In this document: positions 1 to 38,841 of the stretch, piece after piece
How the letters are laid out: every line of letters begins with the position of its first letter
How positions within the stretch are numbered: the first letter of the stretch is position 1
Virus record (IMG/VR): IMGVR_UViG_2541047816_000002
From: a virus
Taxonomy: Duplodnaviria; Heunggongvirae; Uroviricota; Caudoviricetes
Direction: 5' to 3' (one strand)
Length of the DNA stretch: 38,841 nt
Notes under the pieces: generated by a model
Seen by the model: the letters and a program-made list of their open reading frames with translations, nothing else
Databases searched by the model: none
What the model was told of the DNA's origin: nothing
Translations under genes and position numbers: made by a program

Positions 1-1131
1 TCAAATGACCAGTTTTTTCCATTCCTTACCGCGTGCGTCGTTGTAAATATCGGTCATTTTTTGATTCGAATGGCCTAGCAAAATTTTGGTATCAACCCCC
101 TGCTCTCTGAACAATCGCTCTGATAAAGATCTCTGCTCATGGAAAGAGGGTGGGGTGCCATTAGCACGCCAGTTGTAATCCACAGAATCCCGGGCTTTTT
201 TAAATGCAACGGTTAATGTTGCTGGCTTAACCATCCCGCCGCGCTTAGCTGTCCCTTTCGCGTGATGGTGGTGCAATAGCCACGGACTAAGAACGCAATC
301 GCGGCAGGATGACACCACATCATCCAGGGTGAGATTTAATTTATCGCAACGCAGAGCCAGAGGGATGGCAATCCGGGTTCCTGTTTTTTGCTGTTCGACA
401 TGAAGATAACCATCCCGGATATCCGAAAATTGCATTTTGCAAATATCTGAAAGGCGCTGGCCTGTCATCAGTGCCAGCAGCATACCGCGCTGTAAAAAGT
501 AACCATCCTTTTCCGCTGCGTTATAAATCATCATCCACTCATCAAAAGTCAGTCGCTGTCTTGATATCCGCACCTGCGGTTTTTTTGCCGATTCTGCAGG
601 GTTAAAGCCTGGCGGGACATCGCCCGTTTGCTGAGCTTCCCGGAAAACATCGATCAGTACTTTCCTGAAAATTTGTCCCATTCTGTTATGTCCTCTGGCC
701 TTGTACTCTTCCAGTACTGATACCACATCTTTTACGGTTATGGCATCTAACGGTCTGGTGCCAAAACGTTCATCAAATACCCTGAGAGGGGCCGCTTTCT
801 GTTTCAGCGTGTTGAGTTTGATCTCGCCGTTTTCATATCTTTCCTGTTGAATTTTTCTGTAATTATTCAGAAAAATGGTAACGGTTGATGAACCGCCGGT
901 ATCACTAATAATTTTCTCCTGCAGACTGAGCATTTGTTCCATTTGCTGCCGGGCAAGACGGCTGTTCGCTTCTGCTGCAATAGTTTCTGCCAGTTTCTGG
1001 TCAATACTGCCGAGACCGTGATTTTTGCCTGTTATGGGATGCCTGTAACGCCAGTAAACTTTGTTATTTCTTTTGTCAAAATACGGAGATAATCCCGGAA
1101 CATCGGTTTTATATTTTCGCGGGCGCGCCAT
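1..1131 (-). CDS. int: Phage tyrosine integrase (site-specific recombinase)
   Basis: 376-aa ORF; C-terminal ...LLGHSNQKMTDIYNDARG... typical of lambda-family tyrosine recombinases; overlaps a downstream excisionase-like gene; stop codon is at nt 1-3 so attL lies outside the window. Confidence 0.88.
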   Translation of the reverse strand: MARPRKYKTDVPGLSPYFDKRNNKVYWRYRHPITGKNHGLGSIDQKLAETIAAEANSRLARQQMEQMLSLQEKIISDTGGSSTVTIFLNNYRKIQQERYENGEIKLNTLKQKAAPLRVFDERFGTRPLDAITVKDVVSVLEEYKARGHNRMGQIFRKVLIDVFREAQQTGDVPPGFNPAESAKKPQVRISRQRLTFDEWMMIYNAAEKDGYFLQRGMLLALMTGQRLSDICKMQFSDIRDGYLHVEQQKTGTRIAIPLALRCDKLNLTLDDVVSSCRDCVLSPWLLHHHHAKGTAKRGGMVKPATLTVAFKKARDSVDYNWRANGTPPSFHEQRSLSERLFREQGVDTKILLGHSNQKMTDIYNDARGKEWKKLVI

Positions 1132-1357
1132 CTTCCAGTATCCTCTTCAAAGCAGGGTGATCTGTGGCGATCACCTCCGGCTTGTTTACCATTCCGACAA
1201 AGCGAGCTTGCGGATCCACTCGCCAGCGTCTTCCAACTTTTTTGGGGAGAGGAAATATCATTCCGGCTTTAGCGTATTTACTTAACGTACTCGGAGTAGG
1301 GACCGGTTCACTGAATTCCTCTTTTGCCCACTCAGTGAGCAGAATAAGTCTTGCCAT
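1109..1357 (-). CDS. xis: Excisionase-like small DNA-binding protein
   Basis: 82-aa ORF immediately upstream of int, overlapping its start by 23 nt; basic small protein in the canonical xis position. Confidence 0.7.
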   Translation of the reverse strand: MARLILLTEWAKEEFSEPVPTPSTLSKYAKAGMIFPLPKKVGRRWRVDPQARFVGMVNKPEVIATDHPALKRILEDGAPAKI

Positions 1358-1421
1358 GAGCGTCGTTCGCTAATCATGGTCGCCGCCACTATAGCTGGTG
1401 GGCAACGACCGGGGTTGAACA

Positions 1422-3893
1422 TTAAAAATCAGCCTGATTCGGGATCAGTTTTTGCCAGATAACTGAAACGTATTTTGCCTGGTAACGGGCGTCATCAAGT
1501 GCATTATGGCGCTCACCTTCGAATGGAATAGCCGTTCTGGCATCGAAGTCTATGGCTTTCCCCAGCTCAACGATTGTGCGTACATCGCGATCGTTGTAGT
1601 AACGCCATGGGCAGGGGATCCCCTGCCGTTCGTATGAACGGCGCAAAATCGTGTTGTCGAAGTTGGCTCCATTTCCCCAGACCTGAACAAAAAATTCGCC
1701 GGAGTTTTCGTCGATAAATTCCCGCAATTGCAGCAGTGCATCATCTAACGGGATTTCATCGGTCAGAATGGCAGATTGCGCCTCCCGTGATTGCTTAAGC
1801 CACCATTTAATGGTGCCACGATCAATGACTCCGCCAGCAGTATCCATATCGATGGTCTTACTAAATTCCGGCCCCATATCTCCGGTTTGCGGATCGAAAA
1901 ATATTGCACCTATTGAGATAAGCGGGGCATCGGGATTTTTTCCCATGGTTTCAAGGTTGATCATCATGTGGTGCCACATTCTGCTGGTGGATGTGATAAC
2001 GTGATGACCGTTCATCGCAATTAAGGGATCTGCCGTCTCGCCAGTTTCACTATCGCTGGCGTGATCCTGAGCGCTACCAGCATTCTCCTTGTGTGGATGT
2101 TCAGCGCCTTCCATTTCCTTCGGATCATTTTCCTGAACTTCAACCTGATTCTCTTCATCGAATGTTTCCTGGTATGTTGCGTCGCCCATTACCGCGCCAC
2201 AATCAGGGCAGTTGCCACCACCGCTTTGACCGCAGGCGGTGCAGACTTTTTCCGGTTCCTGTTGCGCTACTGGCTCAGGTTGTTTCGTTTCTGGCTCGTT
2301 TTGTAACGCATTTGGGCTGTTTTGTTCCGCTTTCTGGCCGTTCTGTTCCGTTTCTTGTTGGTTCTGATTCACTGAATCGCGGGTTTCAATCCCCTTCACC
2401 CATTTCGGATCATTCGGGTCGCTAATCCCTGCAACAAATTCACCACGTGATACAGCAAGCAACTTATTGGCGTCAGGCTGGCTGATATTGGCTGCCTGCA
2501 TAATTTTGTTTACTTCGTCAGCGGTAACTTTTACCGGCTCTGGTTGTGCGATCGTGTCAGATGCACCAGTATTTTGTTGTGAACCTGAGTATGTACTGTT
2601 TTTGCGGGCGAAATATTCTTCTTTCGTGATTTCAGTAGCCCCAGCAGACAGCGCCTTATCCAGACCAGAAAGTTTGTTTGCGCGACCGTATTTTTCGCCA
2701 TCCTTGTCGGTGAAGAGGAAGTAGAACGGCCCCTCACGTTCTACAGATGGTTCGACTTCCACTTTGCATTCGGTTTTTTCGTTGTCCGGAATTGCCGTTT
2801 CCACTGCATCAGTTTCTGGTACTGGCGACGAGAGAGTATCAGTTGCGCTCTGATTTGTTCCTTCATCTTCAAACACGCCCTTTGTAGTCAGGTATTCAGT
2901 AATGTATTTGTTCAGTGCCACAGGGTCTTTGTGAATGTCGATCGGACGTTCACGGACAAGGCCAAAAATAGTCTGGCGGTCGTAGCGAAGGGCATCAGGC
3001 TGTTTGCGCATTGATGCCGAGATACGCTTCCAGTCTTCGCGGTCGTTGTCGATAACTTCATTTTTTGCCCAGCGATGGATGCTGCCGTCAATGTTTCCGG
3101 CATCCACATCACCAGGCCAGAGAGCGTAGGCCAGTTCGTCATCCAGTGTTTTCCATGTCTGCTTGTATTCGCGATGAATGGCAGCAATGACCGGGTTGAT
3201 TTTTCCTGTTGAATTTTCAGTGTGCTGTTGATTGGCTCTGGCGCGGGCGAGATCAACAACAGACGTGTATTTTCCGGCTTCCTTGCGTTCACCTTCGCGA
3301 CGTTTTTTCCAGATGCGCATCTCTGCCTGAATTTCGGGCCATTTGGCACCAGGCTTACATTTATGCTTAACCCACCCGATGGCATGCAGCTTAAGCTCCG
3401 GATACATGGCGTTAACTTCTGGCATTTTCATCAACGCTTCAACGATATGTCCGTCGAATGTTGCCATGTCTTCCTGCAACAATTCCTGTGCGCTAATAAC
3501 CATATCAACGGTGATGTTTTCACATGTGTCGAACTTAACCATGACAGCGTTCTGTACTTCAGGGGCCAGCTTGTCAAAAGTGACGTTCATCGGATCGGAT
3601 TCAGTCTCAACCGGGACAAAGGAAGCAGACTCCTCATCCCAGCGGTTTTCCTGCATATATTCAGCATCCCAGGAATCGAGGGCAGGGCGGGGTATACCGG
3701 GTTTATCCTCGCAGACAAGAAATTTATAAGCGCAGTCCTGAGCAGCCGGATAATGCTCCAGGAATTGCCAGTGAAATTTTGCGCGGGCGCGACGTTCATC
3801 ACCGGCTTCAATGGCAGTGGCTACAGCGACGGCACCTTCTTCCTTTATTGCCTGTTCGTCCGGAATGGCGGCGCAAATAAAGACTTTACTCAT
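1422..3893 (-). CDS. Large early-operon protein with C-terminal DnaQ-like (DEDDh) 3'-5' exonuclease-like domain
   Basis: 823-aa ORF; RBS GAGGT 9 nt upstream of ATG at 3893; C-terminal ...ERHNALDDARYQAKY... resembles the DnaQ Exo III motif (H-x-A-L-x-D-A); internal CxxC...CxxC (CTACGQSGGGNCPDCG); acidic/Gln-rich linker. Confidence 0.6.
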   Translation of the reverse strand: MSKVFICAAIPDEQAIKEEGAVAVATAIEAGDERRARAKFHWQFLEHYPAAQDCAYKFLVCEDKPGIPRPALDSWDAEYMQENRWDEESASFVPVETESDPMNVTFDKLAPEVQNAVMVKFDTCENITVDMVISAQELLQEDMATFDGHIVEALMKMPEVNAMYPELKLHAIGWVKHKCKPGAKWPEIQAEMRIWKKRREGERKEAGKYTSVVDLARARANQQHTENSTGKINPVIAAIHREYKQTWKTLDDELAYALWPGDVDAGNIDGSIHRWAKNEVIDNDREDWKRISASMRKQPDALRYDRQTIFGLVRERPIDIHKDPVALNKYITEYLTTKGVFEDEGTNQSATDTLSSPVPETDAVETAIPDNEKTECKVEVEPSVEREGPFYFLFTDKDGEKYGRANKLSGLDKALSAGATEITKEEYFARKNSTYSGSQQNTGASDTIAQPEPVKVTADEVNKIMQAANISQPDANKLLAVSRGEFVAGISDPNDPKWVKGIETRDSVNQNQQETEQNGQKAEQNSPNALQNEPETKQPEPVAQQEPEKVCTACGQSGGGNCPDCGAVMGDATYQETFDEENQVEVQENDPKEMEGAEHPHKENAGSAQDHASDSETGETADPLIAMNGHHVITSTSRMWHHMMINLETMGKNPDAPLISIGAIFFDPQTGDMGPEFSKTIDMDTAGGVIDRGTIKWWLKQSREAQSAILTDEIPLDDALLQLREFIDENSGEFFVQVWGNGANFDNTILRRSYERQGIPCPWRYYNDRDVRTIVELGKAIDFDARTAIPFEGERHNALDDARYQAKYVSVIWQKLIPNQADF

Positions 3894-3985
3894 TTTGTTT
3901 TACCTCATTACAGATTTAAGGGTGAACAAATCCCTGCCATTGCTGGCATATAAGAATGAAACCGGATATTTATTACGGAACTGTT

Positions 3986-4177
3986 TTAAAGACCTGCCGG
4001 GATTTCGTTATTGTCCATGTGAATAACTTTATCGACCGGATAACAGTTGCCGGGAATTTTCTGTTCCGCTGCGGCAGCCATGCATTCTTTCATTGAGTTG
4101 TACATGCCGGTGATTGCATCAAGCGACTCACCAGTATTGAGATGTACAGTCAGAATGAGTACGAATAATGTGTTCAT
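3986..4177 (-). CDS. Small protein with N-terminal hydrophobic (signal/TM-like) segment
   Basis: ATG at 4177 preceded by GGAGAG; MNTLFVLILTVHL... hydrophobic N-terminus; start overlaps stop of upstream ORF (ATGA). Confidence 0.5.
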   Translation of the reverse strand: MNTLFVLILTVHLNTGESLDAITGMYNSMKECMAAAAEQKIPGNCYPVDKVIHMDNNEIPAGL

Positions 4178-4362
4178 CGCCACTCTCCGAAAATACCGAG
4201 TTTAAGAAGGGCAATTCTGGAGAGTATGGAATTGTCATTCAGCAGGTAGGGTTCATATTTTCTCATTTTGATTGCATCCTCGGTGAAATCCCTGTTACTG
4301 AGCAGAACACCAATATTAAAGCACCCGTCAGACGTATTAACGTTTGGTAGTGACGTTTCCAT
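4174..4362 (-). CDS. Hypothetical small protein
   Basis: 62-aa ORF; GAGGA RBS 8 nt upstream of ATG at 4362; lies 10 nt downstream of the Rha-like gene stop. Confidence 0.5.
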   Translation of the reverse strand: METSLPNVNTSDGCFNIGVLLSNRDFTEDAIKMRKYEPYLLNDNSILSRIALLKLGIFGEWR

Positions 4363-4372
4363 TATCGCGTCC

Positions 4373-4930
4373 TCAACTATGAATTTTTAGCAATTGCTCC
4401 ACAGTCATATTTTTAATTGCGCTCCGGTTTACAAGAGTCCATCCTTGTTTCTCCAGATAAAACCGGAAGGTATCCAGGGTGCAGACCATTGCGCCGTCAG
4501 GAACGGTTTCAGTGAATTTGATATTGCCGTGTTCGTCGAGACGGATAACCAGGGTGCGTCCGTCCCCGTGAATCATTTTGTCGGGAGACGGGGCGTTATT
4601 CTGGCGCAGTTCAGCTTCCATGCGGTCGAACTCAGCAATGTATGCCTCTTTAAATGCAGCGGCTTTTTTGCCAGTGAAGCCCATCACCAGGAAAACGAAG
4701 CCGTTTTTGGTGATTTGGTACATTGGGAGTTTGCGCCCGGTTGAGTCGGTGTATTCGCTCGACACAAAATTGTGCTCAGTGAATTTTGCTGAACAGTCCA
4801 GATTGCGAATTTTATCCAACACTCGTTCGTGGCGTTTGCCAAAGAACTCGGCGATCGCAACAGACGTAGTGACAGCGCGACCATTTTCGATGGTTACGTC
4901 AGGGTGAGAAAGGGTAAGGATAGTAGCCAT
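4373..4930 (-). CDS. Phage regulatory protein, Rha family
   Basis: Start chosen at internal ATG (4930) with GGAGG 8 nt upstream; the longer track ORF (to 5227) would run through an intrinsic terminator; contains ...KLPMYQITKNGFVFLVMGFTGKKAAAFKEAYIAEF... Rha-like core. Confidence 0.72.
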   Translation of the reverse strand: MATILTLSHPDVTIENGRAVTTSVAIAEFFGKRHERVLDKIRNLDCSAKFTEHNFVSSEYTDSTGRKLPMYQITKNGFVFLVMGFTGKKAAAFKEAYIAEFDRMEAELRQNNAPSPDKMIHGDGRTLVIRLDEHGNIKFTETVPDGAMVCTLDTFRFYLEKQGWTLVNRSAIKNMTVEQLLKIHS

Positions 4931-5099
4931 GATGGCAGCCTCCGCGATGAATTTGATTAACTCACCACCGAGGTTTTCCACGACCATAAGGGTGGTGAGA
5001 CGTACAGGGGTGGAAATACCGGTCATCACGGAACCCGGCCAGCCTTGCGGCTGCCCTGCACGCCCCACCATAATGCGAATGTGGCTGTGCTTAACGCAT

Positions 5100-5122
5100 A
5101 AAAAAACCGCCTGAGCGCGGTT
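5100..5122 (-). terminator. Rho-independent terminator for leftward transcription
   Basis: Minus-strand hairpin AACCGC-loop-GCGGTT followed by a T7 run (an A run on the plus strand). Confidence 0.6.
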
Positions 5123-5799
5123 ATGCGCCGTGAATGATTTCGGGTTTCCACGCCCGGCACCCGTTTTATGAGGTGCAGGTGCACTATAATTCCACCCGTT
5201 CTGGTTTTCAATAGCTACATTCAACATTTTCTCTCACCTTTTCAGCGGAGTGAACTTTGTGATGCAGTGCCTGGTGCCTCCAGGTGACGTTAACCAGTTA
5301 ACAATTAACGCCGGATACAGAGAATCCACCCATAACACTGTTTTTGGTTTTAACTGTTCCGCGTGCGCTGAGCCGCATTCACCGCATCACAAAATTCACT
5401 TTAAAAAGGGCGGCAGAGCAGTCACGGAGTAAAACTGATACCGCCAAACGTCACCAGAAAATTGATAACAGAGGGCGTTGCAGCGGGGTTGTCACTTAAG
5501 CGTATGGTCAACCTGACAACCCGGTGTCCTCAACGGGGGAAGGAATAACCCCGCCATACTTACCGCCGCGCCATTTCGCGGATTGCCACAACCGGAAGCG
5601 CACGGTCGACGAAAATTTAACGACAGGCTATCTATGAACCAGCTACCTCGCCGTGCGCTTTCGCGTTATGGTCTGACTTTTCAGGGAAATATCCTTTCAG
5701 TAAACTGTCAGTGCCGGATTCTTATCCGTGTCCGGCGCACGACCACACGCTGTCACGAGAGGTCTCCATTCTCAACCAGTAACCTCAATGGAGGATAAA

Positions 5800-5994
5800 A
5801 TGTCAGAGCAGGAGTTAAAACTTGGTGCATGTTATTGTGTTCTCAAGGAGCTGGTACACATGCTTCCATCTACTCAGTATCAACAGTTAGTTGGCAATTT
5901 AAATCAGCGAATCGAAGCTATGTTAAAATCTGATGGTTTTAATAACGTAGAAACGCTGATGCTAAAAAGATATCTTGATGGATTAATCAGATAA
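5800..5994 (+). CDS. Hypothetical small protein (64 aa), rightward-oriented inside the leftward early region
   Basis: ATG at 5800 with GGAGG RBS (aatGGAGGataaaATG); 3' end overlaps the convergent minus-strand gene by 12 nt. Confidence 0.5.
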   Translation: MSEQELKLGACYCVLKELVHMLPSTQYQQLVGNLNQRIEAMLKSDGFNNVETLMLKRYLDGLIR

Positions 5995-6333
5995 CATTTT
6001 TTTACGGCGTTCATATTCGTTAATATTTATGAAGCCTGTTGCCAGAAGCAGTTCGTTAATTTCATGGTTGTTTGGCTGTTTCTGGCTCTTTGAACTGGGA
6101 TCTTCCACTTCTTTTTCTGCAAATTGTTTTGCTGTATCCTCTGTGCCATGGATATTTAAAGCTGTATCTGAAAACAGCCCAGTAAACGCATCGCGCACAT
6201 TACGAGCCATATTATCAGTGTCTTTTTTTGTTACCGATTCCAATTCAAGTTCGTTCAGACGATGACGAAGTGTGTGTGCTGCAATCTCCTGGATTGAAGG
6301 AGGTAAATCTTTAAATTCCATCGTCAACCTCAT
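5983..6333 (-). CDS. Hypothetical protein (116 aa; alternative start MEFKDL... at 6321)
   Basis: ATG overlaps stop of upstream gene (TGATG coupling); second ATG 4 codons in has GAGG RBS. Confidence 0.55.
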   Translation of the reverse strand: MRLTMEFKDLPPSIQEIAAHTLRHRLNELELESVTKKDTDNMARNVRDAFTGLFSDTALNIHGTEDTAKQFAEKEVEDPSSKSQKQPNNHEINELLLATGFININEYERRKKMLSD

Positions 6334-6485
6334 CAGTCAGTGTTTCTGGCTAACCAGCGACGCGCGCCAGCTGCGGTTTTAAACGTTTTGCTTTTGGTAT
6401 ACGTCATCGCGGTGAACGTACCGTCCTGGTTTGGGAACACACCACATACCAGAGATTCGCTGTTGCCAAGATCGATAGTATCCAT
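6333..6485 (-). CDS. Hypothetical small protein (50 aa), first gene downstream of the left operator region
   Basis: ATG at 6485 with GAGGT RBS; not Arg-rich, so not an N-like antiterminator. Confidence 0.45.
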   Translation of the reverse strand: MDTIDLGNSESLVCGVFPNQDGTFTAMTYTKSKTFKTAAGARRWLARNTD

Positions 6486-6671
6486 GCTGACCTCATTTCC
6501 CCTTAACGCCGGGGTAGCGGAACAAAAACCTGCTGCATAGTTATTAAAGTTGAACCCTGCCGTCATGTTCTTACGCCTCGGGCTGGCTACTTAACCCCTG
6601 ACCACTGCCTGGTAACTCGAAGTATTGCCCTGCATTCTGTGGGGCGGGGTGGGTTGGTATGAAAAGAAGGA

Positions 6672-6708
6672 TACCCATAGGTATTTAAAAAGTAAATACC
6701 CATGGGTA
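6672..6708. promoter_or_regulatory. Left operator-like region: two palindromic TACC-N4-GGTA sites (6672-6683, 6697-6708)
   Basis: tacccataggta and tacccatgggta (perfect palindrome) between repressor stop and the first leftward gene. Confidence 0.55.
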
Positions 6709-6750
6709 AATTTTTGCGGTGTCTTAACTGGTGACTAGTTGTTTGGTGAG

Positions 6751-7170
6751 CTATGATGCGTTTTGTGCTTTCTTTTTACGGATTTCTTCGTAGATCATAT
6801 TGTAATACTGTTTTTTCTCTTCAAGAGTTTTTAATAATTTATCCGCTTCACTTTCTGGCAGTTCGTCTAAGAGATCTAAAAAAATACGTTGTCGTGGCGT
6901 TAGAACCCTTGTTTCATAACTGGAGGCTGTGTTCGTTGATGATGAAACGATACCATCCATCCATCCCCGGGGTAACCCAAAGGACTCTTCGATAATCTCC
7001 ACCATATCATCAGCGATCCGTTTTTTTCCCTTTTTCCCCTCTGGGTACAACATTCTTGATACATAAGAAGGCTCGCGCCCGATCTTTCTGGCCACGTTAA
7101 CCGCTTTACCATCGCATTTCTCATCACGAATTTTGATGAGTTGCTGTCGTCTAAATTCATATTTGTCCAT
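6751..7170 (-). CDS. Prophage repressor, HTH protein without a LexA-like peptidase domain
   Basis: 139 aa; divergent from a Cro-like gene; CII/Cro-like HTH segment ...GKAVNVARKIGREPSYVSRML...; no Ser/Lys autocleavage module evident. Confidence 0.65.
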   Translation of the reverse strand: MDKYEFRRQQLIKIRDEKCDGKAVNVARKIGREPSYVSRMLYPEGKKGKKRIADDMVEIIEESFGLPRGWMDGIVSSSTNTASSYETRVLTPRQRIFLDLLDELPESEADKLLKTLEEKKQYYNMIYEEIRKKKAQNAS

Positions 7171-7190
7171 AGGTAAATAATAGATGCGAT

Positions 7191-7246
7191 TACCGCAAGG
7201 TAAACAACCTGTGGGTATTGACTTTTGTTTACCTGTGGGTATTCTT
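7191..7246. promoter_or_regulatory. Right operator/promoter region: three TACC-N4-GGTA-like sites (7191-7202, 7206-7217, 7230-7241) overlapping a rightward promoter (-35 TTGACT 7218-7223, -10 TATTCT 7240-7245)
   Basis: Repeated operator motif between divergent repressor and Cro-like genes; RBS AGGAG at 7261. Confidence 0.55.
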
Positions 7247-7270
7247 TGCTGTGTTTACTAAGGAGTAGCT

Positions 7271-7552
7271 ATGGAAGAATTAAGAATATTTCTCAATTCT
7301 CTTTCGTCAGATGAACAGCGTATGTTTGCATGCGAGTGTGGTACCAGCATCGGTTATCTAAGAAAGGCATTGAGTAAAGGTCAAGTGTTAGGGGCATCGT
7401 TATGTGTCCTTATTGAGCGAGCCAGTAATGGTGAAGTTACACGTCAGCAACTAAGGCCTTTTGATTGGATGAATATTTGGCCCGAGCTGGAAGATACCAA
7501 AACGTTAACACAACCACTTTCTAGGAGCTTGATTCATGAAAATCAAGCATGA
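7271..7552 (+). CDS. Cro-like / YdaS-like HTH regulator
   Basis: 93 aa; first rightward gene after the operators; AGGAG RBS. Confidence 0.6.
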   Translation: MEELRIFLNSLSSDEQRMFACECGTSIGYLRKALSKGQVLGASLCVLIERASNGEVTRQQLRPFDWMNIWPELEDTKTLTQPLSRSLIHENQA

Positions 7553-7961
7553 ACACATCCGCATGGCGATGAATGCCTGGGCGCGTCCTGATGGCGAAAA
7601 AGTTCCAGCAGCTGGAATAACCCAGGCTTATTTTGAGTTGGGTATGACGTTCCCAGAACTGTATGACGACAGCCATCCGGAAGCCCTGGCTCGCAATACC
7701 CAGAAAATTTTCCGCTGGGTAGAGAAAGACACCCCTGATGCTGTTGAAAAAATGCAGGCTCTGTTACCGGCGATCGAAAAGGCGATGCCGCCTTTGCTGG
7801 TGGCCCGTATGCGCAGCCACAGTTCTGAATATTACCGTGAGATCGTCGAACGGAGGGATCGGCTGGTGAAGGATGTCGATGATTTTGTTGCGTCAGCGGT
7901 TGTTTTGTATGACCAGATGAATCGCGGCGGCCCGGCAGGGAATGCTGTGGTGATGCACTAA
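7536..7961 (+). CDS. YdaT-like protein (CII-position regulator)
   Basis: 141 aa; overlaps Cro-like gene end; position and size match ydaT-type genes of Rac-like prophages (recalled). Confidence 0.5.
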   Translation: MKIKHEHIRMAMNAWARPDGEKVPAAGITQAYFELGMTFPELYDDSHPEALARNTQKIFRWVEKDTPDAVEKMQALLPAIEKAMPPLLVARMRSHSSEYYREIVERRDRLVKDVDDFVASAVVLYDQMNRGGPAGNAVVMH

Positions 7962-7983
7962 AAGCACGGTGTTCGGGGGTTTT

Positions 7984-8946
7984 ATGAGCAGCAAGCTTCA
8001 TGGTCTTGTCTGGGAAGGGTGCGCCTTCACCGGCATGATCTTATCCAGGGTGGCGGTTATGGCCCGTCTTGCAGACTACAGCAATGACGAGGGCGTGTCA
8101 TGGCCTGCCATTGAAACTATCCGGCGTCAGATCGGTGCAAGAAGTGAATCCACAGTGAAATCGGCTATTGCAGAACTGGCGAAAGAGGGCTGGCTGACGA
8201 AGGAAGAGCGTAAGGTCGGTGGGCGTAATGTAAGCAATATCTATCGGCTTAATGTGGAAAAACTCGAAGCAGCTGCGGCGGCGGCGCGTGAGTCATATAA
8301 ACCGAAAAGAAAAATTAGCCCGGCAAAAAATGACCCGTTAACAGTTGACCCGTCAAATATTGACCCCTCAACGGTTGACCCGTCAAATTTTGATGGATCA
8401 ACTGTTGATAAAAAACTGCCGATTAGGGGGGCGATGATTGACCCCGATCCGTCAGTATTAAAACCTGATCCGTCAGATAAAAGATCTTCTTGTCCGGACG
8501 CTTCGCAACCGGACCCGCAGACGGCTGAACAGGATTTTTTAACCCGACACCCTGACGCGGTTGTGTTCAGTGCGAAAAAACGCCAGTGGGGAAGTCAGGA
8601 AGATTTGGTGTGCGCACAGTGGATCTGGGGACGAATCGTGAGTCTTTACGAGCAGGCGGCCAGCTATGATGGCGAGATCACTAGACCGAAAGAACCCAAC
8701 TGGACAGCATGGGCCAATGACGTTCGCACAATGCGGATGCTGGATGGCAGAACTCACAGACAAATTTGTGAAATGTTTGGGCGTCTCCAGCGGGATTCGT
8801 TCTGGGTAAAAAACATCATGAGTCCGGCAAAACTCCGGGAAAAATGGGATGAACTGGTTATCCGCCTGGGGCGTTCGCCTGCGCAGCGTTGCGTGAATCA
8901 CATTTCTGAACCGGACACTGAAATACCGCCGGGATTCAGGGGGTGA
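7984..8946 (+). CDS. Replication initiator (lambda O-like function; HTH N-terminal domain), alternative GTG start at 7969
   Basis: N-terminal ...AIETIRRQIGARSESTVKSAIAELAKEGWL... replication-protein HTH; iterons inside the gene; followed by DnaC-like loader. Confidence 0.65.
   Translation: MSSKLHGLVWEGCAFTGMILSRVAVMARLADYSNDEGVSWPAIETIRRQIGARSESTVKSAIAELAKEGWLTKEERKVGGRNVSNIYRLNVEKLEAAAAAARESYKPKRKISPAKNDPLTVDPSNIDPSTVDPSNFDGSTVDKKLPIRGAMIDPDPSVLKPDPSDKRSSCPDASQPDPQTAEQDFLTRHPDAVVFSAKKRQWGSQEDLVCAQWIWGRIVSLYEQAASYDGEITRPKEPNWTAWANDVRTMRMLDGRTHRQICEMFGRLQRDSFWVKNIMSPAKLREKWDELVIRLGRSPAQRCVNHISEPDTEIPPGFRG
8330..8404. repeat. Putative replication origin iterons: five ~15-bp direct repeats (TTGACCCGTCAA-like) inside the initiator gene
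   Basis: atgacccgttaacag / ttgacccgtcaaata / ttgacccctcaacgg / ttgacccgtcaaatt / ttgatggatcaactg at 15-bp period; related GATCCGTCAG copies at 8443-8476. Confidence 0.6.
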
Positions 8947-8952
8947 CGTGTC

Positions 8953-9699
8953 ATGAAAAACATTGCGGCAGTTGGGGTTCTTGAACGTATTCGCAGACTT
9001 GCACCACAGGGGTCGGTTCCACCGTACCGGACGGTGGAGGAGTGGCGGGAATGGCAACTTGCTGAAGGACGAAAACGCAGCGAGGAGATTAACCGCCAGA
9101 ATCGCCAGTTGCGGGTGGAAAAAATCCTGAATCGTTCGGGCATCCAGCCTCTGCACAGCAAATGCTCGTTTGCAAATTATCAGGTGCAGAACGACGGGCA
9201 AAAATACGCGCTGAGCCAGGCCAAATCCATAGCTGACGAACTGATGACCGGGTGCACGAATTTTGTGTTCAGCGGTAAAACCGGCACCGGGAAAAATCAC
9301 CTTGCAGCGGCGATGGGCAACCGGCTGATGGTGAAGGGGCGCAGCGTGATTATCGTCACCGTGTCTGACGTCATGAGCGTGTTGCATGACAGCTACGACA
9401 ACGGCAAATCCGGGGAAAAATTTTTACAGGAGCTTTGCGGGGTTGATTTGCTGGTCCTGGATGAAATAGGCGTTCAGCGGGAGACGAAAAACGAGCAGGT
9501 GGTATTGCACCAGATAATTGATCGCCGGACAGCATCACTGTGCAGTGTCGGGATGTTAACAAACCTGAATCATGCCGCAATGAGTACGCTTCTTGGTGAG
9601 AGGATTATGGACCGCATGACCATGAACGGTGGTCGATGGGTGACGTTTAACTGGGATAGCTGGCGTCCAAATGTCAGCAATATGAGGGTTGTGAAGTAA
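8953..9699 (+). CDS. DnaC-like helicase loader (IstB-like AAA+ ATPase)
   Basis: Walker A GKTGTGKNHLA, Walker B LLVLDEIG; directly downstream of initiator. Confidence 0.85.
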   Translation: MKNIAAVGVLERIRRLAPQGSVPPYRTVEEWREWQLAEGRKRSEEINRQNRQLRVEKILNRSGIQPLHSKCSFANYQVQNDGQKYALSQAKSIADELMTGCTNFVFSGKTGTGKNHLAAAMGNRLMVKGRSVIIVTVSDVMSVLHDSYDNGKSGEKFLQELCGVDLLVLDEIGVQRETKNEQVVLHQIIDRRTASLCSVGMLTNLNHAAMSTLLGERIMDRMTMNGGRWVTFNWDSWRPNVSNMRVVK

Positions 9700-9720
9700 T
9701 TTTGTCCGGAGGAAATTTTA

Positions 9721-10491
9721 ATGGAAACCGTATCTGACGCACTGAAAGCACTGAAAAAAGCCTCTTCACATGTGGTGGCAGCTCGCCTTGGAATCAGTCG
9801 TGAAGAGGCTGTCAACGAGCTGTGGGAACTCAAAAGAAAAGGCGTCGTTGATAAAACTGGTCACACCTGGTTTCTGGCTGGCGAAGGTGAATCCCGGGTA
9901 ACCGAAGAGCGGCCAGTAAAATCTGAAGCACAGGATATGCTGACCGGGGAGGTCGAACAAAAAGTTACCGCAGACATGATGATTGAGTTTATCGGTCAGG
10001 ATGGGGCTAAAACGTGTGAGGAACTGGCGGGTAAGTTCGGTGTCAGTACTCGCAAGGTTGCTTCCACGCTGGCGGTGGTAACCGCAACGGGGCGGCTGGC
10101 ACGCGTTAATCAGAACGGTAAATTTCGTTACTGCATGCCGGGCGATAATTTACCAGCAGAGCCGAAAGCCGCGCTGGTAACGGAAAGTGATGGTAAGGCC
10201 TTTCCTCAGCCAGCAGGTGCTGCGTTACCAGTCCGGGAAGCCGCAACACAGGAAGAAATTAAAACAGAAACTGTGGCGGACATTGTGCAGCCGTTGCCAT
10301 CGTTTACCGAAACGCAAGCAGATGAGCTGATTTTTCCGTCCCTTCGCAGGGCAAACCTGGCGCTGCGCAGGGCGAAAAGTGATGTTCAGAAGTGGGAGCG
10401 AGTCTGCGCCGCGCTGCGGGAGCTGAACAAGCACCGGGATATTGTTCGACAGATTACTGATTCTTCCCGCCGTGTTGTATCGGAAAAGTGA
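9721..10491 (+). CDS. Hypothetical protein with two winged-helix-like segments
   Basis: 256 aa; GGAGG RBS; two HTH-like stretches (ARLGISREEAVNELWELKRKG; AGKFGVSTRKVASTLAVV). Confidence 0.55.
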   Translation: METVSDALKALKKASSHVVAARLGISREEAVNELWELKRKGVVDKTGHTWFLAGEGESRVTEERPVKSEAQDMLTGEVEQKVTADMMIEFIGQDGAKTCEELAGKFGVSTRKVASTLAVVTATGRLARVNQNGKFRYCMPGDNLPAEPKAALVTESDGKAFPQPAGAALPVREAATQEEIKTETVADIVQPLPSFTETQADELIFPSLRRANLALRRAKSDVQKWERVCAALRELNKHRDIVRQITDSSRRVVSEK

Positions 10492-10506
10492 TTGCCGGAG
10501 GCGCTT

Positions 10507-10932
10507 ATGGCAAAAGTATTTACACAAGAAGAGCGGGAAAAAATTAAAGGGCAGGTTGTTGAACTTGTACGTCTGAGCGGTCGCGAGACGTTGCGGCAAC
10601 TGGAAGCCAAGACAGGTGCGACAAGATATCTGATGAGTGTTCTCGCCAGAGAGCTGGTTGCCAGTGGCGATGTATACAACTCTGGTTACGGGTTATTCCC
10701 GTCTGAACAGGCGCGTAAGGACTGGCAAAATGCTCGCAAAAAACTCTCAAGGGCAAAGGTGAAGAAACCTGCAGTGGTTGATCCGGACCTTATCTGGTCG
10801 TTACCAGACGGCGAAATACGCCGCTACGACAGGCGCCTGAATATAATCTGTCGCGAGTGCCGGAAGAGCGAAGCTATGCAGCGTGTACTGGCATTTTATC
10901 AAGGAAATGTTAGGTATTTTAGACGTTACTAG
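10507..10932 (+). CDS. Hypothetical protein (141 aa)
   Basis: ATG at 10507 with GGAG RBS; track start at 10492 is TTG. Confidence 0.5.
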   Translation: MAKVFTQEEREKIKGQVVELVRLSGRETLRQLEAKTGATRYLMSVLARELVASGDVYNSGYGLFPSEQARKDWQNARKKLSRAKVKKPAVVDPDLIWSLPDGEIRRYDRRLNIICRECRKSEAMQRVLAFYQGNVRYFRRY

Positions 10933-11085
10933 ATTAAAGAGCATTAGTTCAGATGTGAATTGACATTTTCATGGCGCAGGGTAGAGCCAGCGTGGTTGTC
11001 CGCTTTGCGTCAAAACCAGATATTACCAGATTTAGACATATATTCCCGATAGCCCTGCTCTGATGCTACACTCTGTGCTATTTTC

Positions 11086-11772
11086 ATGACCCCAATAAAA
11101 ATATTTATGACTATTGCTGATTTCAAACGGCCTAAATTGGAGCTCCCAAACGGGGCAAACAAACTACTACTGCACTCTTGCTGTGCTCCATGTTCCGGTG
11201 AAGTGATGGAGGCGCTTCAGGCCTCGGGAATCGACTACACCATCTTTTTCTACAACCCGAACATTCATCCTCAGAAAGAGTATTTAATTCGTAAGGATGA
11301 AAATATTCGCTTTGCTGAACAACACGGCGTGCCGTTTATCGATGCTGATTACGACACCGACAACTGGTTTGAACGTGCCAAAGGAATGGAATGGGAGCCT
11401 GAGAGGGGGATCCGTTGTACCATGTGTTTTGACATGCGTTTTGAGCGGACAGCGTTGTACGCTGCTGAAAATGGTTTCAGTGTGATCAGCAGTTCACTGG
11501 GCATTTCACGCTGGAAAAATATGCAGCAGGTTAACGAGTGTGGGCGGCGAGCTGTTGCGCATTATCCGGGTATGGTGTACTGGGATTATAACTGGCGCAA
11601 GCAGGGCGGCTCGTCCCGTATGATTGAAATCAGCAAGCGCGAAAAATTCTATCAGCAGGAATATTGTGGCTGTGTGTATTCTCTGCGCGATACCAATCTA
11701 CACCGCAAATCTCAGGGACGCCCTCTTATCAAAATTGGCCAACTCCACTACGGAAAAGAAGAGAAGGAGTGA
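11086..11772 (+). CDS. DUF208 / QueH-like protein (epoxyqueuosine reductase family)
   Basis: 228 aa with ...[11 protein letters not shown]... Cys cluster characteristic of QueH/DUF208, plus further conserved Cys (CTMCF, CGC). Confidence 0.6.
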
Positions 11773-12009
11773 TTTTATGGATCACCTTTCTGATTGATTT
11801 CATATTGGCGAGGTGACGTGAGTTAAGTAGAATGGCTGCGGGTGCTTGAGGCTATCTGTCTCAGGCATGAACACTGAAAGGCAGATAGAGAAAAGCCCCA
11901 GTTAACATTTCGCGTCCTGCAAGACGCTTAACATTAATCTGAGGCCCAATCTATGTCTCACAAATGTAGGTTAGCCTCTTACGTGCCGAAAGGCAAGGGG
12001 AAGCAGGCT

Positions 12010-12165
12010 ATGAAGCAGCAAAAGGCGATGTTAATCGCCCTGATCGTCATCTGTTTAACCGTCATAGTGACGGCACTGGTAACGAGGAAAGACCTCTGCG
12101 AGGTACGAATCCGAACCGGCCAGACGGAGGTCGCTGTCTTCACAGCTTACGAACCTGAGGAGTAA
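12010..12165 (+). CDS. hok: Hok/Gef-family type I toxin (small membrane peptide)
   Basis: MKQQKAMLIALIVICLTVIVTALVTRKDLCEVRIRTGQTEVAVFTAYEPEE matches recalled HokD/RelF; intrinsic terminator follows. Confidence 0.85.
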   Translation: MKQQKAMLIALIVICLTVIVTALVTRKDLCEVRIRTGQTEVAVFTAYEPEE

Positions 12166-12235
12166 GAGACCCGGCGAGGGAGAAATCCCTCGCCACCTCT
12201 GATGTGGCAGGTATCCTCAACGCACCCGCACTTAA

Positions 12236-12260
12236 CCCGCTTCGGCGGGTTTTTGTTTTT
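12236..12260 (+). terminator. Rho-independent terminator after hok
   Basis: cccgc-ttcg-gcggg hairpin followed by TTTTTGTTTTT. Confidence 0.7.
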
Positions 12261-12381
12261 ATTTTCAACGCATTTGAAGTTCTGGACGGTGCCGGAATAG
12301 AATCAAAAATACTTAAGTAGCGCGCAGGGATAAGAGGGATGGTCCCTTAAAGGGGAGAGCTAATTATCCGGAAGGATTCTG

Positions 12382-12633
12382 ATGATGAACATCGAAGAAC
12401 TGCGTAAAATTTTTTGTGAAGATGGCCTCTATGCTGTGTGCGTTGAAAATGGAAATATTGTTAGTCATTACCGCATTGTGTGTTTGCAAAAAAATGGGGC
12501 TGCGTTAATTAATTTTGTGGATGCCCGAGTGACGGACGGATTTATCTTGCGCGACGGTGAGTTTGTCACTTCATTACAGGTATTGAAAGAGATCGGAATA
12601 AAAGCTGGCTTTTCTGCTTTTTCAGAAGAATAA
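12382..12633 (+). CDS. Rem-like small prophage protein
   Basis: 83 aa MMNIEELRKIFCEDGLYAV...; resembles recalled Qin-prophage Rem; GGAAGG RBS. Confidence 0.55.
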   Translation: MMNIEELRKIFCEDGLYAVCVENGNIVSHYRIVCLQKNGAALINFVDARVTDGFILRDGEFVTSLQVLKEIGIKAGFSAFSEE

Positions 12634-12699
12634 ACTCATCTACAATCTTGCGCGGGGCTGAACTCCCGCTGAGTAACACCGTGCCACCGGAGAAAACCG

Positions 12700-12978
12700 A
12701 TGGCACGCAACGCAAAATATTACAAACATGATAATTCGACCGTTCTTGCCCACACGCACGAGCGGTATTCTCACGCATTTAAGTCAGACTGGTACCAGCA
12801 TCCCCCATGCACTGAAGAACAGGCCGAATGGCTAATTCATAACTACCGCAGACGCGGATACGAGATTAAGAAAGCCCTCAGCCTCGATTATCGTCACTGG
12901 ATAATCTCCGTCAGGCTTCCTTACTCCGAACGCCCACCGCGTCTGTCCCGCACATTCCAGCAACGCATCTGGAGGTAA
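12700..12978 (+). CDS. Hypothetical protein (92 aa)
   Basis: GGAG RBS; ORF ends 2 nt before next gene. Confidence 0.5.
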   Translation: MARNAKYYKHDNSTVLAHTHERYSHAFKSDWYQHPPCTEEQAEWLIHNYRRRGYEIKKALSLDYRHWIISVRLPYSERPPRLSRTFQQRIWR

Positions 12979-12979
12979 C

Positions 12980-14035
12980 GTGCGGGTATTACTTCGACCT
13001 GTTCTGGTACCGGAACTCGGGCTGGTGATCGTTAAGCCGGGCAGTGAATCCATGCCGGTATTCCACAATACCCGGGTACTGGTGGAGCCGGAACCGAAAA
13101 CCATGCGTAATCTGCCGTCCGGGGTCGTTCCTGCCGTTCGCCAGCCGCTGGCGGAGGATAAATCATTACTGCCATTTTTCAGCGACGAACGAGTGATTCG
13201 TGCTGCTGGTGGCGCTGGCGCATTGTCTGACTGGTTACTGCGCCATGTTAAATCCTGCCAGTGGCCACACGGCGATTATCACCACAGTGAAACCGTCATT
13301 CACCGTTATGGTACCGGCGCAATGGTGTTGTGCTGGCACTGCGACAACCAGCTGCGCGACCAGACCTCCGAATCACTCGGGCAACTTGCTCACCAAAACC
13401 TGTTTGCATGGATGATTGACGTCATACGCCATGCAATGAATGGCTCGCAGGAACGGGAATTATCGCTGGCTGAATTATCCTGGTGGGCGGTCCGCAATCA
13501 GGTGGCGGACGCGCTACCGGAAGCGGTATTACGTCGTTCGCTGGGGTTGCGTGCGGAAAAAATCCGCTCAATGTACCGTGAAAGCGACATCGTACCGGGA
13601 GAGCAGACCGCCACCAGCATACTGAAGCAGCGCACAAAAAATCTTGCGCCGCTGCCTCACGCCCACCAGCAAAACCCGCCACAGGAAAAGACGGTGGTCA
13701 GCATTGCCGTTGATCCGGAGTCACCGGCTCAGTATCTCCAGCGCCAGAAATCACAACGGGAAGAGATGCCTGTATACACGCGTTGGGTAAAAACGCAGAA
13801 ATGCATGACGTGTGGCAATCAGGCAGATGATCCGCATCACATCATTGGTCATGGACTGGGAGGGATGGGAACAAAGGCTGATGATTTGTTTGTTATTCCG
13901 CTGTGCCGTAAATGCCATAGCGAACTACACGCCGGGGTAGAAGATTTTGAAGAAAAACACGGCAGCCAGCTGTTGTTGCTGATTCGTTTTTTAATGCACG
14001 CGAGAAATTCGGGTGTTTTGAAGTGGAAAGCATAA
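12980..14035 (+). CDS. DUF968-like prophage protein with C-terminal Cys/His (HNH-like) motif
   Basis: GTG start with GGAGG RBS; C-terminal ...CMTCGNQADDPHHIIGHG...IPLCRKCHSELH... Confidence 0.6.
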   Translation: MRVLLRPVLVPELGLVIVKPGSESMPVFHNTRVLVEPEPKTMRNLPSGVVPAVRQPLAEDKSLLPFFSDERVIRAAGGAGALSDWLLRHVKSCQWPHGDYHHSETVIHRYGTGAMVLCWHCDNQLRDQTSESLGQLAHQNLFAWMIDVIRHAMNGSQERELSLAELSWWAVRNQVADALPEAVLRRSLGLRAEKIRSMYRESDIVPGEQTATSILKQRTKNLAPLPHAHQQNPPQEKTVVSIAVDPESPAQYLQRQKSQREEMPVYTRWVKTQKCMTCGNQADDPHHIIGHGLGGMGTKADDLFVIPLCRKCHSELHAGVEDFEEKHGSQLLLLIRFLMHARNSGVLKWKA

Positions 14036-14416
14036 ATGACTGAACGCATAGAATTTGTTTTGCCTTACCCGCCAACGGTGAACACTTACTGGCGACGCCG
14101 TGGCAGCACATATTTTGTATCAAAAGCCGGGGAGCGTTATCGCCGGGCAGTGGCGCTTATTGTTCGCCAGCAGCGGCTGAAATTAAGCCTGTCCGGAAGG
14201 TTGGCAATAAAAATTATTGCAGAACCACCGGATAAGCGCCGCCGTGACCCGGACAATATTCTGAAAGCGCCGCTGGATGCGCTGACGCATGCGGGGTTGC
14301 TAATGGACGATGAGCAGTTTGATGAAATCAATATCGTTCGTGGTCAGCCAGTATCTGGTGGACGTCTGGGGGTGAAGATTTACCCCATAATGCTTGAAGG
14401 GCAGGTCAAAAAATGA
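14036..14416 (+). CDS. rusA: Holliday junction resolvase RusA
   Basis: 126 aa; ...DPDNILKAPLDALTHAGLLMDDEQ... matches RusA catalytic region (recalled E. coli RusA). Confidence 0.88.
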   Translation: MTERIEFVLPYPPTVNTYWRRRGSTYFVSKAGERYRRAVALIVRQQRLKLSLSGRLAIKIIAEPPDKRRRDPDNILKAPLDALTHAGLLMDDEQFDEINIVRGQPVSGGRLGVKIYPIMLEGQVKK

Positions 14417-15234
14417 AACTGGAAGATTTACCGAAATACTACTCCCCAAAATCCCCCGGCCTGACCGATGCGTCCGCCTCGACATCAAAAGATGCGCTGA
14501 GTATCACTGATGTGATGGCCGCGCAGGGCATGACACAAAATCGGGCTGAGATGGGTTTTTCTGCGTTCCTTGGGAAAATGGGCATTAGTATGAATGACAG
14601 AGAGCGGGCAACAGAATTGCTGACAGAATATGCACTCAGTCGGTGTGATCGCGTGGCGGCGTTAAGAAAACTCCCGGCAGAAATAAAACCGGTAGTGATG
14701 CGCATTATGGCTTCGTACGCTTTTGAGGATTATGCCCGCAGCGCAGCGAGTAAAAAGCAGTGCCCTTGTTGCTATGGGGAAAAATTTATTGAAAGCGTAG
14801 TTTTTACAAACAAGGTCCAGTATCCGGATGGTAAGCCGCCGGTATGGGCAAAGTGTACGAAAGGTGTGTATCCGTCTTACTGGGAAGAATGGAAAAAAGT
14901 CAGGGAGGTGGTAAAAGTTGCCTGTCCGGAGTGTGGCGGAAAGGGTGAGGTTTCCACCGCCTGTAAGGATTGCCGTGGGCGTGGTGTCGCCATTCATCGT
15001 GAAGAGTCGGTAAAACGTGGTATGCCTGTTATCAGAGACTGCCAGCGTTGTGGTGGTCGTGGCTGTGAAAGACTACCATCAACGGAGGCATTTAATGCCA
15101 TACGCAAAGTGACGAGTGCTATCACGCTTGATACGTGGAAAAAATCAGTGAAACGCTTTTACGATACGTTGGTGGTTCGGTTTGACATTGAAGAGGCATG
15201 GGCGGAGCGGCAGTTAAAGAGGGTAACGCGATAG
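14413..15234 (+). CDS. Late antiterminator Q (zinc-finger type)
   Basis: 273 aa; three CxxCxGxG repeats (CPECGGKG, CKDCRGRG, CQRCGGRG); lies immediately upstream of a lambda-like pR'/qut. Confidence 0.7.
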   Translation: MKLEDLPKYYSPKSPGLTDASASTSKDALSITDVMAAQGMTQNRAEMGFSAFLGKMGISMNDRERATELLTEYALSRCDRVAALRKLPAEIKPVVMRIMASYAFEDYARSAASKKQCPCCYGEKFIESVVFTNKVQYPDGKPPVWAKCTKGVYPSYWEEWKKVREVVKVACPECGGKGEVSTACKDCRGRGVAIHREESVKRGMPVIRDCQRCGGRGCERLPSTEAFNAIRKVTSAITLDTWKKSVKRFYDTLVVRFDIEEAWAERQLKRVTR

Positions 15235-15239
15235 TGTTG

Positions 15240-15300
15240 TTGATTTTTCCCGAATCTGTGGTAAATTTGCTCTAACGATGGGCGTTTTATGCCTGACGTT
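15240..15300 (+). promoter_or_regulatory. Late promoter pR' with qut-like element (-35 TTGATT 15240-15245, -10 TAAATT 15262-15267, pause-inducing AACGAT downstream)
   Basis: TAAATTTGCTCTAACGATGGG closely matches recalled lambda pR' TAAATTTGACTCAACGATGGG. Confidence 0.65.
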
Positions 15301-15316
15301 AGAAGATTTTTTACAC

Positions 15317-15338
15317 CCCGCCGCCTGGCGGGTTTTTT
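15317..15338 (+). terminator. tR'-like intrinsic terminator ~45-60 nt downstream of the pR' start
   Basis: cccgcc-gcct-ggcggg hairpin followed by T6. Confidence 0.65.
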
Positions 15339-15460
15339 ATGACTGAAATCGCGTCAGTACAGTAAACGCGCTGGTGGCGGTGAATACCTGTCTTTCAGCT
15401 TGCTGGCTTTTTCGACAAGAGTTATTGGTGTGTCACGTTAACCGGAAAAGGGAAAAAGAC

Positions 15461-15658
15461 ATGCTAAAACAGCAGGATATGACAGAAACCGCCAGAGTAG
15501 TGTTTAATGAATTAAGAGTTACCGAACCGGCGACAGTCGGGGAGATAGCGCAGAATACTTACCTTTCACGCGAACGCTGCCAGTTAATACTGACCCAGCT
15601 GGTTATGGCGGGTCTGGCAGACTATCAGTTCGGTTGTTACAGACGCCTTCCGCAGTGA
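15461..15658 (+). CDS. Hypothetical small protein (65 aa, possibly winged-helix)
   Basis: ATG at 15461 after A/G-rich RBS; stop codon lies inside a terminator hairpin. Confidence 0.45.
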   Translation: MLKQQDMTETARVVFNELRVTEPATVGEIAQNTYLSRERCQLILTQLVMAGLADYQFGCYRRLPQ

Positions 15659-15668
15659 AGGCTTTTTT
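15645..15668 (+). terminator. Rho-independent terminator
   Basis: gccttc-cgcagt-gaaggc hairpin followed by T6. Confidence 0.55.
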
Positions 15669-15808
15669 ATTTGTGGTAAATGGGCGGCTGGTGGGTGTTA
15701 GGGGCACCCACCAGCCATCTGCTCATGCGTTGGGTTCACAAGCAAACCTCAGGCCCACTGCTTTGCGCAAAAGCAGAATGAGCCTATCAGAGACAGGCTT
15801 AATGATCC

Positions 15809-16856
15809 ATGCTTAATACTGTAAAAATATCCAGTTGTGAGTTAATCAACGCCGACTGCCTGGAATTTATCCGGTCGTTACCCGAAAATTCTGTTGACCT
15901 GATAGTCACGGACCCGCCGTACTTTAAAGTGAAGCCTGAGGGCTGGGATAACCAGTGGAAGGGCGACGATGATTACCTGAAGTGGCTGGACCAGTGTCTG
16001 GCGCAGTTCTGGCGGGTGCTGAAACCTGCCGGAAGTCTTTACCTGTTCTGTGGTCATCGCCTGGCATCTGATATCGAAATCATGATGCGTGAACGCTTCA
16101 GTGTGCTGAACCATATTATCTGGGCGAAGCCGTCCGGACGCTGGAACGGATGCAACAAGGAAAGCCTGCGGGCGTATTTCCCCGCCACAGAGCGCATTCT
16201 GTTCGCGGAACATTATCAGGGGCCGTATCGTCCGAAAGATGCCGGGTATGCGGTGAAGGGCAGTGCACTGAAACAGCATGTGATGGCCCCGCTGATTTCT
16301 TACTTTCGTGATGCGCGCGGCCCTGGGGATAACGGCAAAACAGATTGCAGATGCCACAGGAAAGAAAAACATGGTGTCGCACTGGTTCAGTGCCAGTCAG
16401 TGGCAGCTACCGAACGAAAGCGATTATCTGAAATTACAGTCGCTGTTTGCCCGGGTGGCAGAAGAGAAACATCAGCGCGGTGAACTGGAAAAGCCCCACC
16501 ACCAGCTGGTGGATACGTATACGTCACTGAACCGGCAGTATGTGGAGCTGCAGAGTGAATATAAGCATCTGCGGCGGTATTTTGGTGTGACGGCGCAGGT
16601 GCCGTACACGGATGTGTGGACACATAAACCGGTGCAGTTCTATCCCGGGAAACATCCGTGCGAAAAACCGGCAGAAATGCTGCAGCAGATAATCAGCGCA
16701 AGTAGCCGTCCTGGTGATCTGGTTGCGGATTTTTTCATGGGGTCGGGTTCAACGGTAAAAGCGGCGATGGCACTGGGGCGTCGTGCGATTGGTGTTGAGC
16801 TGGAGACCGGACGTTTTGAGCAGACAGTCAGGGAAGTTCAGGATTTAATCGTTTGA
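15809..16856 (+). pseudogene. DNA methyltransferase (beta-class N6A/N4C, DPPY motif), frameshifted
   Basis: Two overlapping ORFs in different frames: 15809-16483 carries motif IV DLIVTDPPYF, 16308-16856 carries motif I FFMGSGST; frame switch near 16300-16330. Confidence 0.6.
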
Positions 16857-16905
16857 AACGGATGAGATTGCAGAATTAATTACGCACCATTATTATTCTG
16901 CTCCC

Positions 16906-25755: not shown

Positions 25756-27255
25756 GTGACGCTCAATACTTCTCAGGTCAGTTACTATATGACTCAGCGT
25801 AAGAAAGGTATAACTCAGCATATCTCGGCCATGAAGGCTGGTATCTCAGTCCGTTCTGGTCGTCGGATCGAAAAAGGAGAGTGGGCAAAAAACAGTGTTC
25901 GGCACTGGCGCACACGCAAAGATCCTCTGGAAGCTGTGTGGGACAGCATGCTTGTTCCTCTGTTGAAAGAGAGGCCGGCTCTGACACCAACAACTCTGCT
26001 GGAGATGCTACAGGATAAATATCCCGGCCAGTACCCCAACAGCCTTCGAAGAACAATGCAACGGCGGGTCTGCGAATGGAAGCTACAGTATGGTGCAGAG
26101 CAGGAGGTCATGTTCCGCCAGCGACATCAGCCCGGTCTGCGAGGTCTGTCGGACTTTACTGAACTGAAAGGTGTAGTTGTCACCATCGCCGGTAAGTTGT
26201 TGGCGCATAAGTTGTATCACTTCCGTCTGGAATGGAGCCACTGGAGCTGGATGCGGGTTGTGCTGGGTGGTGAGAGCTTCTCTGCTCTGGCTGAAGGTCT
26301 GCAGGAAGCCCTCGGACAACTGGGCGGAGTGCCGGTAGAACATAAAACGGACAGCCTGAGGGCAGCATGGAAACAACAGGGCGAAGATGGACGCCGCGAG
26401 CTGACTGAGCGTTATGCTGCTCTCTGTCAGCACTACGGAATGCAGGGCGTACACAATAATGCCGGTCGGGGCCACGAAAATGGCTCGGTTGAAAGTGCCC
26501 ACGGACATCTGAAAAGGCGTATCTGTCAGGCGCTGATACTGCGGGGCAGTAACGACTTCAGCACCATAGAAGAATATCAGGCCTTCATCACTCAGCAGGT
26601 TATGCGGCACAACCGTAACAATCAGGATCTGGTCAAGGAAGAACGTCTTCATCTGAAACCGCTGCCGCTTCGTCGCAGTGCTGACTATGATGAGCTGACT
26701 GTGAGGGTTAGCCGCAGCAGTACCATCAATGTGAAGCACGTCGTCTACAGCGTACCTTCCCGGCTTGTAGGTCAACTGTTACGGGTCCGGTTATGGGACG
26801 ATCGTCTGAGCTGTTACGTTGGCAGCAGCGAGGTCATGAGCTGCCCACGTGTCAGACCAGAAAAAGGGAAGACGCGGGCCCGTCGTATCGACTTCCGACA
26901 TGTGATCGACAGTCTGGCAAAAAAGCCCGGTGCGTTCTGCCATGCAACGCTGAGAAATGACATCCTGCCAGACGATGAATGGCGGAGGCTGTGGCGTCGC
27001 TTATGTAATCATCTGGAACCCGACATGGCAGGCAGGCTGATGGTACATGCTCTGAAACTGGCTGCAGGATACGACGATATCTCAGTCGTGGCAAAAGGTA
27101 TGGAGCAGATGCTGAATACCCCGGGAAACGTGGATCTGCACCGGCTGATGCGCTTCCTGGGTATAAAGGAAAAGGCGTTGCCGGTAGTCAATGTGAAACA
27201 GCATAACCTGAGCAGTTATGAGCAACTACTGCGTGGCAAGGGAGGTTCGCAGTGA
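25756..27255 (+). CDS. istA: IS21-family transposase IstA
   Basis: 499 aa; GTG start with AGGA RBS; overlaps istB by 4 nt. Confidence 0.85.
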   Translation: MTLNTSQVSYYMTQRKKGITQHISAMKAGISVRSGRRIEKGEWAKNSVRHWRTRKDPLEAVWDSMLVPLLKERPALTPTTLLEMLQDKYPGQYPNSLRRTMQRRVCEWKLQYGAEQEVMFRQRHQPGLRGLSDFTELKGVVVTIAGKLLAHKLYHFRLEWSHWSWMRVVLGGESFSALAEGLQEALGQLGGVPVEHKTDSLRAAWKQQGEDGRRELTERYAALCQHYGMQGVHNNAGRGHENGSVESAHGHLKRRICQALILRGSNDFSTIEEYQAFITQQVMRHNRNNQDLVKEERLHLKPLPLRRSADYDELTVRVSRSSTINVKHVVYSVPSRLVGQLLRVRLWDDRLSCYVGSSEVMSCPRVRPEKGKTRARRIDFRHVIDSLAKKPGAFCHATLRNDILPDDEWRRLWRRLCNHLEPDMAGRLMVHALKLAAGYDDISVVAKGMEQMLNTPGNVDLHRLMRFLGIKEKALPVVNVKQHNLSSYEQLLRGKGGSQ

Positions 27256-28007
27256 GCAATATCCATCACCTTGAACGCAGCCTGCGTAAACTACGCCTGA
27301 CACGAGTTGGAGCTGAATGGCACGCTCTGGAAAAACGAGCACTGGCAGAAGGCTGGACACCATCGCGCTATCTTCTGACGCTATGCAATGAAGAACTCCT
27401 GTGGCGCGAGAGTGAAAAACTGCGTCGTTATAAAAAGGAGGCCCGGTTGCCAGTTGCCAAAACGCTAAGCGAATACGACTTCAGTCAGGTGCCGGAACTG
27501 AATGGAGCTCAGTTCCGGCAACTCTGTGAAACGACAGACTGGGTTGATGCAGGAGAAAACGTTCTGCTGTTCGGAGCCAGCGGGTTGGGGAAAAGCCATC
27601 TGGCGGCAGCGATCGTGGATGGCGTAGTAGGCCAGGGCTACCGGGCCCGGTTCTACAGCGCAGGAGAGTTGTTGCAGGAACTACGTAAAGCCAGAGCGCA
27701 GTTGAAACTGAATGAGCTGCTACTGAAACTGGATCGCTACCGGGTGATAGTGGTGGATGATCTTGGCTATGTCAAACGCGACAGCGCCGAAACGGGAGTA
27801 CTGTTCGAGTTAATAGCGCATCGCTATGAACGTGGGAGCCTGGTGATAACCAGTAACCATCCGTTCAGCATGTGGGGCAGCATCTTCGTGGATGAGACTA
27901 TGGCGGTGGCGGCGGCAGACCGGCTGATCCATCACGGATATATGTTCGAACTGAAAGGTGAAAGCTACAGGAAAAAGACAGCGAAGGCAGTAACAAGCGC
28001 GACTTGA
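27252..28007 (+). CDS. istB: IS21-family helper ATPase IstB
   Basis: 251 aa; Walker A GASGLGKSHLAAA, Walker B VIVVDDLGY. Confidence 0.9.
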   Translation: MSNIHHLERSLRKLRLTRVGAEWHALEKRALAEGWTPSRYLLTLCNEELLWRESEKLRRYKKEARLPVAKTLSEYDFSQVPELNGAQFRQLCETTDWVDAGENVLLFGASGLGKSHLAAAIVDGVVGQGYRARFYSAGELLQELRKARAQLKLNELLLKLDRYRVIVVDDLGYVKRDSAETGVLFELIAHRYERGSLVITSNHPFSMWGSIFVDETMAVAAADRLIHHGYMFELKGESYRKKTAKAVTSAT

Positions 28008-28072
28008 TGTCGCACTGAAGGGTGCGGCCAGTATAGTTGGCGCGAGTCGGCAAAACTAGTTGACGTCTAATA

Positions 28073-28410
28073 CCGATCCCACGCCTGTGGATGAAGCCAC
28101 GTCGTATGCCATCCGTTTTCCTGATGATCCGGAGATTTTTTCGCAGACAGAGGCGCAGCAACTGGTCGCGGAAGAGCTTGTGGAGAAGTGGGAAAAAGGA
28201 AAGATGCGTCTGCTGTGGGATAACAAAAAGCGGCGTAACGAAGCGCTGGACTGCCTGGTGTATGCCTACGCGGCATTACGTGTGTCCGTGCAACGCTGGC
28301 AGCTTGATCTGGCTGTACTGGCAAAATCCCGGGAAGAAGAGACGACCCGGCCAACCCTTAAAGAACTGGCAGCGAAGCTGTCCGGAGGAGTGAATGGTTA
28401 CAGTCGCTGA
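28073..28410 (+). pseudogene. A: Terminase large subunit gene A, C-terminal fragment
   Basis: ...FPDDPEIFSQTEAQQLVAEELVEKWEKGKMRLLWDNKKRRNEALDCLVYAYAALRVSVQRWQLDL... matches recalled lambda gpA C-terminus. Confidence 0.82.
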
Positions 28411-28597
28411 ACTGCAGGTGCTGCGTCAGGCGCGCCTTGATTTATTAACCGGTAAACGGGTGGTGTCTGTCCAGAAAGATGGTCGCAGAATTGAATATAC
28501 GGCAGCTTCTCTGGATGAGCTTAACCGGGCGATCAATGATGCGGAGTCGGTACTGGGGACCCGCCGTCGCCGTCGTCCGCTGGGAGTGAGGTTATGA
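28394..28597 (+). CDS. W: Head-tail joining protein W
   Basis: 67 aa; ...LLTGKRVVSVQKDGRRIEYTAASLDEL... parallels lambda gpW; GGAGGAG RBS. Confidence 0.82.
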   Translation: MVTVAELQVLRQARLDLLTGKRVVSVQKDGRRIEYTAASLDELNRAINDAESVLGTRRRRRPLGVRL

Positions 28598-30186
28598 AAC
28601 GAACGCCTGTCCTGATTGATGTGAACGGCGTTCCGCTTCGGGAGAGCCTCAGCTACAACGGTGGCGGTGCAGGATTTGGCGGGCAAATGGCAGAGTGGTT
28701 GCCACCCTCGCAGAGTGCCGATGCGGCCCTGCTGCCCGCGTTGCGTCTGGGGAATGCCCGTGCAGATGATCTGGTGCGCAATAACGGAATAGCGGCCAAT
28801 GCGGTGGCCCTGCATAAGGATCACATTGTCGGGCATATGTTTCTGATTAGCTACCGTCCGAACTGGCGCTGGCTGGGGATGCGGGAGACCGCAGCAAAAA
28901 GCTTTGTCGATGAGGTGGAGGCGGCCTGGTCGGAATACGCCGAAGGGATGTTTGGCGAGATCGACGTGGAAGGAAAACGCACGTTCACGGAATTTATCCG
29001 TGAAGGTGTGGGCGTTCATGCGTTTAACGGCGAAATCTTTGTGCAGCCGGTCTGGGATACGGAAACCACGCAGTTATTCCGTACGCGTTTTAAAGCCGTG
29101 AGTCCGAAACGGGTGGACACGCCTGGACACGGTATGGGGAACCGTTTTCTGCGGGCCGGTGTGGAGGTCGATCGATATGGCCGTGCCGTCGCGTACCATA
29201 TTTGTGAGGATGATTTTCCGTTCTCTGGTAGTGGACGATGGGAACGGATCCCGCGTGAACTTCCCACCGGACGTCCGGCCATGCTGCATATTTTCGAGCC
29301 GGTGGAGGACGGGCAGACCCGTGGGGCTAATCAGTTTTACAGCGTCATGGAACGGCTGAAGATGCTCGATTCCCTGCAGGCAACACAGCTTCAGTCGGCC
29401 ATAGTGAAGGCGATGTATGCAGCGACGATTGAAAGTGAACTTGATACCGAAAAGGCCTTTGAATATATCGCCGGTGCGCCGCAGGGGCAGAAGGATAATC
29501 CGCTTATTAATATTCTGGATAAGTTCTCCACCTGGTATGACACGAATAGCGTGACGCTGGGCGGTGTCAAAATTCCGCACCTTTTCCCCGGTGATGATCT
29601 GAAACTTCAGACCGCGCAGGATTCAGACAATGGATTTTCGGCGCTTGAACAGGCGCTGCTGCGGTATATCGCCGCCGGTCTTGGCGTTTCCTACGAACAG
29701 TTGTCCCGTGATTACTCGAAGGTCAGTTATTCAAGTGCCCGCGCATCCGCAAATGAGTCGTGGCGCTATTTTATGGGGCGGCGAAAATTTATTGCGTCCC
29801 GGCTGGCCACGCAGATGTTTTCCTGCTGGCTGGAAGAGGCACTTCTTCGGGGGATTATTCGTCCGCCACGGGCACGTTTTGATTTTTATCAGGCGCGATC
29901 AGCCTGGTCACGGGCTGAGTGGATTGGAGCCGGAAGAATGGCCATTGACGGGCTCAAGGAGGTTCAGGAATCAGTGATGCGCATTGAGGCCGGACTGAGC
30001 ACGTATGAGAAAGAGCTGGCGCTGATGGGCGAGGATTATCAGGACATTTTCCGCCAGCAGGTCAGGGAATCTGCAGAGCGGGAAAAAGCCGGACTCTCAC
30101 GTCCGGTGTGGATAGCGCAGGCGTATCAGCAGCAGATAGCGGAGAGTCGCAGGCCGGAAGAGGAGACAACACCACGTGAGACGTAA
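28594..30186 (+). CDS. B: Portal protein B
   Basis: 530 aa near-identical to recalled lambda gpB (MKRTPVLIDVNGVPLRESLSYNGGGAGFGGQMAEWLPP...). Confidence 0.92.
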   Translation: MKRTPVLIDVNGVPLRESLSYNGGGAGFGGQMAEWLPPSQSADAALLPALRLGNARADDLVRNNGIAANAVALHKDHIVGHMFLISYRPNWRWLGMRETAAKSFVDEVEAAWSEYAEGMFGEIDVEGKRTFTEFIREGVGVHAFNGEIFVQPVWDTETTQLFRTRFKAVSPKRVDTPGHGMGNRFLRAGVEVDRYGRAVAYHICEDDFPFSGSGRWERIPRELPTGRPAMLHIFEPVEDGQTRGANQFYSVMERLKMLDSLQATQLQSAIVKAMYAATIESELDTEKAFEYIAGAPQGQKDNPLINILDKFSTWYDTNSVTLGGVKIPHLFPGDDLKLQTAQDSDNGFSALEQALLRYIAAGLGVSYEQLSRDYSKVSYSSARASANESWRYFMGRRKFIASRLATQMFSCWLEEALLRGIIRPPRARFDFYQARSAWSRAEWIGAGRMAIDGLKEVQESVMRIEAGLSTYEKELALMGEDYQDIFRQQVRESAEREKAGLSRPVWIAQAYQQQIAESRRPEEETTPRET

Positions 30187-31681
30187 TCTTTCACACATTA
30201 TTGCAGCAGCATTCAATGAACCGCTGCTTCTGGAGCCCGCCTATGCGCGGGTTTTCTTTTGCGCGCTGGGGCGCGAGATGGGGGCAGCAAGTCTTTCGGT
30301 ACCGCAACAGCAGGTACAGCTTGATGCTCCCGGGATGCTGGCTGAAACGGACGAGTACATGGCCGGAGGTAAACGACCGGCCCGTGTTTACCGGGTGGTG
30401 AACGGTATTGCTGTACTGCCGGTGACCGGCACGCTGGTGCACCGGCTGGGTGGTATGCGGCCATTTTCCGGAATGACAGGCTATGACGGTATTGTCGCCT
30501 GTCTTCAGCAGGCAATGGCGGATAGCCAGGTGCGGGGCGTACTGCTGGACATTGACAGTCCGGGCGGGCAGGCCGCCGGCGCGTTTGACTGCGCTGACAT
30601 GATTTACCGCCTCCGTCAGCAGAAGCCGGTCTGGGCACTGTGCAATGACACTGCCTGTTCTGCAGCCATGCTGCTGGCGTCGGCCTGCTCCCGACGGCTG
30701 GTTACCCAGACATCCCGTATCGGCTCCATTGGCGTGATGATGAGCCATGTCAGCTATGCCGGTCATCTGGCGCAGGCCGGTGTGGATATCACGCTGATTT
30801 ATGCCGGGGCGCACAAGGTGGATGGCAATCAGTTTGAAGCGTTGCCGGCAGAGGTTCGCCAGGATATGCAGCAGCGGATTGATGCGGCGCACCGGATGTT
30901 TGCCGAAAAAGTGGCGATGTATACCGGGTTGTCTGTGGATGCGGTCACGGGAACAGAGGCCGCTGTTTTTGAAGGTCAGTCCGGCATTGAGGCCGGGCTG
31001 GCGGATGAATTAATCAATGCGTCGGATGCCATCAGTGTGATGGCCACGGCGCTGAACAGTAATGTCAGAGGAGGCACTATGCCGCAATTAACTGCAACGG
31101 AAGCCGCCGTGCAGGAGAACCAGCGAGTGATGGGGATCCTGACATGCCAGGAAGCGAAAGGACGTGAACAGCTTGCCACGATGCTGGCAGGGCAACAGGG
31201 CATGAGCGTTGAACAGGCCCGGGCGATTCTGGCCGCGGCGGCACCGCAGCAGCCGGTGGCATCCGCGCAGAGTGAAGCCGATCGCATTATGGCGTGTGAA
31301 GAAGCGAACGGTCGTGAACAACTGGCGGCAACGCTGGCGGCGATGCCGGAGATGACGGTGGAAAAAGCCCGCCCGATCCTGGCGGCTGCACCACTGGCGG
31401 ATGCCGGGCCCTCACTTCGTGATCAGATCATGGCCCTGGATGAGGCAAAAGGGGCAGAAGCGCAGGCTGAAAAACTGGCGGCCTGCCCGGGAATGACCGT
31501 GGAGAACGCCCGGGCTGTGCTGGCTGCGGGATCAGGTAAGGCCGAACCGGTCTCTGCATCCACAACCGCCCTGTTTGAACATTTCATGGCGAATCATTCA
31601 CCGGCAGCGGTGCGGGGTGGCGTGTCACAGACGTCAGCAGACGGTGATGCGGACGTGAAAATGCTCATGGCCATGCCATGA
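30176..31681 (+). CDS. C: Head maturation protease / minor capsid protein C (ClpP/S49-like)
   Basis: 501 aa; N-terminal ...AFNEPLLLEPAYARVFFCAL... matches lambda gpC; C-terminal region has three tandem repeats. Confidence 0.85.
   Translation: MRRNLSHIIAAAFNEPLLLEPAYARVFFCALGREMGAASLSVPQQQVQLDAPGMLAETDEYMAGGKRPARVYRVVNGIAVLPVTGTLVHRLGGMRPFSGMTGYDGIVACLQQAMADSQVRGVLLDIDSPGGQAAGAFDCADMIYRLRQQKPVWALCNDTACSAAMLLASACSRRLVTQTSRIGSIGVMMSHVSYAGHLAQAGVDITLIYAGAHKVDGNQFEALPAEVRQDMQQRIDAAHRMFAEKVAMYTGLSVDAVTGTEAAVFEGQSGIEAGLADELINASDAISVMATALNSNVRGGTMPQLTATEAAVQENQRVMGILTCQEAKGREQLATMLAGQQGMSVEQARAILAAAAPQQPVASAQSEADRIMACEEANGREQLAATLAAMPEMTVEKARPILAAAPLADAGPSLRDQIMALDEAKGAEAQAEKLAACPGMTVENARAVLAAGSGKAEPVSASTTALFEHFMANHSPAAVRGGVSQTSADGDADVKMLMAMP
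31079..31681 (+). CDS. Nu3-like scaffold protein (in-frame internal start within C)
   Basis: Internal ATG with strong AGGAGG RBS, in frame with C. Confidence 0.5.
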   Translation: MPQLTATEAAVQENQRVMGILTCQEAKGREQLATMLAGQQGMSVEQARAILAAAAPQQPVASAQSEADRIMACEEANGREQLAATLAAMPEMTVEKARPILAAAPLADAGPSLRDQIMALDEAKGAEAQAEKLAACPGMTVENARAVLAAGSGKAEPVSASTTALFEHFMANHSPAAVRGGVSQTSADGDADVKMLMAMP

Positions 31682-31717
31682 AGTCAGTGCTGACCATCAA
31701 TATGAGGTTTTAACAAA

Positions 31718-32065
31718 ATGGTGACGAAAACCATCACTGAACAGCGTGCGGAAGTACGTATTTTTGCTGGTAATGATCCGGCTCATACCGCCACAGGCAG
31801 CAGCTGGATTTCTTCTGCAACACCGGCTCTGACGCCCCTGATGCTGGATGAAGCCACCGGGAAACTGGTGGTCTGGGATGGACAGAAAGCCGGTAGTGCG
31901 GTTGGCATACTGGTACTGCCGCTTGAAGGCACAGAGACGGTGCTGACCTATTACAAGTCGGGGACCTTTGCGACGGAGGCAATCCGCTGGCCTGACAGTG
32001 TGGATGAACACAAAAAGGCAAATGCCTTTGCCGGCACAGCCCTGAGTCACGCGGCTCTGCCATAA
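31718..32065 (+). CDS. D: Head decoration protein D
   Basis: 115 aa; ...DPAHTATG...TPLMLDEATGKLVVWDG...YYKSGTFA... parallels lambda gpD. Confidence 0.85.
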   Translation: MVTKTITEQRAEVRIFAGNDPAHTATGSSWISSATPALTPLMLDEATGKLVVWDGQKAGSAVGILVLPLEGTETVLTYYKSGTFATEAIRWPDSVDEHKKANAFAGTALSHAALP

Positions 32066-32122
32066 CACGTTATCAGGCCACCATGGTGGCCTGACTGATT
32101 TCTGAATGAAAGGAACTGATTT

Positions 32123-33151
32123 ATGGGATTGTTTACGACCCGCCAGTTACTCGGTTATACCGAACAAAAAGTGAAATTCCGTGCGCTATTTCTGGAGCTG
32201 TTTTTCCGCCGGACGGTGAATTTCCATACCGAAGAAGTGATGCTGGACAAAATTACCGGAAAAACGCCGGTGGCGGCCTATGTCTCCCCGATCGTTGAAG
32301 GAAAAGTGCTGCGCCATCGTGGTGGTGAAACCCGCGTGTTGCGTCCGGGCTACGTCAAGCCGAAACACGAATTTAATTACCAGCAGGCGGTTGAGCGCCT
32401 TCCCGGTGAAGATCCGGCTCAGCTGAACGACCCGGCCTACCGTCGTCTGCGTATCATCACTGATAACCTCAAACAGGAAGAGCACGCTATTGTGCAGGTG
32501 GAAGAAATGCAGGCGGTGAATGCCGTGCTGTATGGCAAATATACGATGGAAGGAGACCAGTTCGAGAAAATTGAAGTCGATTTTGGCCGATCGACGAAGA
32601 ATAACATCATACAAGGTAGCGGTAAGGAGTGGTCAAAACAGGATCGTGACACGTTCGACCCGACATATGATATCGACCTTTTCTGTGATCAGGCCAGTGG
32701 TCTTGTGAATATTGCCATTATGGACGGTACCGTCTGGCGTCTGCTGAATGGCTTTAAGCTTTTCCGCGAAAAACTGGATACCCGTCGCGGTTCAAATTCA
32801 CAACTCGAAACGGCAGTGAAAGATCTGGGCGCAGTGGTATCCTTCAAGGGGTATTACGGCGATCTGGCCATTGTGGTAGCGAAAACGTCTTATGTGGCAG
32901 AGGACGGTACCGAAAAACGTTATCTGCCGGAGGGCACGCTGGTGCTGGGGAATACGGCAGCAGAGGGGATTCGTTGCTATGGAGCCATTAAGGATGCACA
33001 GGCGTTGTCTGAAGGAGTGGTGGCTTCTTCCCGTTACCCGAAACACTGGCTGACCGTGGGCGATCCGTCCTGTGAATTCACCATGACGCAGTCCGCGCCG
33101 CTGATGGTGCTGCCGGATCCGGATGAGTTTGTGGTGGTACAGGTGAAATAA
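32123..33151 (+). CDS. E: Major capsid protein E
   Basis: 342 aa; ...VSPIVEGKVLRHRGG...PGYVKPKHE...DPAYRRLRII...QSAPLMVLPDPDEFVVVQ matches lambda gpE. Confidence 0.92.
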   Translation: MGLFTTRQLLGYTEQKVKFRALFLELFFRRTVNFHTEEVMLDKITGKTPVAAYVSPIVEGKVLRHRGGETRVLRPGYVKPKHEFNYQQAVERLPGEDPAQLNDPAYRRLRIITDNLKQEEHAIVQVEEMQAVNAVLYGKYTMEGDQFEKIEVDFGRSTKNNIIQGSGKEWSKQDRDTFDPTYDIDLFCDQASGLVNIAIMDGTVWRLLNGFKLFREKLDTRRGSNSQLETAVKDLGAVVSFKGYYGDLAIVVAKTSYVAEDGTEKRYLPEGTLVLGNTAAEGIRCYGAIKDAQALSEGVVASSRYPKHWLTVGDPSCEFTMTQSAPLMVLPDPDEFVVVQVK

Positions 33152-33202
33152 TCCGTGAGCGGGGGCGAAATGCCCCCGTGTTTTTTTCACAGGGAGCTGG
33201 AT

Positions 33203-33571
33203 ATGGCAACAAAAGAAGAAAATCAGAAACGTCTTCGTGAACTGGCTGGTCTGCTGGGGCGCGAGGCGGATATGTCGGGGAGTGCTGCGGATATCGCACA
33301 GCGTGTGGCAGAGTGGGAAGAGGAGGTTTGCGCCTCGGAAAATGAAATCGCAGATGTTGATGATACCGTTCATGAGCAGGCATGCAGGCACACCGGTGAG
33401 GATGACGTTGGTATTCTGGAACGTATCAGGCTTCTGAAGTGTTTTTACCTGTGCGGTGTTGACGATGAAACAGGTGGGCCTGTTGAGCATGTTGATGCTG
33501 GCAGAGTAATTCTGATGCCCCCCTCAGTGGCAAAAGACATGGTCAGGAGCGGAGTGGCCGTTTATGCGTGA
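33203..33571 (+). CDS. DNA packaging protein FI-like
   Basis: 122 aa from ATG 33203 (GGGAG RBS); acidic; positional equivalent of lambda FI. Confidence 0.55.
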   Translation: MATKEENQKRLRELAGLLGREADMSGSAADIAQRVAEWEEEVCASENEIADVDDTVHEQACRHTGEDDVGILERIRLLKCFYLCGVDDETGGPVEHVDAGRVILMPPSVAKDMVRSGVAVYA

Positions 33572-33917
33572 TTTTGAGAATTCCTTTGATGCTGCCCTTG
33601 CCGGGGTGGACAGAACGATTGTTGAAGTGATGGGGCTCTGTGCGCAGTTCACCTCGGGGGCACAGTGTGGCAGCGAAGTTCAGGGGGTTTTTGACGATCC
33701 GGAGTCGCTGGGTTTTGCCGGTGGCGGGGTCCGTATTGAAGGAAGCAGCCCGTCATTATTTGTGCGGACGGATACGGTGCGTGCCGTGCGGCGTGGTGAC
33801 ACGCTGACCATTAACGGCGAGATGTTCTGGGTGGATCGTGTTTCTCCGGATGACGGGGGAAGCTGTTATCTCTGGCTCAACCGTGGGCAACCACCCGCTG
33901 TTAACCGGCGACGATAA
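33564..33917 (+). CDS. FII: Head-tail connector FII
   Basis: 117 aa; ...GVFDDPESLGFAGGGVRIEGSSPSLFVRTD...FWVDRVSPDDGGSCYLWL...PPAVNRRR matches lambda gpFII. Confidence 0.88.
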   Translation: MRDFENSFDAALAGVDRTIVEVMGLCAQFTSGAQCGSEVQGVFDDPESLGFAGGGVRIEGSSPSLFVRTDTVRAVRRGDTLTINGEMFWVDRVSPDDGGSCYLWLNRGQPPAVNRRR

Positions 33918-33932
33918 ACGCAGGGTGAAATT

Positions 33933-34508
33933 ATGGCGATAAAAGGGCTTGATCAGGCGATTGATAATCTGAGCCGGGTTCGTAAAAACGCCATTCCGGC
34001 GGCTTCAGCAATGACGATTAACCGCGTGGCCACAACGGCGATTAATCAGTCTTCATCACAGGTTGCCCGGGAGACAAAGGTACGCCGGAAACTGGTTAAG
34101 GAACGGTCCAGACTGAAACGGGCCACGGTCAGAAATCCGAATGCAAAAATTATCGTTAACCGCGGTGATCTCCCTGTGATTAAGCTGGGGATCAGAATGC
34201 TGGGGCGTCGTCCGGACAGCATACTCAAAGCCGGTCAGCATCGTTATCAGCGGGCATTTATCCAGCGATTAAATAATGGGCGCTGGCATGTTATGCAACG
34301 TCTTCCTCAGGCCAGATATGAGGAGGGCAATGACGACAAGGGAAGGAAAAAGCGTAATCGCCTTCCCATTCAGGTGGTGAAAATCCCGATGGCGGCCCCA
34401 CTGAAACAGGCATTTGATGAGAATGTTGACCGTATCCGGCGTGAACGCCTGCCTAAAGAACTGGCATACGCGCTGAAACAACAACTGAGGATTGCGATAA
34501 AACGATGA
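33933..34508 (+). CDS. Z: Tail completion protein Z
   Basis: 191 aa, position and size as lambda gpZ. Confidence 0.78.
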   Translation: MAIKGLDQAIDNLSRVRKNAIPAASAMTINRVATTAINQSSSQVARETKVRRKLVKERSRLKRATVRNPNAKIIVNRGDLPVIKLGIRMLGRRPDSILKAGQHRYQRAFIQRLNNGRWHVMQRLPQARYEEGNDDKGRKKRNRLPIQVVKIPMAAPLKQAFDENVDRIRRERLPKELAYALKQQLRIAIKR

Positions 34509-34900
34509 AACACACTGACATTCGTGCCGCAGTGCTGGATGCACTCGAGCAGCATGAACACGGGGCGACGCTGTTTGATGGTCGCCCCGTTGTTTTTGAC
34601 GAAGAGGATTTTCCTGCGATCGCGGTTTATCTGACGGATGCAGAGTATACCGGTGAAGAGCTGGATGCAGATACCTGGCGGGCCACGCTGCATATTGAGG
34701 TGTTTTTACCGGCACAGGTACCGGATTCAGAGCTCGATCAGTGGATGGAAAGCCGGATTTACCCGGCGATGACCGCGATCCCGGCACTGGCAGGACTGAT
34801 TACCACGATGGTTACGCAGGGCTATGAGTATCGTCGTGATGACGATATGGCGTTATGGAGTTCTGCAGATCTGACTTATTCCATTACATACGAGATGTGA
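34505..34900 (+). CDS. U: Tail tube terminator U
   Basis: 131 aa; [38 protein letters not shown]... matches lambda gpU. Confidence 0.88.
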
Positions 34901-34907
34901 GGACGAT

Positions 34908-35660
34908 ATGGCAACACCAAATCCCCTTGAGCCGGTAAAAGGTGCCGGTACCACTCTGTGGGTTTACAACGGCAAGGGTGATGCTTATGCAAACCCGTTG
35001 TCAGACGATGACTGGCAGCGACTGGCTAAGGTGAAGGATCTGACGCCGGGCGAGATGACGGCAGAATCCTACGATGATAACTACCTGGATGATGAAGACG
35101 CGGACTGTACCGCGACCGGGCAGGGGCAGAAATCTGCAGGTGATACCAGTTTTACGCTGGCCTGGAAACCGGGAGAGGAAGGCCAGAAAGGGCTTATAGG
35201 CTGGTTTGAAAGCGGCGATGTCCGGGCCTATAAAATCCGTTTTCCGAATGGCACGGTGGATGTGTTTCGTGGCTGGGTCAGCAGTATCGGTAAGGCCGTG
35301 ACGGCGAAAGAAGTGATCACCCGCACGGTGAAAGTCACTAACGTGGGTAAACCTTCTGTAGCGGAAGAACGCAGCAAAATTACGCCGGTCAGTGCGATTA
35401 AGGTGACGCCGACATCCGGTACGGTGGCAAAAGGGAAAACAACCACCCTGACGGTTTCTTTTGAGCCGAAAAGTGCAACCGACAAGACGTTCAGAGCGGT
35501 TTCCGCCGATCCGTCGAAAGCCACCATTAGTGTGAAAGATATGACAATTACGGTAAACGGCGTGGCGACAGGTAAGGTGCAGATCCCTGTGGTGAGCGGA
35601 AATGGTCAGTTCGCCGCAGTGGCTGAAGTCACCGTTACTGAAGCGGGCGCTGCAGGGTAA
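34908..35660 (+). CDS. V: Major tail tube protein V (with C-terminal Ig-like domain)
   Basis: 250 aa; ...[12 protein letters not shown]...[39 protein letters not shown]... matches lambda gpV. Confidence 0.92.
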
Positions 35661-35673
35661 ACGGAGGTAATAC

Positions 35674-36105
35674 ATGTTTCTGAAAACAGAACAATTTGAA
35701 TATAACGGTGTGTCTGTCACGCTTTCCGAATTGTCTGCGCTGCAGCGTATCGAGCATCTTGCCCTCCTGAAACGGCGTGCAGAACAGGCAGAATCCTGCG
35801 GCAACCTGCAGGTAAGCGTGGAAGATCTCGTCAGAACCGGCGCGTTTCTGGTGGCGATGTCCCTGTGGCATAACCATCCACAGAAAACGCAGTCACCGTC
35901 AATGAATGAGGCCGTGATGAAGATAGAGCAGGAAGTGCTCACCACCTGGCCTGCCGATGCCATTGCCCGGGCGGAAGACGTGGTGTTGTGCCTGTCCGGG
36001 ATGATCGAAGCTGTTCGTCCGGATACTGATATTACTGAAGTGGCGAAAAATAACACGCTGACTGATGATGATTTTTCTGCGGGAAAGTCTTCGACGGCGA
36101 GCTGA
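35674..36105 (+). CDS. G: Tail assembly chaperone G
   Basis: 143 aa; slippery GGGAAAG near 3' end; GGAGG RBS. Confidence 0.82.
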   Translation: MFLKTEQFEYNGVSVTLSELSALQRIEHLALLKRRAEQAESCGNLQVSVEDLVRTGAFLVAMSLWHNHPQKTQSPSMNEAVMKIEQEVLTTWPADAIARAEDVVLCLSGMIEAVRPDTDITEVAKNNTLTDDDFSAGKSSTAS

Positions 36106-36545
36106 ACTTTGCCCTCAGACTGGCGCGTGAGATGGGGAGACCCGACTGGCGCGCCATGCTTGCCGGGATGACATCCACCGAATATGCCGACTGGCACCGT
36201 TTTTACCGCACGCATTATTTTCAGGATACCCAGCTGGATATGCATTTTTCCGGGCTGACGTACGCTGTACTCAGCCTGTTTTTTTGCGATCCGGATATGC
36301 ATCCCTCTGATTTCAGTCTGCTTGTCCCCCGGCATGAGGAAGAGCAGGTGGAGAGGCCGGATGAGGACAAAATGCTGATGCAGAAAGCGGCAGGACTTGC
36401 CGGAGGCGTCCGGTTCGGTGGGGACGGAGGGCGCGATATTTTATCGTCTGCGGATGTGGCGGATGTCATGGTGGATGATGCCGCATTAATGATGGCTTCA
36501 GCGGGGATTCCGGGAGGTGTGAGATATGTCCCAGCCGGTTGGTGA
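35674..36545 (+). CDS. Tail assembly chaperone G-T fusion via programmed -1 frameshift
   Basis: -1 frame ORF 36132-36545 is continuous with G after a -1 slip at G GGA AAG (36081-36087). Confidence 0.7.
36081..36087 (+). other. Slippery heptamer G_GGA_AAG for -1 programmed ribosomal frameshift
   Basis: X_XXY_YYZ heptamer positioned in the G zero frame exactly as in lambda G/GT. Confidence 0.7.
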
Positions 36546-38841
36546 TCTTGTTATTGACCTTAGTCTGGATGCTGTCCGTTTCGATGAGCAGATGAGCCGG
36601 GTAAGGCGTCATTTTTCAGGTCTGGATACCGACGCCAGAAAAACCGCCAGTGCTGTTGAACAGGGCCTGAGCCGCCAGGCGCTGGCTGCACAAAAAGCCG
36701 GGATTTCCGTCGGGCAGTATAAAGCGGCCATGCGAACCCTGCCCGCACAGTTTACGGATATCGCCACGCAGCTTGCCGGTGGTCAGAATCCCTGGTTGAT
36801 CCTGCTGCAACAGGGCGGTCAGGTGAAGGACTCCTTCGGCGGGATGATCCCCATGTTCAGGGGGCTTGCCGGTGCGATCACCCTGCCGATGGTCGGGGTC
36901 ACCTCGCTGGTGGTGGCGACAGGTGCGCTGGCGTACGCCTGGTACCAGGGCGACGCCACGCTTTCAGAATTTAATAAAACGCTGGTCCTTTCCGGCAATC
37001 AGGCCGGACTGACTGCCGATCGTATGCTGACGCTCTCAAGAGCCGGGCAGGCAGCAGGGCTGACGTTTAACCAGGCGAGAGAGTCACTGGCAGCCCTGGT
37101 GAATGCCGGTGTGCGTGGTGGTGAACAGTTTGATGCCATTAACCAGAGTGTCGCGCGTTTTGCGTCTGCATCCGGTGTGGAGGTGGATAAAGTCGCTGAA
37201 GCCTTCGGGAAGCTGACCACTGATCCGACGTCGGGACTGATGGCGATGGCGCGCCAGTTCCGTAACGTGACGGCAGAGCAGATTGCGTATGTTGCACAAC
37301 TGCAGCGTTCCGGAGACGAGGCCGGGGCCTTACAGGCGGCGAACGATATCGCCACGAAAGGCTTTGATGAGCAGACCCGTCGCCTGAAAGAAAACATGGG
37401 AACACTGGAGACCTGGGCGGATAAAACAGGGAAGGCATTCAAATCGATGTGGGATGCCATTCTGGATATCGGTCGTCCGGAATCCTCAGCGGATATGCTC
37501 GCCAGTGCACAGAAGGCATTTGATGAGGCGGACAAAAAATGGCAGTGGTACCAGAGTCGGAGCCAGCGCCGCGGTAAAACCTCCTCTTTCCGGGCCAACC
37601 TTCAGGGCGCATGGGATGACCGGGAAAATGCCCGTCTGGGTCTGGCAGCGGCAACGCTGCAGTCGGATATGGAAAAAGCCGGTGAACTGGCGGCAAGGGA
37701 CAGGGCTGAGCGTGAGTCGTCACAGCTGAAGTATACCGGAGAGGCGCAGAAGGCGTATGAGCGCCTGCTGACGCCACTGGAGAAATATACCGCCCGGCAG
37801 GAAGAGCTGAATAAGGCCCTGAAAGACGGGAAAATCCTGCAGGCGGATTACAACACGCTGATGGCGTCGGCAAAAAAGGATTATGAGTCGACGCAGAAAA
37901 AGCCGTCCGGTGTGAAGGTGTCTGCCGGTGAGCGCCAGGAAGACCAGGCGCATGCAGCCCTGCTGGCGCTTGAAACTGAGCTCAGGACGCTGGAGAAGCA
38001 CAGCGGTGCGAATGAAAAAATCAGCCAGCAGCGCCGTGATTTATGGAAAGCGGAAAATCAGTATGTGGTCCTGAAAGAGGCCGCCACGAAACGGCAGTTA
38101 TCTGAGCAGGAAAAATCCCTGCTGGCTCATGAGAAAGAGACGCTGGAGTACAAACGCCAGCTGGCTGAGCTGGGAGACAAGATTGAACACCAGAAGCGGC
38201 TGAATGAGCTGGCACAGCAGGCGGCGCGGTTTGAACAGCAGCAAAGCGCGAAGCAGGCGGCAATCAGCGCAAAAGCCCGCGGCCTCACCGACCGTCAGGC
38301 GCAGCGGGAGTCGGAAGAGCAGCGCCTTCGTGAGGTGTACGGTGATAATCCGGCTGCGCTGGCGAAGGCCACATCTGCACTGAAGAACACCTGGTCTGCG
38401 GAGGAGCAGCTTCGTGGAAGCTGGATGGCCGGGATGAAGTCCGGCTGGGGAGAGTGGGCGGAAAGTGCGACGGACAGTTTTTCGCAGGTTAAAAGTGTGG
38501 CCACGCAGACCTTTGATGGTATTGCACAGAATATGGCGGCGATGCTGACCGGCAGCGAACAGAACTGGCGCAGCTTCACCCGTTCCGTGCTGTCCATGAT
38601 GACAGAAATTCTGCTTAAGCAGGCAATGGTGGGGATTGTCGGGAGTATCGGCAGCGCCATTGGCGGGGCTGTTGGTGGCGGCGCATCCGCGTCAGGCGGT
38701 ACAGCCATTCAGGCCGCTGCGGCGAAATTCCATTTTGCAACCGGAGGATTTACGGGAACCGGCGGCAAATATGAGCCAGCGGGGATTGTTCACCGTGGTG
38801 AATTTGTCTTCACGAAGGAGGCAACCAGCCGGATTGGCGTG
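36526..38841 (+). CDS. H: Tail tape measure protein H (3'-truncated by window end)
   Basis: MSQPVGDLVIDLSLDAVRFDEQMSRVRRHFSG... collinear with recalled lambda gpH for >770 codons; no stop before nt 38841. Confidence 0.9.
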   Translation, partial: MSQPVGDLVIDLSLDAVRFDEQMSRVRRHFSGLDTDARKTASAVEQGLSRQALAAQKAGISVGQYKAAMRTLPAQFTDIATQLAGGQNPWLILLQQGGQVKDSFGGMIPMFRGLAGAITLPMVGVTSLVVATGALAYAWYQGDATLSEFNKTLVLSGNQAGLTADRMLTLSRAGQAAGLTFNQARESLAALVNAGVRGGEQFDAINQSVARFASASGVEVDKVAEAFGKLTTDPTSGLMAMARQFRNVTAEQIAYVAQLQRSGDEAGALQAANDIATKGFDEQTRRLKENMGTLETWADKTGKAFKSMWDAILDIGRPESSADMLASAQKAFDEADKKWQWYQSRSQRRGKTSSFRANLQGAWDDRENARLGLAAATLQSDMEKAGELAARDRAERESSQLKYTGEAQKAYERLLTPLEKYTARQEELNKALKDGKILQADYNTLMASAKKDYESTQKKPSGVKVSAGERQEDQAHAALLALETELRTLEKHSGANEKISQQRRDLWKAENQYVVLKEAATKRQLSEQEKSLLAHEKETLEYKRQLAELGDKIEHQKRLNELAQQAARFEQQQSAKQAAISAKARGLTDRQAQRESEEQRLREVYGDNPAALAKATSALKNTWSAEEQLRGSWMAGMKSGWGEWAESATDSFSQVKSVATQTFDGIAQNMAAMLTGSEQNWRSFTRSVLSMMTEILLKQAMVGIVGSIGSAIGGAVGGGASASGGTAIQAAAAKFHFATGGFTGTGGKYEPAGIVHRGEFVFTKEATSRIGV

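What the first reader, a model, noticed from the sequence alone, without database searches (positions are those of the whole stretch)
1422..2010. Large early protein with an atypical DnaQ-like exonuclease C-terminus
The 823-aa protein ends with a domain containing a clear Exo III-like HNALDDA motif. By eye I could not find a canonical Exo I D-x-E; the nearest candidates are INLETMG and FFDPQTGD. Upstream there is a CxxC...CxxC zinc-ribbon-like motif and a long acidic/Gln-rich linker. No RecT/Bet-like annealase is encoded nearby, so this is not an obvious RecET-type pair. It could be an exonuclease, or a catalytically altered nucleic-acid-binding protein.
Basis: partly seen in the sequence, partly recalled or inferred. 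Interest (0 to 1): 0.45.

Follow-up and report, generated by a model that had tools for sequence, protein, structure and literature searches.

The report
Prophage DnaQ-like exonuclease, active-site variant
This is a very common E. coli prophage gene (the intact form of K-12's ydfE pseudogene) that joins a RecE-like front end to a 3'-5' exonuclease domain, and its 'missing' catalytic motif is a rare single-base change (Asp646 to Asn) that probably disables the enzyme in this strain.

Summary
An 823-aa ORF (1422..3893, minus strand) ends in a DnaQ-like domain with HNALDDA, and this sequence has no D-x-E. The domain is an ordinary member of Pfam PF16473 (Rv2179c-like, E 1.7e-64). Its AlphaFold model matches T4 DexA, RNase T and oligoribonuclease.

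INLETMG is the Exo I motif with its first Asp replaced by Asn (N646, codon AAC). The other four DEDDh residues are present: E648, D746, H796 and D801. The substitution belongs to this allele, not to the family. Of 235 family representatives, 233 have Asp at that position and none has Asn. The exact AAC 63-mer occurs in 30 of 5426 complete E. coli genomes, and the GAC version in 334. One Asp-allele gene differs from this exonuclease domain by that one base only.

The gene family is in about 65% of E. coli genomes and is annotated "exonuclease" or "3'-5' exonuclease". Residues 474-624 are 74% identical to Rac RecE. The RecE nuclease domain and recT are replaced by the DEDDh domain. No annealase is encoded, and the prophage is Chi-rich.

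Verdict: a known protein carrying a rare, probably inactivating SNP. Low interest.

The parts
1422..3893 (-). Complete CDS, 823 aa. It is 100% identical to RefSeq WP_021535863.1 'exonuclease' and is the intact counterpart of the K-12 Qin pseudogene ydfE.
   Evidence: ORF list; 100% matches in 7 genomes; annotation; full-length PHROG 2082 'exonuclease' match 1-823/823; ydfE 97% identical over aa 1-256.
1455..1970 (-). DEDDh 3'-5' exonuclease domain, aa 642-813 (Pfam PF16473, Rv2179c-like / T4 DexA-like).
   Evidence: Pfam E 1.7e-64; phmmer hit to DexA 8KEL, E 1.3e-6; AF2 model pLDDT 83.6; Foldseek top hits DexA E 5e-12, then RNase T, Orn and REXO2.
1941..1961 (-). Exo I motif I-N-L-E-T-M-G. N646 (codon AAC, window 1956-1958) replaces the near-invariant catalytic Asp; E648 is retained.
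   Evidence: Coordinates; aligns to DexA IDFETMG; the column is Asp in 233/235 representatives, with 0 Asn; all 29 aligned homologues have Asp.
1650..1664 (-). Exo II motif N-F-D-N-T with catalytic D746.
   Evidence: Asp in 255 of 262 occupied positions.
1488..1508 (-). Exo III motif H-N-A-L-D-D-A with H796 and D801 (H-x4-D, the 'h' subtype).
   Evidence: His in 250/250 and Asp in 248/250 occupied positions.
2022..2474 (-). RecE-homologous central segment, aa 474-624. It holds the GEFVxGISDPNDPKW motif, a Q/E-rich low-complexity stretch, the 4-Cys knuckle and the acidic linker. Homology to RecE ends where the nuclease domain begins.
   Evidence: 74% identity to Rac-SA53 RecE aa 471-614; 84% nucleotide identity (H50); NCBIfam PRK09709 partial match to aa 246-626.
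2196..2243 (-). CTACGQSGGGNCPDCG, a C-x2-C-x7-C-x2-C knuckle (aa 551-566). It is shared with RecE but absent from the Klebsiella/Enterobacter homologues.
   Evidence: alignment A1.
2859..3176 (-). Confidently predicted all-helical domain, aa ~240-345. It is conserved in distant long homologues and weakly in RecE. Its function is unknown.
   Evidence: BLAST to diverse representatives; AF2 blocks with pLDDT 85-96; no significant PDB fold match.
1109..1357 (-). Excisionase, immediately downstream of the exonuclease gene (context).
   Evidence: Pfam Exc; annotation.
1..1131 (-). Lambda-type integrase; the prophage sits next to ompW (context).
   Evidence: Pfam; annotation.
3986..4362 (-). ydfD-like DUF1482 gene and dicB, immediately upstream in the same orientation. 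This is the Qin-type early-left gene order (context).
   Evidence: Pfam DUF1482; annotation.

Best explanation
The gene is the standard early-left-operon 'exonuclease' of Qin/PPompW-type lambdoid prophages. It is a modular protein. A RecE-type N-terminal and central scaffold is tethered by a disordered acidic linker to a DEDDh 3'-5' exonuclease domain of the Rv2179c/T4 DexA family. The scaffold comprises a variable N-terminus, a helical domain at aa ~240-345, the GEFVxGISDPNDPKW motif and a 4-Cys knuckle. In normal family members the domain should remove nucleotides from 3' ends by two-metal-ion catalysis, using D646, E648, D746, H796 and D801. In this window one G-to-A transition has changed the first metal-ligand Asp to Asn (D646N). 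By analogy with Exo I mutants of other DEDDh enzymes, the protein should still fold and bind nucleic acid but be catalytically dead or severely impaired. The allele is a rare, young polymorphism, most simply a neutral or nearly neutral loss-of-function change in a prophage accessory gene. Shown here: fold and family, motif mapping, rarity and single-base origin of N646, RecE homology, and absence of an annealase. Inferred: loss of activity, the substrate, and the biological role.
For: Family and fold. Residue mapping: N646 aligns with the Asp of DexA's IDFET. PMC12153337 equates the DexA active site with epsilon D12/E14/D103/H162/D167. Conservation: the Exo I column is Asp in 233/235 representatives at 90% and 50% clustering, and the other four catalytic columns are conserved and present here. 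Population: the exact 63-mer with AAC is in 30/5426 genomes, against 334 for the same 63-mer with GAC, and the gene family is in 3534 genomes at 80% coverage or more. Origin: the Asp allele of strain EC931 differs from the window across aa 631-823 by 1 nt, the codon itself, so there is no compensating change. Precedent: TREX1 D18N, which I take from textbook knowledge to be the same Exo I position, is described as catalytically inactive while keeping its structure (PMC8047136; PMC9089306). Decay context: this copy of the prophage has an IS21 element in its terminase gene. One other N-allele gene carries an IS insertion (H8). About 5% of the 90%-cluster representatives have some catalytic-residue substitution. 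Architecture.
Against: There is no biochemistry for this protein or for any close homologue that I could tie to it. Asn can still ligate a metal through its carbonyl oxygen, so residual or Mn-dependent activity is possible. All 10 N-allele genes I fetched are intact ORFs of 823-824 aa. They sit in prophages at three attachment sites (ompW, tRNA-Ser/mtfA, potC). Within their exonuclease domains I counted 5 synonymous against 2 non-synonymous differences. That is not what fast decay predicts, although recombination with Asp alleles could produce the same pattern.
Confidence: 0.8

Rival explanations
1. The N646 protein is still a working 3'-5' exonuclease. Asn646 would substitute adequately for Asp, perhaps with Mn2+ or with altered substrate preference, so the allele is functionally silent.
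For: The ORF is intact in 10/10 N-allele copies and has spread to three att sites. The other four catalytic residues are intact. Synonymous changes outnumber non-synonymous ones in the N-allele clade.
Against: The position is Asp in 233/235 representatives and never Asn, which implies strong constraint. The equivalent TREX1 D18N is described as catalytically inactive.
Confidence: 0.12
2. The D646N allele is a selected, catalytically dead binder. It would trap 3' ends, or poison Asp-allele paralogues encoded by co-resident prophages by forming mixed oligomers, as TREX1 D18N does in heterodimers.
For: DexA-family enzymes work as dimers or tetramers (PMC12153337). E. coli genomes carry a median of 2 and up to 10 matching places per genome. 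The allele persists intact at three att sites.
Against: The frequency is only 30/5426 genomes. The exonuclease-domain haplotype is almost identical to Asp alleles, so the allele is young. There is no compensating or accompanying change. Nothing distinguishes this from neutral drift. I did not check whether the paralogues in the same strains carry Asp.
Confidence: 0.06
3. It is a RecE-type 5'-3' recombination exonuclease, as the 'exodeoxyribonuclease VIII' label on several phage records implies, working with an annealase encoded elsewhere.
For: Residues 474-624 are 74% identical to RecE. NCBIfam PRK09709 matches aa 246-626. Phage records label it exonuclease VIII.
Against: The NCBIfam score is 281 bits against a cut-off of 1269, and the match stops before the nuclease domain. 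Homology to RecE ends at aa 624. The C-terminus is a DEDDh fold, not the RecE nuclease fold. In Rac, recT, ralR and ydaC lie between recE and xis, and all three are absent here.
Confidence: 0.01
4. The Asn codon is a sequencing or assembly error.
For: It is a single-base difference from common alleles.
Against: The identical 63-mer is present in 30 independently assembled complete genomes from several countries and hosts, in three prophage contexts.
Confidence: 0.01

Closest known systems
Pfam PF16473, Rv2179c-like 3'-5' exoribonuclease domain (DEDDh superfamily)
   Same: Full-length HMM match (217 bits). E648, D746, H796 and D801 are at the family's conserved columns. The family is very large: 11,606 clusters at 50% identity reach E <= 0.001.
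   Different: The first Exo I Asp is Asn in this allele. The domain is the C-terminus of an 823-aa RecE-like protein, not a stand-alone protein of about 170-190 aa.
Phage T4 DexA (PDB 8KEL/8KEN) and its E. coli homologue EcD ('HREX' anti-T4 exonuclease, PMC12153337)
   Same: DexA is the best sequence and fold match in the PDB. It is a DEDDh 3'-5' DNA exonuclease. The paper reports that DexA homologues are common in Escherichia and that one of them, EcD, degrades 5hmC-DNA and protects against T4.
   Different: Identity to DexA is only about 20%, and several DexA loops are missing. DexA W152, the 5hmC-stacking residue, aligns with a Tyr here. The catalytic set is incomplete. I could not retrieve the EcD sequence (HAK9828821.1), so its closeness to this domain is untested. 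This gene lies in the phage early-left operon next to xis/int.
RecE (exonuclease VIII) of the Rac prophage
   Same: [quoted passage not shown]
   Different: The RecE C-terminal 5'-3' nuclease domain is replaced by a DEDDh 3'-5' domain. There is no recT, ralR or ydaC. The score is far below the equivalog cut-off.
ydfE (b1577), pseudogene of the E. coli K-12 Qin prophage
   Same: 97% identical over aa 1-256. The neighbours are the same: dicF, dicB, ydfD, then ydfE, then int.
   Different: K-12 ydfE is cut off by IS2 after residue 256. The window has the intact 823-aa gene.
DnaQ-type nuclease genes near int in lambdoid phages lacking a Rec module and rich in Chi (Genome Res 2025, PMC12315714)
   Same: [quoted passage not shown] There is no annealase or anti-RecBCD module. 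There are 15 Chi sites in 38.8 kb against 1.7 expected.
   Different: That paper does not analyse these proteins further. Whether this prophage was in its panel is unknown, because no supplementary files were held.
Human TREX1 D18N
   Same: The same substitution (first Exo I Asp to Asn) in a DEDDh exonuclease. The enzyme is described as catalytically inactive with its structure retained. The motif equivalence (FFD18-M-E20 to MID/N-L-E) rests on textbook knowledge.
   Different: It is a distant homologue in a eukaryotic context. It is an analogy for the effect of the mutation only.

Membership tests
DEDDh exonuclease / Pfam PF16473 (Rv2179c-like) | Profile match above the curated cut-off over the whole domain | tested here: met
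   217.2 bits against a cut-off of 27; profile positions 2-177 of 177.
DEDDh exonuclease / Pfam PF16473 (Rv2179c-like) | RNase H-like alpha/beta fold shared with solved DEDDh exonucleases | tested here: met
   AF2 pLDDT 83.6. Foldseek: DexA E 5e-12, RNase T about 3e-9, then Orn and REXO2.
DEDDh exonuclease / Pfam PF16473 (Rv2179c-like) | Exo I motif D-x-E (both acidic residues) | tested here: not met
   The motif reads N646-L-E648. The Glu is present and the Asp is replaced. The column is Asp in 233/235 representatives.
DEDDh exonuclease / Pfam PF16473 (Rv2179c-like) | Exo II Asp | tested here: met
   D746 in NFDNT.
DEDDh exonuclease / Pfam PF16473 (Rv2179c-like) | Exo III H-x4-D | tested here: met
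   H796 and D801 in HNALDDA.
DEDDh exonuclease / Pfam PF16473 (Rv2179c-like) | Metal-dependent 3'-5' exonuclease activity | not testable with these tools
   This needs a nuclease assay of N646 against an N646D revertant.
RecE / exodeoxyribonuclease VIII (NCBIfam NF007259 equivalog) | Whole-protein score at or above the curated cut-off | tested here: not met
   280.8 bits against 1269; only aa 246-626 match model positions 271-603 of 877.
RecE / exodeoxyribonuclease VIII (NCBIfam NF007259 equivalog) | C-terminal RecE 5'-3' nuclease domain | tested here: not met
   Similarity to Rac-SA53 RecE ends at aa 624 (RecE aa 614). The C-terminus is PF16473 instead.
RecE / exodeoxyribonuclease VIII (NCBIfam NF007259 equivalog) | Adjacent annealase gene (recT) | tested here: not met
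   xis follows the gene directly. No annealase is annotated in the near-identical AR_0017 prophage. Rac has recT between recE and xis.
HREX / EcD-type 5hmC-specific defence exonuclease (PMC12153337) | DexA homologue with a fully conserved catalytic set | tested here: not met
   It is a DexA homologue, but the Exo I Asp is Asn in this allele.
HREX / EcD-type 5hmC-specific defence exonuclease (PMC12153337) | Residues equivalent to DexA W152 and D169 (5hmC recognition) | tested here: inconclusive
   The phmmer alignment puts Tyr opposite W152 and stops before D169. The invariant Trp three residues upstream could align differently.
HREX / EcD-type 5hmC-specific defence exonuclease (PMC12153337) | Protection against T4-like phages; degradation of 5hmC-DNA only | not testable with these tools
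   This needs plaque and nuclease assays. The EcD sequence was not retrievable for comparison.
'No Rec module, high Chi' lambdoid phages (PMC12315714) | No annealase or anti-RecBCD module, together with abundant Chi sites | tested here: met
   15 GCTGGTGG sites against 1.7 expected, with 0 of 100 shuffles reaching 15. No annealase or Gam is annotated.

The most novel reading that the evidence does not exclude
D646N is not decay. It would be a naturally selected, catalytically dead allele that still binds 3' ends or forms mixed oligomers with Asp-allele paralogues from co-resident prophages. It would act as a trap or a dominant-negative regulator of this very common prophage exonuclease, as TREX1 D18N does. 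That would explain why it stays intact and has spread to prophages at three attachment sites.
Probability: 0.06. Interest if true: 0.45.

Novelty: already known. Interest (0 to 1): 0.15.

Why it matters
It matters little on its own. The protein is identical to a RefSeq entry and belongs to a curated Pfam family. Its family occurs in about two thirds of complete E. coli genomes. Three modest points remain useful. First, the common label 'exodeoxyribonuclease VIII / RecE' on this gene is wrong about mechanism. It is a RecE scaffold carrying a 3'-5' DEDDh domain and has no annealase partner. Second, the function of this abundant protein is still untested. It is a reasonable candidate for the DexA-like anti-T4 exonucleases reported in 2025. 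Third, the N646 and D646 alleles differ by one base in the exonuclease domain, so they form a ready-made natural control pair for such experiments.

Tried and rejected
1. N-terminal 470 aa against PDB sequences: no hit.
2. Central helical domain: the AF2 model is confident for aa ~240-345 only, and Foldseek against the PDB gave nothing below E 2.5. The fold remains unassigned.
3. PADLOC defence models: no hit.
4. I tried to find EcD (HAK9828821.1) among the cluster members of ten stand-alone E. coli homologues, and the accession was not listed. The relation of EcD to this domain is therefore open.
5. The supplementary tables of the Genome Research paper were not held.
6. A literature search for 'Rv2179c' returned nothing on the prophage protein.
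7. The promoter and terminator scan around the gene found no more than chance would give, and nothing on the minus strand next to the gene.
8. My first attempt at column counting used wrong column indexing. I discarded it and replaced it.
9. A dN/dS reading within the N-allele clade has too few differences (7 nt) and is confounded by recombination, so it cannot decide between selection and drift.
10. I considered and rejected FFDPQTGD as an Exo I candidate. It is the conserved beta-hairpin after Exo I (F55, P57 and G60 invariant).
11. A profile search of the PDB with alignment A1 hit only DexA (E 2.7e-15) and one marginal entry, 7t2s (E 0.0074). It therefore gave no residue-level alignment to TREX1 or epsilon.
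Full report
**What is at the coordinates.** The minus-strand ORF 1422..3893 encodes 823 aa. The finding's span, 1422-2010, is its C-terminal ~195 residues.
- INLETMG, aa 645-651
- FFDPQTGD, aa 665-672
- NFDNT, aa 744-748
- HNALDDA, aa 796-802
- CTAC...CPDC, aa 551-565

The stretches on either side of the cysteines are strongly Gln/Asn- and acid-rich.

**Family and fold of the C-terminus.** Pfam places aa 642-813 in PF16473 (Rv2179c-like 3'-5' exoribonuclease domain). The score is 217 bits against a 27-bit cut-off, and the whole profile is covered.

The only PDB sequences matched are the phage T4 exonuclease DexA entries 8KEL and 8KEN. An AlphaFold2 model of aa 612-823 has mean pLDDT 83.6, and its first 25 residues are disordered. 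Foldseek matches it to DexA at E 5e-12. RNase T, oligoribonuclease, REXO2 and other DEDDh enzymes follow.

The family is huge. In the library of 50%-identity representatives, 11,606 clusters reach E <= 0.001.

**The catalytic residues.** I aligned 269 family sequences to the query and counted residues at each catalytic column.

| Position (fragment / protein) | Motif | Count among occupied positions | This window |
|---|---|---|---|
| 35 / 646 | Exo I Asp | Asp 233 of 235; one Gly, one Glu, no Asn | Asn |
| 37 / 648 | Exo I Glu | Glu in all but 5 (Lys) | Glu |
| 135 / 746 | Exo II Asp | Asp 255 of 262 | Asp |
| 185 / 796 | Exo III His | His 250 of 250 | His |
| 190 / 801 | Exo III Asp | Asp 248 of 250 | Asp |

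The window therefore has four of the five DEDDh residues, with Asn at the fifth. In the phmmer alignment N646 lies opposite the Asp of DexA's IDFETMG. The DexA paper equates that active site with epsilon D12/E14/D103/H162/D167 (PMC12153337). INLETMG is thus the Exo I motif. FFDPQTGD is the conserved hairpin that follows it.

**The substitution is an allele, not a family trait.** All 29 homologues in alignment A1 read D-L/I/V-E.
- A 63-nt query centred on the AAC codon matches exactly in 30 of 5426 complete E. coli genomes.
- The same 63-mer with GAC matches exactly in 334 genomes.
- The GAC query finds 3423 genomes at 80% coverage or more.

I fetched ten N-allele and five D-allele genes. The D allele of strain EC931 differs from the window across aa 631-823 by a single nucleotide, the first base of codon 646. 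No compensating change accompanies it.

The N allele is not an assembly artefact. It occurs in isolates from humans, pigs, river water and waterfowl, in several countries. It sits in prophages at three attachment sites: ompW, tRNA-Ser/mtfA and potC. All ten sampled N-allele ORFs are intact. One further N-allele copy is interrupted by an IS4-like element (H8).

Within N-allele exonuclease domains I saw two sub-haplotypes differing at 7 nt, which I counted as 5 synonymous and 2 non-synonymous. That is too little, and too confounded by recombination, to decide between drift and selection.

**Expected effect.** The first Exo I Asp is a metal ligand in the two-metal mechanism of DEDD exonucleases (textbook knowledge). 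The same Asp-to-Asn change in the DEDDh enzyme TREX1 (D18N) gives an enzyme described as catalytically inactive that keeps its structure (PMC8047136; PMC9089306).

I therefore infer that the window's protein is a folded but dead or severely weakened exonuclease. This is an inference, not a demonstration. Residual or Mn-dependent activity cannot be excluded.

Substitutions at catalytic positions are not unique to this allele. About 5% of the 90%-identity cluster representatives carry one, consistent with relaxed constraint in prophages.

**The rest of the protein.**
- Residues 474-624 are 74% identical to aa 471-614 of Rac-SA53 RecE. This segment includes the GEFVxGISDPNDPKW motif, the four cysteines and the acidic linker. 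A weaker collinear match covers aa 262-336.
- The NCBIfam exodeoxyribonuclease VIII equivalog matches only aa 246-626, at 281 bits against a 1269-bit cut-off.
- Homology stops where RecE's nuclease domain begins.
- In Rac, recT, ralR and ydaC lie between recE and xis. Here xis follows the gene directly.

The gene is therefore a RecE scaffold in which the 5'-3' nuclease domain and its annealase partner have been exchanged for a DEDDh 3'-5' domain.

A helical domain at aa ~240-345 is conserved in distant long homologues and is predicted with pLDDT above 85. It has no significant fold match in the PDB. The N-terminal 470 aa have no PDB sequence match.

Full-length homologues carry precomputed Pfam entries PF27430 and PF27432 alongside PF16473, so the architecture is already catalogued.

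The first 256 residues are 97% identical to the K-12 Qin pseudogene ydfE, which IS2 truncates.

**Context.** The window is a lambdoid prophage next to ompW. It is 99.5-99.97% identical to the prophage of strain AR_0017 across the aligned blocks. The gene order is int, xis, exonuclease, ydfD-like, dicB, Rha, DicF and so on to the repressor. This matches Qin and the viable phages Tritos and HannyBb.

No annealase or Gam is annotated in the near-identical AR_0017 prophage. No minus-strand ORF of 150 aa or more lies between the Rha gene and the repressor.

The window holds 15 Chi sites against 1.7 expected. This fits the class of Chi-rich lambdoid phages without a Rec module described in PMC12315714. 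That paper also notes sporadic DnaQ-type nuclease genes next to int.

**How known it is.** The exact protein is RefSeq WP_021535863.1, annotated 'exonuclease'. The gene matches at 80% coverage or more in 3534 of 5426 complete E. coli genomes and in 17 deposited phage records. It matches PHROG 2082 'exonuclease' end to end.

A 2025 paper reports that DexA homologues are frequent in Escherichia. It shows that one of them, EcD, degrades 5hmC-DNA and protects against T4 (PMC12153337). I could not obtain the EcD sequence. Whether this domain is an EcD-type enzyme is therefore open. In any case this allele lacks the complete catalytic set that the paper stresses.

**Verdict.** It is a known, abundant prophage protein, and the 'atypical' motif is a rare single-nucleotide variant that most likely inactivates it. 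Novelty: already known. Interest: low.

Noticed in passing
window 25663-28072: A 2.4-kb insertion, absent from the otherwise 99.9%-identical AR_0017 prophage, splits the terminase large-subunit gene (N-part 24009-25667, C-part 28060-28410). It carries an IS21-family pair: an istA-like ORF at 25756-27255 and istB at 27252-28007 (PF01695, E 1e-61). This copy of the prophage should be unable to package DNA.
   Followed up: partly
whole window; sites listed: There are 15 Chi sites (GCTGGTGG; 11 on the + strand, 4 on the - strand) against 1.7 expected from shuffles. Two lie at the 3' end of the exonuclease gene region (1394-1401 and 1983-1990). This matches the 'no Rec module, high Chi' lambdoid class of PMC12315714.
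   Followed up: partly
window 4988-5075, 5100-5176 and 5408-5459 (all minus strand): Rfam finds C4 antisense RNA and isrK inside the 5' part of the ORF annotated as a 284-aa Rha regulator (4373-5227). That part also gives the Pfam 'Ash' match. The first ~110 codons of this ORF may therefore be an RNA-based immunity region (P1 immI-like) and not coding sequence. DicF sRNA lies just upstream, next to a dicB fragment.
   Followed up: no
window 16906-17155 and 17232-17909: Downstream of the Q antiterminator lie three tRNA genes (CAT anticodon, called tRNA-Ile in RefSeq; Arg-TCG; Arg-TCT). Two copies of the sRNA family STnc100 follow. A 1.85-kb DUF6645 gene (about 18132-19985) then sits where Stx phages carry toxin genes.
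   Followed up: no
window 11107-11772 and 11840-12165: A QueH (epoxyqueuosine reductase) homologue is encoded in the early-right region of the prophage. A hokD/sok toxin-antitoxin locus follows it. The ~500 bp after it (12261-12755) differ from AR_0017.
   Followed up: no
window about 15809-16856: The DNA methyltransferase gene is annotated as frameshifted in the near-identical AR_0017 copy. The window aligns to that stretch without gaps, so it should share the frameshift.
   Followed up: no
L005, L007, L008, L012 (tRNA-Ser/mtfA site); L011 (potC site): The same N646 exonuclease allele sits next to three different integrase/excisionase modules. The integrase at the tRNA-Ser site is frameshifted in all four genomes sampled. 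This shows how freely this gene segment recombines among co-resident lambdoid prophages.
   Followed up: partly
L020 4079-4999 (E. coli K-12 MG1655, Qin prophage): The K-12 pseudogene ydfE is the IS2-truncated first 256 codons of this exonuclease gene. K-12 therefore lacks the DEDDh domain altogether.
   Followed up: yes

Follow-up and report, generated by a model that had tools for sequence, protein, structure and literature searches.

A convergent pair of small genes at positions 5800 to 6333 of the window (the whole 38,841-nucleotide stretch of DNA analyzed here) forms, as comparison with related prophages shows, an AT-rich, exchangeable cassette. It lies in the early-left operon, dicBF, of an E. 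coli prophage that is lambdoid and Qin/Rac-like. The pair bears the marks of a moron, namely an inserted unit, atypical composition and presence/absence variation, and both of its ORFs are real genes under purifying selection (pN/pS about 0.3). We tentatively favor the explanation that this is a moron cassette expressed in the lysogen, that it sits in the operon's sieB slot, and that the product of its rightward, 64-aa gene may be a modulator resembling anti-adaptors of the IraP type.

Several E. coli chromosomes contain prophage regions with 100% identity to this part of the window. The features annotated there are, in left-to-right order, excisionase, exonuclease, DUF1482, DicB, Rha, DicB fragment, WP_001295058.1, a fragment flagged as pseudogenic, DUF1391, repressor, Cro-like regulator and YdaT. 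An initial annotation of the window had described the pair as embedded in a leftward early operon; the chromosomal annotation and an Rfam match to DicF agree with this and identify the region as the early-left dicBF operon. The features considered here are:

5408 to 5459, minus strand: DicF small RNA gene (Rfam RF00039, 76.7 bits against a gathering threshold of 48, E 2.2e-15, full model, 1-52)
5701 to 5706, plus strand: -10-like hexamer TAAACT, 6 nt ahead of hairpin H1, putatively part of a promoter for the rightward gene
5711 to 5738, plus strand: leader hairpin H1 (GUGCCGGA..UCCGGCGC), predicted in 11 of 11 leader variants
5741 to 5764, plus strand: predicted leader hairpin H2, degenerate in the window, recognized from comparative stem changes
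5764 to 5794, plus strand: predicted leader hairpin H3, pairing the anti-Shine-Dalgarno sequence CTCCATT (5764-5770) with AATGGAG (5787-5793) and overlapping the Shine-Dalgarno sequence GGAGG (5790-5794)
5800 to 5994, plus strand: 64-aa gene, PHROG 4987, IraP-like (PF10796-related), predicted three-helix protein
5983 to 6321, minus strand: leftward early gene, 112 aa (116 aa from the ATG at 6333), with homologues that start MEFKDLP
5986 to 6066, minus strand: conserved tail (HEINELLLATGFININEYERRKKMLSD) at the C-terminus of the leftward protein, inherited together with the 64-aa gene
6170 to 6321, minus strand: conserved N-terminal domain of the leftward protein, from alignment, with a BLAST boundary at 6170 against prophage L010
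6333 to 6485, minus strand: ydfA-like DUF1391 gene, the first gene of the left operon (PF07151, E 4.8e-28; PGAP annotation)
6672 to 6708, no strand assigned: two operator-like palindromes (TACCCATAGGTA, TACCCATGGGTA) at the left promoter, found by pattern search

The palindromes at 6672-6708 presumably act as OL; on the minus strand they score, in addition, as a terminator-like hairpin. Three further operator-like palindromes, degenerate in sequence, lie at the right promoter (7164-7241), and TACCYATRGGTA is the pattern for both groups. Besides the intact dicB gene (4174-4362), PGAP annotates an incomplete DicB fragment on the minus strand at 5252-5338, which probably marks the junction at which a Rha module was inserted. 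The Rha/Ash-domain gene itself (4373-5227, minus strand) is inserted between dicF and dicB. Within the 5' part of its ORF, and on the same strand, are matches to an IsrK-like RNA (5100-5176, 67.7 bits) and a C4 antisense-like RNA (4988-5075, 81.9 bits). Neither the O104:H4 nor the Tritos version of the operon has the module, and we take it to resemble antirepressor control of the P1/P7 immI or Gifsy isrK type. At a distance from the operon, a match to the sok antitoxin RNA (11840-12015, plus strand, 120.5 bits) implies a hok/sok locus in the prophage, and the plus-strand stretches 16906-17152 and 17232-17909 hold three tRNA genes and, behind them, two copies of the STnc100 small RNA (136 and 161 bits).

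A rightward 64-aa gene with a GGAGG ribosome binding site, converging on a leftward gene with 12 bp of 3' overlap, had been reported from the initial inspection of the sequence, and all of these elements are present. The ORF begins with an ATG at 5800, 5 nt behind the GGAGG at 5790-5794, and stops at 5992-5994; it shares positions 5983-5994 with a leftward ORF that, read from its first ATG, spans 5983-6333 and encodes 116 aa. Conservation of the 64-aa frame, on which the original proposal had been made to depend, was examined in six lineages: the window, Salmonella L005 and L042, L044, the metagenome contig L041 and Citrobacter L004. Out of six reading frames, none but the sense frame stays free of stops throughout these lineages, and its pN/pS is 0.28. 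The codon-aligned antisense frame has a pN/pS of 0.37, yet it contains 4-6 stops in each and every lineage, and values for the remaining four frames range from 0.76 to 1.73. Variable columns are concentrated at the third codon position (26, against 12 at the first position and 11 at the second). The Shine-Dalgarno sequence and start codon are invariant, and relatives with 36-45% identity keep both the length and the context of the gene.

The exact 64-aa protein is present on at least 1000 contigs. Its RefSeq entry, WP_001295058.1, is named hypothetical, and a match to PHROG 4987 covers the protein from end to end (E 3.1e-49). An AF2 model predicts three helices, with a mean pLDDT of 80. No match to the protein was found in NCBIfam or PADLOC, or by tblastn in 50,697 phage records, and relatives were absent from the GTDB species-representative genomes, which were scanned twice. 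Scans of IMG/VR and metagenomes returned only identical or near-identical E. coli copies of the gene; the diversity of the family is thus limited to the six lineages and two more distant members. A literature search by protein accession and locus tags found nothing. The gene is in the databases only as "hypothetical" or, in two species, under the automatically assigned name IraP. In four complete genomes (CU37RT-2, GN02050, GN06667 and GN05476) the region is 11 bp shorter, corresponding to window positions 5968-5978. The bases missing from CU37RT-2 are ATATCTTGATG; the last seven codons of its 64-aa gene are replaced, and PGAP does not annotate the gene. This deletion looks like occasional decay of the cassette.

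The start of the leftward gene was reconsidered. Database homologues of its product have the N-terminus MEFKDLP; in Salmonella the gene has no in-frame ATG farther upstream but retains GAGG-N6-ATG. A start at 6321, 11 nt past the stop of the ydfA-like gene, is therefore probable and gives a protein of 112 aa. The TGATG junction with the 6333-6485 gene, from which translational coupling had been proposed, is present, but with a start probably at 6321 the coupling itself is doubtful. The position of the stop shifts among relatives, whose proteins end in ..LSD, ..LSDQPIKISF or ..KKNVI, so that the 3' overlap is 12, 33 or 8 bp. For the leftward gene, pN/pS is 0.40 across the N-terminal 50 codons and 0.30 for the C-terminal block. 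PHROG 2151 matches the N-terminal half of the protein (E 2.1e-55), and PGAP calls only 6171-6321, which it treats as a pseudogene fragment. The N-terminal domain is common to many prophage genes with differing C-termini, and its coding region (6170-6321) is the right-hand recombination flank of the cassette.

The segment 5742-6170 was found in 152 of 5426 complete E. coli genomes, O104:H4 strains included, and 148 of the 152 copies are at least 99% identical. Another 82 genomes have a partial match; those sampled match the leader of about 60 nt only, and two of these partial-match genomes have other rightward genes behind the leader, of 69 aa (PHROG 4274) and about 98 aa. Boundaries of the mosaic lie at 5741/5742, 5801, 6170 and 6341/6342. 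Compared with prophages of the arrangement ydfA-ydfB-ydfC-dicF (e.g., Tritos), the window differs from 5742 to 6341; compared with prophage L010, which carries another rightward gene, it differs only at 5802-6169. GC content is 32-40% inside the cassette versus about 50% outside. Salmonella L005 (5868-6195 and 6557-6897) and Citrobacter L004 (290-831) carry the 64-aa and 69-aa genes in tandem, and in the Salmonella tandem each cassette has its own copy of a leader of about 130 nt. In the Rac-type phage ON470614.1 the same slot is occupied by sieB, which is likewise rightward and converges on the DUF1391 gene. At all loci seen, the 64-aa gene lies within the early-left region of a prophage. Prophage L010 contains a third type of cassette, with an ORF of about 98 aa (1487-1864, plus strand) behind the same leader; PGAP leaves this ORF unannotated, and it overlaps the converging leftward gene (1734-2135, minus strand) by about 130 bp.

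What travels with the 64-aa gene is the very end of its leftward partner. A motif of about 25 aa, LLLxAG(F/L/M)I(N/S)xxE(Y/F)..(R/K), forms the end of the partner gene in every partner-bearing lineage; beyond the window these are Salmonella, L041, L044, Edwardsiella and Salmonella L052. The tail reads ..NELLLATGFININEYERRKKMLSD in the window partner, ..NTLLLDAGFINISEYNRREKMLSD in L041, ..ERERLLLDAGLISMAEFTSKYGSI in the 74-aa partner of Edwardsiella and ..LRLDIGMMSMAEYTSRHGTNFTD in the 186-aa HTH partner of Salmonella L052. Outside the tail, partner sequences belong to three unrelated families. Serine codons in the tail are TCA in one lineage and AGC in another, which shows selection on the peptide and not on the DNA. 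An AF2 model of the tail shows two short helices following a disordered linker. Other cassettes in the slot combine a different rightward gene with a different partner C-terminus, and Citrobacter has kept the 64-aa gene and lost nearly all of the leftward partner. The idea that the tail mimics a segment of RssB was considered and rejected, as local alignments were no better than those with shuffled sequences.

The stretch upstream of the 64-aa gene (5230-5800, about 570 bp) had been regarded as non-coding and as containing two inverted repeats. The GCCGGA..TCCGGC repeat is confirmed as a hairpin at 5713-5736 with a full stem of 5711-5738, and the other repeat (GTTAACcagTTAAC) has arms of only 5 bp. 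The stretch is not empty, however: it holds the DicF gene, which is annotated at the same place in phage Tritos, as well as the DicB fragment and a conserved leader. This leader is found in E. coli, Salmonella, Citrobacter and Edwardsiella. All rightward genes of the slot, whether of 64, 69 or about 98 aa, have it in common, with the same succession of -10-like hexamer, H1, H2 and H3. The A/T-rich hexamer (TAAACT, TATAAC or TAAAAT) stands at a constant distance from H1 in the E. coli, Salmonella and metagenome variants, and the sequence upstream of it differs among them. A scan with promoter consensus sequences yielded no passing promoter upstream of 5800, TAAACT itself being below threshold, and the promoter that we propose for the 64-aa gene is therefore deduced from this positional conservation. 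No rightward-strand terminator was detected by scan at the 64-aa gene, and no repressor operator was found near the leader by pattern search.

Among the 11 leader variants, the five core pairs of H1 are invariant. H1 is also found in the Edwardsiella and Salmonella relatives, and it marks the mosaic boundary with ydfBC-type prophages at 5741/5742. The H2 stem differs in sequence from lineage to lineage in three cases (ACACG/CGTGT, CTCCAT/ATGGAG and CCCAAC/GTTGGG). In the 11-sequence alignment five leader pairs show compensatory changes, altered on both sides, and four of the five are in H2; in the window the H2 stem is broken by two substitutions. Both arms of H3 are invariant in all 11 variants, including the leaders of the 69-aa and ~98-aa genes, and H3 is part of the minimum-free-energy fold of the window, Citrobacter, L048 and L052 leaders. 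Over the alignment, 88% of cells are paired versus 25-47% with the partners slid, a comparison that is inflated because the structure was derived from the same 11 sequences. The folding energy of the whole leader in the window is not unusual (z = -1.1), and the case for the predicted hairpins is a purely comparative one.

IraP is a host anti-adaptor that blocks RssB and thereby protects the stress sigma factor RpoS from degradation. Its Pfam family, PF10796, was the top Pfam match for all members of the 64-aa family tested but P0174. The window protein scores below the Pfam threshold of 23.2 bits (14.4 bits, E 0.062); E-values are 0.072 for P0003 and 0.0018 for the core of P0004, and the Citrobacter protein, P0006, is above threshold (24.2 bits, E 5.6e-5). 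A profile search of 1.84 billion representative proteins added only two relatives, P0173 from Edwardsiella tarda (67 aa, E 2.6e-11 to the family profile) and P0174 from Salmonella (65 aa, E 3.9e-5). P0173 also exceeds the PF10796 threshold (24.5 bits against 23.2, E 4.6e-5), with residues 3-65 aligned to profile positions 20-83. In hhalign comparisons with an IraP alignment the E-value fell from 0.005 to 5.4e-4 once these two proteins were added, at probabilities of 7-30%. Reciprocal HMM tests, of the family against an IraP model and of IraP against a family model, gave scores that beat 99-100% of shuffles. NCBI names the Edwardsiella and Citrobacter members IraP, and the best score against the NCBIfam IraP equivalog NF007598 is 26.8 bits (cut-off, 78). 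BLASTP against E. coli IraP found no similarity. Nothing significant was obtained from a search of PDB chain sequences or from Foldseek against PDB and a viral library; fold searches are uninformative for a small helical bundle such as this.

The family is natively 64-67 aa long, short of the approximately 86 aa of full-length IraP, and has no equivalent of IraP residues 1 to about 19. We rejected the possibility that the E. coli gene is a truncated full-length iraP. The apparent N-terminal "extension" of the Citrobacter and L041 genes is the shared leader and not the IraP N-terminus, because it precedes unrelated genes and is out of frame or interrupted by stops in E. coli and Salmonella; moreover, the distant members are natively 65-67 aa. 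In IraP the N-terminus is a predicted coiled coil (residues 1-35), within which the substitution L9S lowers activity (PMC4428439). On these similarities the 64-aa protein is probably a remote homologue of IraP. That it also functions as an RssB anti-adaptor is possible but somewhat unlikely.

Under the explanation that we favor, the cassette would have three parts: the structured leader, the 64-aa gene, and the 3' end of the converging early gene with its conserved tail of about 25 aa. In the lysogen, while the left promoter is repressed, the 64-aa gene would be transcribed rightward from its own promoter, and its translation may be gated by H3, which would sequester the Shine-Dalgarno sequence. 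The product may act as a small, protein-binding modulator of the anti-adaptor type, for which RssB would be the leading candidate target. The geometry suggests that, upon induction, leftward transcription of the dicBF precursor would run antisense across the 64-aa gene and shut it off. A further reading, which we consider quite unlikely, is that the slot holds a family of two-part exchangeable cassettes, each providing a small protein made in the lysogen and, encoded on the other strand, a cognate C-terminal tail grafted onto any early-lytic gene that the cassette enters. The IraP-like protein and its tail would then bind each other, coupling host RpoS/RssB control, or an exclusion activity, to the lysogeny-lysis state.

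The main rival explanation is that the two proteins are a cognate pair. The 64-aa protein, made in the lysogen, would target the tail of the converging early protein, made after induction, so that the two would be state-dependent antagonists with a logic like that of sieB/esc; the likeness to IraP would then reflect only a shared small protein-binding fold. The constancy of the tail motif on partners that otherwise belong to three unrelated families would fit such a pair, as would the peptide-level selection evident from its codon usage and the matching, in other cassettes of the slot, of different rightward genes with different partner C-termini. However, the 64-aa gene is retained in Citrobacter with the partner nearly all lost, and the 3' overlap means that any recombination moving the gene brings at least the last partner codons with it; we regard a cognate pair as unlikely. 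We are also disinclined to believe that the 64-aa gene is a lysogenic-conversion gene of unrelated function whose similarity to IraP is a compositional or helical coincidence. The negative pairwise BLAST, the low hhalign probability and the absence from the family of the N-terminal coiled-coil half of IraP would all be expected of a coincidence. It is harder to reconcile with a reciprocal match in which six sequences align colinearly, and in one register, along about 60 residues, with two members above Pfam's curated threshold and with scores that exceed those of shuffled controls.

The initial annotation itself had pointed to a toxin-antitoxin or superinfection-exclusion pair, on the grounds that the position is typical of such genes. 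As to position it was right, since sieB of ON470614.1 has the same slot and orientation, and a small, convergent, overlapping pair would suit such a role. A toxin or exclusion function is unsupported, however: PADLOC and NCBIfam gave no match, the only Pfam signal for the window's 64-aa protein is the sub-threshold one to IraP, and its AF2 model is a small three-helix bundle. In addition, the opposing transcripts would be oppositely regulated, unlike those of type II toxin-antitoxin operons, and in Citrobacter the rightward gene has outlasted its partner, most of which is gone. We therefore consider this proposal improbable. It is hardly credible that the 64-aa ORF is a chance antisense frame that is not expressed. 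Such a view could appeal to PGAP's omission of the copy with the 11-bp deletion and to the failure of the scan to find a canonical promoter, but it would have to account for the sole open frame in six lineages, the pN/pS of 0.28, the third-position enrichment, the invariant Shine-Dalgarno sequence and start, and the retention of length and context in relatives of 36-45% identity.

If the 64-aa protein does block RssB, RpoS levels would be higher in bacteria that carry this widespread prophage cassette, and lysogeny would be linked to stress tolerance and the expression of virulence genes. The cassette is carried by about 3% of complete E. coli genomes, the O104:H4 outbreak lineage among them, and is present in Salmonella, Citrobacter and Edwardsiella as well. 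The protein would also represent a minimal fold of the IraP type, one that has no N-terminal coiled coil, the presumed site of contact with RssB. Whatever the function, the leader and the co-travelling tail show the dicBF operon to be a hot spot at which counter-oriented genes are swapped. Any transcript running rightward here would be complementary to the DicF/DicB precursor, with possible effects on the control of those toxic products.

Among known systems, IraP (YaiB) of E. coli and Salmonella (PF10796) is, like the 64-aa protein, small, helical and restricted to enterobacteria. The likeness is colinear from about residue 20 to about residue 83 of IraP and includes a common C-terminal helix, D/E-T-x-L-L-x-x-Y-(V/L)-x-x-L-(L/I)-(R/K). 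The 64-aa family differs in its length (64-67 aa versus 86 aa) and in missing the first 19 or so residues, L9 included. Its genes are prophage-borne, whereas iraP of K-12 lies between ddlA and phoA. The sieB gene of lambda, P22 and Rac takes the same slot, rightward between the kil/dicB side and the DUF1391 gene, and in lambda it is expressed from the prophage. There is no sequence relation between the two, as the 64-aa protein matches PF10796 and phrog_4987 only, and SieB is a protein of about 200 aa (CDS of 612 bp in ON470614.1), compared with a predicted small helical bundle of 64 aa. Nor does the pair resemble a type II toxin-antitoxin system, since PADLOC and NCBIfam gave no match to a toxin, antitoxin or defense family, Pfam gave only sub-threshold matches, and its genes are convergent instead of co-transcribed. 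A precedent for a prophage-borne anti-adaptor is iraM on the e14 prophage, and the anti-adaptors of K-12 have no mutual sequence identity (PMC4045071). IraM of e14 and IraL are likewise anti-adaptors encoded on a prophage or genomic island, but their protein family is different from that of the 64-aa protein. The Qin dicBF operon (ydfABC-dicF-dicB-ydfDE; PMC10448788) shares the backbone of the window, with DUF1391/ydfA, DicF, DicB, DUF1482/ydfD and control by a repressor. Relative to Qin, the window carries the Rha/isrK/C4 module between dicF and dicB and, at 5742-6341, has the 112-aa gene and the counter-oriented 64-aa gene in place of ydfB and ydfC.

What the first reader, a model, noticed from the sequence alone, without database searches (positions are those of the whole stretch)
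6672..7246. Immunity region with peptidase-less repressor and five TACC-N4-GGTA operator sites
The 139-aa repressor (6751-7170) has an HTH but no LexA/CI-type autocleavage domain. It is flanked on the right by three operator-like sites overlapping a TTGACT/TATTCT promoter (7191-7241) and on the left by two sites (6672-6708), mirroring OR/OL of lambda. Repressors without a cleavage domain are typically inactivated by antirepressors rather than by RecA-stimulated cleavage (known for Gifsy-type prophages). The nearby Rha-family gene may be part of that circuit. No N-like Arg-rich antiterminator is encoded at the left promoter.
Basis: partly seen in the sequence, partly recalled or inferred. Interest (0 to 1): 0.5.

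Follow-up and report, generated by a model that had tools for sequence, protein, structure and literature searches.

The report
Non-cleavable prophage repressor with five operators
This is the on/off switch of an E. coli lambda-like prophage whose repressor lacks the self-cutting domain and carries a short DicA-type helical tail, a known class that is not switched off directly by DNA damage.

Summary
Four exact TACC-N4-GGTA sites and one one-mismatch site flank the 139-aa repressor gene (0.2 exact sites expected in the window). The same layout recurs beside related repressor genes in about 30 loci from gamma- and beta-proteobacteria.

The repressor has a helix-turn-helix N-domain, a disordered linker and a two-helix tail. 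It has no S24 fold, no Ala-Gly site and no GDSM motif.

New here: residues 1-73 are 65-82% identical to the DNA-binding domain of 221-242-aa S24 repressors such as phage mEp043 CI, which keep the same operators and a homologous Cro. The tail is homologous to that of DicA from prophage Qin. The peptidase has therefore been replaced by a portable tail.

The window encodes Rem (12382-12633), 93% identical to the K-12 protein shown experimentally to antagonise DicA. The Rha gene belongs to an isrK-C4 unit with its own promoter, as in Gifsy-1. Neither has a LexA box upstream, and both are absent from the relatives examined that carry the identical repressor. The trigger is unresolved.

Verdict: a new member of the known DicA/Gifsy class; moderate interest.

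The parts
6672..6683 (.). OL1 operator TACCCATAGGTA; overlaps the -10 of the PL-like promoter
   Evidence: Exact motif. A pair with 25-26 bp spacing lies downstream of the repressor gene in most related loci.
6697..6708 (.). OL2 operator TACCCATGGGTA; lies just upstream of the PL -35
6668..6696 (-). PL-like promoter TTTACT-17-TATCCT driving the leftward operon (DUF1391 gene first)
   Evidence: Read by eye. It scores 8 of 12, below the scanner's threshold of 9. Its site/-35/site/-10 layout matches PR.
6751..7170 (-). Repressor, 139 aa: HTH domain (residues 1-73), disordered linker (about 74-91), DicA-type two-helix tail (92-138)
   Evidence: ORF. PHROG 5736. AlphaFold model. Foldseek. S24 relatives sharing the N-domain. 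Tail matches DicA.
7191..7202 (.). OR3 operator TACCGCAAGGTA; overlaps the -35 of the repressor's own promoter
7206..7217 (.). OR2 operator AACCTGTGGGTA with one degenerate half-site; abuts the PR -35 and is centred about -41.5 from the PRM start
   Evidence: The middle site is degenerate in nearly all relatives.
7230..7241 (.). OR1 operator TACCTGTGGGTA; lies in the spacer and -10 of PR
7177..7204 (-). PRM-like promoter TTTACC-16-TATTAT. Its -10 ends 7 nt before the ATG, so the repressor mRNA is probably leaderless.
   Evidence: A TAGAAT-like -10 at the same distance from the ATG is conserved in relatives.
7218..7245 (+). PR promoter TTGACT-16-TATTCT
   Evidence: The TCAATACC block (-35 plus OR2) is conserved in relatives.
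7271..7552 (+). Cro-like regulator (YdaS family), 93 aa
   Evidence: Pfam and PHROG hits. It is 61-71% identical to the Cro of the other loci with TACC operators and unrelated to DicC or Tritos Cro.
7536..7961 (+). CII-like regulator (YdaT family)
   Evidence: Pfam YdaT and PHROG 163 'CII-like transcriptional activator'.
12382..12633 (+). Rem homologue, 83 aa; candidate antirepressor
   Evidence: 92.8% identical to K-12 Qin Rem. Rem derepresses DicA-controlled dicBp 165-fold (PMC10448788).
12274..12303 (+). Promoter-like site TTGAAG-18-TAGAAT upstream of rem, after the hokD terminator; no LexA box
5183..5211 (-). Promoter-like site TTGAAA-17-TATAGT (10 of 12) of the isrK-C4-Rha unit
5100..5176 (-). 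isrK-like sRNA with its own terminator (5122-5105)
   Evidence: Rfam RF01394, 67.7 bits. Terminator.
4988..5075 (-). C4-type antisense RNA
   Evidence: Rfam RF01695, 81.9 bits.
4373..4930 (-). Rha-domain protein, 185 aa from the ATG at 4930, which follows a GGAGG; second antirepressor candidate
   Evidence: Pfam Phage_pRha, E 5e-31. Sequence. Gifsy-1 has the same order: isrK, C4, AnrP.

Best explanation
This is the immunity switch of a lambdoid E. coli prophage integrated next to ompW.

Repression (well supported). The 139-aa repressor binds TACC-N4-GGTA operators through an N-terminal helix-turn-helix domain. It probably binds as a dimer; this is inferred. OR1 and OR2 bracket the -35 of PR and cover its -10. 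OL1 and OL2 do the same at PL. Occupied sites therefore shut off the cro/cII/replication operon and the leftward DUF1391-dicF-dicB-exonuclease operon.

Autoregulation (inferred by analogy with lambda and DicA). OR2 has a weak half-site and lies 24 bp from OR1, centred about -41.5 from the repressor's own start. This suggests cooperative filling and activation of a leaderless PRM transcript. OR3 over the PRM -35 would give negative autoregulation.

Origin (shown by comparison). The protein is a domain chimera. Its DNA-binding domain, operators and Cro are those of a widespread family of S24-peptidase CI repressors such as mEp043 CI. The peptidase is replaced by a two-helix tail of about 50 aa, homologous to the C-terminus of DicA. 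This tail is found on many unrelated HTH domains.

Induction (inferred). With no S24 fold, no Ala-Gly site and no Ser/Lys motif, RecA cannot trigger self-cleavage. Inactivation most likely needs a protein antagonist. In this window the best candidate is Rem, 5.2 kb to the right. The isrK-C4-Rha cassette is the second candidate. Neither has a LexA box, so the trigger is not a direct SOS signal and remains unknown.

My confidence by step: repressor and operators about 0.9; not cleaved via RecA about 0.9; antirepressor-mediated induction about 0.55; Rem specifically about 0.35.
For: Operators.
- Four exact sites against 0.2 expected, plus one one-mismatch site.
- They overlap promoter-like hexamers.
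- The core is invariant at fixed distances from the repressor ATG in relatives from many genera.
- The 6 aligned repressors share 47 invariant residues within 1-72, including the recognition helix E33-Y42. A homologous Cro travels with the operators.

Repressor structure.
- AlphaFold mean pLDDT is 80.8. Helices span 3-18, 23-30, 34-41 and 54-63; residues 76-87 score below 50; helices then span 92-103 and 106-138. There are no strands.
- Foldseek hits are XRE-type HTH domains (rmsd 2.4-3.0 over about 70 residues). The top hit is the antirepressor-controlled Rep of phage SPC32H, 5d50 (E 1.7e-3).

Domain swap.
- S24 relatives share 63-82% identity over the N-terminal 53-73% of the query. They carry GDSM and the Pfam Peptidase_S24 domain.
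- Tail against DicA: BLASTP E 2e-7; hhalign 96.6%, E 5.6e-10.
- An exhaustive search finds the tail in 44 clusters, always at the C-terminal end of the hit; the full-length hits are about 117-216 aa. 28 of 36 members scanned have a Pfam HTH_3 N-domain.
- DicA's own N-domain is 58.7% identical to that of P22 C2.

Antirepressor candidates.
- Rem is 92.8% identical to K-12 Rem, a tested DicA antirepressor (PMC10448788).
- Short repressors of the Gifsy/DicA class are not cleaved and are removed from DNA by antirepressors (PMC3121763).
- The Rha cassette has its own promoter and the Gifsy-1 isrK-C4-anrP order.
- Phage Tritos has a tail 72% identical to this one. Ciprofloxacin strongly induced only the prophages Gally and Cyrano in that study; trimethoprim slightly decreased Tritos production (PMC9928086).
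Against: - No binding or induction experiment exists for this protein.
- Rem may not be cognate. The tail is only 33% identical to DicA's, and the DNA-binding domain is unrelated to DicA's.
- The closest complete genomes with the identical repressor lack rem at this slot. AR_0017 has 56 bp in place of 422 bp; AR_0013 also lacks it. None of the 30 listed best matches carries the whole segment in one piece.
- In the phage collection Rem accompanies all 15 E. coli phages with a full-length DicA-type repressor. It accompanies none of the 4 phages with this tail subtype.
- The Serratia and Yersinia relatives without a peptidase have no Rem hit within 8 kb.
- The Rha cassette is present only in the eight closest genomes and one more distant one (MLI109) among the 30 best matches listed.
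- No LexA box lies upstream of rem or Rha.
- Dimerisation and cooperativity through the tail are inferred, not computed.
Confidence: 0.6

Rival explanations
1. There is no dedicated antirepressor. The switch flips spontaneously or under general stress, because the tailed repressor is intrinsically unstable and Cro locks in the lytic state. Rem and Rha are passengers acquired by recombination.
For: - The relatives examined that carry the identical repressor have neither rem nor Rha in the prophage.
- DicA-controlled dicBp switches on in about 1% of cells, and under urea or heat, without Rem but dependent on DicC (PMC10448788).
- Tritos, which has the same tail subtype and no Rem, is produced spontaneously. 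It was not among the two prophages strongly induced by ciprofloxacin (PMC9928086).
Against: - Rem is intact here, with a promoter-like site and a position conserved in functional DicA-type phages.
- Rem genes occur in 2,991 of 5,426 complete E. coli genomes and could act in trans.
- In Tritos the slot that holds rem in this window holds an ImmA/IrrE-type metalloprotease gene, which hints that this slot carries a repressor-inactivation function.
Confidence: 0.22
2. The isrK-C4-Rha cassette is the working antirepressor. RNA-level control, as in P1 immI or Gifsy-1 isrK-anrP, releases the Rha protein, which then inactivates the repressor.
For: - The cassette has its own 10-of-12 promoter, an isrK match with a terminator, a C4 RNA, and a strong ribosome-binding site before a Rha-domain ORF.
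- Gifsy-1 shows the same order in front of AnrP. Expression of anrP raises antQ operon transcripts (PMC4825925).
Against: - The cassette sits between a dicB fragment and an intact dicB, and it is missing from most prophages of this immunity type.
- Rha and AnrP have different N-domains, Phage_pRha against ORF6N. They share only a weak C-terminal match, E 0.007.
- No Rha-domain protein was linked to this repressor family in the other loci.
Confidence: 0.1
3. The repressor is still inactivated by RecA-stimulated self-cleavage through a cryptic site or fold.
For: None found. The only link is that its closest N-domain relatives are S24 repressors.
Against: - Only about 65 residues follow the HTH domain. 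They are modelled as a disordered linker and two helices, with no strands.
- There is no Pfam S24 hit even at E<=10, no Ala-Gly dipeptide and no GDSM motif (direct reading; compare).
- Gifsy repressors of the same class are not cleaved after mitomycin C (PMC3121763).
Confidence: 0.02

Closest known systems
DicA-DicC immunity region of cryptic prophage Qin (E. coli K-12), with antirepressor Rem
   Same: - A short repressor of 135-139 aa: HTH, linker and a homologous LPxSE helical tail.
- A divergent cro-like gene.
- The same leftward operon content: DUF1391/ydfA, DicF and dicB.
- A hokD-rem-ydfU segment that is 93.9% identical in DNA.
   Different: - The DNA-binding domain is unrelated. DicA's is a Pfam HTH_3 domain, 58.7% identical to that of P22 C2. 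This one has no Pfam hit and resembles mEp043 CI.
- The operators differ: there is no TACC-N4-GGTA in the Qin locus.
- The Cro is unrelated to DicC.
- The tail is only about 33% identical.
Gifsy-1/-2/-3 repressors (GfoR, GtgR, GfhR) with LexA-controlled antirepressors (Lemire et al. 2011, PMC3121763)
   Same: - A repressor of about 136 aa without a cleavage motif.
- Weak tail similarity (BLASTP E 1e-3; hhalign 57%).
- The antirepressor gene lies to the right of the replication genes.
- The isrK-C4 cassette is shared with Gifsy-1.
   Different: - There is no dinI gene and no LexA box at the antirepressor candidate.
- Rem shows no BLAST similarity to the ORF STM2621.1n, which lies just downstream of dinI in Gifsy-1.
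- In Gifsy-1 the isrK cassette lies after Q, not in the left operon.
CI of coliphage mEp043 and related S24 (LexA-family) repressors
   Same: - The N-terminal domain is 65-82% identical, with an invariant recognition helix.
- The TACC-N4-GGTA OR/OL layout and promoter geometry are the same.
- The Cro is homologous, 61-71% identical.
   Different: These proteins are 221-242 aa with a Peptidase_S24 domain and a GDSM motif. They are presumably cleaved via RecA. mEp043 also has an N antiterminator after PL.
Lambda CI with OR and OL
   Same: - Divergent PR and PRM with three OR sites.
- OR1-OR2 spacing of 24 bp.
- A weak OR2.
- A leaderless repressor mRNA.
- Operator pairs at both early promoters.
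   Different: - OL has two sites, not three.
- OR2-OR3 spacing is 15 bp.
- The operator is 12 bp with a different sequence.
- There is no S24 domain.
- No N gene follows PL.
Rep-Ant system of Salmonella phage SPC32H (PDB 5d50)
   Same: It is the best structural match to the whole model: an HTH domain plus a helical C-terminal part. That repressor is controlled by an antirepressor.
   Different: The match is weak (E 1.7e-3, 18% identity, rmsd 16.8). There is no sequence-level relationship.

Membership tests
Lambda CI / LexA-type self-cleaving repressor | N-terminal helix-turn-helix DNA-binding domain | tested here: met
   The AlphaFold model has helices at 3-18, 23-30, 34-41 and 54-63. Foldseek matches XRE-type HTH domains with rmsd 2.4-3.0.
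Lambda CI / LexA-type self-cleaving repressor | C-terminal Peptidase_S24 domain with a Ser/Lys dyad | tested here: not met
   No Pfam hit at E<=10. The C-terminus is two helices. There is no GDSM motif, unlike its S24 relatives.
Lambda CI / LexA-type self-cleaving repressor | Ala-Gly (or Cys-Gly) cleavage site in the linker | tested here: not met
   Direct reading of the 139-aa sequence finds no AG or CG dipeptide.
Lambda CI / LexA-type self-cleaving repressor | Multiple operators overlapping the divergent PR/PRM promoters and PL | tested here: met
DicA/Gifsy-type short non-cleavable prophage repressor | About 130-150 aa, with an HTH domain and no cleavage motif | tested here: met
DicA/Gifsy-type short non-cleavable prophage repressor | C-terminal helical tail homologous to that of DicA (L-x-P-x4-L-x-L-F/L-x2-L-P-x-S-E ...) | tested here: met
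   BLASTP E 2e-7. hhalign 96.6%, E 5.6e-10. The match to the Gifsy-1 repressor is weaker: 57%, E 1e-4.
DicA/Gifsy-type short non-cleavable prophage repressor | A small antirepressor gene (GfoA/Rem type) in the same prophage, to the right of the replication genes | tested here: met
   rem at 12382-12633 is 92.8% identical to K-12 Rem. It is absent from the closest relatives, so the link to this repressor is uncertain.
DicA/Gifsy-type short non-cleavable prophage repressor | The antirepressor binds the repressor and releases it from DNA | not testable with these tools
   This needs a gel-shift or pull-down assay. It is known for GftA/GtgR (PMC3121763). For Rem/DicA it is shown genetically (PMC10448788).
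Gifsy-type SOS coupling | A LexA box controlling the antirepressor operon (dinI-antirepressor-irsA) | tested here: not met
   No CTG-N10-CAG box with a good score lies upstream of rem or Rha. The only good box (16 of 20, 15817-15836) lies inside the start of a methyltransferase ORF. There is no dinI gene in the window's annotated relatives.
P1 immI / Gifsy-1 isrK-anrP antirepressor cassette | A C4-type antisense RNA and its target-bearing RNA (isrK / a1b1) upstream of the protein gene, with their own promoter | tested here: met
   Rfam C4 81.9 bits and isrK 67.7 bits. Promoter and terminator. Gifsy-1 has the same order.
P1 immI / Gifsy-1 isrK-anrP antirepressor cassette | The downstream protein is homologous to a proven antirepressor | tested here: inconclusive
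   The protein has a Phage_pRha domain, whereas AnrP has an ORF6N domain. Only the C-terminal ends align weakly, E 0.007. It was not compared with P1 Ant.

The most novel reading that the evidence does not exclude
The DicA-type tail may be a portable replacement for the S24 peptidase. It would switch an immunity module from SOS-cleavable to non-cleavable without changing operator specificity.

The recognition helix and the operator core are invariant between this repressor and S24 repressors such as mEp043 CI. Phages with the same immunity but different induction logic should therefore co-exist. A resident tailed repressor would then act as a dominant, SOS-proof repressor. It would block induction, or superinfection, by S24-type phages of the same immunity group.

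The slot between hokD and ydfU may hold interchangeable modules that inactivate the repressor: rem here, an ImmA/IrrE-type protease in Tritos, and nothing in the two relatives examined.
Probability: 0.3. Interest if true: 0.55.

Novelty: new member of a known kind. Interest (0 to 1): 0.33.

Why it matters
- The protein, WP_000362153, is annotated 'hypothetical protein'. At least 821 of 5,426 complete E. coli genomes carry this immunity region. Naming it as the prophage repressor and defining its operators improves annotation.
- It predicts that these prophages will not respond to DNA-damaging antibiotics in the way lambda does.
- The paired S24 and tailed versions of one DNA-binding module are a natural experiment. 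They show how phages rewire the induction signal while keeping immunity specificity.
- They also make cross-talk between co-resident prophages testable.
- The general principle has been known since 2011: short non-cleavable repressors are controlled by antirepressors.

Tried and rejected
- LexA boxes. A strict CTGT-N8-ACAG search gave two hits, both inside coding sequence. A consensus-scored scan gave one good box, at 15817-15836, inside the start of a methyltransferase ORF and not near any antirepressor candidate. SOS coupling through LexA is rejected for rem and Rha.
- Sequence search of the PDB gave nothing significant. Pfam gave nothing for the repressor, Rem, the 92-aa ORF or the 64-aa ORF.
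- A word-indexed search with the tail alone returned only fragments of the same protein. The exhaustive HMMER search was needed.
- Rem against the Gifsy-1 ORF downstream of dinI gave no BLAST similarity, so homology to GfoA could not be confirmed here.
- Rha against Gifsy-1 AnrP gave only a weak C-terminal match.
- The terminator-like hairpin at 6672-6708 is simply the two palindromic OL sites pairing with each other. I did not treat it as a separate feature.
- Co-occurrence of Rem with the tail subtype in the phage collection (15 of 15 against 0 of 4) rests on few independent lineages. I did not treat it as a statistic.
- No complete E. coli genome carries the window's exact combination of this immunity region, the Rha cassette and rem.

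Full report
**Source of the window.** The window is a lambdoid E. coli prophage integrated beside ompW. The 1.5 kb around the finding is 100% identical to chromosomes such as E. coli AR_0017. At least 80% of it is present in 821 of 5,426 complete genomes. In those records the repressor (WP_000362153.1) is annotated 'hypothetical protein'.

**The observation.**
- TACC-N4-GGTA occurs exactly four times in 38.8 kb, at 6672, 6697, 7191 and 7230. The expectation is 0.20, and no shuffle out of 100 reaches four.
- A fifth site with one mismatch, AACCTGTGGGTA, lies at 7206-7217.
- On the right, the promoter scan finds PR as TTGACT-16-TATTCT (7218-7245).
- It also finds a divergent TTTACC-16-TATTAT (7204-7177). 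Its -10 ends 7 nt before the repressor ATG at 7170, which implies a leaderless mRNA as for lambda cI.
- On the left, the minus strand reads site / TTTACT / 17 nt containing the second site / TATCCT (6708-6668). This has the same geometry as PR. It matches 8 of 12 positions and was found by eye.
- Centre-to-centre spacings are 24 bp (OR1-OR2), 15 bp (OR2-OR3) and 25 bp (OL1-OL2).

**Comparative test of the operators.**
- I fetched loci encoding relatives of the repressor from phage mEp043, Salmonella, Pantoea, Serratia and Yersinia. A scan of one genome per species added 26 more loci.
- In most of them, exact TACC-N4-GGTA sites lie at about -72 and -32 from the repressor ATG. A second pair 25-26 bp apart lies downstream of the gene, at a variable distance.
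- An alignment of 21 OR regions shows invariant TACC and GGTA cores and variable centres. It also shows a conserved TCAATACC block (PR -35 plus OR2), a middle site that is degenerate in one half, and a TAGAAT-like -10 just before the ATG.
- The Cro-like proteins of these loci are 61-71% identical to the window's. They are unrelated to DicC or Tritos Cro.
- The operators, the promoters, the DNA-binding domain and Cro therefore form one inherited module. The sites are real.

**The repressor.**
- Pfam finds nothing, even at E<=10. PHROG 5736, 'transcriptional regulator', matches over the full length.
- An AlphaFold model built from 15 relatives has a mean pLDDT of 80.8. It gives helices at 3-18, 23-30, 34-41 and 54-63, a low-confidence linker (residues 76-87 score below 50), and two helices at 92-103 and 106-138. 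There are no strands.
- Foldseek matches the N-domain to XRE-type HTH proteins: C.BclI, C.Esp1396I, SinR and the 434 repressor. The best whole-chain hit, a weak one, is Rep of the SPC32H Rep-Ant complex.
- The sequence has no Ala-Gly dipeptide and no GDSM motif. A cryptic peptidase is excluded as far as computation can tell.

**A domain swap.**
- The homology search returns two groups. One group is full-length relatives of 135-145 aa in Escherichia, Salmonella, Serratia and Yersinia.
- The other group is many proteins of 221-242 aa that carry Peptidase_S24. They match only the N-terminal 53-73% of the query, at 63-82% identity.
- Across the 6 aligned repressors, 47 positions within residues 1-72 are invariant, including the recognition helix E33-Y42. 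Similarity ends right after LPRGWMDG. The longer proteins continue with an S24 domain containing GDSM.
- The window's tail instead matches DicA of Qin: BLASTP 33% identity, E 2e-7; hhalign 96.6% probability, E 5.6e-10.
- It is 72% identical to the tail of the CI of phage Tritos, whose HTH domain is different. It matches the Gifsy-1 repressor weakly.
- An exhaustive search with the tail alone finds 44 clusters, always with the match at the C-terminal end; the full-length hits are about 117-216 aa.
- 28 of 36 members scanned have a Pfam HTH_3 N-domain of varied sequence. No Pfam family covers the tail.
- DicA shows the same pattern: its N-domain is 58.7% identical to that of the S24 repressor P22 C2.
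- The tail is thus a portable alternative to the peptidase.

**What switches it off.**
- The literature sets the frame. Gifsy repressors of about 136 aa are not cleaved; small antirepressors made from a LexA-controlled dinI operon remove them from DNA. That study names DicA and RacR as members of the group (PMC3121763).
- Rem of Qin derepresses DicA-controlled dicBp 165-fold. Its inducing signal is unknown, and spontaneous or stress-driven switching occurs without it (PMC10448788).
- The window encodes a Rem homologue at 12382-12633, 92.8% identical to K-12 Rem. It lies after hokD and before a 92-aa ORF and ydfU. PPompW phages and a Rac-like phage with DicA-type repressors have the same arrangement.
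- A promoter-like site precedes rem. No LexA box does.

**Caveats on Rem.**
- The closest genomes with the identical repressor lack rem. AR_0017 has 56 bp where the window has 422 bp, and flanking identity drops from 98.8% to 90.7% across the junction. The window matches Qin at 93.9% through this segment.
- AR_0013 also lacks rem in this prophage but carries a copy elsewhere.
- In the phage collection, Rem accompanies 15 of 15 E. coli phages with full-length DicA-type repressors. It accompanies 0 of 4 with this tail subtype. These are few independent lineages.
- In Tritos the same slot holds a hypothetical gene and an ImmA/IrrE-type metalloprotease gene. In that study ciprofloxacin strongly induced only the prophages Gally and Cyrano; Tritos was produced spontaneously, and trimethoprim slightly decreased its production (PMC9928086).
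- Rem is therefore the best candidate in this window, but it may have arrived by recombination rather than being a fixed partner.

**The Rha gene.**
- Rfam places an isrK match (5176-5100) and a C4 antisense RNA (5075-4988) inside the N-terminal part of the annotated 284-aa ORF, the part that hits the Pfam 'Ash' family.
- A 10-of-12 promoter (5211-5183) and a terminator (5122-5105) frame isrK. A GGAGG and an ATG at 4930 start a 185-aa Rha-domain protein.
- Gifsy-1 has the same order: isrK, C4, then AnrP, a predicted antirepressor whose expression raises antQ operon transcripts (PMC4825925).
- It lies between a dicB fragment and an intact dicB. It is missing from most prophages with this immunity region. 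Its protein shares only a weak C-terminal match with AnrP.

**Verdict.** The finding is real and correctly interpreted in outline. It is a new member of the known DicA/Gifsy class of non-cleavable prophage repressors. Its DNA-binding domain was previously unannotated, and its operators are now well defined by comparison. The trigger of induction remains open.

Noticed in passing
window 4373-5227 (- strand): RefSeq annotates a 284-aa 'Rha family' protein here. Its N-terminal 'Ash' part (Pfam PF10554) coincides with two RNA genes, isrK and C4. A strong ribosome-binding site and an ATG at 4930 start the Rha domain. The long ORF is probably over-extended, and the Pfam Ash family may partly describe translated RNA genes.
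   Followed up: partly
window 5252-5338 and 4174-4362: A dicB fragment and an intact dicB flank the isrK-C4-Rha cassette. Relatives without the cassette start matching at window 5251. This looks like the footprint of an insertion into the dicB region.
   Followed up: partly
window 5408-5459 (-): A DicF sRNA (Rfam, 76.7 bits) lies in the leftward operon, as in Qin.
   Followed up: no
window 15817-15836: The best LexA-box-like sequence in the window is TACTGTAAAAATATCCAGTT (16 of 20 to consensus). It lies inside the first codons of a DNA methyltransferase ORF (ATG at 15809) downstream of Q. The ORF is frameshifted.
   Followed up: partly
window 12261-12682, compared with L001 13961-14016: The rem gene and its promoter (422 bp) are replaced by 56 bp in AR_0017. 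Identity to AR_0017 changes from 98.8% to 90.7% across this point, which marks a recombination junction.
   Followed up: yes
L043 (phage Tritos) 6335-8091: The slot between hokD and the 92-aa ORF/ydfU, which holds rem in the window, holds a hypothetical gene and an ImmA/IrrE-type metalloprotease with an XRE-type HTH in Tritos. This may be an alternative module for inactivating the repressor.
   Followed up: no
window 5800-5994 (+): A 64-aa ORF (PHROG 4987, no Pfam hit) is convergent with the leftward operon. It lies next to a truncated ORF on the - strand (5983-6333) that RefSeq marks as a pseudogene. Its function is unknown.
   Followed up: no
window 11086-12165: A QueH (epoxyqueuosine reductase) gene lies at 11086-11772. 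A hok/sok toxin-antitoxin locus follows (sok, Rfam 120.5 bits, 11840-12015; hokD to 12165). Both lie between the replication genes and rem.
   Followed up: no
window 16906-17909: Three tRNA genes and two copies of the sRNA STnc100 (17232-17422 and 17700-17909) lie downstream of the methyltransferase, in the late-promoter region.
   Followed up: no
L017-L042: The recognition helix (EPSYVSRMLY) and the TACC-N4-GGTA operators are conserved from Enterobacterales to Aeromonas, Burkholderiales and Stenotrophomonas. That is an unusually wide spread for a single immunity specificity.
   Followed up: partly

What the first reader, a model, noticed from the sequence alone, without database searches (positions are those of the whole stretch)
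8330..8476. Iteron-type origin embedded in the replication initiator gene
Five direct repeats at 15-bp period (8330-8404) are encoded within the initiator ORF and produce the peptide repeat DPLTVDPSNIDPSTVDPSNFDGSTVD. Further related GATCCGTCAG copies lie at 8443-8476. This parallels the lambda origin, which lies inside gene O, with the initiator binding iterons in its own coding sequence.
Basis: partly seen in the sequence, partly recalled or inferred. Interest (0 to 1): 0.42.

Follow-up and report, generated by a model that had tools for sequence, protein, structure and literature searches.

The report
Lambda-type replication origin inside initiator gene
The repeats are real and are almost certainly the binding sites and origin of replication of an E. 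coli lambda-like prophage, lying inside its own initiator gene as in phage lambda; this is a sound but unsurprising example of a well-known design.

Summary
Window 8330-8401 holds five 12-bp near-palindromic units (TTGACCCSTCAA) exactly 15 bp apart, four forward and one inverted. Two GATCCGTCAG copies follow at 8446-8455 and 8467-8476. All lie in the part of the initiator gene (7984-8946) that encodes a predicted disordered linker.

- In relatives the same 12-mer occurs in both orientations, encoding D-P-S or E-G-S.
- Serine codons in the linker are strongly biased to TCA.
- The repeat type follows the N-terminal winged-helix domain, not the exchangeable C-terminal domain.
- The C-terminal domain is homologous to those of lambda O and phi80 gp15 (36-39% identity).
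- The repeats sit at the same relative position as the annotated lambda and phi80 iterons, followed by an alignable, moderately AT-rich stretch.

It differs from lambda in four ways: an HTH_36 DNA-binding domain, a tight 15-bp phasing with mixed orientation, conserved GATC sites in the AT-rich part, and a DnaC-like loader. It is not Rac oriJ. I rate it a new member of a known kind, of modest interest. RefSeq annotates neither the origin nor the initiator function.

The parts
7218..7245 (+). pR-like promoter match upstream of the cro-like gene. The initiator gene lies about 740 bp downstream in the same rightward operon.
   Evidence: Consensus scan only: TTGACT-16-TATTCT. This is a consensus match, not proof of a promoter.
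7984..8946 (+). Replication initiator gene (320 aa). RefSeq calls it 'helix-turn-helix domain-containing protein'.
   Evidence: Best PHROG match is phrog_391 'replication initiation O-like', E 2e-115. Pfam HTH_36 matches aa 25-71. The ATG at 7984 matches the start of homologues.
7984..8295 (+). Coding region of the N-terminal winged helix-turn-helix domain (aa 1-104), the presumed iteron-binding domain.
   Evidence: The AlphaFold2 model has helices plus a beta-hairpin wing at 71-89, pLDDT about 76-88. Foldseek returns only MarR/PadR/ArsR-type winged-helix DNA binders, all weak (E >= 0.007).
8289..8329 (.). A-rich stretch of low duplex stability on the left flank of the array.
   Evidence: The least stable 30-bp segment of the gene is 8289-8318, z = +2.46 against the whole window. 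AT is 65.9% against 48.5% overall.
8330..8341 (.). Unit 1, ATGACCCGTTAA: forward, degenerate (2 mismatches to TTGACCCSTCAA).
8345..8356 (.). Unit 2, TTGACCCGTCAA: forward, perfect. It is a 12-bp palindrome except for the central CC.
8360..8371 (.). Unit 3, TTGACCCCTCAA: forward, perfect.
8375..8386 (.). Unit 4, TTGACCCGTCAA: forward, perfect.
8390..8401 (.). Unit 5, TTGATGGATCAA: inverted orientation (GG centre), 2 mismatches.
   Evidence: The equivalent inverted units in relatives are TTGAGGGGTCAA.
8423..8445 (.). Degenerate remnant of the subfamily palindrome: TTAGGGGGGCGA-TGA-TTGACCCC. Relatives have TTAAGGGGTCAA-TGG-TTGACCCC directly before the first GATCC.
   Evidence: Family alignment on the first GATCC and unit table. 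The correspondence is by my inspection.
8446..8455 (.). GATCCGTCAG copy 1. It carries a GATC (Dam) site and a core related to the units (GAYCCNTCA).
   Evidence: All 52 non-identical family genes examined have at least one GATCC in the linker.
8467..8476 (.). GATCCGTCAG copy 2, 21 bp after copy 1.
8446..8492 (.). Conserved GATC-containing, moderately AT-rich core. It is the candidate DNA-unwinding region and the positional equivalent of the lambda AT-rich tract.
   Evidence: AT is 61.7% against 48.5% overall, and 77.8% outside the two 10-mers. A low-stability segment lies at 8456-8485, z = 2.17. The core is conserved across the subfamilies, and in Gilliamella relatives the stretch after GATCC is 90% AT. 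The right edge AAAAGATCTTCTTGTCCGG aligns with lambda AAAAGATTATTCGTCAGAG and phi80 AAAAGATCTTCGTCCGAG.
8479..8500 (.). Mosaic joint where the N-terminal-domain-plus-repeat module meets exchangeable C-terminal modules.
   Evidence: HannyBb similarity (86% nt) starts at window 8479. Other C-termini follow '...SSCPD' in L022 and L076 and in phiNP. The lambda record marks misc_recomb at the equivalent place, 39157/39165.
8515..8874 (+). Coding region of the C-terminal helical domain (aa 178-297), homologous to the C-terminal domains of lambda O and phi80 gp15.
   Evidence: BLASTP gives 39% identity over 119 aa to lambda O (E 5e-26) and 36% over 124 aa to phi80 gp15 (E 5e-26). AlphaFold2 pLDDT is about 72-88 for most of the domain, lower at its ends.
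8881..8943 (+). C-terminal tail (aa 300-320, ...VNHISEPDTEIPPGFRG), near-identical to the C-terminus of E. coli DnaT. Possible recruitment peptide for the helicase/loader.
   Evidence: PDB sequence search matches 2ru8, 6aep and 9zbt DnaT, E 0.01-0.03. NCBIfam DnaT model, E 0.004. Rac YdaU has the same tail. The tail is disordered in the model.
8953..9699 (+). DnaC/IstB-like AAA+ helicase loader gene.
   Evidence: Pfam IstB_IS21, E 7e-19. NCBIfam PRK12377, E 1e-152, and DnaC, E 2e-89. PHROG 'DnaC-like helicase loader'.

Best explanation
What it is. This is the replication origin of a lambdoid E. coli prophage, built on the lambda plan and lying inside the initiator gene.

How it is laid out. 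The initiator has three parts: an N-terminal winged-helix DNA-binding domain, a disordered linker, and a lambda-O-type C-terminal domain. The DNA that encodes the linker doubles as the origin. It holds five 12-bp near-palindromic sites (TTGACCCSTCAA) at 15-bp phasing (8330-8401), a degenerate palindrome, and two related GATCCGTCAG sites. These last two sit in a moderately AT-rich, GATC-containing core (8446-8492).

Inferred mechanism:
1. Dimers of the initiator's N-terminal domain occupy the sites and form an O-some-like complex.
2. That complex strains and opens the adjacent low-stability core.
3. The C-terminal domain and the DnaT-like tail bring in host DnaB with the phage DnaC-like loader.
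4. Rightward transcription from the pR-like promoter runs through the origin, as in lambda.

Shown here: the repeats, their DNA-level constraint, their co-inheritance with the N-terminal domain, and the homology and positional equivalence to the lambda and phi80 origins.

Inferred, not shown: binding, melting site, helicase loading, and any role of Dam/SeqA.
For: 1. The repeats are real and clustered.

2. The constraint is on DNA.
- In 11 genes of the closest subfamily the 12-mer occurs 33 times forward (encoding D/N-P-S/P/L) and 24 times inverted (encoding E/D/K-G-S/L), in runs at 15-bp spacing (sequences).
- In the SfIV-type subfamily the middle codon of D-X-S varies widely (P, A, G, V, T and others), while T-GAY...R-TCA is kept.
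- Ser codons are TCA in 371 of 758 linker serines against 148 of 944 elsewhere (Fisher p 3e-50), in 51 of 52 genes. In the window the figures are 7 of 10 against 1 of 17.
- TGAYNNRTCA occurs at 8.9 per kb in linkers against 0.09 per kb in the rest of the loci.

3. The repeat type tracks the N-terminal clade and not the C-terminal type.
- TTGA-SSSN-TCAA goes with window-like N-termini.
- CTGAYNNRTCA goes with SfIV-like N-termini.
- CCAGAWTCTGG palindromes go with L128-like N-termini.
- HannyBb has the window's C-terminal half (86% nt) but another N-terminus and unrelated 23-bp repeats.
- 115 of 120 arrays found by pattern in viral contigs lie directly downstream of the cognate N-terminal domain. 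Three more are inverted arrays in homologues of about 70% identity.
- A distant AT-rich phage contig (L145) shares little beyond the HTH_36 helix-turn-helix stretch, yet has perfect 15-bp-spaced ATTGAGGGGTCAAAT units.

4. Link to validated origins.
- The C-terminal domain is 39% identical to lambda O and 36% to phi80 gp15.
- The GenBank records annotate iterons inside those genes at aa 117-145 of 299 and aa 122-147 of 302. The window sites are at aa 116-165 of 320.
- The sequence at the right edge of the AT-rich part is alignable.
- Literature: ori-lambda is four 18-bp iterons plus a 38-bp AT-rich tract within O (PMC3349717, PMC7466680).

5. The AlphaFold2 model puts aa 109-177 in a disordered linker (pLDDT below 50) between two folded domains.

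6. The array has the same strong self-complementarity as the lambda and phi80 iteron arrays (z -5.3 against -5.6 and -3.7).

7. Context is a complete-looking lambdoid prophage with a DnaC-like loader next door.
Against: - No experiment on binding or replication for this initiator family was found in the papers I could search.
- The AT-rich part is only moderately AT-rich (61.7% against 78% in lambda) and is interrupted by the two GATCCGTCAG copies. The melting site is therefore uncertain. Two other low-stability stretches flank the array.
- The N-terminal domain is not the lambda O type (Pfam HTH_36, not Phage_rep_O), so binding is inferred from co-variation only.
- The integrase is annotated as frameshifted in an identical copy, so the prophage may be partly defective.
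- Phylogenetic non-independence inflates the codon statistics.
Confidence: 0.8

Rival explanations
1. The repeats bind the initiator, but their main role is regulatory: autoregulation, titration or handcuffing-type copy control, or exclusion of related phages. On this reading initiation takes place elsewhere in the prophage.
For: Iterons in plasmids and in lambda also act in control and exclusion; the ITN-dependent inhibition phenotype is described in PMC3349717. The AT-rich part here is weak. No origin mapping exists for this family.
Against: The position and flanks match the lambda and phi80 origins, including the alignable right edge. The AT-rich stretch downstream of the sites is conserved and becomes 90% AT in Gilliamella relatives. 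No other comparable repeat cluster was found in the window.
Confidence: 0.1
2. This is a peptide repeat. The linker is a low-complexity D-P-S-rich tether that expanded by replication slippage, and the DNA repeats have no function of their own.
For: The region encodes a predicted disordered linker. Unit-length insertions and deletions occur among E. coli copies: 15 bp in L039 and 21 bp in L058.
Against: The same 12-mer occurs in inverted orientation, encoding E-G-S instead of D-P-S. The middle residue varies freely while flanking bases and the TCA codon are fixed. Each unit has dyad symmetry. The repeat type follows the DNA-binding domain.
Confidence: 0.03
3. The sites are bound by another protein, not by the initiator. 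Candidates are the YdaT-like/CII-position protein, the DUF1627 protein or a host factor.
For: No binding data exist. The GATCC... core is conserved across subfamilies whose first-cluster repeats differ, so that part could serve a common host factor such as Dam/SeqA.
Against: SfIV, 689R6, phiNP and HannyBb lack the YdaT-like, DnaC-like and DUF1627 neighbours but keep the N-terminal domain with its repeats. Only the N-terminal domain co-occurs consistently with the repeat type.
Confidence: 0.05

Closest known systems
Phage lambda O protein and ori-lambda (four 18-bp iterons plus a 38-bp AT-rich tract inside gene O)
   Same: - The origin lies inside the initiator gene, in the stretch between the N- and C-terminal domains (aa 117-145 of 299 in lambda, aa 116-165 of 320 here).
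- The sites are dyad-symmetric, and the array is as self-complementary.
- An AT-richer stretch follows downstream, with an alignable right edge.
- The C-terminal domain is homologous, 39% identity.
- The gene lies in the rightward early operon after cro and cII-position genes.
   Different: - The N-terminal domain is Pfam HTH_36, not Phage_rep_O.
- Sites are 12 bp at 15-bp phasing rather than 18 bp at about 20-24 bp.
- Orientation is mixed.
- The AT-rich part is weaker and carries conserved GATC sites.
- The loader is DnaC/IstB-like, not lambda P.
- There is a DnaT-like C-terminal tail instead of the ...TDWIYGVDL end of O.
Phage phi80 gp15 and its origin (four gp15 binding sites annotated inside gene 15, GenBank JX871397)
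   Same: - The C-terminal domain is 36% identical.
- Iterons are at the same relative position.
- The sequence after the sites...AGTATTAAAAGATCTTCGTCCG, closely resembles window ...AGTATTAAAACC...ATAAAAGATCTTCTTGTCCGG.
   Different: - phi80 has a Phage_rep_O N-terminus, unrelated iterons at 20-21-bp spacing, and a lambda-P-like loader (gp14).
- It has no DnaT-like tail.
SfIV / SfII / phiNP / YeP1-type 'replication protein O' or 'primosomal protein I' genes of enterobacterial temperate phages
   Same: - Same initiator family: N-terminal domain 62-66% identical.
- Same architecture: four 15-bp-spaced units with core TGACCCGTCA, in the same reading frame, followed by the GATCCGTCAG / AT-rich core.
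   Different: - The flanks of the units differ (TCTGAC...TCAAAA against TTGAC...TCAA).
- These phages have an extra CCGTCAGAATCTGGCGG palindrome.
- Most lack an adjacent DnaC-like gene.
- No origin is annotated in those records either.
Rac prophage replication module (ydaS-ydaT-ydaU-ydaV-ydaW; oriJ)
   Same: - Same gene order, with YdaS-like, YdaT-like, initiator, DnaC-like and DUF1627 genes.
- Same C-terminal ...IPPGFRG tail on the initiator.
   Different: - YdaU is a DUF1376 protein with no other similarity.
- ydaU holds no comparable repeat array.
- So this is not oriJ.
Iteron-containing plasmid origins (RepA, pi, RepE, TrfA)
   Same: Both have repeated binding sites for a winged-helix initiator next to an AT-rich region, and helicase loading through host DnaB with a DnaC-type loader.
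   Different: - The plasmid origin lies outside the rep gene.
- Plasmid iterons are about 17-22 bp direct repeats bound by monomers (my knowledge).
- The initiator here gives no Rep_3-type Pfam match.
- Sites here are near-palindromes in both orientations.

Membership tests
Lambda-type (lambdoid O / ori) replication module | The origin repeats lie inside the initiator gene, in the segment between the DNA-binding domain and the C-terminal domain. | tested here: met
   The sites are at aa 116-165, within the predicted disordered linker aa 109-177. This is the same relative position as the iterons annotated in lambda and phi80.
Lambda-type (lambdoid O / ori) replication module | Four or more repeated sites with internal dyad symmetry. 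| tested here: met
   There are five 12-bp near-palindromes plus two related 10-mers. Self-complementarity is z -5.3, against -5.6 for the lambda array.
Lambda-type (lambdoid O / ori) replication module | An AT-rich tract directly downstream of the iterons. | tested here: inconclusive
   8446-8492 is 61.7% AT against 48.5% overall, whereas the lambda tract is 78%. It is conserved and alignable at its right edge, and is 90% AT in Gilliamella relatives.
Lambda-type (lambdoid O / ori) replication module | C-terminal domain homologous to that of lambda O. | tested here: met
   39% identity over 119 aa, E 5e-26. phi80 gp15 gives 36%, E 5e-26.
Lambda-type (lambdoid O / ori) replication module | N-terminal domain of the Phage_rep_O family (PF04492). 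| tested here: not met
   Pfam gives HTH_36 (E 2e-6) and a weak DnaD_N match, with no Phage_rep_O match. phi80 gp15 does match PF04492.
Lambda-type (lambdoid O / ori) replication module | A lambda-P-type helicase loader encoded next to the initiator. | tested here: not met
   The neighbour is a DnaC/IstB-like AAA+ protein.
Lambda-type (lambdoid O / ori) replication module | The repeat specificity is inherited together with the N-terminal domain and independently of the C-terminal domain. | tested here: met
   The repeat type follows the N-terminal clade across 52 genes, and both C-terminal types occur with two of the repeat types. HannyBb is the converse case.
Lambda-type (lambdoid O / ori) replication module | The initiator binds the repeats, and the fragment supports initiator-dependent replication. 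| not testable with these tools
   This needs EMSA or footprinting and a replication assay. No such data were found for this family.
Rac prophage oriJ / YdaU module | Initiator homologous to YdaU (DUF1376). | tested here: not met
   Only the last 19 residues are similar. YdaU matches DUF1376, and there is no comparable repeat array in ydaU.
Iteron plasmid origins (Rep_3 / RepA-type) | A Rep protein of the Rep_3 / two-winged-helix type, with direct repeats outside the gene in one orientation. | tested here: not met
   No Rep_3 Pfam match. The repeats are inside the gene and in both orientations.
Iteron plasmid origins (Rep_3 / RepA-type) | DnaA boxes next to the iterons. | tested here: inconclusive
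   Two one-mismatch matches, at 8253 and 8403 on the minus strand, fall in the 1.7 kb scanned. About 0.4 would be expected by chance, my estimate.

The most novel reading that the evidence does not exclude
The origin architecture of this widespread HTH_36 initiator family may be a distinct variant of the lambda plan. It would have two parts. The first is a set of tightly packed 12-bp dimer sites at 15-bp phasing (about 1.4 helical turns) in either orientation, which can swap between subfamilies. The second is an invariant GATC-bearing AT-rich core, which would serve as the melting and helicase-loading site under Dam/SeqA control. Its right edge (AAAAGATCTTC...) would be shared with lambda and phi80 and would serve as the joint for exchanging C-terminal and loader modules. 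The DnaT-like tail would be the peptide that recruits DnaC-DnaB, which could also bear on how DnaT itself recruits DnaB/DnaC.
Probability: 0.3. Interest if true: 0.5.

Novelty: new member of a known kind. Interest (0 to 1): 0.33.

Why it matters
- Annotation. An origin and an initiator can now be assigned to a prophage module that is common in E. coli. 1,208 of 5,426 complete genomes hold a match to at least 80% of the 2.5-kb replication region. RefSeq labels the gene only 'helix-turn-helix domain-containing protein'.
- Method. It is a clean natural example of DNA sites written into a coding sequence. The same 12-mer read in either orientation gives D-P-S or E-G-S in a disordered linker. This is useful for teaching and for benchmarking methods that separate DNA-level from protein-level constraint.
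- Experiments. It offers a second, sequence-unrelated DNA-binding domain on the lambda O chassis for studying how initiator-origin specificity is exchanged. It also offers a compact candidate origin for lambda-dv-like vectors.
- It does not change the picture of how lambdoid phages replicate.

Tried and rejected
- Rac oriJ. I suspected equivalence from the ydaS/ydaT-like neighbours and rejected it. K-12 YdaU is a DUF1376 protein that shares only the C-terminal tail.
- First viral-contig scan with the N-terminal domain. It returned only near-identical E. coli copies. These were useful for indel variants but not for divergence.
- Promoter reading of the TTGAC motifs. There is no sigma-70-like match in or near the array.
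- Known RNA. Rfam gave nothing above threshold. The only match was a 21-bit miRNA-hairpin hit caused by the palindromic array.
- A hairpin or cruciform as the primary feature. The window array folds strongly (z -5.3 as DNA, -7.1 as RNA). The validated lambda and phi80 iteron arrays do so too, and the fold pattern is not conserved among relatives, so it is a by-product of dyad-symmetric sites.
- DnaA boxes. Two one-mismatch matches are not clearly above chance.
- GATC clustering in the window alone. Four sites in about 90 bp make the densest 100 bp in the window, which I do not judge significant on its own. Only the conservation across the family is informative.
- PDB sequence search. It found only the DnaT-like tail.
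- Foldseek. It gave only generic winged-helix matches with weak E-values, so no specific structural relative can be claimed.
- Literature. No paper describing the origin of this initiator family was found. The key review (Weigel & Seitz 2006) is not held, so prior description cannot be excluded.
Full report
**1. Observation**

Tandem Repeats Finder reports an array at 8319-8408 with period 15 (5 copies) and, scoring better, period 30 (3 copies, 80-84% matches). The repeat finder gives the 15-bp spacing and a second pair, CCCGATCCGTCAG 8443-8455 and CCTGATCCGTCAG 8464-8476, 21 bp apart.

Read in register, the units are 12-mers at 8330, 8345, 8360, 8375 and 8390:
- ATGACCCGTTAA
- TTGACCCGTCAA
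- TTGACCCCTCAA
- TTGACCCGTCAA
- TTGATGGATCAA

TTGACCCGTCAA is a palindrome except for its central CC. The fifth unit has a GG centre, so it is the inverted orientation.

The clustering is far beyond chance.
- Three perfect TTGACCCSTCAA matches occur in 38.8 kb against about 0.009 expected from uniform base frequencies, my calculation. All three are in the array, and only one other match with up to 2 mismatches exists in the window.
- For the 10-bp core, 5 of the 6 matches with up to 1 mismatch in the window lie in 8331-8475.

**2. Context**

The window is a lambdoid prophage next to a tRNA-Ser gene and mtfA, and 100%-identical copies of the 2.5-kb replication region occur in E. coli chromosomes. 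The gene order is:
- repressor-like gene (6751-7170, minus strand)
- divergent promoter-like sites (7177-7245)
- YdaS-like cro-position gene
- YdaT-like gene
- the initiator
- a DnaC/IstB-like AAA+ gene (8953-9699)
- DUF1627, DUF977 and QueH genes, HokD, RusA and Q
- four tRNA genes, lysis genes, a P27-type terminase, an HK97-type head and a lambda-type tail

RefSeq calls the initiator only 'helix-turn-helix domain-containing protein'. PHROGs places it in phrog_391, 'replication initiation O-like' (E 2e-115).

**3. Is the repeat a DNA element or a peptide repeat?**

Four independent lines point to DNA.

(a) Orientation. In 11 genes of the closest subfamily (Erwinia, Edwardsiella, Mixta, Morganella, Klebsiella phage Kp4866-6 and others) the 12-mer occurs 33 times forward and 24 times inverted. 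Forward units such as ATTGACCCCTCAA encode I-D-P-S. Inverted units such as GTTGAGGGGTCAA are the exact reverse complement and encode V-E-G-S. Units in a run are 15 bp apart, with 3 to 10 units per gene. A peptide or RNA repeat would not be kept as its reverse complement.

(b) Middle codon. In the SfIV-type subfamily the middle codon of D-X-S is P, A, G, V, T and others, while the flanking T-GAY...R-TCA is kept.

(c) Codon choice. In 52 non-identical family genes, serine is TCA in 371 of 758 linker codons against 148 of 944 elsewhere (Fisher p 3e-50). The bias holds in 51 of 52 genes. In the window it is 7 of 10 against 1 of 17. Relatedness inflates the p-value, but the per-gene consistency stands.

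(d) Density. TGAYNNRTCA occurs at 8.9 per kb in the linkers against 0.09 per kb in the remaining roughly 3 kb of each locus.

**4. Whose sites are they?**

The repeat type follows the N-terminal domain, not the rest of the protein.
- N-termini at least 69% identical to the window's (plus L126, at 60%) carry TTGA-SSSN-TCAA units.
- SfIV-like N-termini carry CTGAYNNRTCA units (TCTGACCCGTCAAAA in SfIV, 689R6 and phiNP; TGACGGGTCA in YeP1).
- L128-like N-termini (about 50% identical) carry 17-bp CCTCCAGAATCTGGAGG palindromes at 30-33 bp.

Two C-terminal types, the lambda-O-like domain and Phg_2220_C, are spread across two of the repeat types (the window-like and the SfIV-like).

The converse case is phage HannyBb. 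Its C-terminal half is 86% identical in DNA to the window from 8479 onward. Its N-terminus is unrelated, and it has five different 23-bp repeats.

Among 80 IMG/VR copies with an identical N-terminus, the repeat region is nearly invariant. Exceptions are unit-length deletions (15 bp in L039, 21 bp in L058) and a third kind of C-terminus joined after '...SSCPD' (L022, L076).

A pattern scan for two adjacent units in viral contigs found 120 stretches.
- 115 lie directly downstream of the cognate N-terminal domain.
- 3 are inverted arrays in homologues of about 70% identity.
- 1 starts 23 bases from the end of its contig.

The last one, L145, is an AT-rich metagenomic phage. Its 433-aa HTH_36 protein is similar to the window protein only in the helix-turn-helix stretch (38% over 39 aa). 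Yet it carries perfect 15-bp-spaced ATTGAGGGGTCAAAT units (the NIEGS repeat).

Neighbouring genes do not track the repeats. SfIV, 689R6, phiNP and HannyBb lack the YdaT-like, DnaC-like and DUF1627 genes.

**5. Link to validated origins**

The initiator's C-terminal domain (aa about 182-300) is homologous to those of lambda O (39% identity, E 5e-26) and phi80 gp15 (36%, E 5e-26).

The GenBank records annotate the iterons inside those genes. In lambda they are at 39034-39118, aa 117-145 of 299. In phi80 they are the gp15 sites at aa 122-147 of 302. The window sites are at aa 116-165 of 320.

Downstream of the sites the three sequences can be aligned:
- lambda: ...AAAAGATTATTCGTCAGAG
- phi80: ...AGTATTAAAAGATCTTCGTCCGAG
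- window: ...AGTATTAAAACC[TGATCCGTCAG]ATAAAAGATCTTCTTGTCCGG

This spot is where the lambda record marks recombination joints (39157/39165). It is also where the mosaic joint lies in the window (about 8479-8500).

From the literature, ori-lambda is four 18-bp iterons joined to a 38-bp AT-rich tract within gene O (PMC3349717). [quoted passage not shown]

**6. Protein architecture**

The AlphaFold2 model has mean pLDDT 66.9. It shows:
- a winged helix-turn-helix domain at aa 1-104
- a disordered segment at aa 109-177 (pLDDT below 50)
- a helical domain at aa 178-297
- a disordered tail

The whole repeat region encodes the disordered segment, which explains why the protein tolerates DNA-dictated sequence.

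Foldseek finds only MarR/PadR/ArsR-type winged-helix DNA binders, and weakly (E >= 0.007). To my knowledge these families typically bind palindromic sites as dimers, which fits the dyad symmetry of the units.

**7. The second cluster**

Aligned on the first GATCC, all 52 genes share a core. It consists of a subfamily-specific palindrome, then GATCC(G/A)TCAG, about 11-14 AT-rich bases, a second GATCC(R)TCAG, then ATAAAA(GATCT).
- In the window subfamily the palindrome is TTAAGGGGTCAA-TGG-TTGACCCC. The window's copy, 8423-8445, is degenerate.
- In Gilliamella relatives the stretch after GATCC is 90% AT over 40 bp.
- In the window, 8446-8492 is 61.7% AT against 48.5% overall, and 77.8% outside the two 10-mers.
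- Low-stability 30-mers lie at 8289-8318, 8385-8414 and 8456-8485 (z 2.2-2.5).

I take 8446-8492 as the most likely unwinding region, by position and conservation, but this is inference.

The Asp codon here is GAT in most of the genes, which creates GATC, whereas in the first cluster it is mostly GAC. This hints at Dam/SeqA involvement, untested. Four GATC sites in 8396-8486 are the densest 100 bp of the window, which I do not judge significant on its own.

**8. Mechanism proposed**

1. Dimers of the N-terminal domain fill the 12-bp sites. At 15-bp spacing, neighbours sit about 1.4 turns apart, so alternate dimers face the same side. This fits the stronger 30-bp period.
2. The complex distorts the DNA and opens the neighbouring low-stability core.
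3. The C-terminal domain and tail recruit DnaB with the DnaC-like loader.
4. Transcription from the pR-like promoter passes through.

Steps 1-4 are inferred from the lambda model. The anatomy, the DNA-level constraint, the co-inheritance and the homology are shown here.

**9. Rivals**

- Pure peptide repeat: contradicted.
- Sites for another protein: neighbours are not conserved with the repeats.
- Control sites rather than origin: not excluded, but the positional homology to ori-lambda and ori-phi80 argues against it.
- Hairpin or cruciform: the array folds strongly (z -5.3 as DNA), but so do the lambda (-5.6) and phi80 (-3.7) iteron arrays. The fold differs among relatives.
- No promoter or Rfam family explains it.

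**10. Comparison and novelty**

It works like, and is half-homologous to, the lambda O / ori module. It fails two membership features: the N-terminal domain is not the Phage_rep_O type, and the loader is not the P type. It is therefore best described as a lambda-O-type chassis with a different DNA-binding domain, matching sites, and a DnaC-type loader.

It is not Rac oriJ. K-12 YdaU is a DUF1376 protein that shares only the ...IPPGFRG tail.

I found no paper describing the origin of this family. The main review of phage replication modules is not in the library, so earlier mention cannot be excluded.

The principle, with the origin in the initiator gene and specificity carried by the N-terminal domain, is long established, so a specialist would not be surprised.

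The modest new points are:
- the tight 15-bp phasing with both orientations
- the conserved GATC-bearing core
- the DnaT-like tail
- the missing annotation in hundreds of E. coli genomes

**Verdict**

It is a new member of a known kind. Confidence in the origin reading is 0.8, and interest is about 0.33.

Noticed in passing
window 8881-8943 (last 21 codons of the initiator): The tail ...VNHISEPDTEIPPGFRG is almost identical to the C-terminus of E. coli DnaT (RDVNTVSEPDSQIPPGFRG; PDB 2ru8, 6aep, 9zbt). It also occurs on the unrelated Rac YdaU. All five family loci with a DnaC-like gene downstream have an IP(P/E)GF motif, although many tail-bearing phages have no dnaC-like gene of their own. Genes with W-rich tails like that of phi80 gp15 lack a DnaC-like neighbour. 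The tail may be a DnaC/DnaB recruitment peptide.
   Followed up: partly
plasmid record NZ_CP148542.1 (L265), 1-15977: A 16-kb circular 'plasmid' from an E. coli assembly consists only of the immunity, replication, Q and lysis segment of such a prophage. This module is 99.6% identical in it. It is either a lambda-dv-like autonomous replicon or an assembly artefact of in-situ over-replication.
   Followed up: partly
L039 and L058 (IMG/VR copies of the same gene): Natural variants lack exactly one 15-bp unit (L039, peptide LTVDP) or one 21-bp unit of the second cluster (L058, peptide SVLKPDP). So site number varies among otherwise identical E. coli prophages.
   Followed up: no
window 8944-8953: TGACGTGTCA (TGACACGTCA on the other strand) matches the repeat core with one mismatch. 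It spans the initiator stop codon and the start of the DnaC-like gene. It may be chance.
   Followed up: no
L145:859-2160 and 1255-1470 (IMGVR_UViG_3300026302_000094): An AT-rich metagenomic phage has a 433-aa HTH_36 protein. Its linker carries perfect ATTGAGGGGTCAAAT units and further GGGGTCAA copies, followed by a stretch of about 90 bp at 76% AT (contig average 71%). The same 12-mer is therefore used far outside Enterobacterales.
   Followed up: partly
window 15578-15887: A cluster of four tRNA genes (Ile, Lys, Thr, Gly) lies downstream of the Q antiterminator gene, as annotated in an identical RefSeq copy.
   Followed up: no
window 11106-11771 and 12008-12163: The prophage carries a QueH (epoxyqueuosine reductase) gene and a hokD toxin gene between the replication and Q regions.
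   Followed up: no
window 1016-2066 and 9721-10490: In the identical RefSeq copy the integrase and the DUF1627 gene are flagged as frameshifted, although 9721-10491 reads as an intact 256-aa ORF here. The prophage may be defective for excision.
   Followed up: no
window 2280-2355: A 21-bp tandem repeat (3.6 copies, 72% matches) lies at the junction of the DUF4224 gene and the large exonuclease gene.
   Followed up: no
L002, L003, L085 (phages 689R6, phiNP, YeP1): In these relatives a DNA adenine methyltransferase gene lies close downstream of the initiator gene, directly after it in phiNP and one gene further on in 689R6 and YeP1. The origin core of the family has conserved GATC sites.
   Followed up: no

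Follow-up and report, generated by a model that had tools for sequence, protein, structure and literature searches.

The window, i.e. the whole stretch of 38,841 nucleotides analysed here, is a lambdoid prophage of E. coli that looks complete and has ompW beside its insertion site; it is 99.9% identical over 25 kb to a prophage of E. coli AR_0017. Its gene order starts with integrase, excisionase, exonuclease, dicB, Rha, repressor/Cro-like genes and YdaT, continues with replication genes, a DnaC-like ATPase, DUF1627, DUF977, QueH, hokD, DUF968, RusA and the Q antiterminator, and ends with a methyltransferase, three tRNA genes and the lysis, head and tail genes. The queH gene, on the strand of early-right transcription, lies between the replication genes and the Q antiterminator, which is the accessory (nin-like) location assigned to it by a sequence-only reading of this DNA. 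The same reading had noticed a neighbouring hok locus, and the Rfam family sok (RF01794) was indeed found at 11840-12015 with 120.5 bits, HokD being encoded just 3' of queH, at 12010-12165. HokD is annotated in near-identical prophages and a generic sigma-70 scan flagged the hok promoter region at 11805-11833. The rem gene, at 12382-12633, is missing from the AR_0017 prophage, which probably explains the uncovered 2% of the query. The features at the locus are collected in Table 1.

Table 1. Features at and around queH, in window coordinates.
Feature	Position	Strand	Remarks
Conserved upstream block CTGATGCTACACT	11060..11072	+	Extended -10-like; candidate promoter; left cassette edge
In-frame upstream extension, 7 codons	11086..11106	+	Probably untranslated leader
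queH CDS	11107..11772	+	221 aa plus stop; identical to RefSeq WP_000150294.1
sok/mok/hokD type I toxin-antitoxin locus	11840..12165	+	Context; outside the queH cassette

Several RNA genes were noticed elsewhere in the prophage. C4 antisense RNA, isrK and DicF sRNA genes are clustered on the minus strand at 4988-5459, in the immunity/dicB region. The three-tRNA cluster (16906-17155) has the anticodons CAT, TCG (Arg) and TCT (Arg) and resembles ileZ-argN-argO of Stx-type lambdoid phages. Its first member was called Met (CAT) by ARAGORN, while PGAP annotates the identical gene as tRNA-Ile, in which case it would be of the lysidine-modified CAU type. A link between these tRNAs and queuosine was rejected, the cluster consisting of one CAU (Met/Ile) and two Arg tRNAs with no GUN tRNA. 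Two tandem copies of the STnc100 sRNA (17232-17422 and 17700-17909; 136 and 161 bits) lie just 3' of the cluster.

The open frame first described at this locus, 11086-11772 on the plus strand with 228 aa and a cysteine cluster at residues 27-37, is present exactly as given. The frame is correct; its start was placed 21 nt too far upstream of the conserved one. ATG 11107 is invariant across the aligned prophage alleles, phage HannyBb and the IncF plasmid copies. In contrast, ATG 11086 is changed to ATT in the GPEC657 prophage allele, where an in-frame TAA precedes the next ATG, and to ATT again in the IncF plasmid copies. Because the upstream ATG is unconserved and the downstream one invariant, the seven codons between them are probably untranslated. 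PGAP also starts the gene at 11107, giving 221 aa, and the N-termini of homologues fit this position; no Shine-Dalgarno sequence was found before it. Judged from these comparisons, the true queH coding sequence most likely begins at ATG 11107. Residues are given below in the 221-aa numbering unless stated otherwise, and adding 7 converts them to the earlier 228-aa numbering.

The protein had been assigned to the DUF208/QueH family of epoxyqueuosine reductases, with a Pfam search proposed as a check. Pfam PF02677 (QueH) was matched over nearly the whole profile, scoring 221.5 bits where the curated cutoff is 23.5 (E = 1.1e-65), residues 27-201 of the 228-aa frame aligning to profile positions 1-174 of 175; a match of this significance and extent is not due to chance. 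QueH was the sole Pfam family matched, and no NCBIfam model matches the protein. A phmmer search retrieved the crystallised Thermotoga maritima QueH (E = 8e-22, residues 27-203), and a HMMER scan of 1.84 billion representative proteins recovered 4775 representatives of the QueH family at E <= 1e-3. Several of these family representatives (P0195, P0199, P0205 and P0208) are long fusions, 719-1398 aa in size, whose QueH domain lies close to the C-terminus. That the window protein might instead be QueG was rejected, QueH being the only Pfam family matched and the host queG being a separate gene.

To assess residue invariance, the window protein and other family members, 39 full-length and mutually diverse sequences in all, were aligned; the members are 35-84% identical to the query. 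Seven cysteines are invariant, C25, C26, C29, C104, C107, C187 and C189, and are putative metal ligands; the conservation of cysteines expected by the earlier reading thus extends to all seven. The other invariant residues are N52, E58, Y59, R62, E99, R103, R111, K137, Q184, G188 and S192, so that the window protein keeps 18 of the 18 columns that are invariant in this alignment. Its cysteines align with the ligand positions of T. maritima QueH. The CCAPC form is the norm among the 39 sampled members, and the crystallised T. maritima protein, with CCAPD, is the exception. An AlphaFold2 model built from the same alignment had a mean pLDDT of 95.8 and a pTM of 0.91. The best five Foldseek matches in the PDB were all T. 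maritima QueH, with target-normalised TM scores of 0.90-0.92 and rmsd of 1.2-2.0 A (0.92 and 1.2 A for the best one, 7lc5), and the next ones, TtuA, LarE and TilS, were distant relatives with target-normalised TM below 0.6.

The limits of the transferred unit could be read from alleles with differing flanks. Homology among them starts at CTCTGATGCTACAC (11058-11071) and stops a few bases past the queH stop codon. The left edge coincides with the block CTGATGCTACACT, which comprises a TG at 11064-11065 and the hexamer TACACT at 11067-11072, 34 nt 5' of the start codon, and which is the same in the copies from prophages, phage HannyBb and IncF plasmids, although their flanks differ in other respects. 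At the same position, a chromosomal relative encoding a protein about 90% identical has TGCTAAAAT and the Photorhabdus queH has GCTAAAAT. This conservation suggests that the block is the native promoter of queH, carried along with the gene. The generic two-hexamer sigma-70 scan flagged no promoter for queH, and no terminator was found between queH and the hok locus. With regard to the moron criterion of an own promoter and an own terminator, what was found is a conserved -10-like block that moves with the gene, a scan that left it unflagged and no terminator before hok. From the alignments, queH is a compact self-contained cassette of about 720 bp, made of the conserved -10-like element and the ORF.

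Other regulatory elements were looked for in the same region. A structured leader or riboswitch 5' of queH was rejected, the leader folding no better than shuffled sequence (z = 0.32), and Rfam gave no family match for the leader even at E <= 1. No convincing match to an IscR or Fur site was seen by eye in the upstream block.

The slot directly 3' of queH (11773-12980) is a hot spot of variable cargo, occupied here by sok/hokD and rem. In O157:H7 strain Z563 it holds a Dcm methyltransferase and an NgoMIV-family restriction enzyme (L002, 20872-22882), in strain E118 a hypothetical protein and a KwaB-like (Kiwa) protein (L007, 4896-6535) and in GPEC657 a DUF1971 gene (L006, 5290-5628). Where hok itself is replaced, in the two aligned alleles of Z563 and E118, its promoter and the region of the 5' part of its mRNA are kept. 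The defence-type cargo of Z563 and E118 in the adjoining slot, together with the recruitment of QueC-like proteins of the Que family to defence systems (PMC13639016), raises the idea that QueH has been recruited to another substrate, such as 7-deazaguanine in phage DNA or a small-molecule epoxide, or to defence or counter-defence. We regard such a recruitment as very improbable. The active site is unchanged, identity to chromosomal, non-phage QueH amounts to 79-86%, the queH cassette moves alone, and PADLOC found no family for QueH, nor any for DUF977, Rem, the 92-aa ORF or DUF968. The DUF1627 neighbour gave two weak PADLOC matches (CARF3--CARF, E = 8.3e-4; Csa3, E = 1.6e-3). The possible connection with 7-deazaguanine chemistry raised by the sequence-only reading was not borne out either: DpdA/TGT, QueA and preQ0-synthesis genes are absent from the prophage, and none of the partners tgt/dpdA, queC/D/E/F or queA is annotated in the 99.9% identical prophage that spans the window. 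The survey of neighbouring prophages that it had suggested gave no other annotated queuosine or 7-deazaguanine gene in four related prophages and phage HannyBb. A role in DNA modification was rejected on the absence of these partner genes, and a defence role on the lack of a PADLOC match.

Close relatives of the gene are found in bacterial chromosomes. The window protein is 79-86% identical to QueH of Erwinia, Providencia, Proteus, Photorhabdus, Gibbsiella, Rahnella and others, and about 90% identical to copies in Citrobacter koseri, Klebsiella, Enterobacter and Escherichia albertii. In Providencia, queH lies among tmcA, purC, dapE and bamC, and in Photorhabdus, as in the approximately 90% identical relative, it is located in non-phage chromosomal DNA. 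Since close relatives sit in such DNA, the prophage gene is concluded to be a captured copy of an ordinary gammaproteobacterial chromosomal queH. The cassette is now in circulation on lambdoid prophages and IncF plasmids in the Enterobacteriaceae.

Among 5426 complete E. coli genomes, 995 (about 18%) carry queH, including O157:H7 and O25b:H4-ST131 strains. In 576 genomes, a single place covers at least 80% of window positions 10400-12700, a segment comprising the end of DUF1627 followed by DUF977, queH, hokD and rem. Outside prophages, tblastn found a QueH homologue on 302 plasmids, Klebsiella accounting for 99 of them and Escherichia for 67. The three plasmid loci inspected (L014, L015 and L016), from Klebsiella pneumoniae and Salmonella enterica, are all of the IncF type and carry queH as solo cargo next to repA, copC, TonB-like and fec genes, which are unrelated to phages or queuosine. 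In the phage collection, HannyBb holds the only close copy, the other 24 tblastn matches being mostly unannotated metagenomic fragments or very large, possibly bacterial records.

Could queH be a neutral hitchhiker, or a decaying gene, kept by selected neighbours such as hok, the restriction-modification genes or the Kiwa-like gene? It has no known phenotype, and damaged copies exist: a frameshifted variant (P0055), identical up to about residue 180, is present on a few contigs, and one genome (H46) holds only 65% of the gene. However, among seven prophage and phage alleles dN/dS was 0.02-0.05 at dS of 0.1-0.44, all invariant residues are kept, at least 80% of the gene is present in 985 of the 995 carrier genomes, and the downstream cargo varies while queH remains. 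These values indicate that queH is under strong purifying selection during phage residence, by which the reading as a neutral or decaying passenger appears largely refuted; we give it hardly any credence. The GPEC657 allele (L006, 4009-4677) has the non-ligand Cys145 changed to Ser. This substitution and the P0055 frameshift are rare signs of decay amid strong constraint.

E. coli does not synthesise the corrin ring, or B12, de novo, and it has the pathway that supplies the substrate, tgt and queA, which produce epoxyqueuosine (oQ)-tRNA; the universal presence of queG also implies this. QueH reportedly needs no cobalamin (Zallot and co-workers in 2017 and Li and co-workers in 2021 are said to have found so), and it is said, in the 2021 work of Li et al., to hold one [4Fe-4S] cluster and an adjacent iron. 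The duf208 genes are also reported to complement an E. coli queG mutant. The idea that E. coli normally uses QueG for this step, which would make a phage-borne queH an accessory gene, agrees with the finding of queG in all of the 5426 genomes. It is intact (1140 nt) elsewhere in the chromosome of O157:H7 strain Z563, whose queH is 100% identical to that of the window. As queG is universal, all carriers of queH nominally possess two non-homologous enzymes for the same step. Z563 also keeps btuB and a cobalamin riboswitch (L017, 41996-44095), so B12 uptake and QueG-dependent queuosine synthesis remain possible in this strain.

The QueG step depends on cobalamin, the enzyme using it together with two [4Fe-4S] clusters (PMC4646009), and QueG is counted among the cobamide-dependent enzymes of E. 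coli (PMC11841063). Deletion of queG left the growth of an E. coli metE-deletion strain with cobamides unchanged (PMC11841063), and for this reason the fitness value of converting oQ to queuosine (Q) may be small.

Taken together, these results make it probable, in our judgement, that the gene is mobile cargo and encodes a functional epoxyqueuosine reductase that does without cobalamin. That the window protein can catalyse the conversion of oQ-tRNA to Q-tRNA is suggested by its 79-86% identity to chromosomal QueH. In a lysogen, QueH would carry out the final step of queuosine synthesis, from oQ to Q, at position 34 of host tRNA-Asp, tRNA-Asn, tRNA-His and tRNA-Tyr and would duplicate the step of the cobalamin-dependent QueG. 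The benefit would be that, under corrinoid scarcity, these tRNAs are completed to Q and not left as oQ. We infer that the gene is expressed in the lysogen from its own promoter and that its independence from B12 is the selective advantage. Thanks to queH, lysogens would then probably finish queuosine without B12, and a benefit during B12 shortage is likely because E. coli does not make this cofactor de novo.

The early-right strand leaves room for another timing, since queH could for this reason be expressed mainly upon induction. QueH might then serve the lytic cycle, early-right transcription topping up Q for the NAU/NAC codons (Asn, Asp, His, Tyr) of the phage. Consistent with such a role, queH shares the strand of the replication genes and of the Q antiterminator, which lie on either side of it, no terminator flanks it, and the isolated phage HannyBb has retained it. 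We nevertheless consider this role unlikely. QueG is already present in the host, the life of a tRNA is long compared with a lytic cycle, and none of the prophage tRNAs (Ile/Met-CAU and two Arg) is a Q substrate. Moreover, the same cassette with its upstream block occurs on IncF plasmids and in chromosomes, which have no lytic programme, and these copies favour a benefit at the level of the host over a role in phage translation.

The preferred reading, a B12-independent QueH that completes queuosine in the lysogen, can be widened. We put forward, as a tentative idea only, that QueH, borne by lambdoid prophages in E. coli and by IncF plasmids of Klebsiella, Salmonella and E. coli, is a widely circulating fitness cassette of mobile elements of the Enterobacteriaceae that uncouples the completion of queuosine from the supply of B12. 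If this were true, the oQ/Q status of tRNA, and hence the decoding of NAU/NAC codons, would be altered where corrinoids are limiting, for instance in the inflamed or competitive gut. Such reprogramming of host tRNA modification by a temperate phage or plasmid, through a cofactor-bypass enzyme, would be a rare case.

The identity of the protein itself is already known, RefSeq/PGAP and UniRef naming this exact protein 'epoxyqueuosine reductase QueH', and knowledge of the QueH family is unchanged; the finding is only modestly surprising. In phage resources the situation is different. PHROGs places the window protein in phrog_3217, labelled 'unknown function', and phage HannyBb (PP925841) annotates the full queH ORF as hypothetical. 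The phrog_3217 profile (188 positions) begins at residue 41 of the 228-aa frame and lacks the CCAPC motif, from which it follows that phage gene calls apparently often begin at an internal Met. This PHROG is QueH minus its N-terminal active-site motif, removed by late start calls. Literature searches for prophage- or plasmid-borne QueH in E. coli gave nothing relevant. Both the systematic carriage of queH by temperate phages and IncF plasmids and the coexistence of QueH and QueG in about 18% of E. coli appear undescribed in the searchable literature. Should the enzyme work in lysogens, about one fifth of E. coli strains would complete queuosine without B12, by a horizontally acquired prophage or plasmid route, and strain differences in oQ versus Q would track the content of mobile elements.

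The crystallised QueH of T. maritima (PDB 7LC5, 7LC7 and 9DEU) shares with the window protein the Pfam family, the fold and the CCxP, RCxxC and YCGC motifs. However, it is only about 30% identical to it and has an Asp (Asp13) at the CCAP-D position, where the window protein (C29) and all 39 sampled members have a Cys. QueH of the gammaproteobacterial type also has about 18 N-terminal and about 25 C-terminal residues more than the T. maritima protein. Much closer are the chromosomal QueH proteins of Providencia, Proteus, Photorhabdus, Erwinia, Citrobacter koseri and Klebsiella, which are 79-90% identical to the window protein and belong to the same length class (214-222 aa), the closest of them having a similar -10-like element upstream. 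These chromosomal genes lie in ordinary neighbourhoods, whereas the window copy is carried by a lambdoid prophage whose host species possesses QueG.

E. coli QueG (YjeS) has the same annotated reaction (EC 1.17.99.6), on the same tRNAs and in the same cell, and is non-homologous to QueH. A comparable pair is said to exist in Acinetobacter baylyi ADP1, for which Zallot et al. reportedly described in 2017 both QueG and QueH, both of them chromosomal; a protein with 79% identity to the window QueH is encoded in a record labelled Acinetobacter. ADP1 and E. coli carriers are thus alike in having two non-orthologous reductases, but in E. coli the second one arrives on a prophage or plasmid and in about 18% of strains. 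Phage clusters for 7-deazaguanine (DpdA with FolE/QueD/QueE/QueC) are likewise phage-borne genes of the queuosine pathway. They modify phage DNA without Q-specific late enzymes, whereas the prophage in the window carries a late enzyme only. In their analysis of viruses, Hutinet et al. (2019) found no QueA, QueG or QueH homologues (PMC6884629), a statement on Q-specific late enzymes to which the temperate coliphages described here supply exceptions.

What the first reader, a model, noticed from the sequence alone, without database searches (positions are those of the whole stretch)
12010..12262. Hok-family type I toxin locus; antisense RNA partner not yet located
The 51-aa Hok/Gef-type toxin ORF is followed by a strong terminator. 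Hok loci normally have an overlapping mok frame and a short antisense Sok RNA in the leader (here expected within ~11850-12010), and the track ORF extends upstream in frame (MSHKCRLASYVPKGKGKQA...). This is a functional addiction/abortive-infection-type module as prophage cargo.
Basis: partly seen in the sequence, partly recalled or inferred. Interest (0 to 1): 0.4.

Follow-up and report, generated by a model that had tools for sequence, protein, structure and literature searches.

The report
Complete hok/mok/sok toxin-antitoxin cassette in prophage
This is an ordinary, intact copy of the well-known hok/sok toxin-antitoxin module (HokD type) in a lambda-like prophage of E. coli, and its "missing" antisense RNA partner lies on the opposite strand at 11961-11891, just upstream of the toxin gene.

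Summary
12010-12165 encodes a 51-aa Hok toxin (Pfam HOK_GEF, E 3e-23) that is 51/51 identical to E. coli K-12 HokD/RelF. A terminator follows at 12234-12259.

The coordinates given cover only the 3' two-thirds of the module. The whole cassette spans about 11805-12259 and has every part of a hok/mok/sok locus:
- hok promoter (TTGGCG-17-TAGAAT) and mRNA start at 11840;
- Rfam hok leader, 120.5 bits;
- in-frame mok (ATG 11953);
- tac (11840-51) paired with fbi (12215-27), with the tac/ucb alternative.

The antisense partner is now located. Sok is about 71 nt on the minus strand, 11961->11891. Its promoter is TTGCCT (11996-91), 17 nt, TAACCT (11973-68). It maps onto the annotated K-12 sokC. Its -35 to -10 region is base-for-base identical to the experimentally validated sokW promoter of Sakai prophage Sp5. 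Its hairpin shows strand-specific covariation: 86 G.U versus 0 A.C cells.

Matching DNA occurs in 4938 of 5426 complete E. coli genomes. RefSeq annotates only the hokD CDS, without mok or sok. The "addiction/abortive infection" role is untested. The only direct data on a prophage homologue point to induction-triggered help with lysis.

Verdict: already known, low interest.

The parts
11805..11833 (+). hok/mok mRNA promoter: -35 TTGGCG (11805-10), 17-nt spacer, -10 TAGAAT (11828-33)
   Evidence: Consensus scan, 9/12 matches. The -10 and the GTTAA before it are conserved in K-12 hokC, phage Rac and strain 14EC047. The -35 lies outside the homology with the Sp5-type cassette.
11840..12259 (+). 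Full-length hok mRNA (about 420 nt), from GGGUGC... to the terminator T-run
   Evidence: Homology in about 50 loci from Escherichia, Kluyvera, Photorhabdus, Erwinia, Pantoea and others begins at nt 1 = 11840. The Rfam model starts there too. MFE is -170 kcal/mol, z = -6.9. The ends are inferred, not mapped.
11840..11851 (+). tac (translational activator element), GGGUGCUUGAGG
   Evidence: Pairs with fbi in the full-length MFE, with ucb in 3'-truncated RNA, and with 11858-11868 in the first 41 nt as a metastable hairpin.
11893..11899 (+). ucb / anti-SD box, AAGCCCC
   Evidence: Pairs with tac in truncated-mRNA folds and in the Rfam consensus structure.
11891..11961 (-). Sok antisense RNA, about 71 nt: 14-nt single-stranded 5' tail, long hairpin, GGGGCUUUU 3' end. 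It is complementary to the mok SD and start codon.
   Evidence: The annotated K-12 sokC maps to 11961->11885. The 71-nt length equals that reported for sokW. Fold is -28.1 kcal/mol for 71 nt and -31.6, z = -4.8, for 82 nt. Of 13 conserved pairs, 5 carry double changes. Pairing is 96.5% on this strand against 74.8% on the other, with 86 G.U and 0 A.C cells.
11968..11996 (-). Sok promoter: -35 TTGCCT (11996->11991), 17-nt spacer, -10 TAACCT (11973->11968); start G at 11961
   Evidence: The 30-nt probe YO-597 of Takada 2021 (-35 through -10 of sokW) matches the window exactly at 11969-11998. Their promoter-less mutant changes TAACCTA to GAGCCGG at this same element (PMC8621323). The consensus scan does not detect it.
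11941..11944 (+). mok Shine-Dalgarno, GAGG
   Evidence: Lies 8 nt before ATG 11953. Pairs with dcb GCCUC (11974-78) in the Rfam consensus and in the MFE. Covered by Sok.
11953..12165 (+). mok reading frame (70 codons), in frame with hok and containing it
   Evidence: ORF list. Same arrangement as the annotated K-12 mokC/hokC. The ATG is conserved across genera while its flanks vary.
12010..12165 (+). hok toxin gene, 51 aa; SD AAGGGGA at 11995-12001
   Evidence: PF01848 at E 3e-23. 51/51 identical to K-12 HokD and 92% to HokW.
12148..12151 (+). TACG motif at Tyr47, a candidate TadA A-to-I editing site (Tyr->Cys)
   Evidence: The motif is present and sits in a predicted loop. Editing of K-12 hokD at the equivalent Tyr is reported in PMC5630033. 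Not tested for this locus.
12173..12194 (+). 3' UTR stem-loop GGCGAGGGA-GAAA-UCCCUCGCC, the probable protective 3' hairpin of the processed (truncated) mRNA
   Evidence: Present in all folds. The role is inferred from the R1 model (PMC9841398).
12215..12227 (+). fbi (fold-back inhibitory element), CCUCAACGCACCC
   Evidence: Pairs 12/12 with tac, with one bulge, duplex -21.5 kcal/mol. Compensatory U-A to C-G at tac position 4 in 7 of 22 distinct sequences. G12->A is accompanied by C->U.
12234..12259 (+). Intrinsic terminator of hok mRNA
   Evidence: Terminator scan. Homology with relatives that carry a different downstream module ends at 12255-12260.

Best explanation
This is an intact hok/mok/sok type I toxin-antitoxin cassette of the HokD/HokW (prophage) subgroup. 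It sits in the nin region of a lambdoid E. coli prophage, between queH and rem-DUF968-rusA-Q, and is co-oriented with the early-right operon.

Mechanism. The anatomy is shown; the kinetics are inferred from plasmid R1 hok/sok and Sp5 hokW-sokW.
- A stable mRNA of about 420 nt starts at 11840.
- While nascent, tac is held in a metastable 5' hairpin.
- When complete, the 5' tac pairs with the 3' fbi, locking the RNA in a form that is neither translated nor bound by Sok.
- Slow 3' trimming back to the 12173-12194 hairpin removes fbi. tac then switches to ucb, exposing the mok ribosome-binding site.
- Hok is made only through translational coupling to mok.
- The unstable 71-nt Sok RNA (11961->11891, own constitutive promoter) pairs across the mok SD and start codon. 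This blocks mok, and so hok, translation, and the duplex is cut by RNase III.
- When Sok synthesis stops, the processed mRNA pool is translated and Hok depolarises the inner membrane.

Role (about 0.4). As for hokW-sokW, prophage induction removes Sok and Hok then assists lysis and phage release. I suggest, as inference only, that antiterminated early transcription running head-on into the Sok promoter is what removes Sok.
For: - Toxin: PF01848 at E 3e-23; 51/51 identical to HokD.
- Leader: Rfam RF01794 at 120.5 bits against a gathering score of 59.
- Sok: maps onto the annotated sokC. Its promoter is identical to the mutationally validated sokW promoter. Its length and architecture equal the 71-nt sokW.
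- Sok hairpin: 5 of 13 pairs carry compensatory changes. 0/500 shuffles reach the observed covariation score. 96.5% of cells pair on the minus strand against 74.8% on the plus strand. There are 86 G.U cells against 0 A.C cells.
- tac/fbi: pairing appears in the full-length MFE, z = -6.9. It is found at the same place in about 40 loci from 8 or more genera, with compensatory changes.
- Predicted conformers reproduce the R1 three-state model: metastable, tac/fbi and tac/ucb (definitions from PMC9841398).
- hokW-sokW is 91.9% identical over 11820-12237. It has been shown to be a working type I TA in which induction removes sokW and HokW is produced (PMC8621323).
- Context and orientation.
Against: - Nothing here shows expression. 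Transcript ends, 3' processing, mok-hok coupling and RNase III cleavage are all inferred.
- The consensus scan does not call the Sok promoter or terminator.
- In the full-length MFE the mok SD pairs with dcb, and ucb pairs with the hok SD. The published R1 model has mok SD paired with ucb, so that detail is not reproduced.
- The NCBIfam Hok subfamily model scores below its cut-off, 48.5 against 73.
- Chromosomal hokA, hokB and hokC loci tested earlier did not mediate post-segregational killing (summarised in bioRxiv 10.1101/2025.08.07.668861).
- This Sok differs from sokW at 5 of its first 16 nt, and this Hok differs from HokW at 4 C-terminal residues. Behaviour need not be the same.
- The head-on interference idea is untested. 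Takada et al. saw no rise in hokW mRNA after induction.
Confidence: 0.9

Rival explanations
1. Prophage addiction (post-segregational killing). The cassette kills cells that lose or excise the prophage, because stable hok mRNA outlives unstable Sok. This stabilises lysogeny, as hok/sok does for plasmid R1.
For: [quoted passage not shown]
Against: Prophage loss without induction is rare. Deleting hokW-sokW from Sp5 had no growth phenotype, and the measured effect appeared on induction. Chromosomal hok loci tested earlier did not mediate PSK. Nothing in the sequence separates this role from the others.
Confidence: 0.25
2. Abortive infection or superinfection exclusion. Infection by a lytic phage shuts off host transcription, Sok decays, and Hok kills the cell before the invader matures.
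For: R1 hok/sok on a high-copy plasmid reduced T4 plating by 42% and plaque size by about 85%, as cited in PMC8621323. The cassette is mosaic cargo with breakpoints at its edges.
Against: No PADLOC defence model matches. hok loci are not enriched near defence systems. The slow 3' processing of hok mRNA is poorly matched to fast lytic cycles (inference). No data exist for HokD or HokW-type cassettes.
Confidence: 0.15
3. A sequence-intact but physiologically silent remnant. The locus is carried along with the nin region, and Hok is never produced at effective levels.
For: Several chromosomal hok loci are inactive or were not activated by rifampicin. The K-12 copy of this same gene has lost its whole leader upstream of 11996 to relBE.
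Against: Every regulatory element is present. Two of the RNA structures keep their pairing through compensatory changes across genera. The coding region is far less diverse than the UTRs. The closest characterised relative is active. All 42 of 45 Hok representatives that were toxic included HokD.
Confidence: 0.12

Closest known systems
hokD (relF) of the Qin cryptic prophage, E. coli K-12
   Same: The Hok protein is identical, 51/51. DNA is 98% identical from 11996 to 12700. Downstream synteny is the same: hok-rem-DUF968(ydfU)-Q(ydfT).
   Different: K-12 homology starts only at 11996, where relBE replaces everything upstream. K-12 therefore lacks the hok promoter, tac, ucb, Sok, the Sok -10 and the mok start. 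The window holds the complete, presumably ancestral, form.
hokW-sokW of Sakai prophage Sp5 / 933W-type Stx phages (Takada et al. 2021, PMC8621323)
   Same: 91.9% nucleotide identity over 11820-12237. The Sok promoter is identical (30/30 nt). Sok has the same 71-nt architecture with the extended hairpin, and tac and fbi are the same. It has been shown experimentally to be a type I TA.
   Different: The Sok 5' tail and mok start differ at 5 of the first 16 nt (Mok MSHKC against MLNTC). The Hok C-terminus is TAYEPEE here and VDYESEK in HokW. The -35 of the hok promoter lies outside the homology. The cassette sits in a different prophage region: next to an EaA-like gene in the Stx phage, and in the nin region here.
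hok/mok/sok of plasmid R1 (the paradigm), with chromosomal hokC/sokC (gef)
   Same: All named elements are present in the same order: promoter, tac, ucb, Sok target, mok, dcb, hok, fbi, terminator. The Rfam leader model matches end to end. The same predicted conformational switch appears.
   Different: HokW is 44% identical to R1 Hok, and the hokC locus is 76% identical in DNA. The Sok hairpin here carries an extra 18-20 nt apical stem-loop (11913-11930) that hokC and most other genera lack. The setting is a prophage, not a plasmid.

Membership tests
hok/mok/sok type I toxin-antitoxin | Hok/Gef toxin of about 50 aa with an N-terminal hydrophobic helix | tested here: met
   PF01848 at 81.6 bits against a cut-off of 22, E 3e-23. 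PHROG 251 at E 2.8e-33.
hok/mok/sok type I toxin-antitoxin | mok frame starting upstream of hok and overlapping it, with its own SD | tested here: met
   ATG 11953 with GAGG 8 nt upstream, in frame with hok as in the annotated K-12 mokC. The ATG is conserved across genera. Translational coupling itself cannot be tested here.
hok/mok/sok type I toxin-antitoxin | Cis-encoded antisense Sok RNA with its own promoter, complementary to the mok translation-initiation region | tested here: met
   Maps to the annotated sokC. Promoter identical to the validated sokW promoter. Strand-specific covariation in the hairpin. Expression not tested.
hok/mok/sok type I toxin-antitoxin | Conserved structured hok mRNA leader (Rfam RF01794) | tested here: met
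   120.5 bits against a gathering score of 59, full model 1-157.
hok/mok/sok type I toxin-antitoxin | Long-range tac/fbi pairing of the mRNA 5' and 3' ends | tested here: met
   Present in the full-length MFE. Duplex of -21.5 kcal/mol. Conserved position and compensatory changes in relatives.
hok/mok/sok type I toxin-antitoxin | Alternative tac/ucb pairing and a metastable 5' hairpin | tested here: met
   Predicted for 3'-truncated RNA and for the first 41 nt. These are thermodynamic predictions only.
hok/mok/sok type I toxin-antitoxin | mok SD sequestered by ucb in the full-length mRNA | tested here: inconclusive
   The MFE instead pairs mok SD with dcb, and ucb with the hok SD. Energy models cannot settle this.
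hok/mok/sok type I toxin-antitoxin | Slow 3' processing of hok mRNA; RNase III cleavage of the Sok-mRNA duplex; differential RNA stability | not testable with these tools
   Needs a rifampicin chase with Northern blots and an rnc mutant.
NCBIfam NF007279 (Hok family toxin subfamily model) | Score at or above the curated cut-off of 73 bits | tested here: not met
   48.5 bits. That model represents another Hok subgroup. RefSeq nevertheless names the identical protein HokD.
HokD orthologue group | Protein identity to K-12 HokD and conserved synteny with rem-DUF968-Q | tested here: met
   51/51 identical, with the same downstream genes.
Catalogued anti-phage defence systems (PADLOC) | Match to a defence-system protein model | tested here: not met
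   No hit for Hok, QueH or Rem at E <= 0.01.

The most novel reading that the evidence does not exclude
The Sok 5' tail and mok-start segment (11945-11959) is by far the most variable 15-nt bin of the transcript among otherwise near-identical prophage cassettes. Diversity there is 0.27, against about 0.04 in the coding region. This segment would then be a diversifying specificity determinant, letting several co-resident prophage hok/sok cassettes (median 2, up to 9 matching places per genome) each depend on its own Sok. Separately, because the cassette is co-oriented with the early operon, antiterminated early transcription colliding head-on with the Sok promoter could be the unexplained link between prophage induction and Sok loss reported for hokW-sokW.
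Probability: 0.3. Interest if true: 0.35.

Novelty: already known. Interest (0 to 1): 0.1.

Why it matters
It matters little for discovery. This is a textbook module, and similar DNA is present in about 90% of complete E. coli genomes. There are three practical points:
- Genome annotation lists only the hokD CDS. mok and the Sok RNA are systematically left out.
- The Rfam family called 'sok' reports the hok-sense strand, which can mislead anyone looking for the antitoxin.
- The window shows the complete form of the hokD locus that is truncated in K-12. It is a convenient native context for testing what prophage hok/sok cassettes do (lysis timing, addiction or exclusion) and whether Sok variants cross-protect.

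Tried and rejected
- Consensus sigma-70 and terminator scan of 11700-12400. It found the hok promoter and terminator but nothing on the minus strand. I rejected this as evidence against Sok, because the validated sokW -10 is the same non-consensus TAACCT.
- Taking the Rfam 'sok' hit on the + strand as the antitoxin itself. Rejected: in K-12 the same model hits the hokC strand, opposite the annotated sokC. The model describes the hok leader.
- A genome scan with a 7-member Hok alignment failed because no stretch was conserved enough. I used the single protein instead.
- NCBIfam gave only sub-threshold Hok and HokA hits. PADLOC gave none.
- I considered that the locus might be decayed like the K-12 hok loci. 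Rejected because every element is present and conserved.
- I considered that the window might come from E. albertii, since L089 is 99.4% identical over 946 nt. E. coli O16:H6 and other E. coli strains match 14 kb at 99.8-99.9%, so the source is most likely E. coli, though this is not certain.

Full report
OBSERVATION

The window holds a 51-codon ORF at 12010-12165 (+) and an in-frame 70-codon version starting at ATG 11953. The protein matches Pfam HOK_GEF (PF01848) at E 3e-23, 81.6 bits against a cut-off of 22. It also matches PHROG 251 'MokW-like host killing' at E 2.8e-33. It is 51/51 identical to HokD (RelF) of E. coli K-12. A G+C-rich 7-bp stem at 12234-12251 followed by a T-run is the only terminator-like site in 11700-12400. 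The coordinates given (12010-12262), however, contain only the toxin ORF and 3' UTR.

THE LEADER, AND A TRAP IN THE RFAM NAME

A scan of the whole window against Rfam gives a full-length hit of RF01794 'sok' at 11840-12015. It is on the + strand, the same strand as hok, at 120.5 bits (gathering score 59, E 4e-27). To see what that model represents, I ran it on the K-12 hokC/sokC locus. There the hit lies on the hokC strand (L003 754..602, minus), whereas the annotated sokC ncRNA is on the opposite strand (653..711, plus). RF01794 is thus a model of the hok mRNA 5' leader in the sense orientation. Its consensus structure is the tac/ucb stem, the Sok-target hairpin and the mok-SD/dcb hairpin. 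The hit proves that a conserved hok leader is present, not where Sok is.

LOCATING SOK

- I aligned the window with K-12 hokC/sokC, a phage Rac fragment with annotated mok and hok, and an E. coli hokD locus. This maps the annotated sokC to window 11961 (5') -> 11885 (3') on the minus strand.
- Upstream on that strand lie TTGCCT (11996->11991), a 17-nt spacer and TAACCT (11973->11968). A G at 11961 sits 7 nt after the -10.
- The closest characterised locus is hokW-sokW of Sakai prophage Sp5 (Takada et al. 2021, PMC8621323). That study showed HokW is toxic. It showed sokW, expressed from its own promoter, neutralises the toxin, and that mutating the sokW -10 abolishes protection. It also showed sokW has 71 nt of complementarity to the hokW 5' UTR.
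- All of their primers match Stx2 phage I (L084) exactly. Their 30-nt oligo YO-597, which spans the -35 to the -10 of sokW, matches the window exactly at 11969-11998.
- Their mutagenic primer shows that the element they destroyed is this TAACCT(A).
- Counting 71 nt from 11961 ends exactly at the UUUU of GGGGCUUUU (11891). The 71-mer folds into a 14-nt free 5' tail plus a long hairpin (-28.1 kcal/mol), the same shape as sokW (-29.9). An 82-nt version gives z = -4.8 against shuffles.
- The simple consensus scan does not see this promoter or terminator, because the -10 matches only 3 of 6 consensus bases.

COMPARATIVE SUPPORT

Searching one genome per species with the Hok protein returned 53 loci in Escherichia, Shigella, Kluyvera, Pseudocitrobacter, Citrobacter, Photorhabdus, Pantoea, Erwinia and Kalamiella. 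An nhmmer search with the predicted mRNA shows that homology in nearly all of them begins at position 1-2 of the query, that is at 11840. This supports 11840 as the transcript start.

For the Sok region in 33 loci (31 distinct), RNAalifold predicts a 13-bp helix, and 5 of its pairs keep pairing through changes on both sides.
- 96.5% of cells pair. 0/500 column shuffles reach the observed paired fraction or covariation score. Sliding the partner by 1-3 columns drops pairing to 37-56%.
- The signal is strand-specific. In the Sok orientation there are 86 G.U cells and no A.C cells. Read on the hok strand, the same helix pairs in only 74.8% of cells.
- The helix is therefore maintained for the antisense RNA. 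One caveat is that the structure was predicted on that strand, which favours it somewhat. The 86:0 asymmetry is nevertheless hard to explain otherwise.

THE mRNA SWITCH

- The full-length RNA (11840-12259) has an MFE of -170 kcal/mol, z = -6.9. In that fold nt 11840-11851 (GGGUGCUUGAGG) pair with 12215-12227 (CCUCAACGCACCC). This is the tac/fbi fold-back described for R1 (PMC9841398).
- In about 40 relatives the best duplex between the first 14 nt and the 3' UTR falls at the equivalent position, about +340 to +380. The sequences co-vary: GGGUGC/GCACCC in the Escherichia-Kluyvera group against GGGCGC/GCGCCC in Photorhabdus and Pantoea, and GAGG/CCUC against GAGA/UCUC.
- A formal count on the terminal 6-bp helix gives 99.2% pairing and one covarying pair (U-A 12, C-G 7, U-G 2). 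Two of 500 shuffles reach that score. This support is modest but consistent.
- Removing the 3' end (RNAs ending at 12197-12213) makes tac pair with 11893-11899 (ucb) instead. The first 41 nt alone form a hairpin in which tac pairs with 11858-11868. These three predicted states correspond to the published nascent, full-length and truncated conformers.
- One detail is not reproduced. In my full-length MFE the mok SD pairs with dcb and ucb pairs with the hok SD, whereas the published model has mok SD paired with ucb. I leave that as inconclusive.

GENOMIC SETTING

- The 14 kb around the locus is 99.8-99.9% identical to prophages in several human E. coli isolates.
- RefSeq annotation of one of them gives the order: regulator, YdaT, replication genes, DUF1627, DUF977, QueH, hokD, small ORFs, DUF968, RusA, antiterminator, methyltransferase, three tRNAs, holin. 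This is a lambdoid prophage with the cassette in the nin region.
- The cassette is co-oriented with the early-right genes. About 95% of ORF length in 7000-20000 is on the + strand, and in 66 of 80 viral loci the flanks are mainly co-oriented with hok (a crude measure).
- K-12 Qin has the same hokD-rem-ydfU(DUF968)-ydfT(Q) order. Its homology with the window starts only at 11996, with relBE occupying the place of the leader. The window therefore carries the complete form of the locus that is truncated in K-12.
- Matching DNA is found in 4938 of 5426 complete E. coli genomes (median 2, up to 9 places per genome) and in 79 phage records. It is annotated variously as HokD, MokW, gef or 'host killer'.
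- In RefSeq only the hokD CDS is annotated, without mok or sok.
- The cassette behaves as a mosaic unit. Homology with different relatives starts at 11775 or 11820 and stops at 12255-12260. In many relatives the following 12261-12755 (rem) segment is replaced by an unrelated 123-bp segment.

FUNCTION

What is shown here is anatomy plus conservation. By homology to R1 and to hokW-sokW, I take the mechanism to be the standard one (confidence 0.9 that the module is of this kind and is built to work this way).
- The stable mRNA is held inactive by tac/fbi and activated by 3' trimming.
- Hok translation is coupled to mok.
- Sok blocks the mok ribosome-binding site and directs RNase III cleavage.
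- Hok is produced when Sok is no longer made.

The biological role is not settled by any sequence feature.
No defence model matches, however, and a recent survey found hok enriched in prophages but not near defence systems (bioRxiv 10.1101/2025.08.07.668861).
- The only direct experiments on a prophage homologue show the following. Induction (mitomycin C or heat, RecA-dependent) removes sokW. HokW then appears about 1 h before endolysin. Lysis starts about 40 min earlier, and twice as many phage are released.
- I therefore rank 'induction-triggered lysis helper' first (about 0.4), prophage addiction second (about 0.25), exclusion of other phages third (about 0.15) and a silent remnant last (about 0.12).
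- The authors could not say what removes sokW. The cassette is co-oriented with an early operon both here and, judging from its neighbours, in the Stx phage. I suggest head-on transcriptional interference at the Sok promoter by antiterminated early transcripts. This is inference only.

NOVELTY

Every element has a named, published counterpart. The protein is identical to HokD, and the RNA partner is a near-copy of an experimentally validated sRNA. This is already known, and the interest is low. The most interesting residue is the sharp diversity peak at 11945-11959, the Sok 5' tail and mok start. Diversity there is 0.27 against about 0.04 in the CDS, which could reflect diversification of antitoxin specificity among co-resident cassettes. 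I did not test that further.

Noticed in passing
window 11840-12015; L003 602-754: The Rfam family RF01794, named 'sok antitoxin', is modelled in the hok-sense orientation. In K-12 it hits the hokC strand, opposite the annotated sokC. Rfam-based annotation therefore puts 'sok' on the wrong strand and at more than twice its real length (157 nt against about 60-71 nt).
   Followed up: yes
window 11945-11959: This is the most variable 15-nt bin of the whole hok transcript among 64 distinct full-length relatives. Diversity is 0.27, against about 0.04 in the coding region. It is the Sok 5' single-stranded tail and mok start region; the mok ATG itself is conserved. It may act as a specificity determinant between co-resident cassettes.
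   Followed up: partly
window 11913-11930: An 18-20 nt insert forms an extra apical stem-loop (GCGUC-UUGCAG-GACGC on the Sok strand) in the Sok and target hairpin. It is present in the prophage HokD/HokW group and some Kluyvera loci. It is absent from hokC and from the Photorhabdus, Erwinia and Pantoea loci.
   Followed up: partly
window 12148-12151: A TACG motif lies at Tyr47 of Hok, in a predicted loop. The equivalent Tyr codon of K-12 hokD is reported to be A-to-I edited by TadA to Cys (PMC5630033). This would be an extra layer of control on toxicity.
   Followed up: partly
window 11775/11820 and 12255-12260; 12261-12755: Mosaic breakpoints coincide with the edges of the cassette. In many IMG/VR relatives that are 99.6% identical up to 12260, the rem-containing 495 bp is replaced by an unrelated 123 bp. 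Homology resumes at 12756.
   Followed up: partly
window 11086-11772: An epoxyqueuosine reductase QueH gene (Pfam E 1.1e-65) lies immediately upstream of the cassette as prophage cargo. The same prophage carries three tRNA genes at 16906-17152.
   Followed up: no
window 17232-17422 and 17700-17909: Two tandem copies of the sRNA family STnc100 (136 and 161 bits) lie just downstream of the three prophage tRNA genes and upstream of a 617-aa DUF6645 ORF.
   Followed up: no
window 4988-5459, minus strand: A cluster of prophage regulatory RNAs: C4 antisense RNA (4988-5075), isrK (5100-5176) and DicF (5408-5459).
   Followed up: no
window 12274-12303: A promoter-like site, TTGAAG-18-TAGAAT, lies directly after the hok terminator and about 80 nt before the rem-like ORF (12382-12633).
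   Followed up: no
L103, L108, L141: Near-identical hokD-type sequence sits on very short contigs (275 bp to 3 kb) assigned to Acinetobacter idrijaensis, Xanthomonas pisi and a 'Candidatus Scatousia' MAG. This is most likely E. coli or phage contamination of those assemblies rather than true hosts.
   Followed up: no
L114, L122, L130, L131: Some Enterobacteriaceae and Photorhabdus loci show two hok mRNA-like matches within about 1.5 kb, that is tandem hok cassettes.
   Followed up: no

Follow-up and report, generated by a model that had tools for sequence, protein, structure and literature searches.

What becomes of transcription that starts directly behind the Q antiterminator gene of this prophage, and is a discrete RNA made there? 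The window analysed here, that is, the whole stretch of 38,841 nucleotides from a tailed virus (Caudoviricetes; IMGVR_UViG_2541047816_000002), carries a promoter-like sequence reminiscent of lambda pR' between a Q gene and a series of late genes, and an intrinsic terminator stands very close behind it. We found that this site very probably controls the late genes of a lambdoid E. coli prophage, as a regulatory cassette of the Q-lambda type, and would make a leader RNA some 65 nt long. In this sense, the cassette is an ordinary element, one more example of a kind that is already well understood.

The gene immediately upstream (14413-15234, plus strand) codes for a 273-aa antiterminator which, judged by its sequence, is a true member of the Q-lambda family. 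The protein matches Pfam PF03589 (E 8.5e-51) and aligns in both halves with the lambda Q chain of PDB 7ubm_Q (phmmer E 3.4e-39), residues 1-113 to lambda Q 1-113 and residues 182-273 to lambda Q 116-207. Lambda Q lacks a 66-aa insert (aa 115-180) that contains CxxC and CxxCxGKG motifs, and the alignment places the same insert in K-12 YdfT (QuuQ) and in further long Q proteins. The structures of lambda Q (PMC9388147) show the DNA-binding body joining the zinc-ribbon arm at residue 113/114. Since the insert sits at this body/arm junction, it enlarges the arm, and it probably provides a second zinc site. With a Q protein of the lambda family encoded upstream, a lambda-type pR' and pause element are the expected partner.

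The Q stop codon lies 5 nt upstream of the -35 hexamer of such a promoter. The initial annotation had described its -35, its -10 and a downstream AACGAT element as close to lambda pR', and all three are in place, one base off the lambda pattern. The -35 hexamer TTGATT (15240-15245, plus strand, by direct reading) aligns with TTGACT of lambda, and this column reads TTTACT or TTGCAT in the alignment of relatives. The -10 hexamer TAAATT (15262-15267, plus strand) is the one of lambda pR'. It is preceded by an extended -10 motif (TGg before TAAATT, with T15259-G15260), which the first reading did not include. After TGCTCT comes the predicted +1, A15274, with AACGAT at +1 to +6 and GGG at +7 to +9 (15274-15282, plus strand), identical to lambda +1 to +9. 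This block, AACGATGGG, stands in the same register after the -10 as in lambda, whose pR' (NC_001416) reads TTGACT-17-TAAATT-TGACTC-AACGATGGG. When lambda GGTAAATTTGACTCAACGATGGG and window GGTAAATTTGCTCTAACGATGGG are compared over GGTAAATTTG....AACGATGGG, 19 of 23 positions are identical, and all four mismatches fall between the -10 and the start.

A composite pattern taken from lambda, with the spacer set to 16 nt (TTGACT-N16-TAAATT-N6-AACGATGGG), finds a single match in the window, with one mismatch. Shuffles give an expectation of 0.01 matches, which argues that the promoter/pause block is real and does not represent a chance match. A generic sigma-70 promoter scan made no call at pR' and none in 14000-17000; it missed pR' since the -35 and -10 together score just 8 of 12. 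The window allele may be active as a sigma-70 promoter, an activity seen for a homologue in E. coli K-12, and, by analogy with lambda, a sigma-dependent pause is expected near +16/+17 (15289-15290).

The Q-binding element (QBE) of lambda is located between the -35 and the -10. The corresponding segment of the window is a promoter spacer of 16 nt (17 in lambda), TTTCCCGAATCTGTGG (15246-15261, plus strand), which is a putative QBE on the grounds of its conservation within the Q clade. Its last three bases, TGG, make up the extended -10 motif. Where the Q proteins are 53-97% identical, the spacer is the best-conserved block (TTTTCC[CG]GAATCTGTG). It becomes TTCAAAAAANNTGG in the clade of about 40% Q identity, which includes K-12 Qin, and yet other spacer sequences occur in one further locus (L048) and in lambda. 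This switching of the spacer together with the Q clade fits a role as QBE but is no proof of it. Because the spacer is unlike that of lambda, we can only infer the Q-binding site of the window.

The terminator that the initial annotation had placed some 45-60 nt downstream is present, from +44 to +65. A terminator scan delimits this tR' at 15317-15338 (plus strand). Its stem, CCCGCC/GGCGGG (15317-15332), consists of six GC pairs around a GCCT loop and is followed by T6 at 15333-15338, U6 in the RNA, with a hairpin dG of -11.9 kcal/mol. The GGG that ends at 15282 is separated from the tR' hairpin by 34 nt. Counted from A15274, stem and U-tract together span +44 to +65, and the predicted product is a terminated leader some 65 nt long. 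When folded from +1, this RNA (15274-15340, 65-67 nt) has a dG of -21.9 kcal/mol (z -2.45) and three parts: a 5'-terminal hairpin (+1 to +27), an open linker of 16 nt, and the terminator hairpin. The 5' hairpin (15274-15300, plus strand) appears in both the MFE and the centroid structure, with the closing stem AACG/CGUU and the inner stem GGGCGU/AUGCCU. The linker, AGAAGAUUUUUUACAC (15301-15316, plus strand), is A/U-rich and unpaired in the fold. No Rfam family covers the leader, either at the gathering threshold or at E values up to 10.

The 5' hairpin is predicted likewise in nearly all relatives. In lambda, a reading of the sequence indicates that AACGA/UCGUU pairing is possible within the first 23 nt, and the fold of the full 194-nt lambda RNA gives another 5' stem. 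Across 21 aligned sequences, 91.9% of the cells of the 5' hairpin are paired, versus 27-39% with slid partners. In the same alignment there is a single double change, from G-C to A-U, and covariation of the hairpin does not exceed the shuffle control. This control is uninformative, because the 5' strand of the hairpin is invariant for DNA-level reasons. On the basis of these models, the hairpin is best described as a conserved pairing potential and not as a proven structure. In E. coli mRNAs, 5' stem-loops protect against 5'-end-dependent decay. Most likely, the hairpin would shield both the leader and the late mRNA from this kind of decay, which is the most economical role for it because it leaves no unpaired 5' nucleotide.

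Related loci were collected by a scan for Q proteins with one genome per species. This survey yielded 41 loci from about 20 enterobacterial genera, with Q identities of 38-97%, and the DNA after each Q stop was parsed and aligned. AACGATGGG is exact in 32 of the 41 loci, and at least seven of its nine bases are kept in 38 of them; the partial matches have 8/9 bases in four loci, 7/9 in two and 6/9 in one, and the element is missing in two. In the loci that carry it, AACGATGGG is always found 6-7 nt downstream of a -10-like hexamer. An intrinsic terminator lies behind the promoter and pause element in 39/41 loci, and the predicted RNAs measure 53-72 nt. The terminators at this same position belong to at least four unrelated sequence types (CCCGCC..GGCGGG; AGCCCTGCGG..CCGTGGGGCT; CCTCGC..GCGGGG; CCCGCT..AGCGGG), which are mutually non-homologous. 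The exchange of one terminator for another, non-homologous one at an unchanged distance strongly indicates that the close terminator is selected. Hence, the short terminated leader foreseen in the initial annotation finds support in 39 of the 41 related loci, as well as in an RNA of E. coli K-12, ECS025.

In the Qin prophage of K-12, the sequence after ydfT reads TTGCAT-17-TAAAAT-TTTTTC-AACGATGGG, and the terminator ends about 62-67 nt on. This promoter is better than that of the window. Shinhara et al. (2011; PMC3175480) present ECS025 as an sRNA candidate ('IGR, Prophage (Qin/Kim)') with the sequence AACGAUGGGCUUUGUAUACCCGACGUUAAGAAAAAGUAGAAAACCCGCUGAUGAGCGGGU and 60 nt of mapped reads, which run AACGAUGGGCUUUGUAUACCCGACGUU...GCGGGU. 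On Northern blots, both total and low-molecular-weight RNA gave a band of about 65 nt. This band is seen in all the conditions shown there and increases 2-3-fold on cold shock, and ECS025 is absent from the list of RNAs reduced in an hfq mutant. ECS025 begins exactly with AACGAUGGG, and its 5' end is the +1 predicted from lambda. Moreover, Adams et al. (2021; PMC7815308) give, in three listings, an orphan Term-seq 3' end at 1642356(-), which falls just past the U-tract of the K-12 Qin leader terminator.

The window leader and ECS025 are identical at 49 of 69 aligned positions. Like the window leader, ECS025 directly follows the gene for a long Q of the lambda family (ydfT/quuQ). It likewise starts with AACGAUGGGC, is about 65 nt long and has the same succession of 5' hairpin, linker and terminator. 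Unlike the window, its locus has a Q protein of only about 40% identity, another spacer, another linker and a partly different terminator. Since ECS025 was detected, the predicted product exists for a homologue. Neither PMC3175480 nor PMC7815308, in their accessible parts, connects ECS025 with a late promoter, and it is shown there as a prophage sRNA candidate. ECS025 is not annotated in the RefSeq record of K-12, and no Rfam family was assigned to the K-12 leader, for which the best score was that of isrK, with 16.6 bits versus a gathering score of 50. We found no table of transcription start sites covering the start of the K-12 homologue, and the Cappable-seq supplements held no matching coordinates. 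A literature search on ydfT, quuQ and sigma-dependent pausing in prophages returned nothing relevant.

We use the term ECS025-type for a grouping defined in the present analysis from the 41 loci and two phages. The window leader has all the features of this grouping: a length of about 55-70 nt, a start with AACGAUGGG, the AACG/CGUU hairpin, a terminator, and a Q gene of 250-276 aa upstream. About one in four complete E. coli genomes has a member of this family of leaders of about 65 nt, as have many other Enterobacteriaceae; ECS025 is the K-12 member. The 331 bp around the site (15150-15480) are 100% identical in a large number of E. coli chromosomes, among them 55989, O104:H4, NCTC86 and ABU 83972. 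Of the 5426 complete E. coli genomes, at least 1417 contain 80% or more of this segment. In the annotation of E. coli 55989, the region holds an 'antitermination protein' and a 'hypothetical protein' and no RNA feature.

Among isolated phages, the whole segment was found only in Stx2_EH1910 (90.6% identity), where it precedes a methylase, tRNAs and stx2AB. Phage Evi has the Q/promoter/leader half in common with the window, placed upstream of tRNAs. Another 21 records, including phiP27 and many Stx2a phages, share the sequence only from 15317 onward, which indicates that the terminator is a mosaic junction with late modules of the phiP27/Stx2a type. The module downstream of this junction, composed of the terminator, a 65-aa ORF, a second terminator, a conserved spacer and the methylase, joins several different Q cassettes.

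The cassette of the window resembles the Q-pR'-qut-tR' cassette of lambda in its Q family, in the -10 TAAATT and in AACGATGGG. In both, a constitutive short RNA is expected in the absence of Q because an intrinsic terminator precedes the late genes. The window cassette differs from that of lambda by the 16-nt spacer of unrelated sequence, the TGn extended -10, the weaker -35, the 66-aa insert in Q, and the presence of another terminator some 330 nt downstream. The RNAs differ as well, lambda 6S RNA having 194 nt versus about 65 nt for the window leader. Only the first 25 nt or so of 6S RNA are homologous to the window leader, including the AACG(A)...(U)CGUU pairing. We therefore rejected the window leader as a full-length homologue of 6S RNA, given that the alignment covers only about +1 to +25.

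A second comparison concerns StxS, the PR'-tR' RNA of phages with a 144-aa Q (Stx1/Stx2a), described by Sy et al. (2020; PMC7547250). StxS is made as a 258-nt RNA, from which RNase E cleavage yields 74 nt; it binds Hfq, targets rpoS and stx1B, and is missing from Stx phages with a 207-aa lambda-like Q (PMC7547250). Similar to what is predicted for the window leader, StxS starts at a constitutive late promoter, ends at tR' in lysogeny and lies upstream of tRNAs and late genes. Between the PR'-tR' region of Sakai Sp5 and the window leader, the only similarity lay in terminator-like 11-mers. With a lambda-family Q of 273 aa, a leader of 65 nt and no sequence similarity, the window leader was set aside as a form of StxS. 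The analogy to StxS drawn in the initial annotation thus concerns function only and not descent, and homology to 6S RNA extends over only about 25 nt. When the published StxS coordinates are mapped on Sakai Sp5, a terminator-like hairpin appears at about +26 to +56 within the 258-nt precursor. This close hairpin is evidently passed, so a terminator-like hairpin at short range need not stop transcription efficiently.

According to PMC7547250, lambda, 21, phi80, 82 and P22 all make short RNAs from their late promoters, so this kind of element is textbook knowledge. In Sakai Sp3, which has an unrelated 229-aa Q, a terminator lies 50-75 nt after Q, an arrangement from which it follows that short late leaders are common. 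IsrK of Salmonella Gifsy-1 (RF01394) is a short terminated RNA made from a phage promoter, and its read-through form is an mRNA (PMC4825925). It belongs to a similar size class with two hairpins but differs from the window leader in locus and sequence. The window carries an isrK copy of its own at 5100-5176 (minus strand). HnrS (EcOnc10-12), a multicopy prophage sRNA of 66 nt and thus of the same size, was rejected as a counterpart, since it has a different locus and the other strand. In Sakai Sp9/10/12, EcOnc10 lies between DNase/terminase genes and Rz, opposite to the late genes and with no Q nearby; HnrS was set apart by this location, with coordinates of the older Sakai record. PasD/STnc100 RNAs near PF03589 Q genes were likewise discarded, as they correspond to the STnc100 modules of the window at 17232-17909 and not to the leader.

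Downstream of tR', a 65-aa ORF (15461-15658, plus strand) lies between the two terminators. It has no Pfam match, and its homologue in phiP27 is annotated as a TrmB-family regulator. The second intrinsic terminator (GCCTTC-CGCAGT-GAAGGC followed by T6; 15645-15668, plus strand; terminator scan) precedes the methylase, and in other phages its stem is kept and its loop changed. After it come a nearly invariant and strongly structured spacer of 150 nt and the methylase gene, which is frameshifted and split in the window by a 2-bp deletion. Further on are tRNA-Met, two tRNA-Arg, two STnc100 copies and a NanS-p-like esterase, and then the lysis and packaging genes for holin, lysozyme, Rz and Nu1. 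These late genes are all on the plus strand. The initial annotation had listed a methyltransferase, tRNAs, sRNA-like modules, nanS-p and lysis genes as the targets of read-through, and every one of them was found; what it had overlooked is the second terminator, and the methylase is frameshifted. Gene order and orientation fit a Q-dependent read-through that would extend into the lysis and morphogenesis genes.

The proposed course of events is as follows. RNA polymerase with sigma-70 would start at A15274 from a promoter with a weak -35 and an extended -10 (TTGATT-16-TGgTAAATT). Region 2 of sigma would then re-bind the -10-like AACGAT at +1 to +6 on the non-template strand, and polymerase would be held at about +16/+17. 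Without Q, polymerase would escape, make the 27-nt 5' hairpin and the 16-nt linker, and terminate at 15317-15338, which would leave an RNA of about 65 nt. Once made, the 273-aa Q may bind the promoter spacer (15246-15261) and load onto the paused complex. The Q-modified polymerase would pass tR' and the second terminator at 15645-15668, and read-through would continue into the small ORF, the methylase, the tRNAs, the STnc100 RNAs, the esterase, and the lysis and packaging genes.

An alternative that we consider unlikely is that the RNA of about 65 nt is also regulatory, either with StxS-like effects in trans on mRNAs of the host or with an effect on the read-through late transcript like that of IsrK. 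Both precedents (PMC7547250; PMC4825925) are terminated leaders of antitermination-controlled phage promoters that gained functions. The K-12 homologue is discrete and constitutive and rises 2-3-fold on cold shock (PMC3175480), and at least 1417 of the 5426 complete genomes of E. coli share the module. The 16 unpaired, A/U-rich nucleotides before the terminator could also suit such an RNA. However, the linker is not conserved beyond close relatives. It is kept only in EH1910, Evi and one of the surveyed loci (L008), is absent or different elsewhere, and is almost missing from the Enterobacter and Kluyvera versions. A search for trans targets of the linker within the window gave none above shuffled seeds. 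In addition, ECS025 does not appear among the RNAs that PMC3175480 reports as lowered in the hfq mutant. Roles at the DNA level and in termination account for the conserved parts, AACGATGGG and the terminator. That these widespread leaders of about 65 nt, constitutive and apparently not Hfq-dependent, have a function of their own, be it action in trans or a tuning of Q loading, is a conjecture to which we give little credence. If it were true, the 5' hairpin, which sequesters the RNA of the pause element, would serve that function and not only RNA stability.

Far less probable is that the hairpin at 15317-15338 mainly ends the early/Q transcript and that the promoter-like sequence is an inactive relic from which no leader is made. 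The promoter does fall below the scan threshold, and the K-12 3' end reported in PMC7815308 could in principle stem from ydfT transcripts. Against this, the -10, AACGATGGG and their spacing are kept across genera while flanks and terminators diverge, and the same block is found in the intact phages Evi and Stx2_EH1910. ECS025 starts exactly at AACGAU and has about 65 nt, and so is not a 3' fragment of the Q mRNA. As for a leader peptide from the AUG inside AACGAUGGG (15278), we dismiss it almost entirely: this AUG at +5 is nearly invariant and opens a 22-codon frame in the window, but the pause element accounts for the ATG, a Shine-Dalgarno sequence is missing, the frame varies from 2 to 80 codons in relatives with nothing conserved past MG(F/I/V/Y), and the terminated RNA would be without a stop codon because the window frame runs through the terminator.

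Under the preferred reading, that of a late-gene regulatory cassette with a short terminated leader, the site marks the switch-on of late transcription, of lysis genes in this prophage and of Shiga toxin in the related phage Stx2_EH1910. The current understanding of Q antitermination is unchanged by the present findings. What they add is that, within the lambda Q family, the branch with long Q proteins combines the pause element of lambda with a much shorter leader. The prophage group with long Q proteins is widespread, and the RNA of its K-12 representative had been seen before and left unexplained, at least in the accessible parts of the reports concerned. ECS025 and the orphan Term-seq 3' end are now tied to premature termination at the late promoter of a cryptic prophage. 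Altogether, the 65-nt version, common as it is in E. coli, would be a convenient test case for the function of such leaders, including that of lambda 6S RNA.

The late region of this prophage is mosaic, and the junction lies at position 15317, exactly at the first, leader terminator (15317-15338). We found that the sequence from 15317 to 15830 shares 85-95% identity with phiP27 and with many Stx2a phages, which bear different Q/pR' cassettes. Upstream of 15317, our phage comparison returned matches restricted to phage Evi and Stx2_EH1910.

An ORF and a spacer lie between this junction and the methylase gene. The first is a 65-aa ORF (15461-15658) bounded by the leader terminator and terminator 2 (15645-15668), which is strongly conserved across Stx-type late regions. 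Our Pfam search with this ORF gave no match, and the promoter scan of the window revealed no promoter of its own; the homologue in phiP27 is annotated as a TrmB-family regulator. The second is the 150-nt spacer that runs from terminator 2 to the methylase start (15669-15808) and includes a long hairpin at 15680-15726. The spacer is near-invariant among phages of differing Q types and is more conserved than the adjoining ORF. Moreover, the region 15640-15812 is predicted to adopt a very stable fold (dG -71 kcal/mol, z -4.15). An Rfam search assigned the spacer to no family; P26 reached 24 bits, below its gathering score of 36. In the Kosakonia locus used for comparison (L045), the GGCGGCTGGTGGGTG motif of the spacer is found immediately 3' of the leader terminator.

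The N6/N4 DNA methylase gene that follows (15809-16856) is interrupted. Relative to the E. coli 55989 gene, which is intact and codes for 349 aa, a 2-bp deletion after 16312 breaks the reading frame into two ORFs that overlap (15809-16483 and 16308-16856). Further along, the late transcript includes genes for tRNA-Met(cat), tRNA-Arg(tcg) and tRNA-Arg(tct) (16906-17155) and, 3' of the tRNAs, two tandem STnc100-family RNAs (17232-17422 and 17700-17909; 136 and 161 bits). A connection between STnc100 and the PasD sRNAs is drawn in a 2026 preprint. Rfam also identified RNAs in the early region, namely a cluster of C4 antisense RNA, isrK and DicF on the minus strand (4988-5459) and sok, together with hokD, on the plus strand (11840-12015). 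This early-region set resembles those of Qin and Gifsy.

Protein alignment with lambda Q revealed that the Q of the window carries a 66-aa insert at the junction of body and arm (aa 115-180, 14755-14952). The insert contributes one CxxC and one CxxCxGKG motif, which probably form a second zinc site, and brings the total in this protein to four motifs, a set like that of DnaJ. The same insert is kept in YdfT, the Q of the K-12 Qin prophage, and in other Q proteins of 250-276 aa.

Close terminators or terminator-like hairpins were also found in the late leaders of other Q families. In Sakai Sp5, the 933W-type late leader contains a terminator-like hairpin, ACCCGC-CGATGC-GCGGG followed by T7 (L052 1071-1101; NC_002695.2 about 1266370-1266400). 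By our own estimate of the conversion between two Sakai record versions, it lies ~26-56 nt past the transcript start deduced from Sy et al. (PMC7547250). Despite this hairpin, the primary StxS transcript is reported as 258 nt (PMC7547250). The Sp5 hairpin is positionally homologous to the first terminator of phiP27/EH2201-type modules. In Sakai Sp3, an intrinsic terminator (L051 2563-2590) lies ~50-75 nt past the stop codon of a 229-aa Q, which belongs to an unrelated family and showed no BLASTP similarity to the Q of the window. Late leaders of very short length therefore occur outside the lambda Q family as well.

Follow-up and report, generated by a model that had tools for sequence, protein, structure and literature searches.

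A conserved leader RNA with an embedded Chi octamer precedes a methyltransferase gene in the late operon of lambdoid prophages

Introduction

Why should a stable, GC-rich hairpin stand in the late operon of a lambdoid prophage, between a terminator and a DNA methyltransferase gene? The question arose from a sequence-only reading of a 38,841-nt stretch of phage DNA (IMGVR_UViG_2541047816_000002; the whole stretch is called the window here, and all coordinates refer to its + strand unless marked), which noted a perfect stem-loop and took it for an RNA element of the late leader. Intercistronic hairpins that stabilize or process polycistronic mRNAs include the RNase III sites of bacteriophage T7 (R1.1) and the stem-loops of the pap and puf operons. 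The element considered here is present in one or more prophages of about half of complete Escherichia coli genomes, including those of O157 and other Shiga toxin strains, and its position is 3′ of the Q antiterminator gene and 5′ of the genes that Q activates: the methylase and the tRNAs, to which related phages add stx and the lysis genes.

Results

The window is a lambdoid prophage with the standard lambda gene order on the + strand. At its left end, the integrase gene (1 to 1131, − strand) directly adjoins a gene for an 823-aa RecE-like exonuclease (1422 to 3893, − strand), which may correspond to the RecE-2 proteins of Chi-rich lambdoid phages (PMC12315714); no obvious annealase or Gam gene lies beside it, and it was the only Rec function seen in the window. 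The repressor, cro, cII, O, and P genes follow in this order, and then come a DUF968 (NinG-like) gene, RusA, and Q (14413 to 15234; Pfam PF03589). Beside an anti-repressor-like gene, the Rfam models of C4 antisense RNA, isrK, and DicF matched one after another at 4988 to 5459 (− strand), and sok antitoxin RNA with hok was found at 11840 to 12015 (+ strand) upstream of the nin region.

Downstream of Q, the terminator scan called a tR′-like intrinsic terminator, CCCGCCGCCTGGCGGG followed by TTTTTT (15317 to 15338), at which homology to most related phages begins (query position 78-79, corresponding to window position 15317). Next in the ORF list is a small winged-helix-like protein of 65 aa (15461 to 15658), which matched phrog_331, a phrog of unknown function, with an E value of 1.5e-37 and Pfam TrmB with an E value of 0.0033, under the curated cutoff; RefSeq names it “hypothetical protein” or “TrmB family transcriptional regulator.” This ORF is linked to the hairpin and the methylase across the Enterobacterales, with homologues in the Providencia and Photorhabdus loci. 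Its stop codon is overlapped by t1, a terminator-like hairpin consisting of GCCTTCCGCAGTGAAGGC and then TTTTTT (15645 to 15668), and alignment showed that t1 is kept in other genera with different stem sequences. The strength of the T run at t1 is inverse to that at the next hairpin, t1 being strong in E. coli and weak in Xenorhabdus.

The gene downstream of the hairpin encodes an N6/N4 DNA methyltransferase (15809 to 16856; Pfam PF01555, E = 7.9e-45 on an intact homologue) and is split in the window into overlapping ORFs (15809 to 16483 and 16308 to 16856) by a 2-nt deletion in a GCGCGC run near 16312, as judged against the intact copy of strain 203740 (L001). The split could reflect a pseudogene, a sequencing error, or slippage at the dinucleotide repeat, and because the methylase is frameshifted, the leader element may be idle in the window. 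Three tRNAs, two STnc100 copies, a nanS-like esterase, endolysin, Rz, and terminase (23483 to 25667, + strand) are encoded 3′ of the methylase. The tRNA cluster (Met/Ile-Arg-Arg, 16906 to 17155) precedes the tandem copies of the STnc100 sRNA (17232 to 17422 and 17700 to 17909; 136 and 161 bits), each of which ends in a terminator-like hairpin; a 2026 preprint connects STnc100 with the PasD sRNAs. An IS21-like element (25756 to 28007) carrying a transposase and an IstB-like ATPase lies between the terminase large subunit and portal genes, and for this reason the prophage is probably defective. Since the hairpin is located between two cistrons 3′ of Q and tR′, it falls within the Q-dependent late transcript.

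The stem-loop was found exactly as reported, at 15687 to 15715, with the T-run hairpin t1 adjoining it upstream, the methyltransferase ATG (15809) on its 3′ side, and no T run in its 3′ flank (ATCTGCTCATGCG). The stem is perfect, as claimed, and one pair longer than the 11 bp given: H1 (15686 to 15716) is a perfect inverted repeat of GGCTGGTGGGTG (15686 to 15697) and CACCCACCAGCC (15705 to 15716), which form 12 bp around a 7-nt loop (15698 to 15704). As RNA, the 43-mer containing H1 folds at −29.9 kcal/mol (z = −4.96), and none of 200 shuffles was as stable; the 55-mer that also includes the lower stem described below folds at −33.7 kcal/mol (z = −4.87). Perfect hairpins with a stem of ≥12 bp and a loop of 3 to 10 nt number two in the window versus a mean of 0.02 per window in 100 dinucleotide-preserving shuffles. 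The H1 stem-loop is real and far from chance expectation. The other hairpin of this class (27490 to 27520), the only other one in the window with 12 perfect pairs and a 7-nt loop, lies inside the IS21-like element.

H1 is the apical helix of a 47-nt extended hairpin (15680 to 15726) composed of a 6-bp lower stem, a 4-nt 3′ bulge, and the 12-bp upper stem, and this extended hairpin is domain 1 of a 133-nt leader (15679 to 15811) situated between the small winged-helix ORF and the methyltransferase gene of the lambdoid late operon. In the lower stem, P1′, the invariant 5′ flank of H1, AUGGGC (15680 to 15685), pairs with GCUCAU (15721 to 15726), while folds and alignment both place a bulge on the 3′ side, AUCU (15717 to 15720; AUYN among homologues). 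Folding predicted P1′ separately in the E. coli, Salmonella, and Providencia sequences. Between t1 and H1, the alignments revealed a conserved, unpaired linker with the consensus TGTGR-AAA (15669 to 15679), which in the RNA is a conserved single-stranded GUGRAAAU between two hairpins; a related sequence, GCGGTGAAATG, precedes the hairpin of Xenorhabdus and Photorhabdus.

Domain 2 is closed by helix P4, in which GGUUCA-c-AAGC (15733 to 15743) pairs with GCUU-aa-UGAUCC (15797 to 15808). The 3′ strand of P4 comprises the 12 nt directly 5′ of the methylase AUG, which thereby have their partner segment 65 nt upstream; this AUG has no visible Shine-Dalgarno sequence. Inside P4, folds of three distant homologues gave an inner helix, P5/6 (15751-58 with 15778-85), enclosing an inner hairpin, H2 (15758-64 with 15770-76). 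Folded one at a time, the sequences from E. coli, Salmonella, and Providencia each arrived independently at the same two domains.

Several other candidates in and around the leader were dropped. RNAalifold proposed a long-range helix between TGGGC (15681-85) and GCCCA (15753-57) that was 100% paired, but its sole compensatory case, in Mixta mediterraneensis, is better explained by a G-U to A-U change in the lower stem together with a C-A repair in P5/6. A helix of CTCAT with ACAAG (P3) was only 63% paired; most sequences had C-A/A-C mismatches in it, and it competes with P4, for which the support is better. A leader peptide starting at the invariant ATG at 15680 (32 aa here) would stop after 7 codons in most genera and varies in length; moreover, it has no Shine-Dalgarno sequence, and its ATG is accounted for by pairing. 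The scan for a sigma-70 promoter in the linker between t1 and the hairpin or in the leader came back empty, and no conserved −10/−35 pair was seen by eye. A G-quadruplex formed by the G-rich arm and loop was rejected because the GGGG run of the loop is not conserved in other genera.

The hairpin turned out to be conserved across the Enterobacterales with compensatory changes. A 271-nt query around the hairpin matched at 5307 places in 2886 of 5426 complete E. coli genomes, and a 59-nt hairpin query matched at 4599 places in 2862 of the 5426 (median, 1 per genome; maximum, 8). Because the two queries match about the same genomes, with the hairpin at fewer places, the hairpin is no dispersed repeat and travels with the prophage module. 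A REP/BIME-like dispersed palindrome, for which many unrelated intergenic copies would be expected, was rejected, since the hairpin is bound to its context with a median of one per genome. Stx2-converting phages and phiP27 carry the hairpin region as well. In a survey of methylase homologues with one genome per species, the same intergenic region preceded the gene in Escherichia albertii, Salmonella, Citrobacter, Klebsiella, Enterobacter, Kosakonia, Mixta, Erwinia, Buttiauxella, Rosenbergiella, Providencia, and Morganella. In Xenorhabdus and Photorhabdus the leader differs, but the small ORF, an equivalently placed hairpin, and the methylase are all retained. A covariance model recovered the 133-nt leader only before methylase homologues (88 to 159 bits), and the hairpin is kept where identity of the flanking coding DNA is down to 66-78%.

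Among 69 distinct homologues, the fold is conserved throughout the order by compensatory and wobble changes. In the covariance-model alignment of these sequences, H1 was paired in 98.1% of cells and 6 of its 12 pairs showed compensatory changes; this alignment is fitted to the structure, so that its best pair counts lean towards the structure, and its cells are not independent events, because many of the sequences are close relatives. P1′ was paired in 99% of cells, with one-sided changes only (G-U to G-C or A-U), and P4 in 94.7%, with changes on both sides in 5 of 10 pairs. P5/6 was 80% paired, with one pair changed on both sides, and H2 was 98.8% paired and almost invariant, for which reason its pairing is uninformative. 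The whole structure was 94-97% paired, compared to 29-42% with slid 3′ partners, and 0 of 500 shuffles reached the observed values. An unfitted MAFFT alignment agreed for P1′, outer H1, and P4, the helices without register shift. Altogether, these alignments and folds show the 133-nt leader as a conserved structured RNA with a second domain predicted to occlude the methylase start region. Its fixed position before one gene family, combined with sense-strand helices that carry compensatory changes, is what would be expected of a conserved cis-regulatory leader.

Individual alleles illustrate how the stem varies. Among 133 viral-contig copies, which were chosen by the 5′ arm and thus report on variation in the 3′ arm, 57 have the 3′ arm CACCTGCCAGCC, with two G-U pairs, about 20 have CACTCACCAGCC, with one G-U pair, and 19 have the perfect-stem arm CACCCACCAGCC found in the window; several forms have a 13-nt 3′ arm, which leaves a 1-nt bulge. 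In an independent sample of 97 copies anchored on the methylase start, 91 carry the exact 5′ 18-mer, and the exceptions include the compensated arm pairs GGCTGGAGGGTG with CACCCTGCCAGCC and GGCTGGCGGGTG with CACCCAGCCAGCC. The Providencia arms, GACTGTAAAGGTG and CACCCTTACAGTC, are changed on both sides at four pairs. Copy V150 has a compensated change from U-A to A-U, and V153 and Enterobacteriaceae bacterium G50 (L220) have a compensated change from U-A to C-G.

Over all helices, 182 cells were G-U and 18 were C-A or A-C, and this excess indicates that the fold belongs to the sense-strand RNA. Pairing was higher on the + strand than on the − strand for P1′ (99.3 versus 83.8%), H1 (98.1 versus 92.8%), and P4 (94.7 versus 86.6%), and nearly all H1 variants fold more stably as the + strand, by up to 10 kcal/mol. 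Under the + strand wobble rule, the G/U-rich 5′ arm is expected to be nearly invariant, with the C/A-rich 3′ arm drifting by transitions. The rule explains part of the invariance of the 5′ arm (GGCTGGTGGGTG), and selection at the sequence level, for Chi or for a sequence-specific binder, could also contribute. Such strand-specific pairing speaks against an antisense RNA and also against a palindrome serving as a protein operator. A minus-strand RNA, suggested by a weak P26 match and a possible − strand terminator with GCCCAUUU, was rejected on the same 182 to 18 strand test; no − strand promoter was seen in the promoter scan.

Mosaic variants separate the parts of the module. Nine viral-contig copies and strain C7 (L013, 721 to 790) share homology only as far as the end of the hairpin's 5′ arm; STnc100-like sequence takes over from there, and these copies have neither the methylase nor the tRNAs. 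Repeat recombination was dropped as the source of this junction, the joined sequence being absent from the window and from L001. In the C7 variant, PGAP annotated a 15-aa CDS, MGGWWVWWLLLSRC, from the ATG corresponding to window position 15680. Homology stops just 3′ of the extended hairpin in five other copies. The L012 mosaic keeps domain 1 and the upstream ORF, whereas domain 2 and the methylase are replaced; the 3′ strand of P1′ is retained there as GCUUAU, with unrelated DNA downstream. Mosaics of the L012 type, together with Xenorhabdus and Photorhabdus, which have the hairpin only, suggest that domain 1 may serve the upstream cistron and not the methylase.

A pattern search located the exact Chi octamer, GCTGGTGG, in each arm of H1. 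The + strand corresponds to the lambda top strand by gene order (int ... Q, lysis, and terminase from left to right), and under the orientation rule of PMC12315714, in which RecBCD enters from the right, or packaging, end, the top-strand Chi (15687 to 15694, + strand) is in the active orientation and the second octamer (15708 to 15715, − strand) is in the inactive one. The bottom-strand Chi occurs only in perfect-stem alleles (19 of the 133 viral-contig copies) and is absent from the CACCTGCCAGCC and CACTCACCAGCC arms; its presence simply follows from perfect pairing with the first arm. Because it is missing from most alleles, a “double Chi” is not a conserved feature. The window contains 15 Chi octamers versus 1.7 expected, 11 of them on the top strand; they cluster at 13.2-16.5 kb and at 21.4-21.9 kb, immediately to the left of the packaging region. 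Across 80 homologous late-region loci (L192 to L271), the methylase strand carries 188 Chi octamers and the opposite strand 39, and Chi occupies the hairpin position in 43 of these loci. Compensated stems without Chi take its place in Providencia, V150, V153, and Enterobacteriaceae bacterium G50.

Lambdoid phages that lack a canonical Rec module have been described as Chi rich, with active-orientation Chi clusters near the right end (PMC12315714). The window matches this class, and the top-strand Chi of the hairpin is thus plausibly functional. Nonetheless, since Chi was lost while pairing was restored, and since Chi leaves the lower stem and the bulge unexplained, we rank it as a second layer and not as the reason for the hairpin. 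The retention of GGCTGGTG throughout the order, even in Photorhabdus, is suggestive of selection on the sequence as well. Compared to the Chi hotspots of the Chi-rich phages (Zheng et al. 2025, PMC12315714), the site shares the exact top-strand GCTGGTGG and the location in a Chi-dense stretch left of the packaging site. It differs in that the octamer is inside a covarying RNA helix, which is kept in some homologues that have lost the octamer, and in having an inverted second copy, which is in the inactive orientation and not conserved; that paper makes no mention of hairpins or inverted Chi.

The 133-nt folded leader is apparently undescribed. Rfam 15 returned no match at gathering thresholds for 15640 to 15811, the best sub-threshold match being P26 on the − strand (24.2 bits against a threshold of 36), and no RefSeq feature is annotated under the 59-nt hairpin in complete E. 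coli genomes. The hairpin was not found in the paper on Chi-rich lambdoid phages, the paper on EHEC Hfq-CRAC sRNAs with its supplements, or the Pas sRNA preprint, and a full-text literature search with the arm sequences yielded nothing relevant.

Discussion

We favor, with a probability of roughly 0.55, the view that the leader acts as a sense-strand RNA of the late transcript, a cis-acting intercistronic element for stability or processing that also limits translation of the methylase, with Chi as a second layer. Its RNA-level part agrees with the sequence-only reading of an RNA element in the late leader, which order-wide conservation, compensatory changes, and the strand-specific G-U excess strongly support. 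That reading was incomplete, for the stem-loop tops a longer hairpin within a two-domain leader of 133 nt that is predicted to sequester the methylase start region, and it missed the DNA-level layer formed by Chi in the stem.

The effects on processing, stability, and translation are our inference from the modeled structure and would run as follows. Q-modified polymerase would read through tR′, the small ORF, and t1, and the extended hairpin would then form a cis-acting intercistronic barrier. Were the conserved single-stranded linker cleaved, the hairpin might cap a 5′ end or form a stable 3′ end; alternatively, being a helix of ~18-20 bp with a 3′ bulge, it might be a substrate of the RNase III type. 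Domain 2 would hold translation of the methylase low. The top-strand Chi in the 5′ arm would be the second layer, in a late region strongly enriched for active-orientation Chi and in a G/U-rich arm that happens to accommodate one. Pointing to a stability or processing element are the ~18-20 bp helix with its 3′ bulge, the conserved linker, and the retention of the hairpin with the upstream ORF in L012. The shape of domain 1, with 6 plus 12 bp (about two helical turns), two G-U pairs closing the loop, and a 4-nt 3′ bulge, is compatible with an RNase III site and not diagnostic of one.

The comparison with the T7 R1.1, pap, and puf hairpins rests on a long stable hairpin between two cistrons of one operon, an asymmetric 3′ bulge in a stacked helix of ~18-20 bp, and an adjoining conserved single-stranded linker that contains A and U. 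The present hairpin has no sequence relationship to the T7 sites and, unlike them, is coupled to a second domain whose pairing partner is the start region downstream. It resembles the lambdoid late terminators (tR′) as a GC-rich hairpin in a Q-dependent late leader, directly after two consensus terminators, and departs from them in that the U tract is absent in the window and in enteric-type homologues and the 3′ flank is base paired. Likewise, as in leaders that limit translation by sequestering the ribosome binding site, the 12 nt ahead of the AUG are paired with an upstream segment in P4, a helix that covaries; in contrast to those leaders, no Shine-Dalgarno sequence is visible.

Of the other explanations, the least improbable, although still unlikely, is that H1 and t1 act together as a back-up terminator or pause hairpin that stops Q-less polymerase before the methylase and lysis genes in the lysogen. 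H1 begins 18 nt past an intrinsic terminator within a Q-antiterminated operon, its 12-bp perfect, GC-rich stem (−29.9 kcal/mol) is stable enough, and the mosaic variant keeps the hairpin with the upstream ORF while the methylase is replaced. In some Xenorhabdus homologues, a T run comes directly after the equivalent hairpin (CACCTGCCTTTTATGCC, GCCGGCTTTTCGTG), and the T run of the upstream hairpin there is poor. The claim of the sequence-only reading that this is not a simple intrinsic terminator holds for the E. coli type. In the type found in E. coli, Salmonella, and Providencia, neither H1 (AUCUGCUCAU) nor the extended hairpin is followed by a U tract, the 3′ flank varies, and the terminator scan made no call at H1, where the flank is AUCUGCUCAUGCG; instead, the 3′ flank is taken up by the conserved lower stem, where its partner is the 5′ flank. 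Far less probable is a palindromic operator in the DNA, through which a dimer of the neighboring winged-helix protein would control the methylase gene. The small HTH-like ORF always adjoins the hairpin, and the arms co-vary in some lineages, as those of a co-evolving operator could; however, one-arm changes are common and strongly biased to G-U on one strand (50 G-U versus 6 C-A cells in H1), 1-nt bulges and loops of 6-7 nt alter the half-site spacing, the scan found no nearby sigma-70 promoter-like site to control, and the TrmB match is below the Pfam cutoff.

It is doubtful, too, that Chi itself is the selected feature, that is, a two-faced, inverted RecBCD hotspot at the DNA level that protects and recombines rolling-circle or packaged phage ends, with the potential for a hairpin being secondary. 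Much of the Chi evidence would fit such a view: the exact octamer on both arms, the excess in the window with 11 of 15 copies on the top strand, the strand bias and the 43 hairpin-position octamers among the 80 loci, a + strand equivalent to the lambda top strand with the packaging site ~7 kb rightward, and the precedent of phages without a Rec module that carry active Chi at the right end (PMC12315714). The Chi-bearing arm is invariant in 91 of the 97 methylase-linked copies, and two mosaic breakpoints fall at or just past the hairpin. Yet homologues that have lost Chi (GCTGGAGG, GCTGGCGG, and GACTGTAA) repair the pairing through the opposite arm, which a helix needs and Chi does not; most alleles have no bottom-strand Chi, conservation extends to the lower stem and bulge, and G-U wobble in a + strand RNA helix predicts just such an invariant G/U-rich arm. 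A neutral palindrome carried along with the prophage module, to which the pseudogene state of the downstream methylase in the window might point, is disfavored to the point of being hardly credible, given the shuffle expectation of 0.02 and an order-wide conservation with compensatory changes next to coding DNA of 66-78% identity.

A combination of functions is also conceivable, and we hold it only tentatively as a minority view: the RNA would be domain 1 of a riboregulator that gates translation of the phage orphan methylase, perhaps in response to the neighboring winged-helix protein or another factor, and the DNA of the 5′ arm would be a working, active-orientation Chi as well as a preferred junction for module exchange between lambdoid phages. 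The mosaic breakpoints at the hairpin and the order-wide presence of GGCTGGTG in a helix free to have any sequence would fit this arrangement.

Under the favored reading of a cis-acting leader RNA, the structure is an unannotated, very common, and conserved one with an embedded Chi as an unusual extra. A covarying 133-nt leader that neither Rfam nor genome annotation contains makes a concrete candidate for a new cis-regulatory RNA. If the reading is true, the leader's target would be a phage orphan methyltransferase; enzymes of this class influence restriction evasion and host epigenetics. The embedded Chi offers a natural test case of how selection for Chi density in lambdoid phages lacking a Rec module is fitted around other constraints, and because the site is constrained by RNA pairing, it should not be counted as a free octamer in Chi analyses of these phages. 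Chi is also found farther downstream, within the methylase gene: CCACCAGCTGGTGG (16499 to 16512) is a 14-nt perfect palindrome with Chi on both strands that encodes H-Q-L-V-D, and about half of the 80 homologous loci, including that of Xenorhabdus (E-L-V-E), carry a top-strand Chi at the Q/E-L-V-D/E codons.
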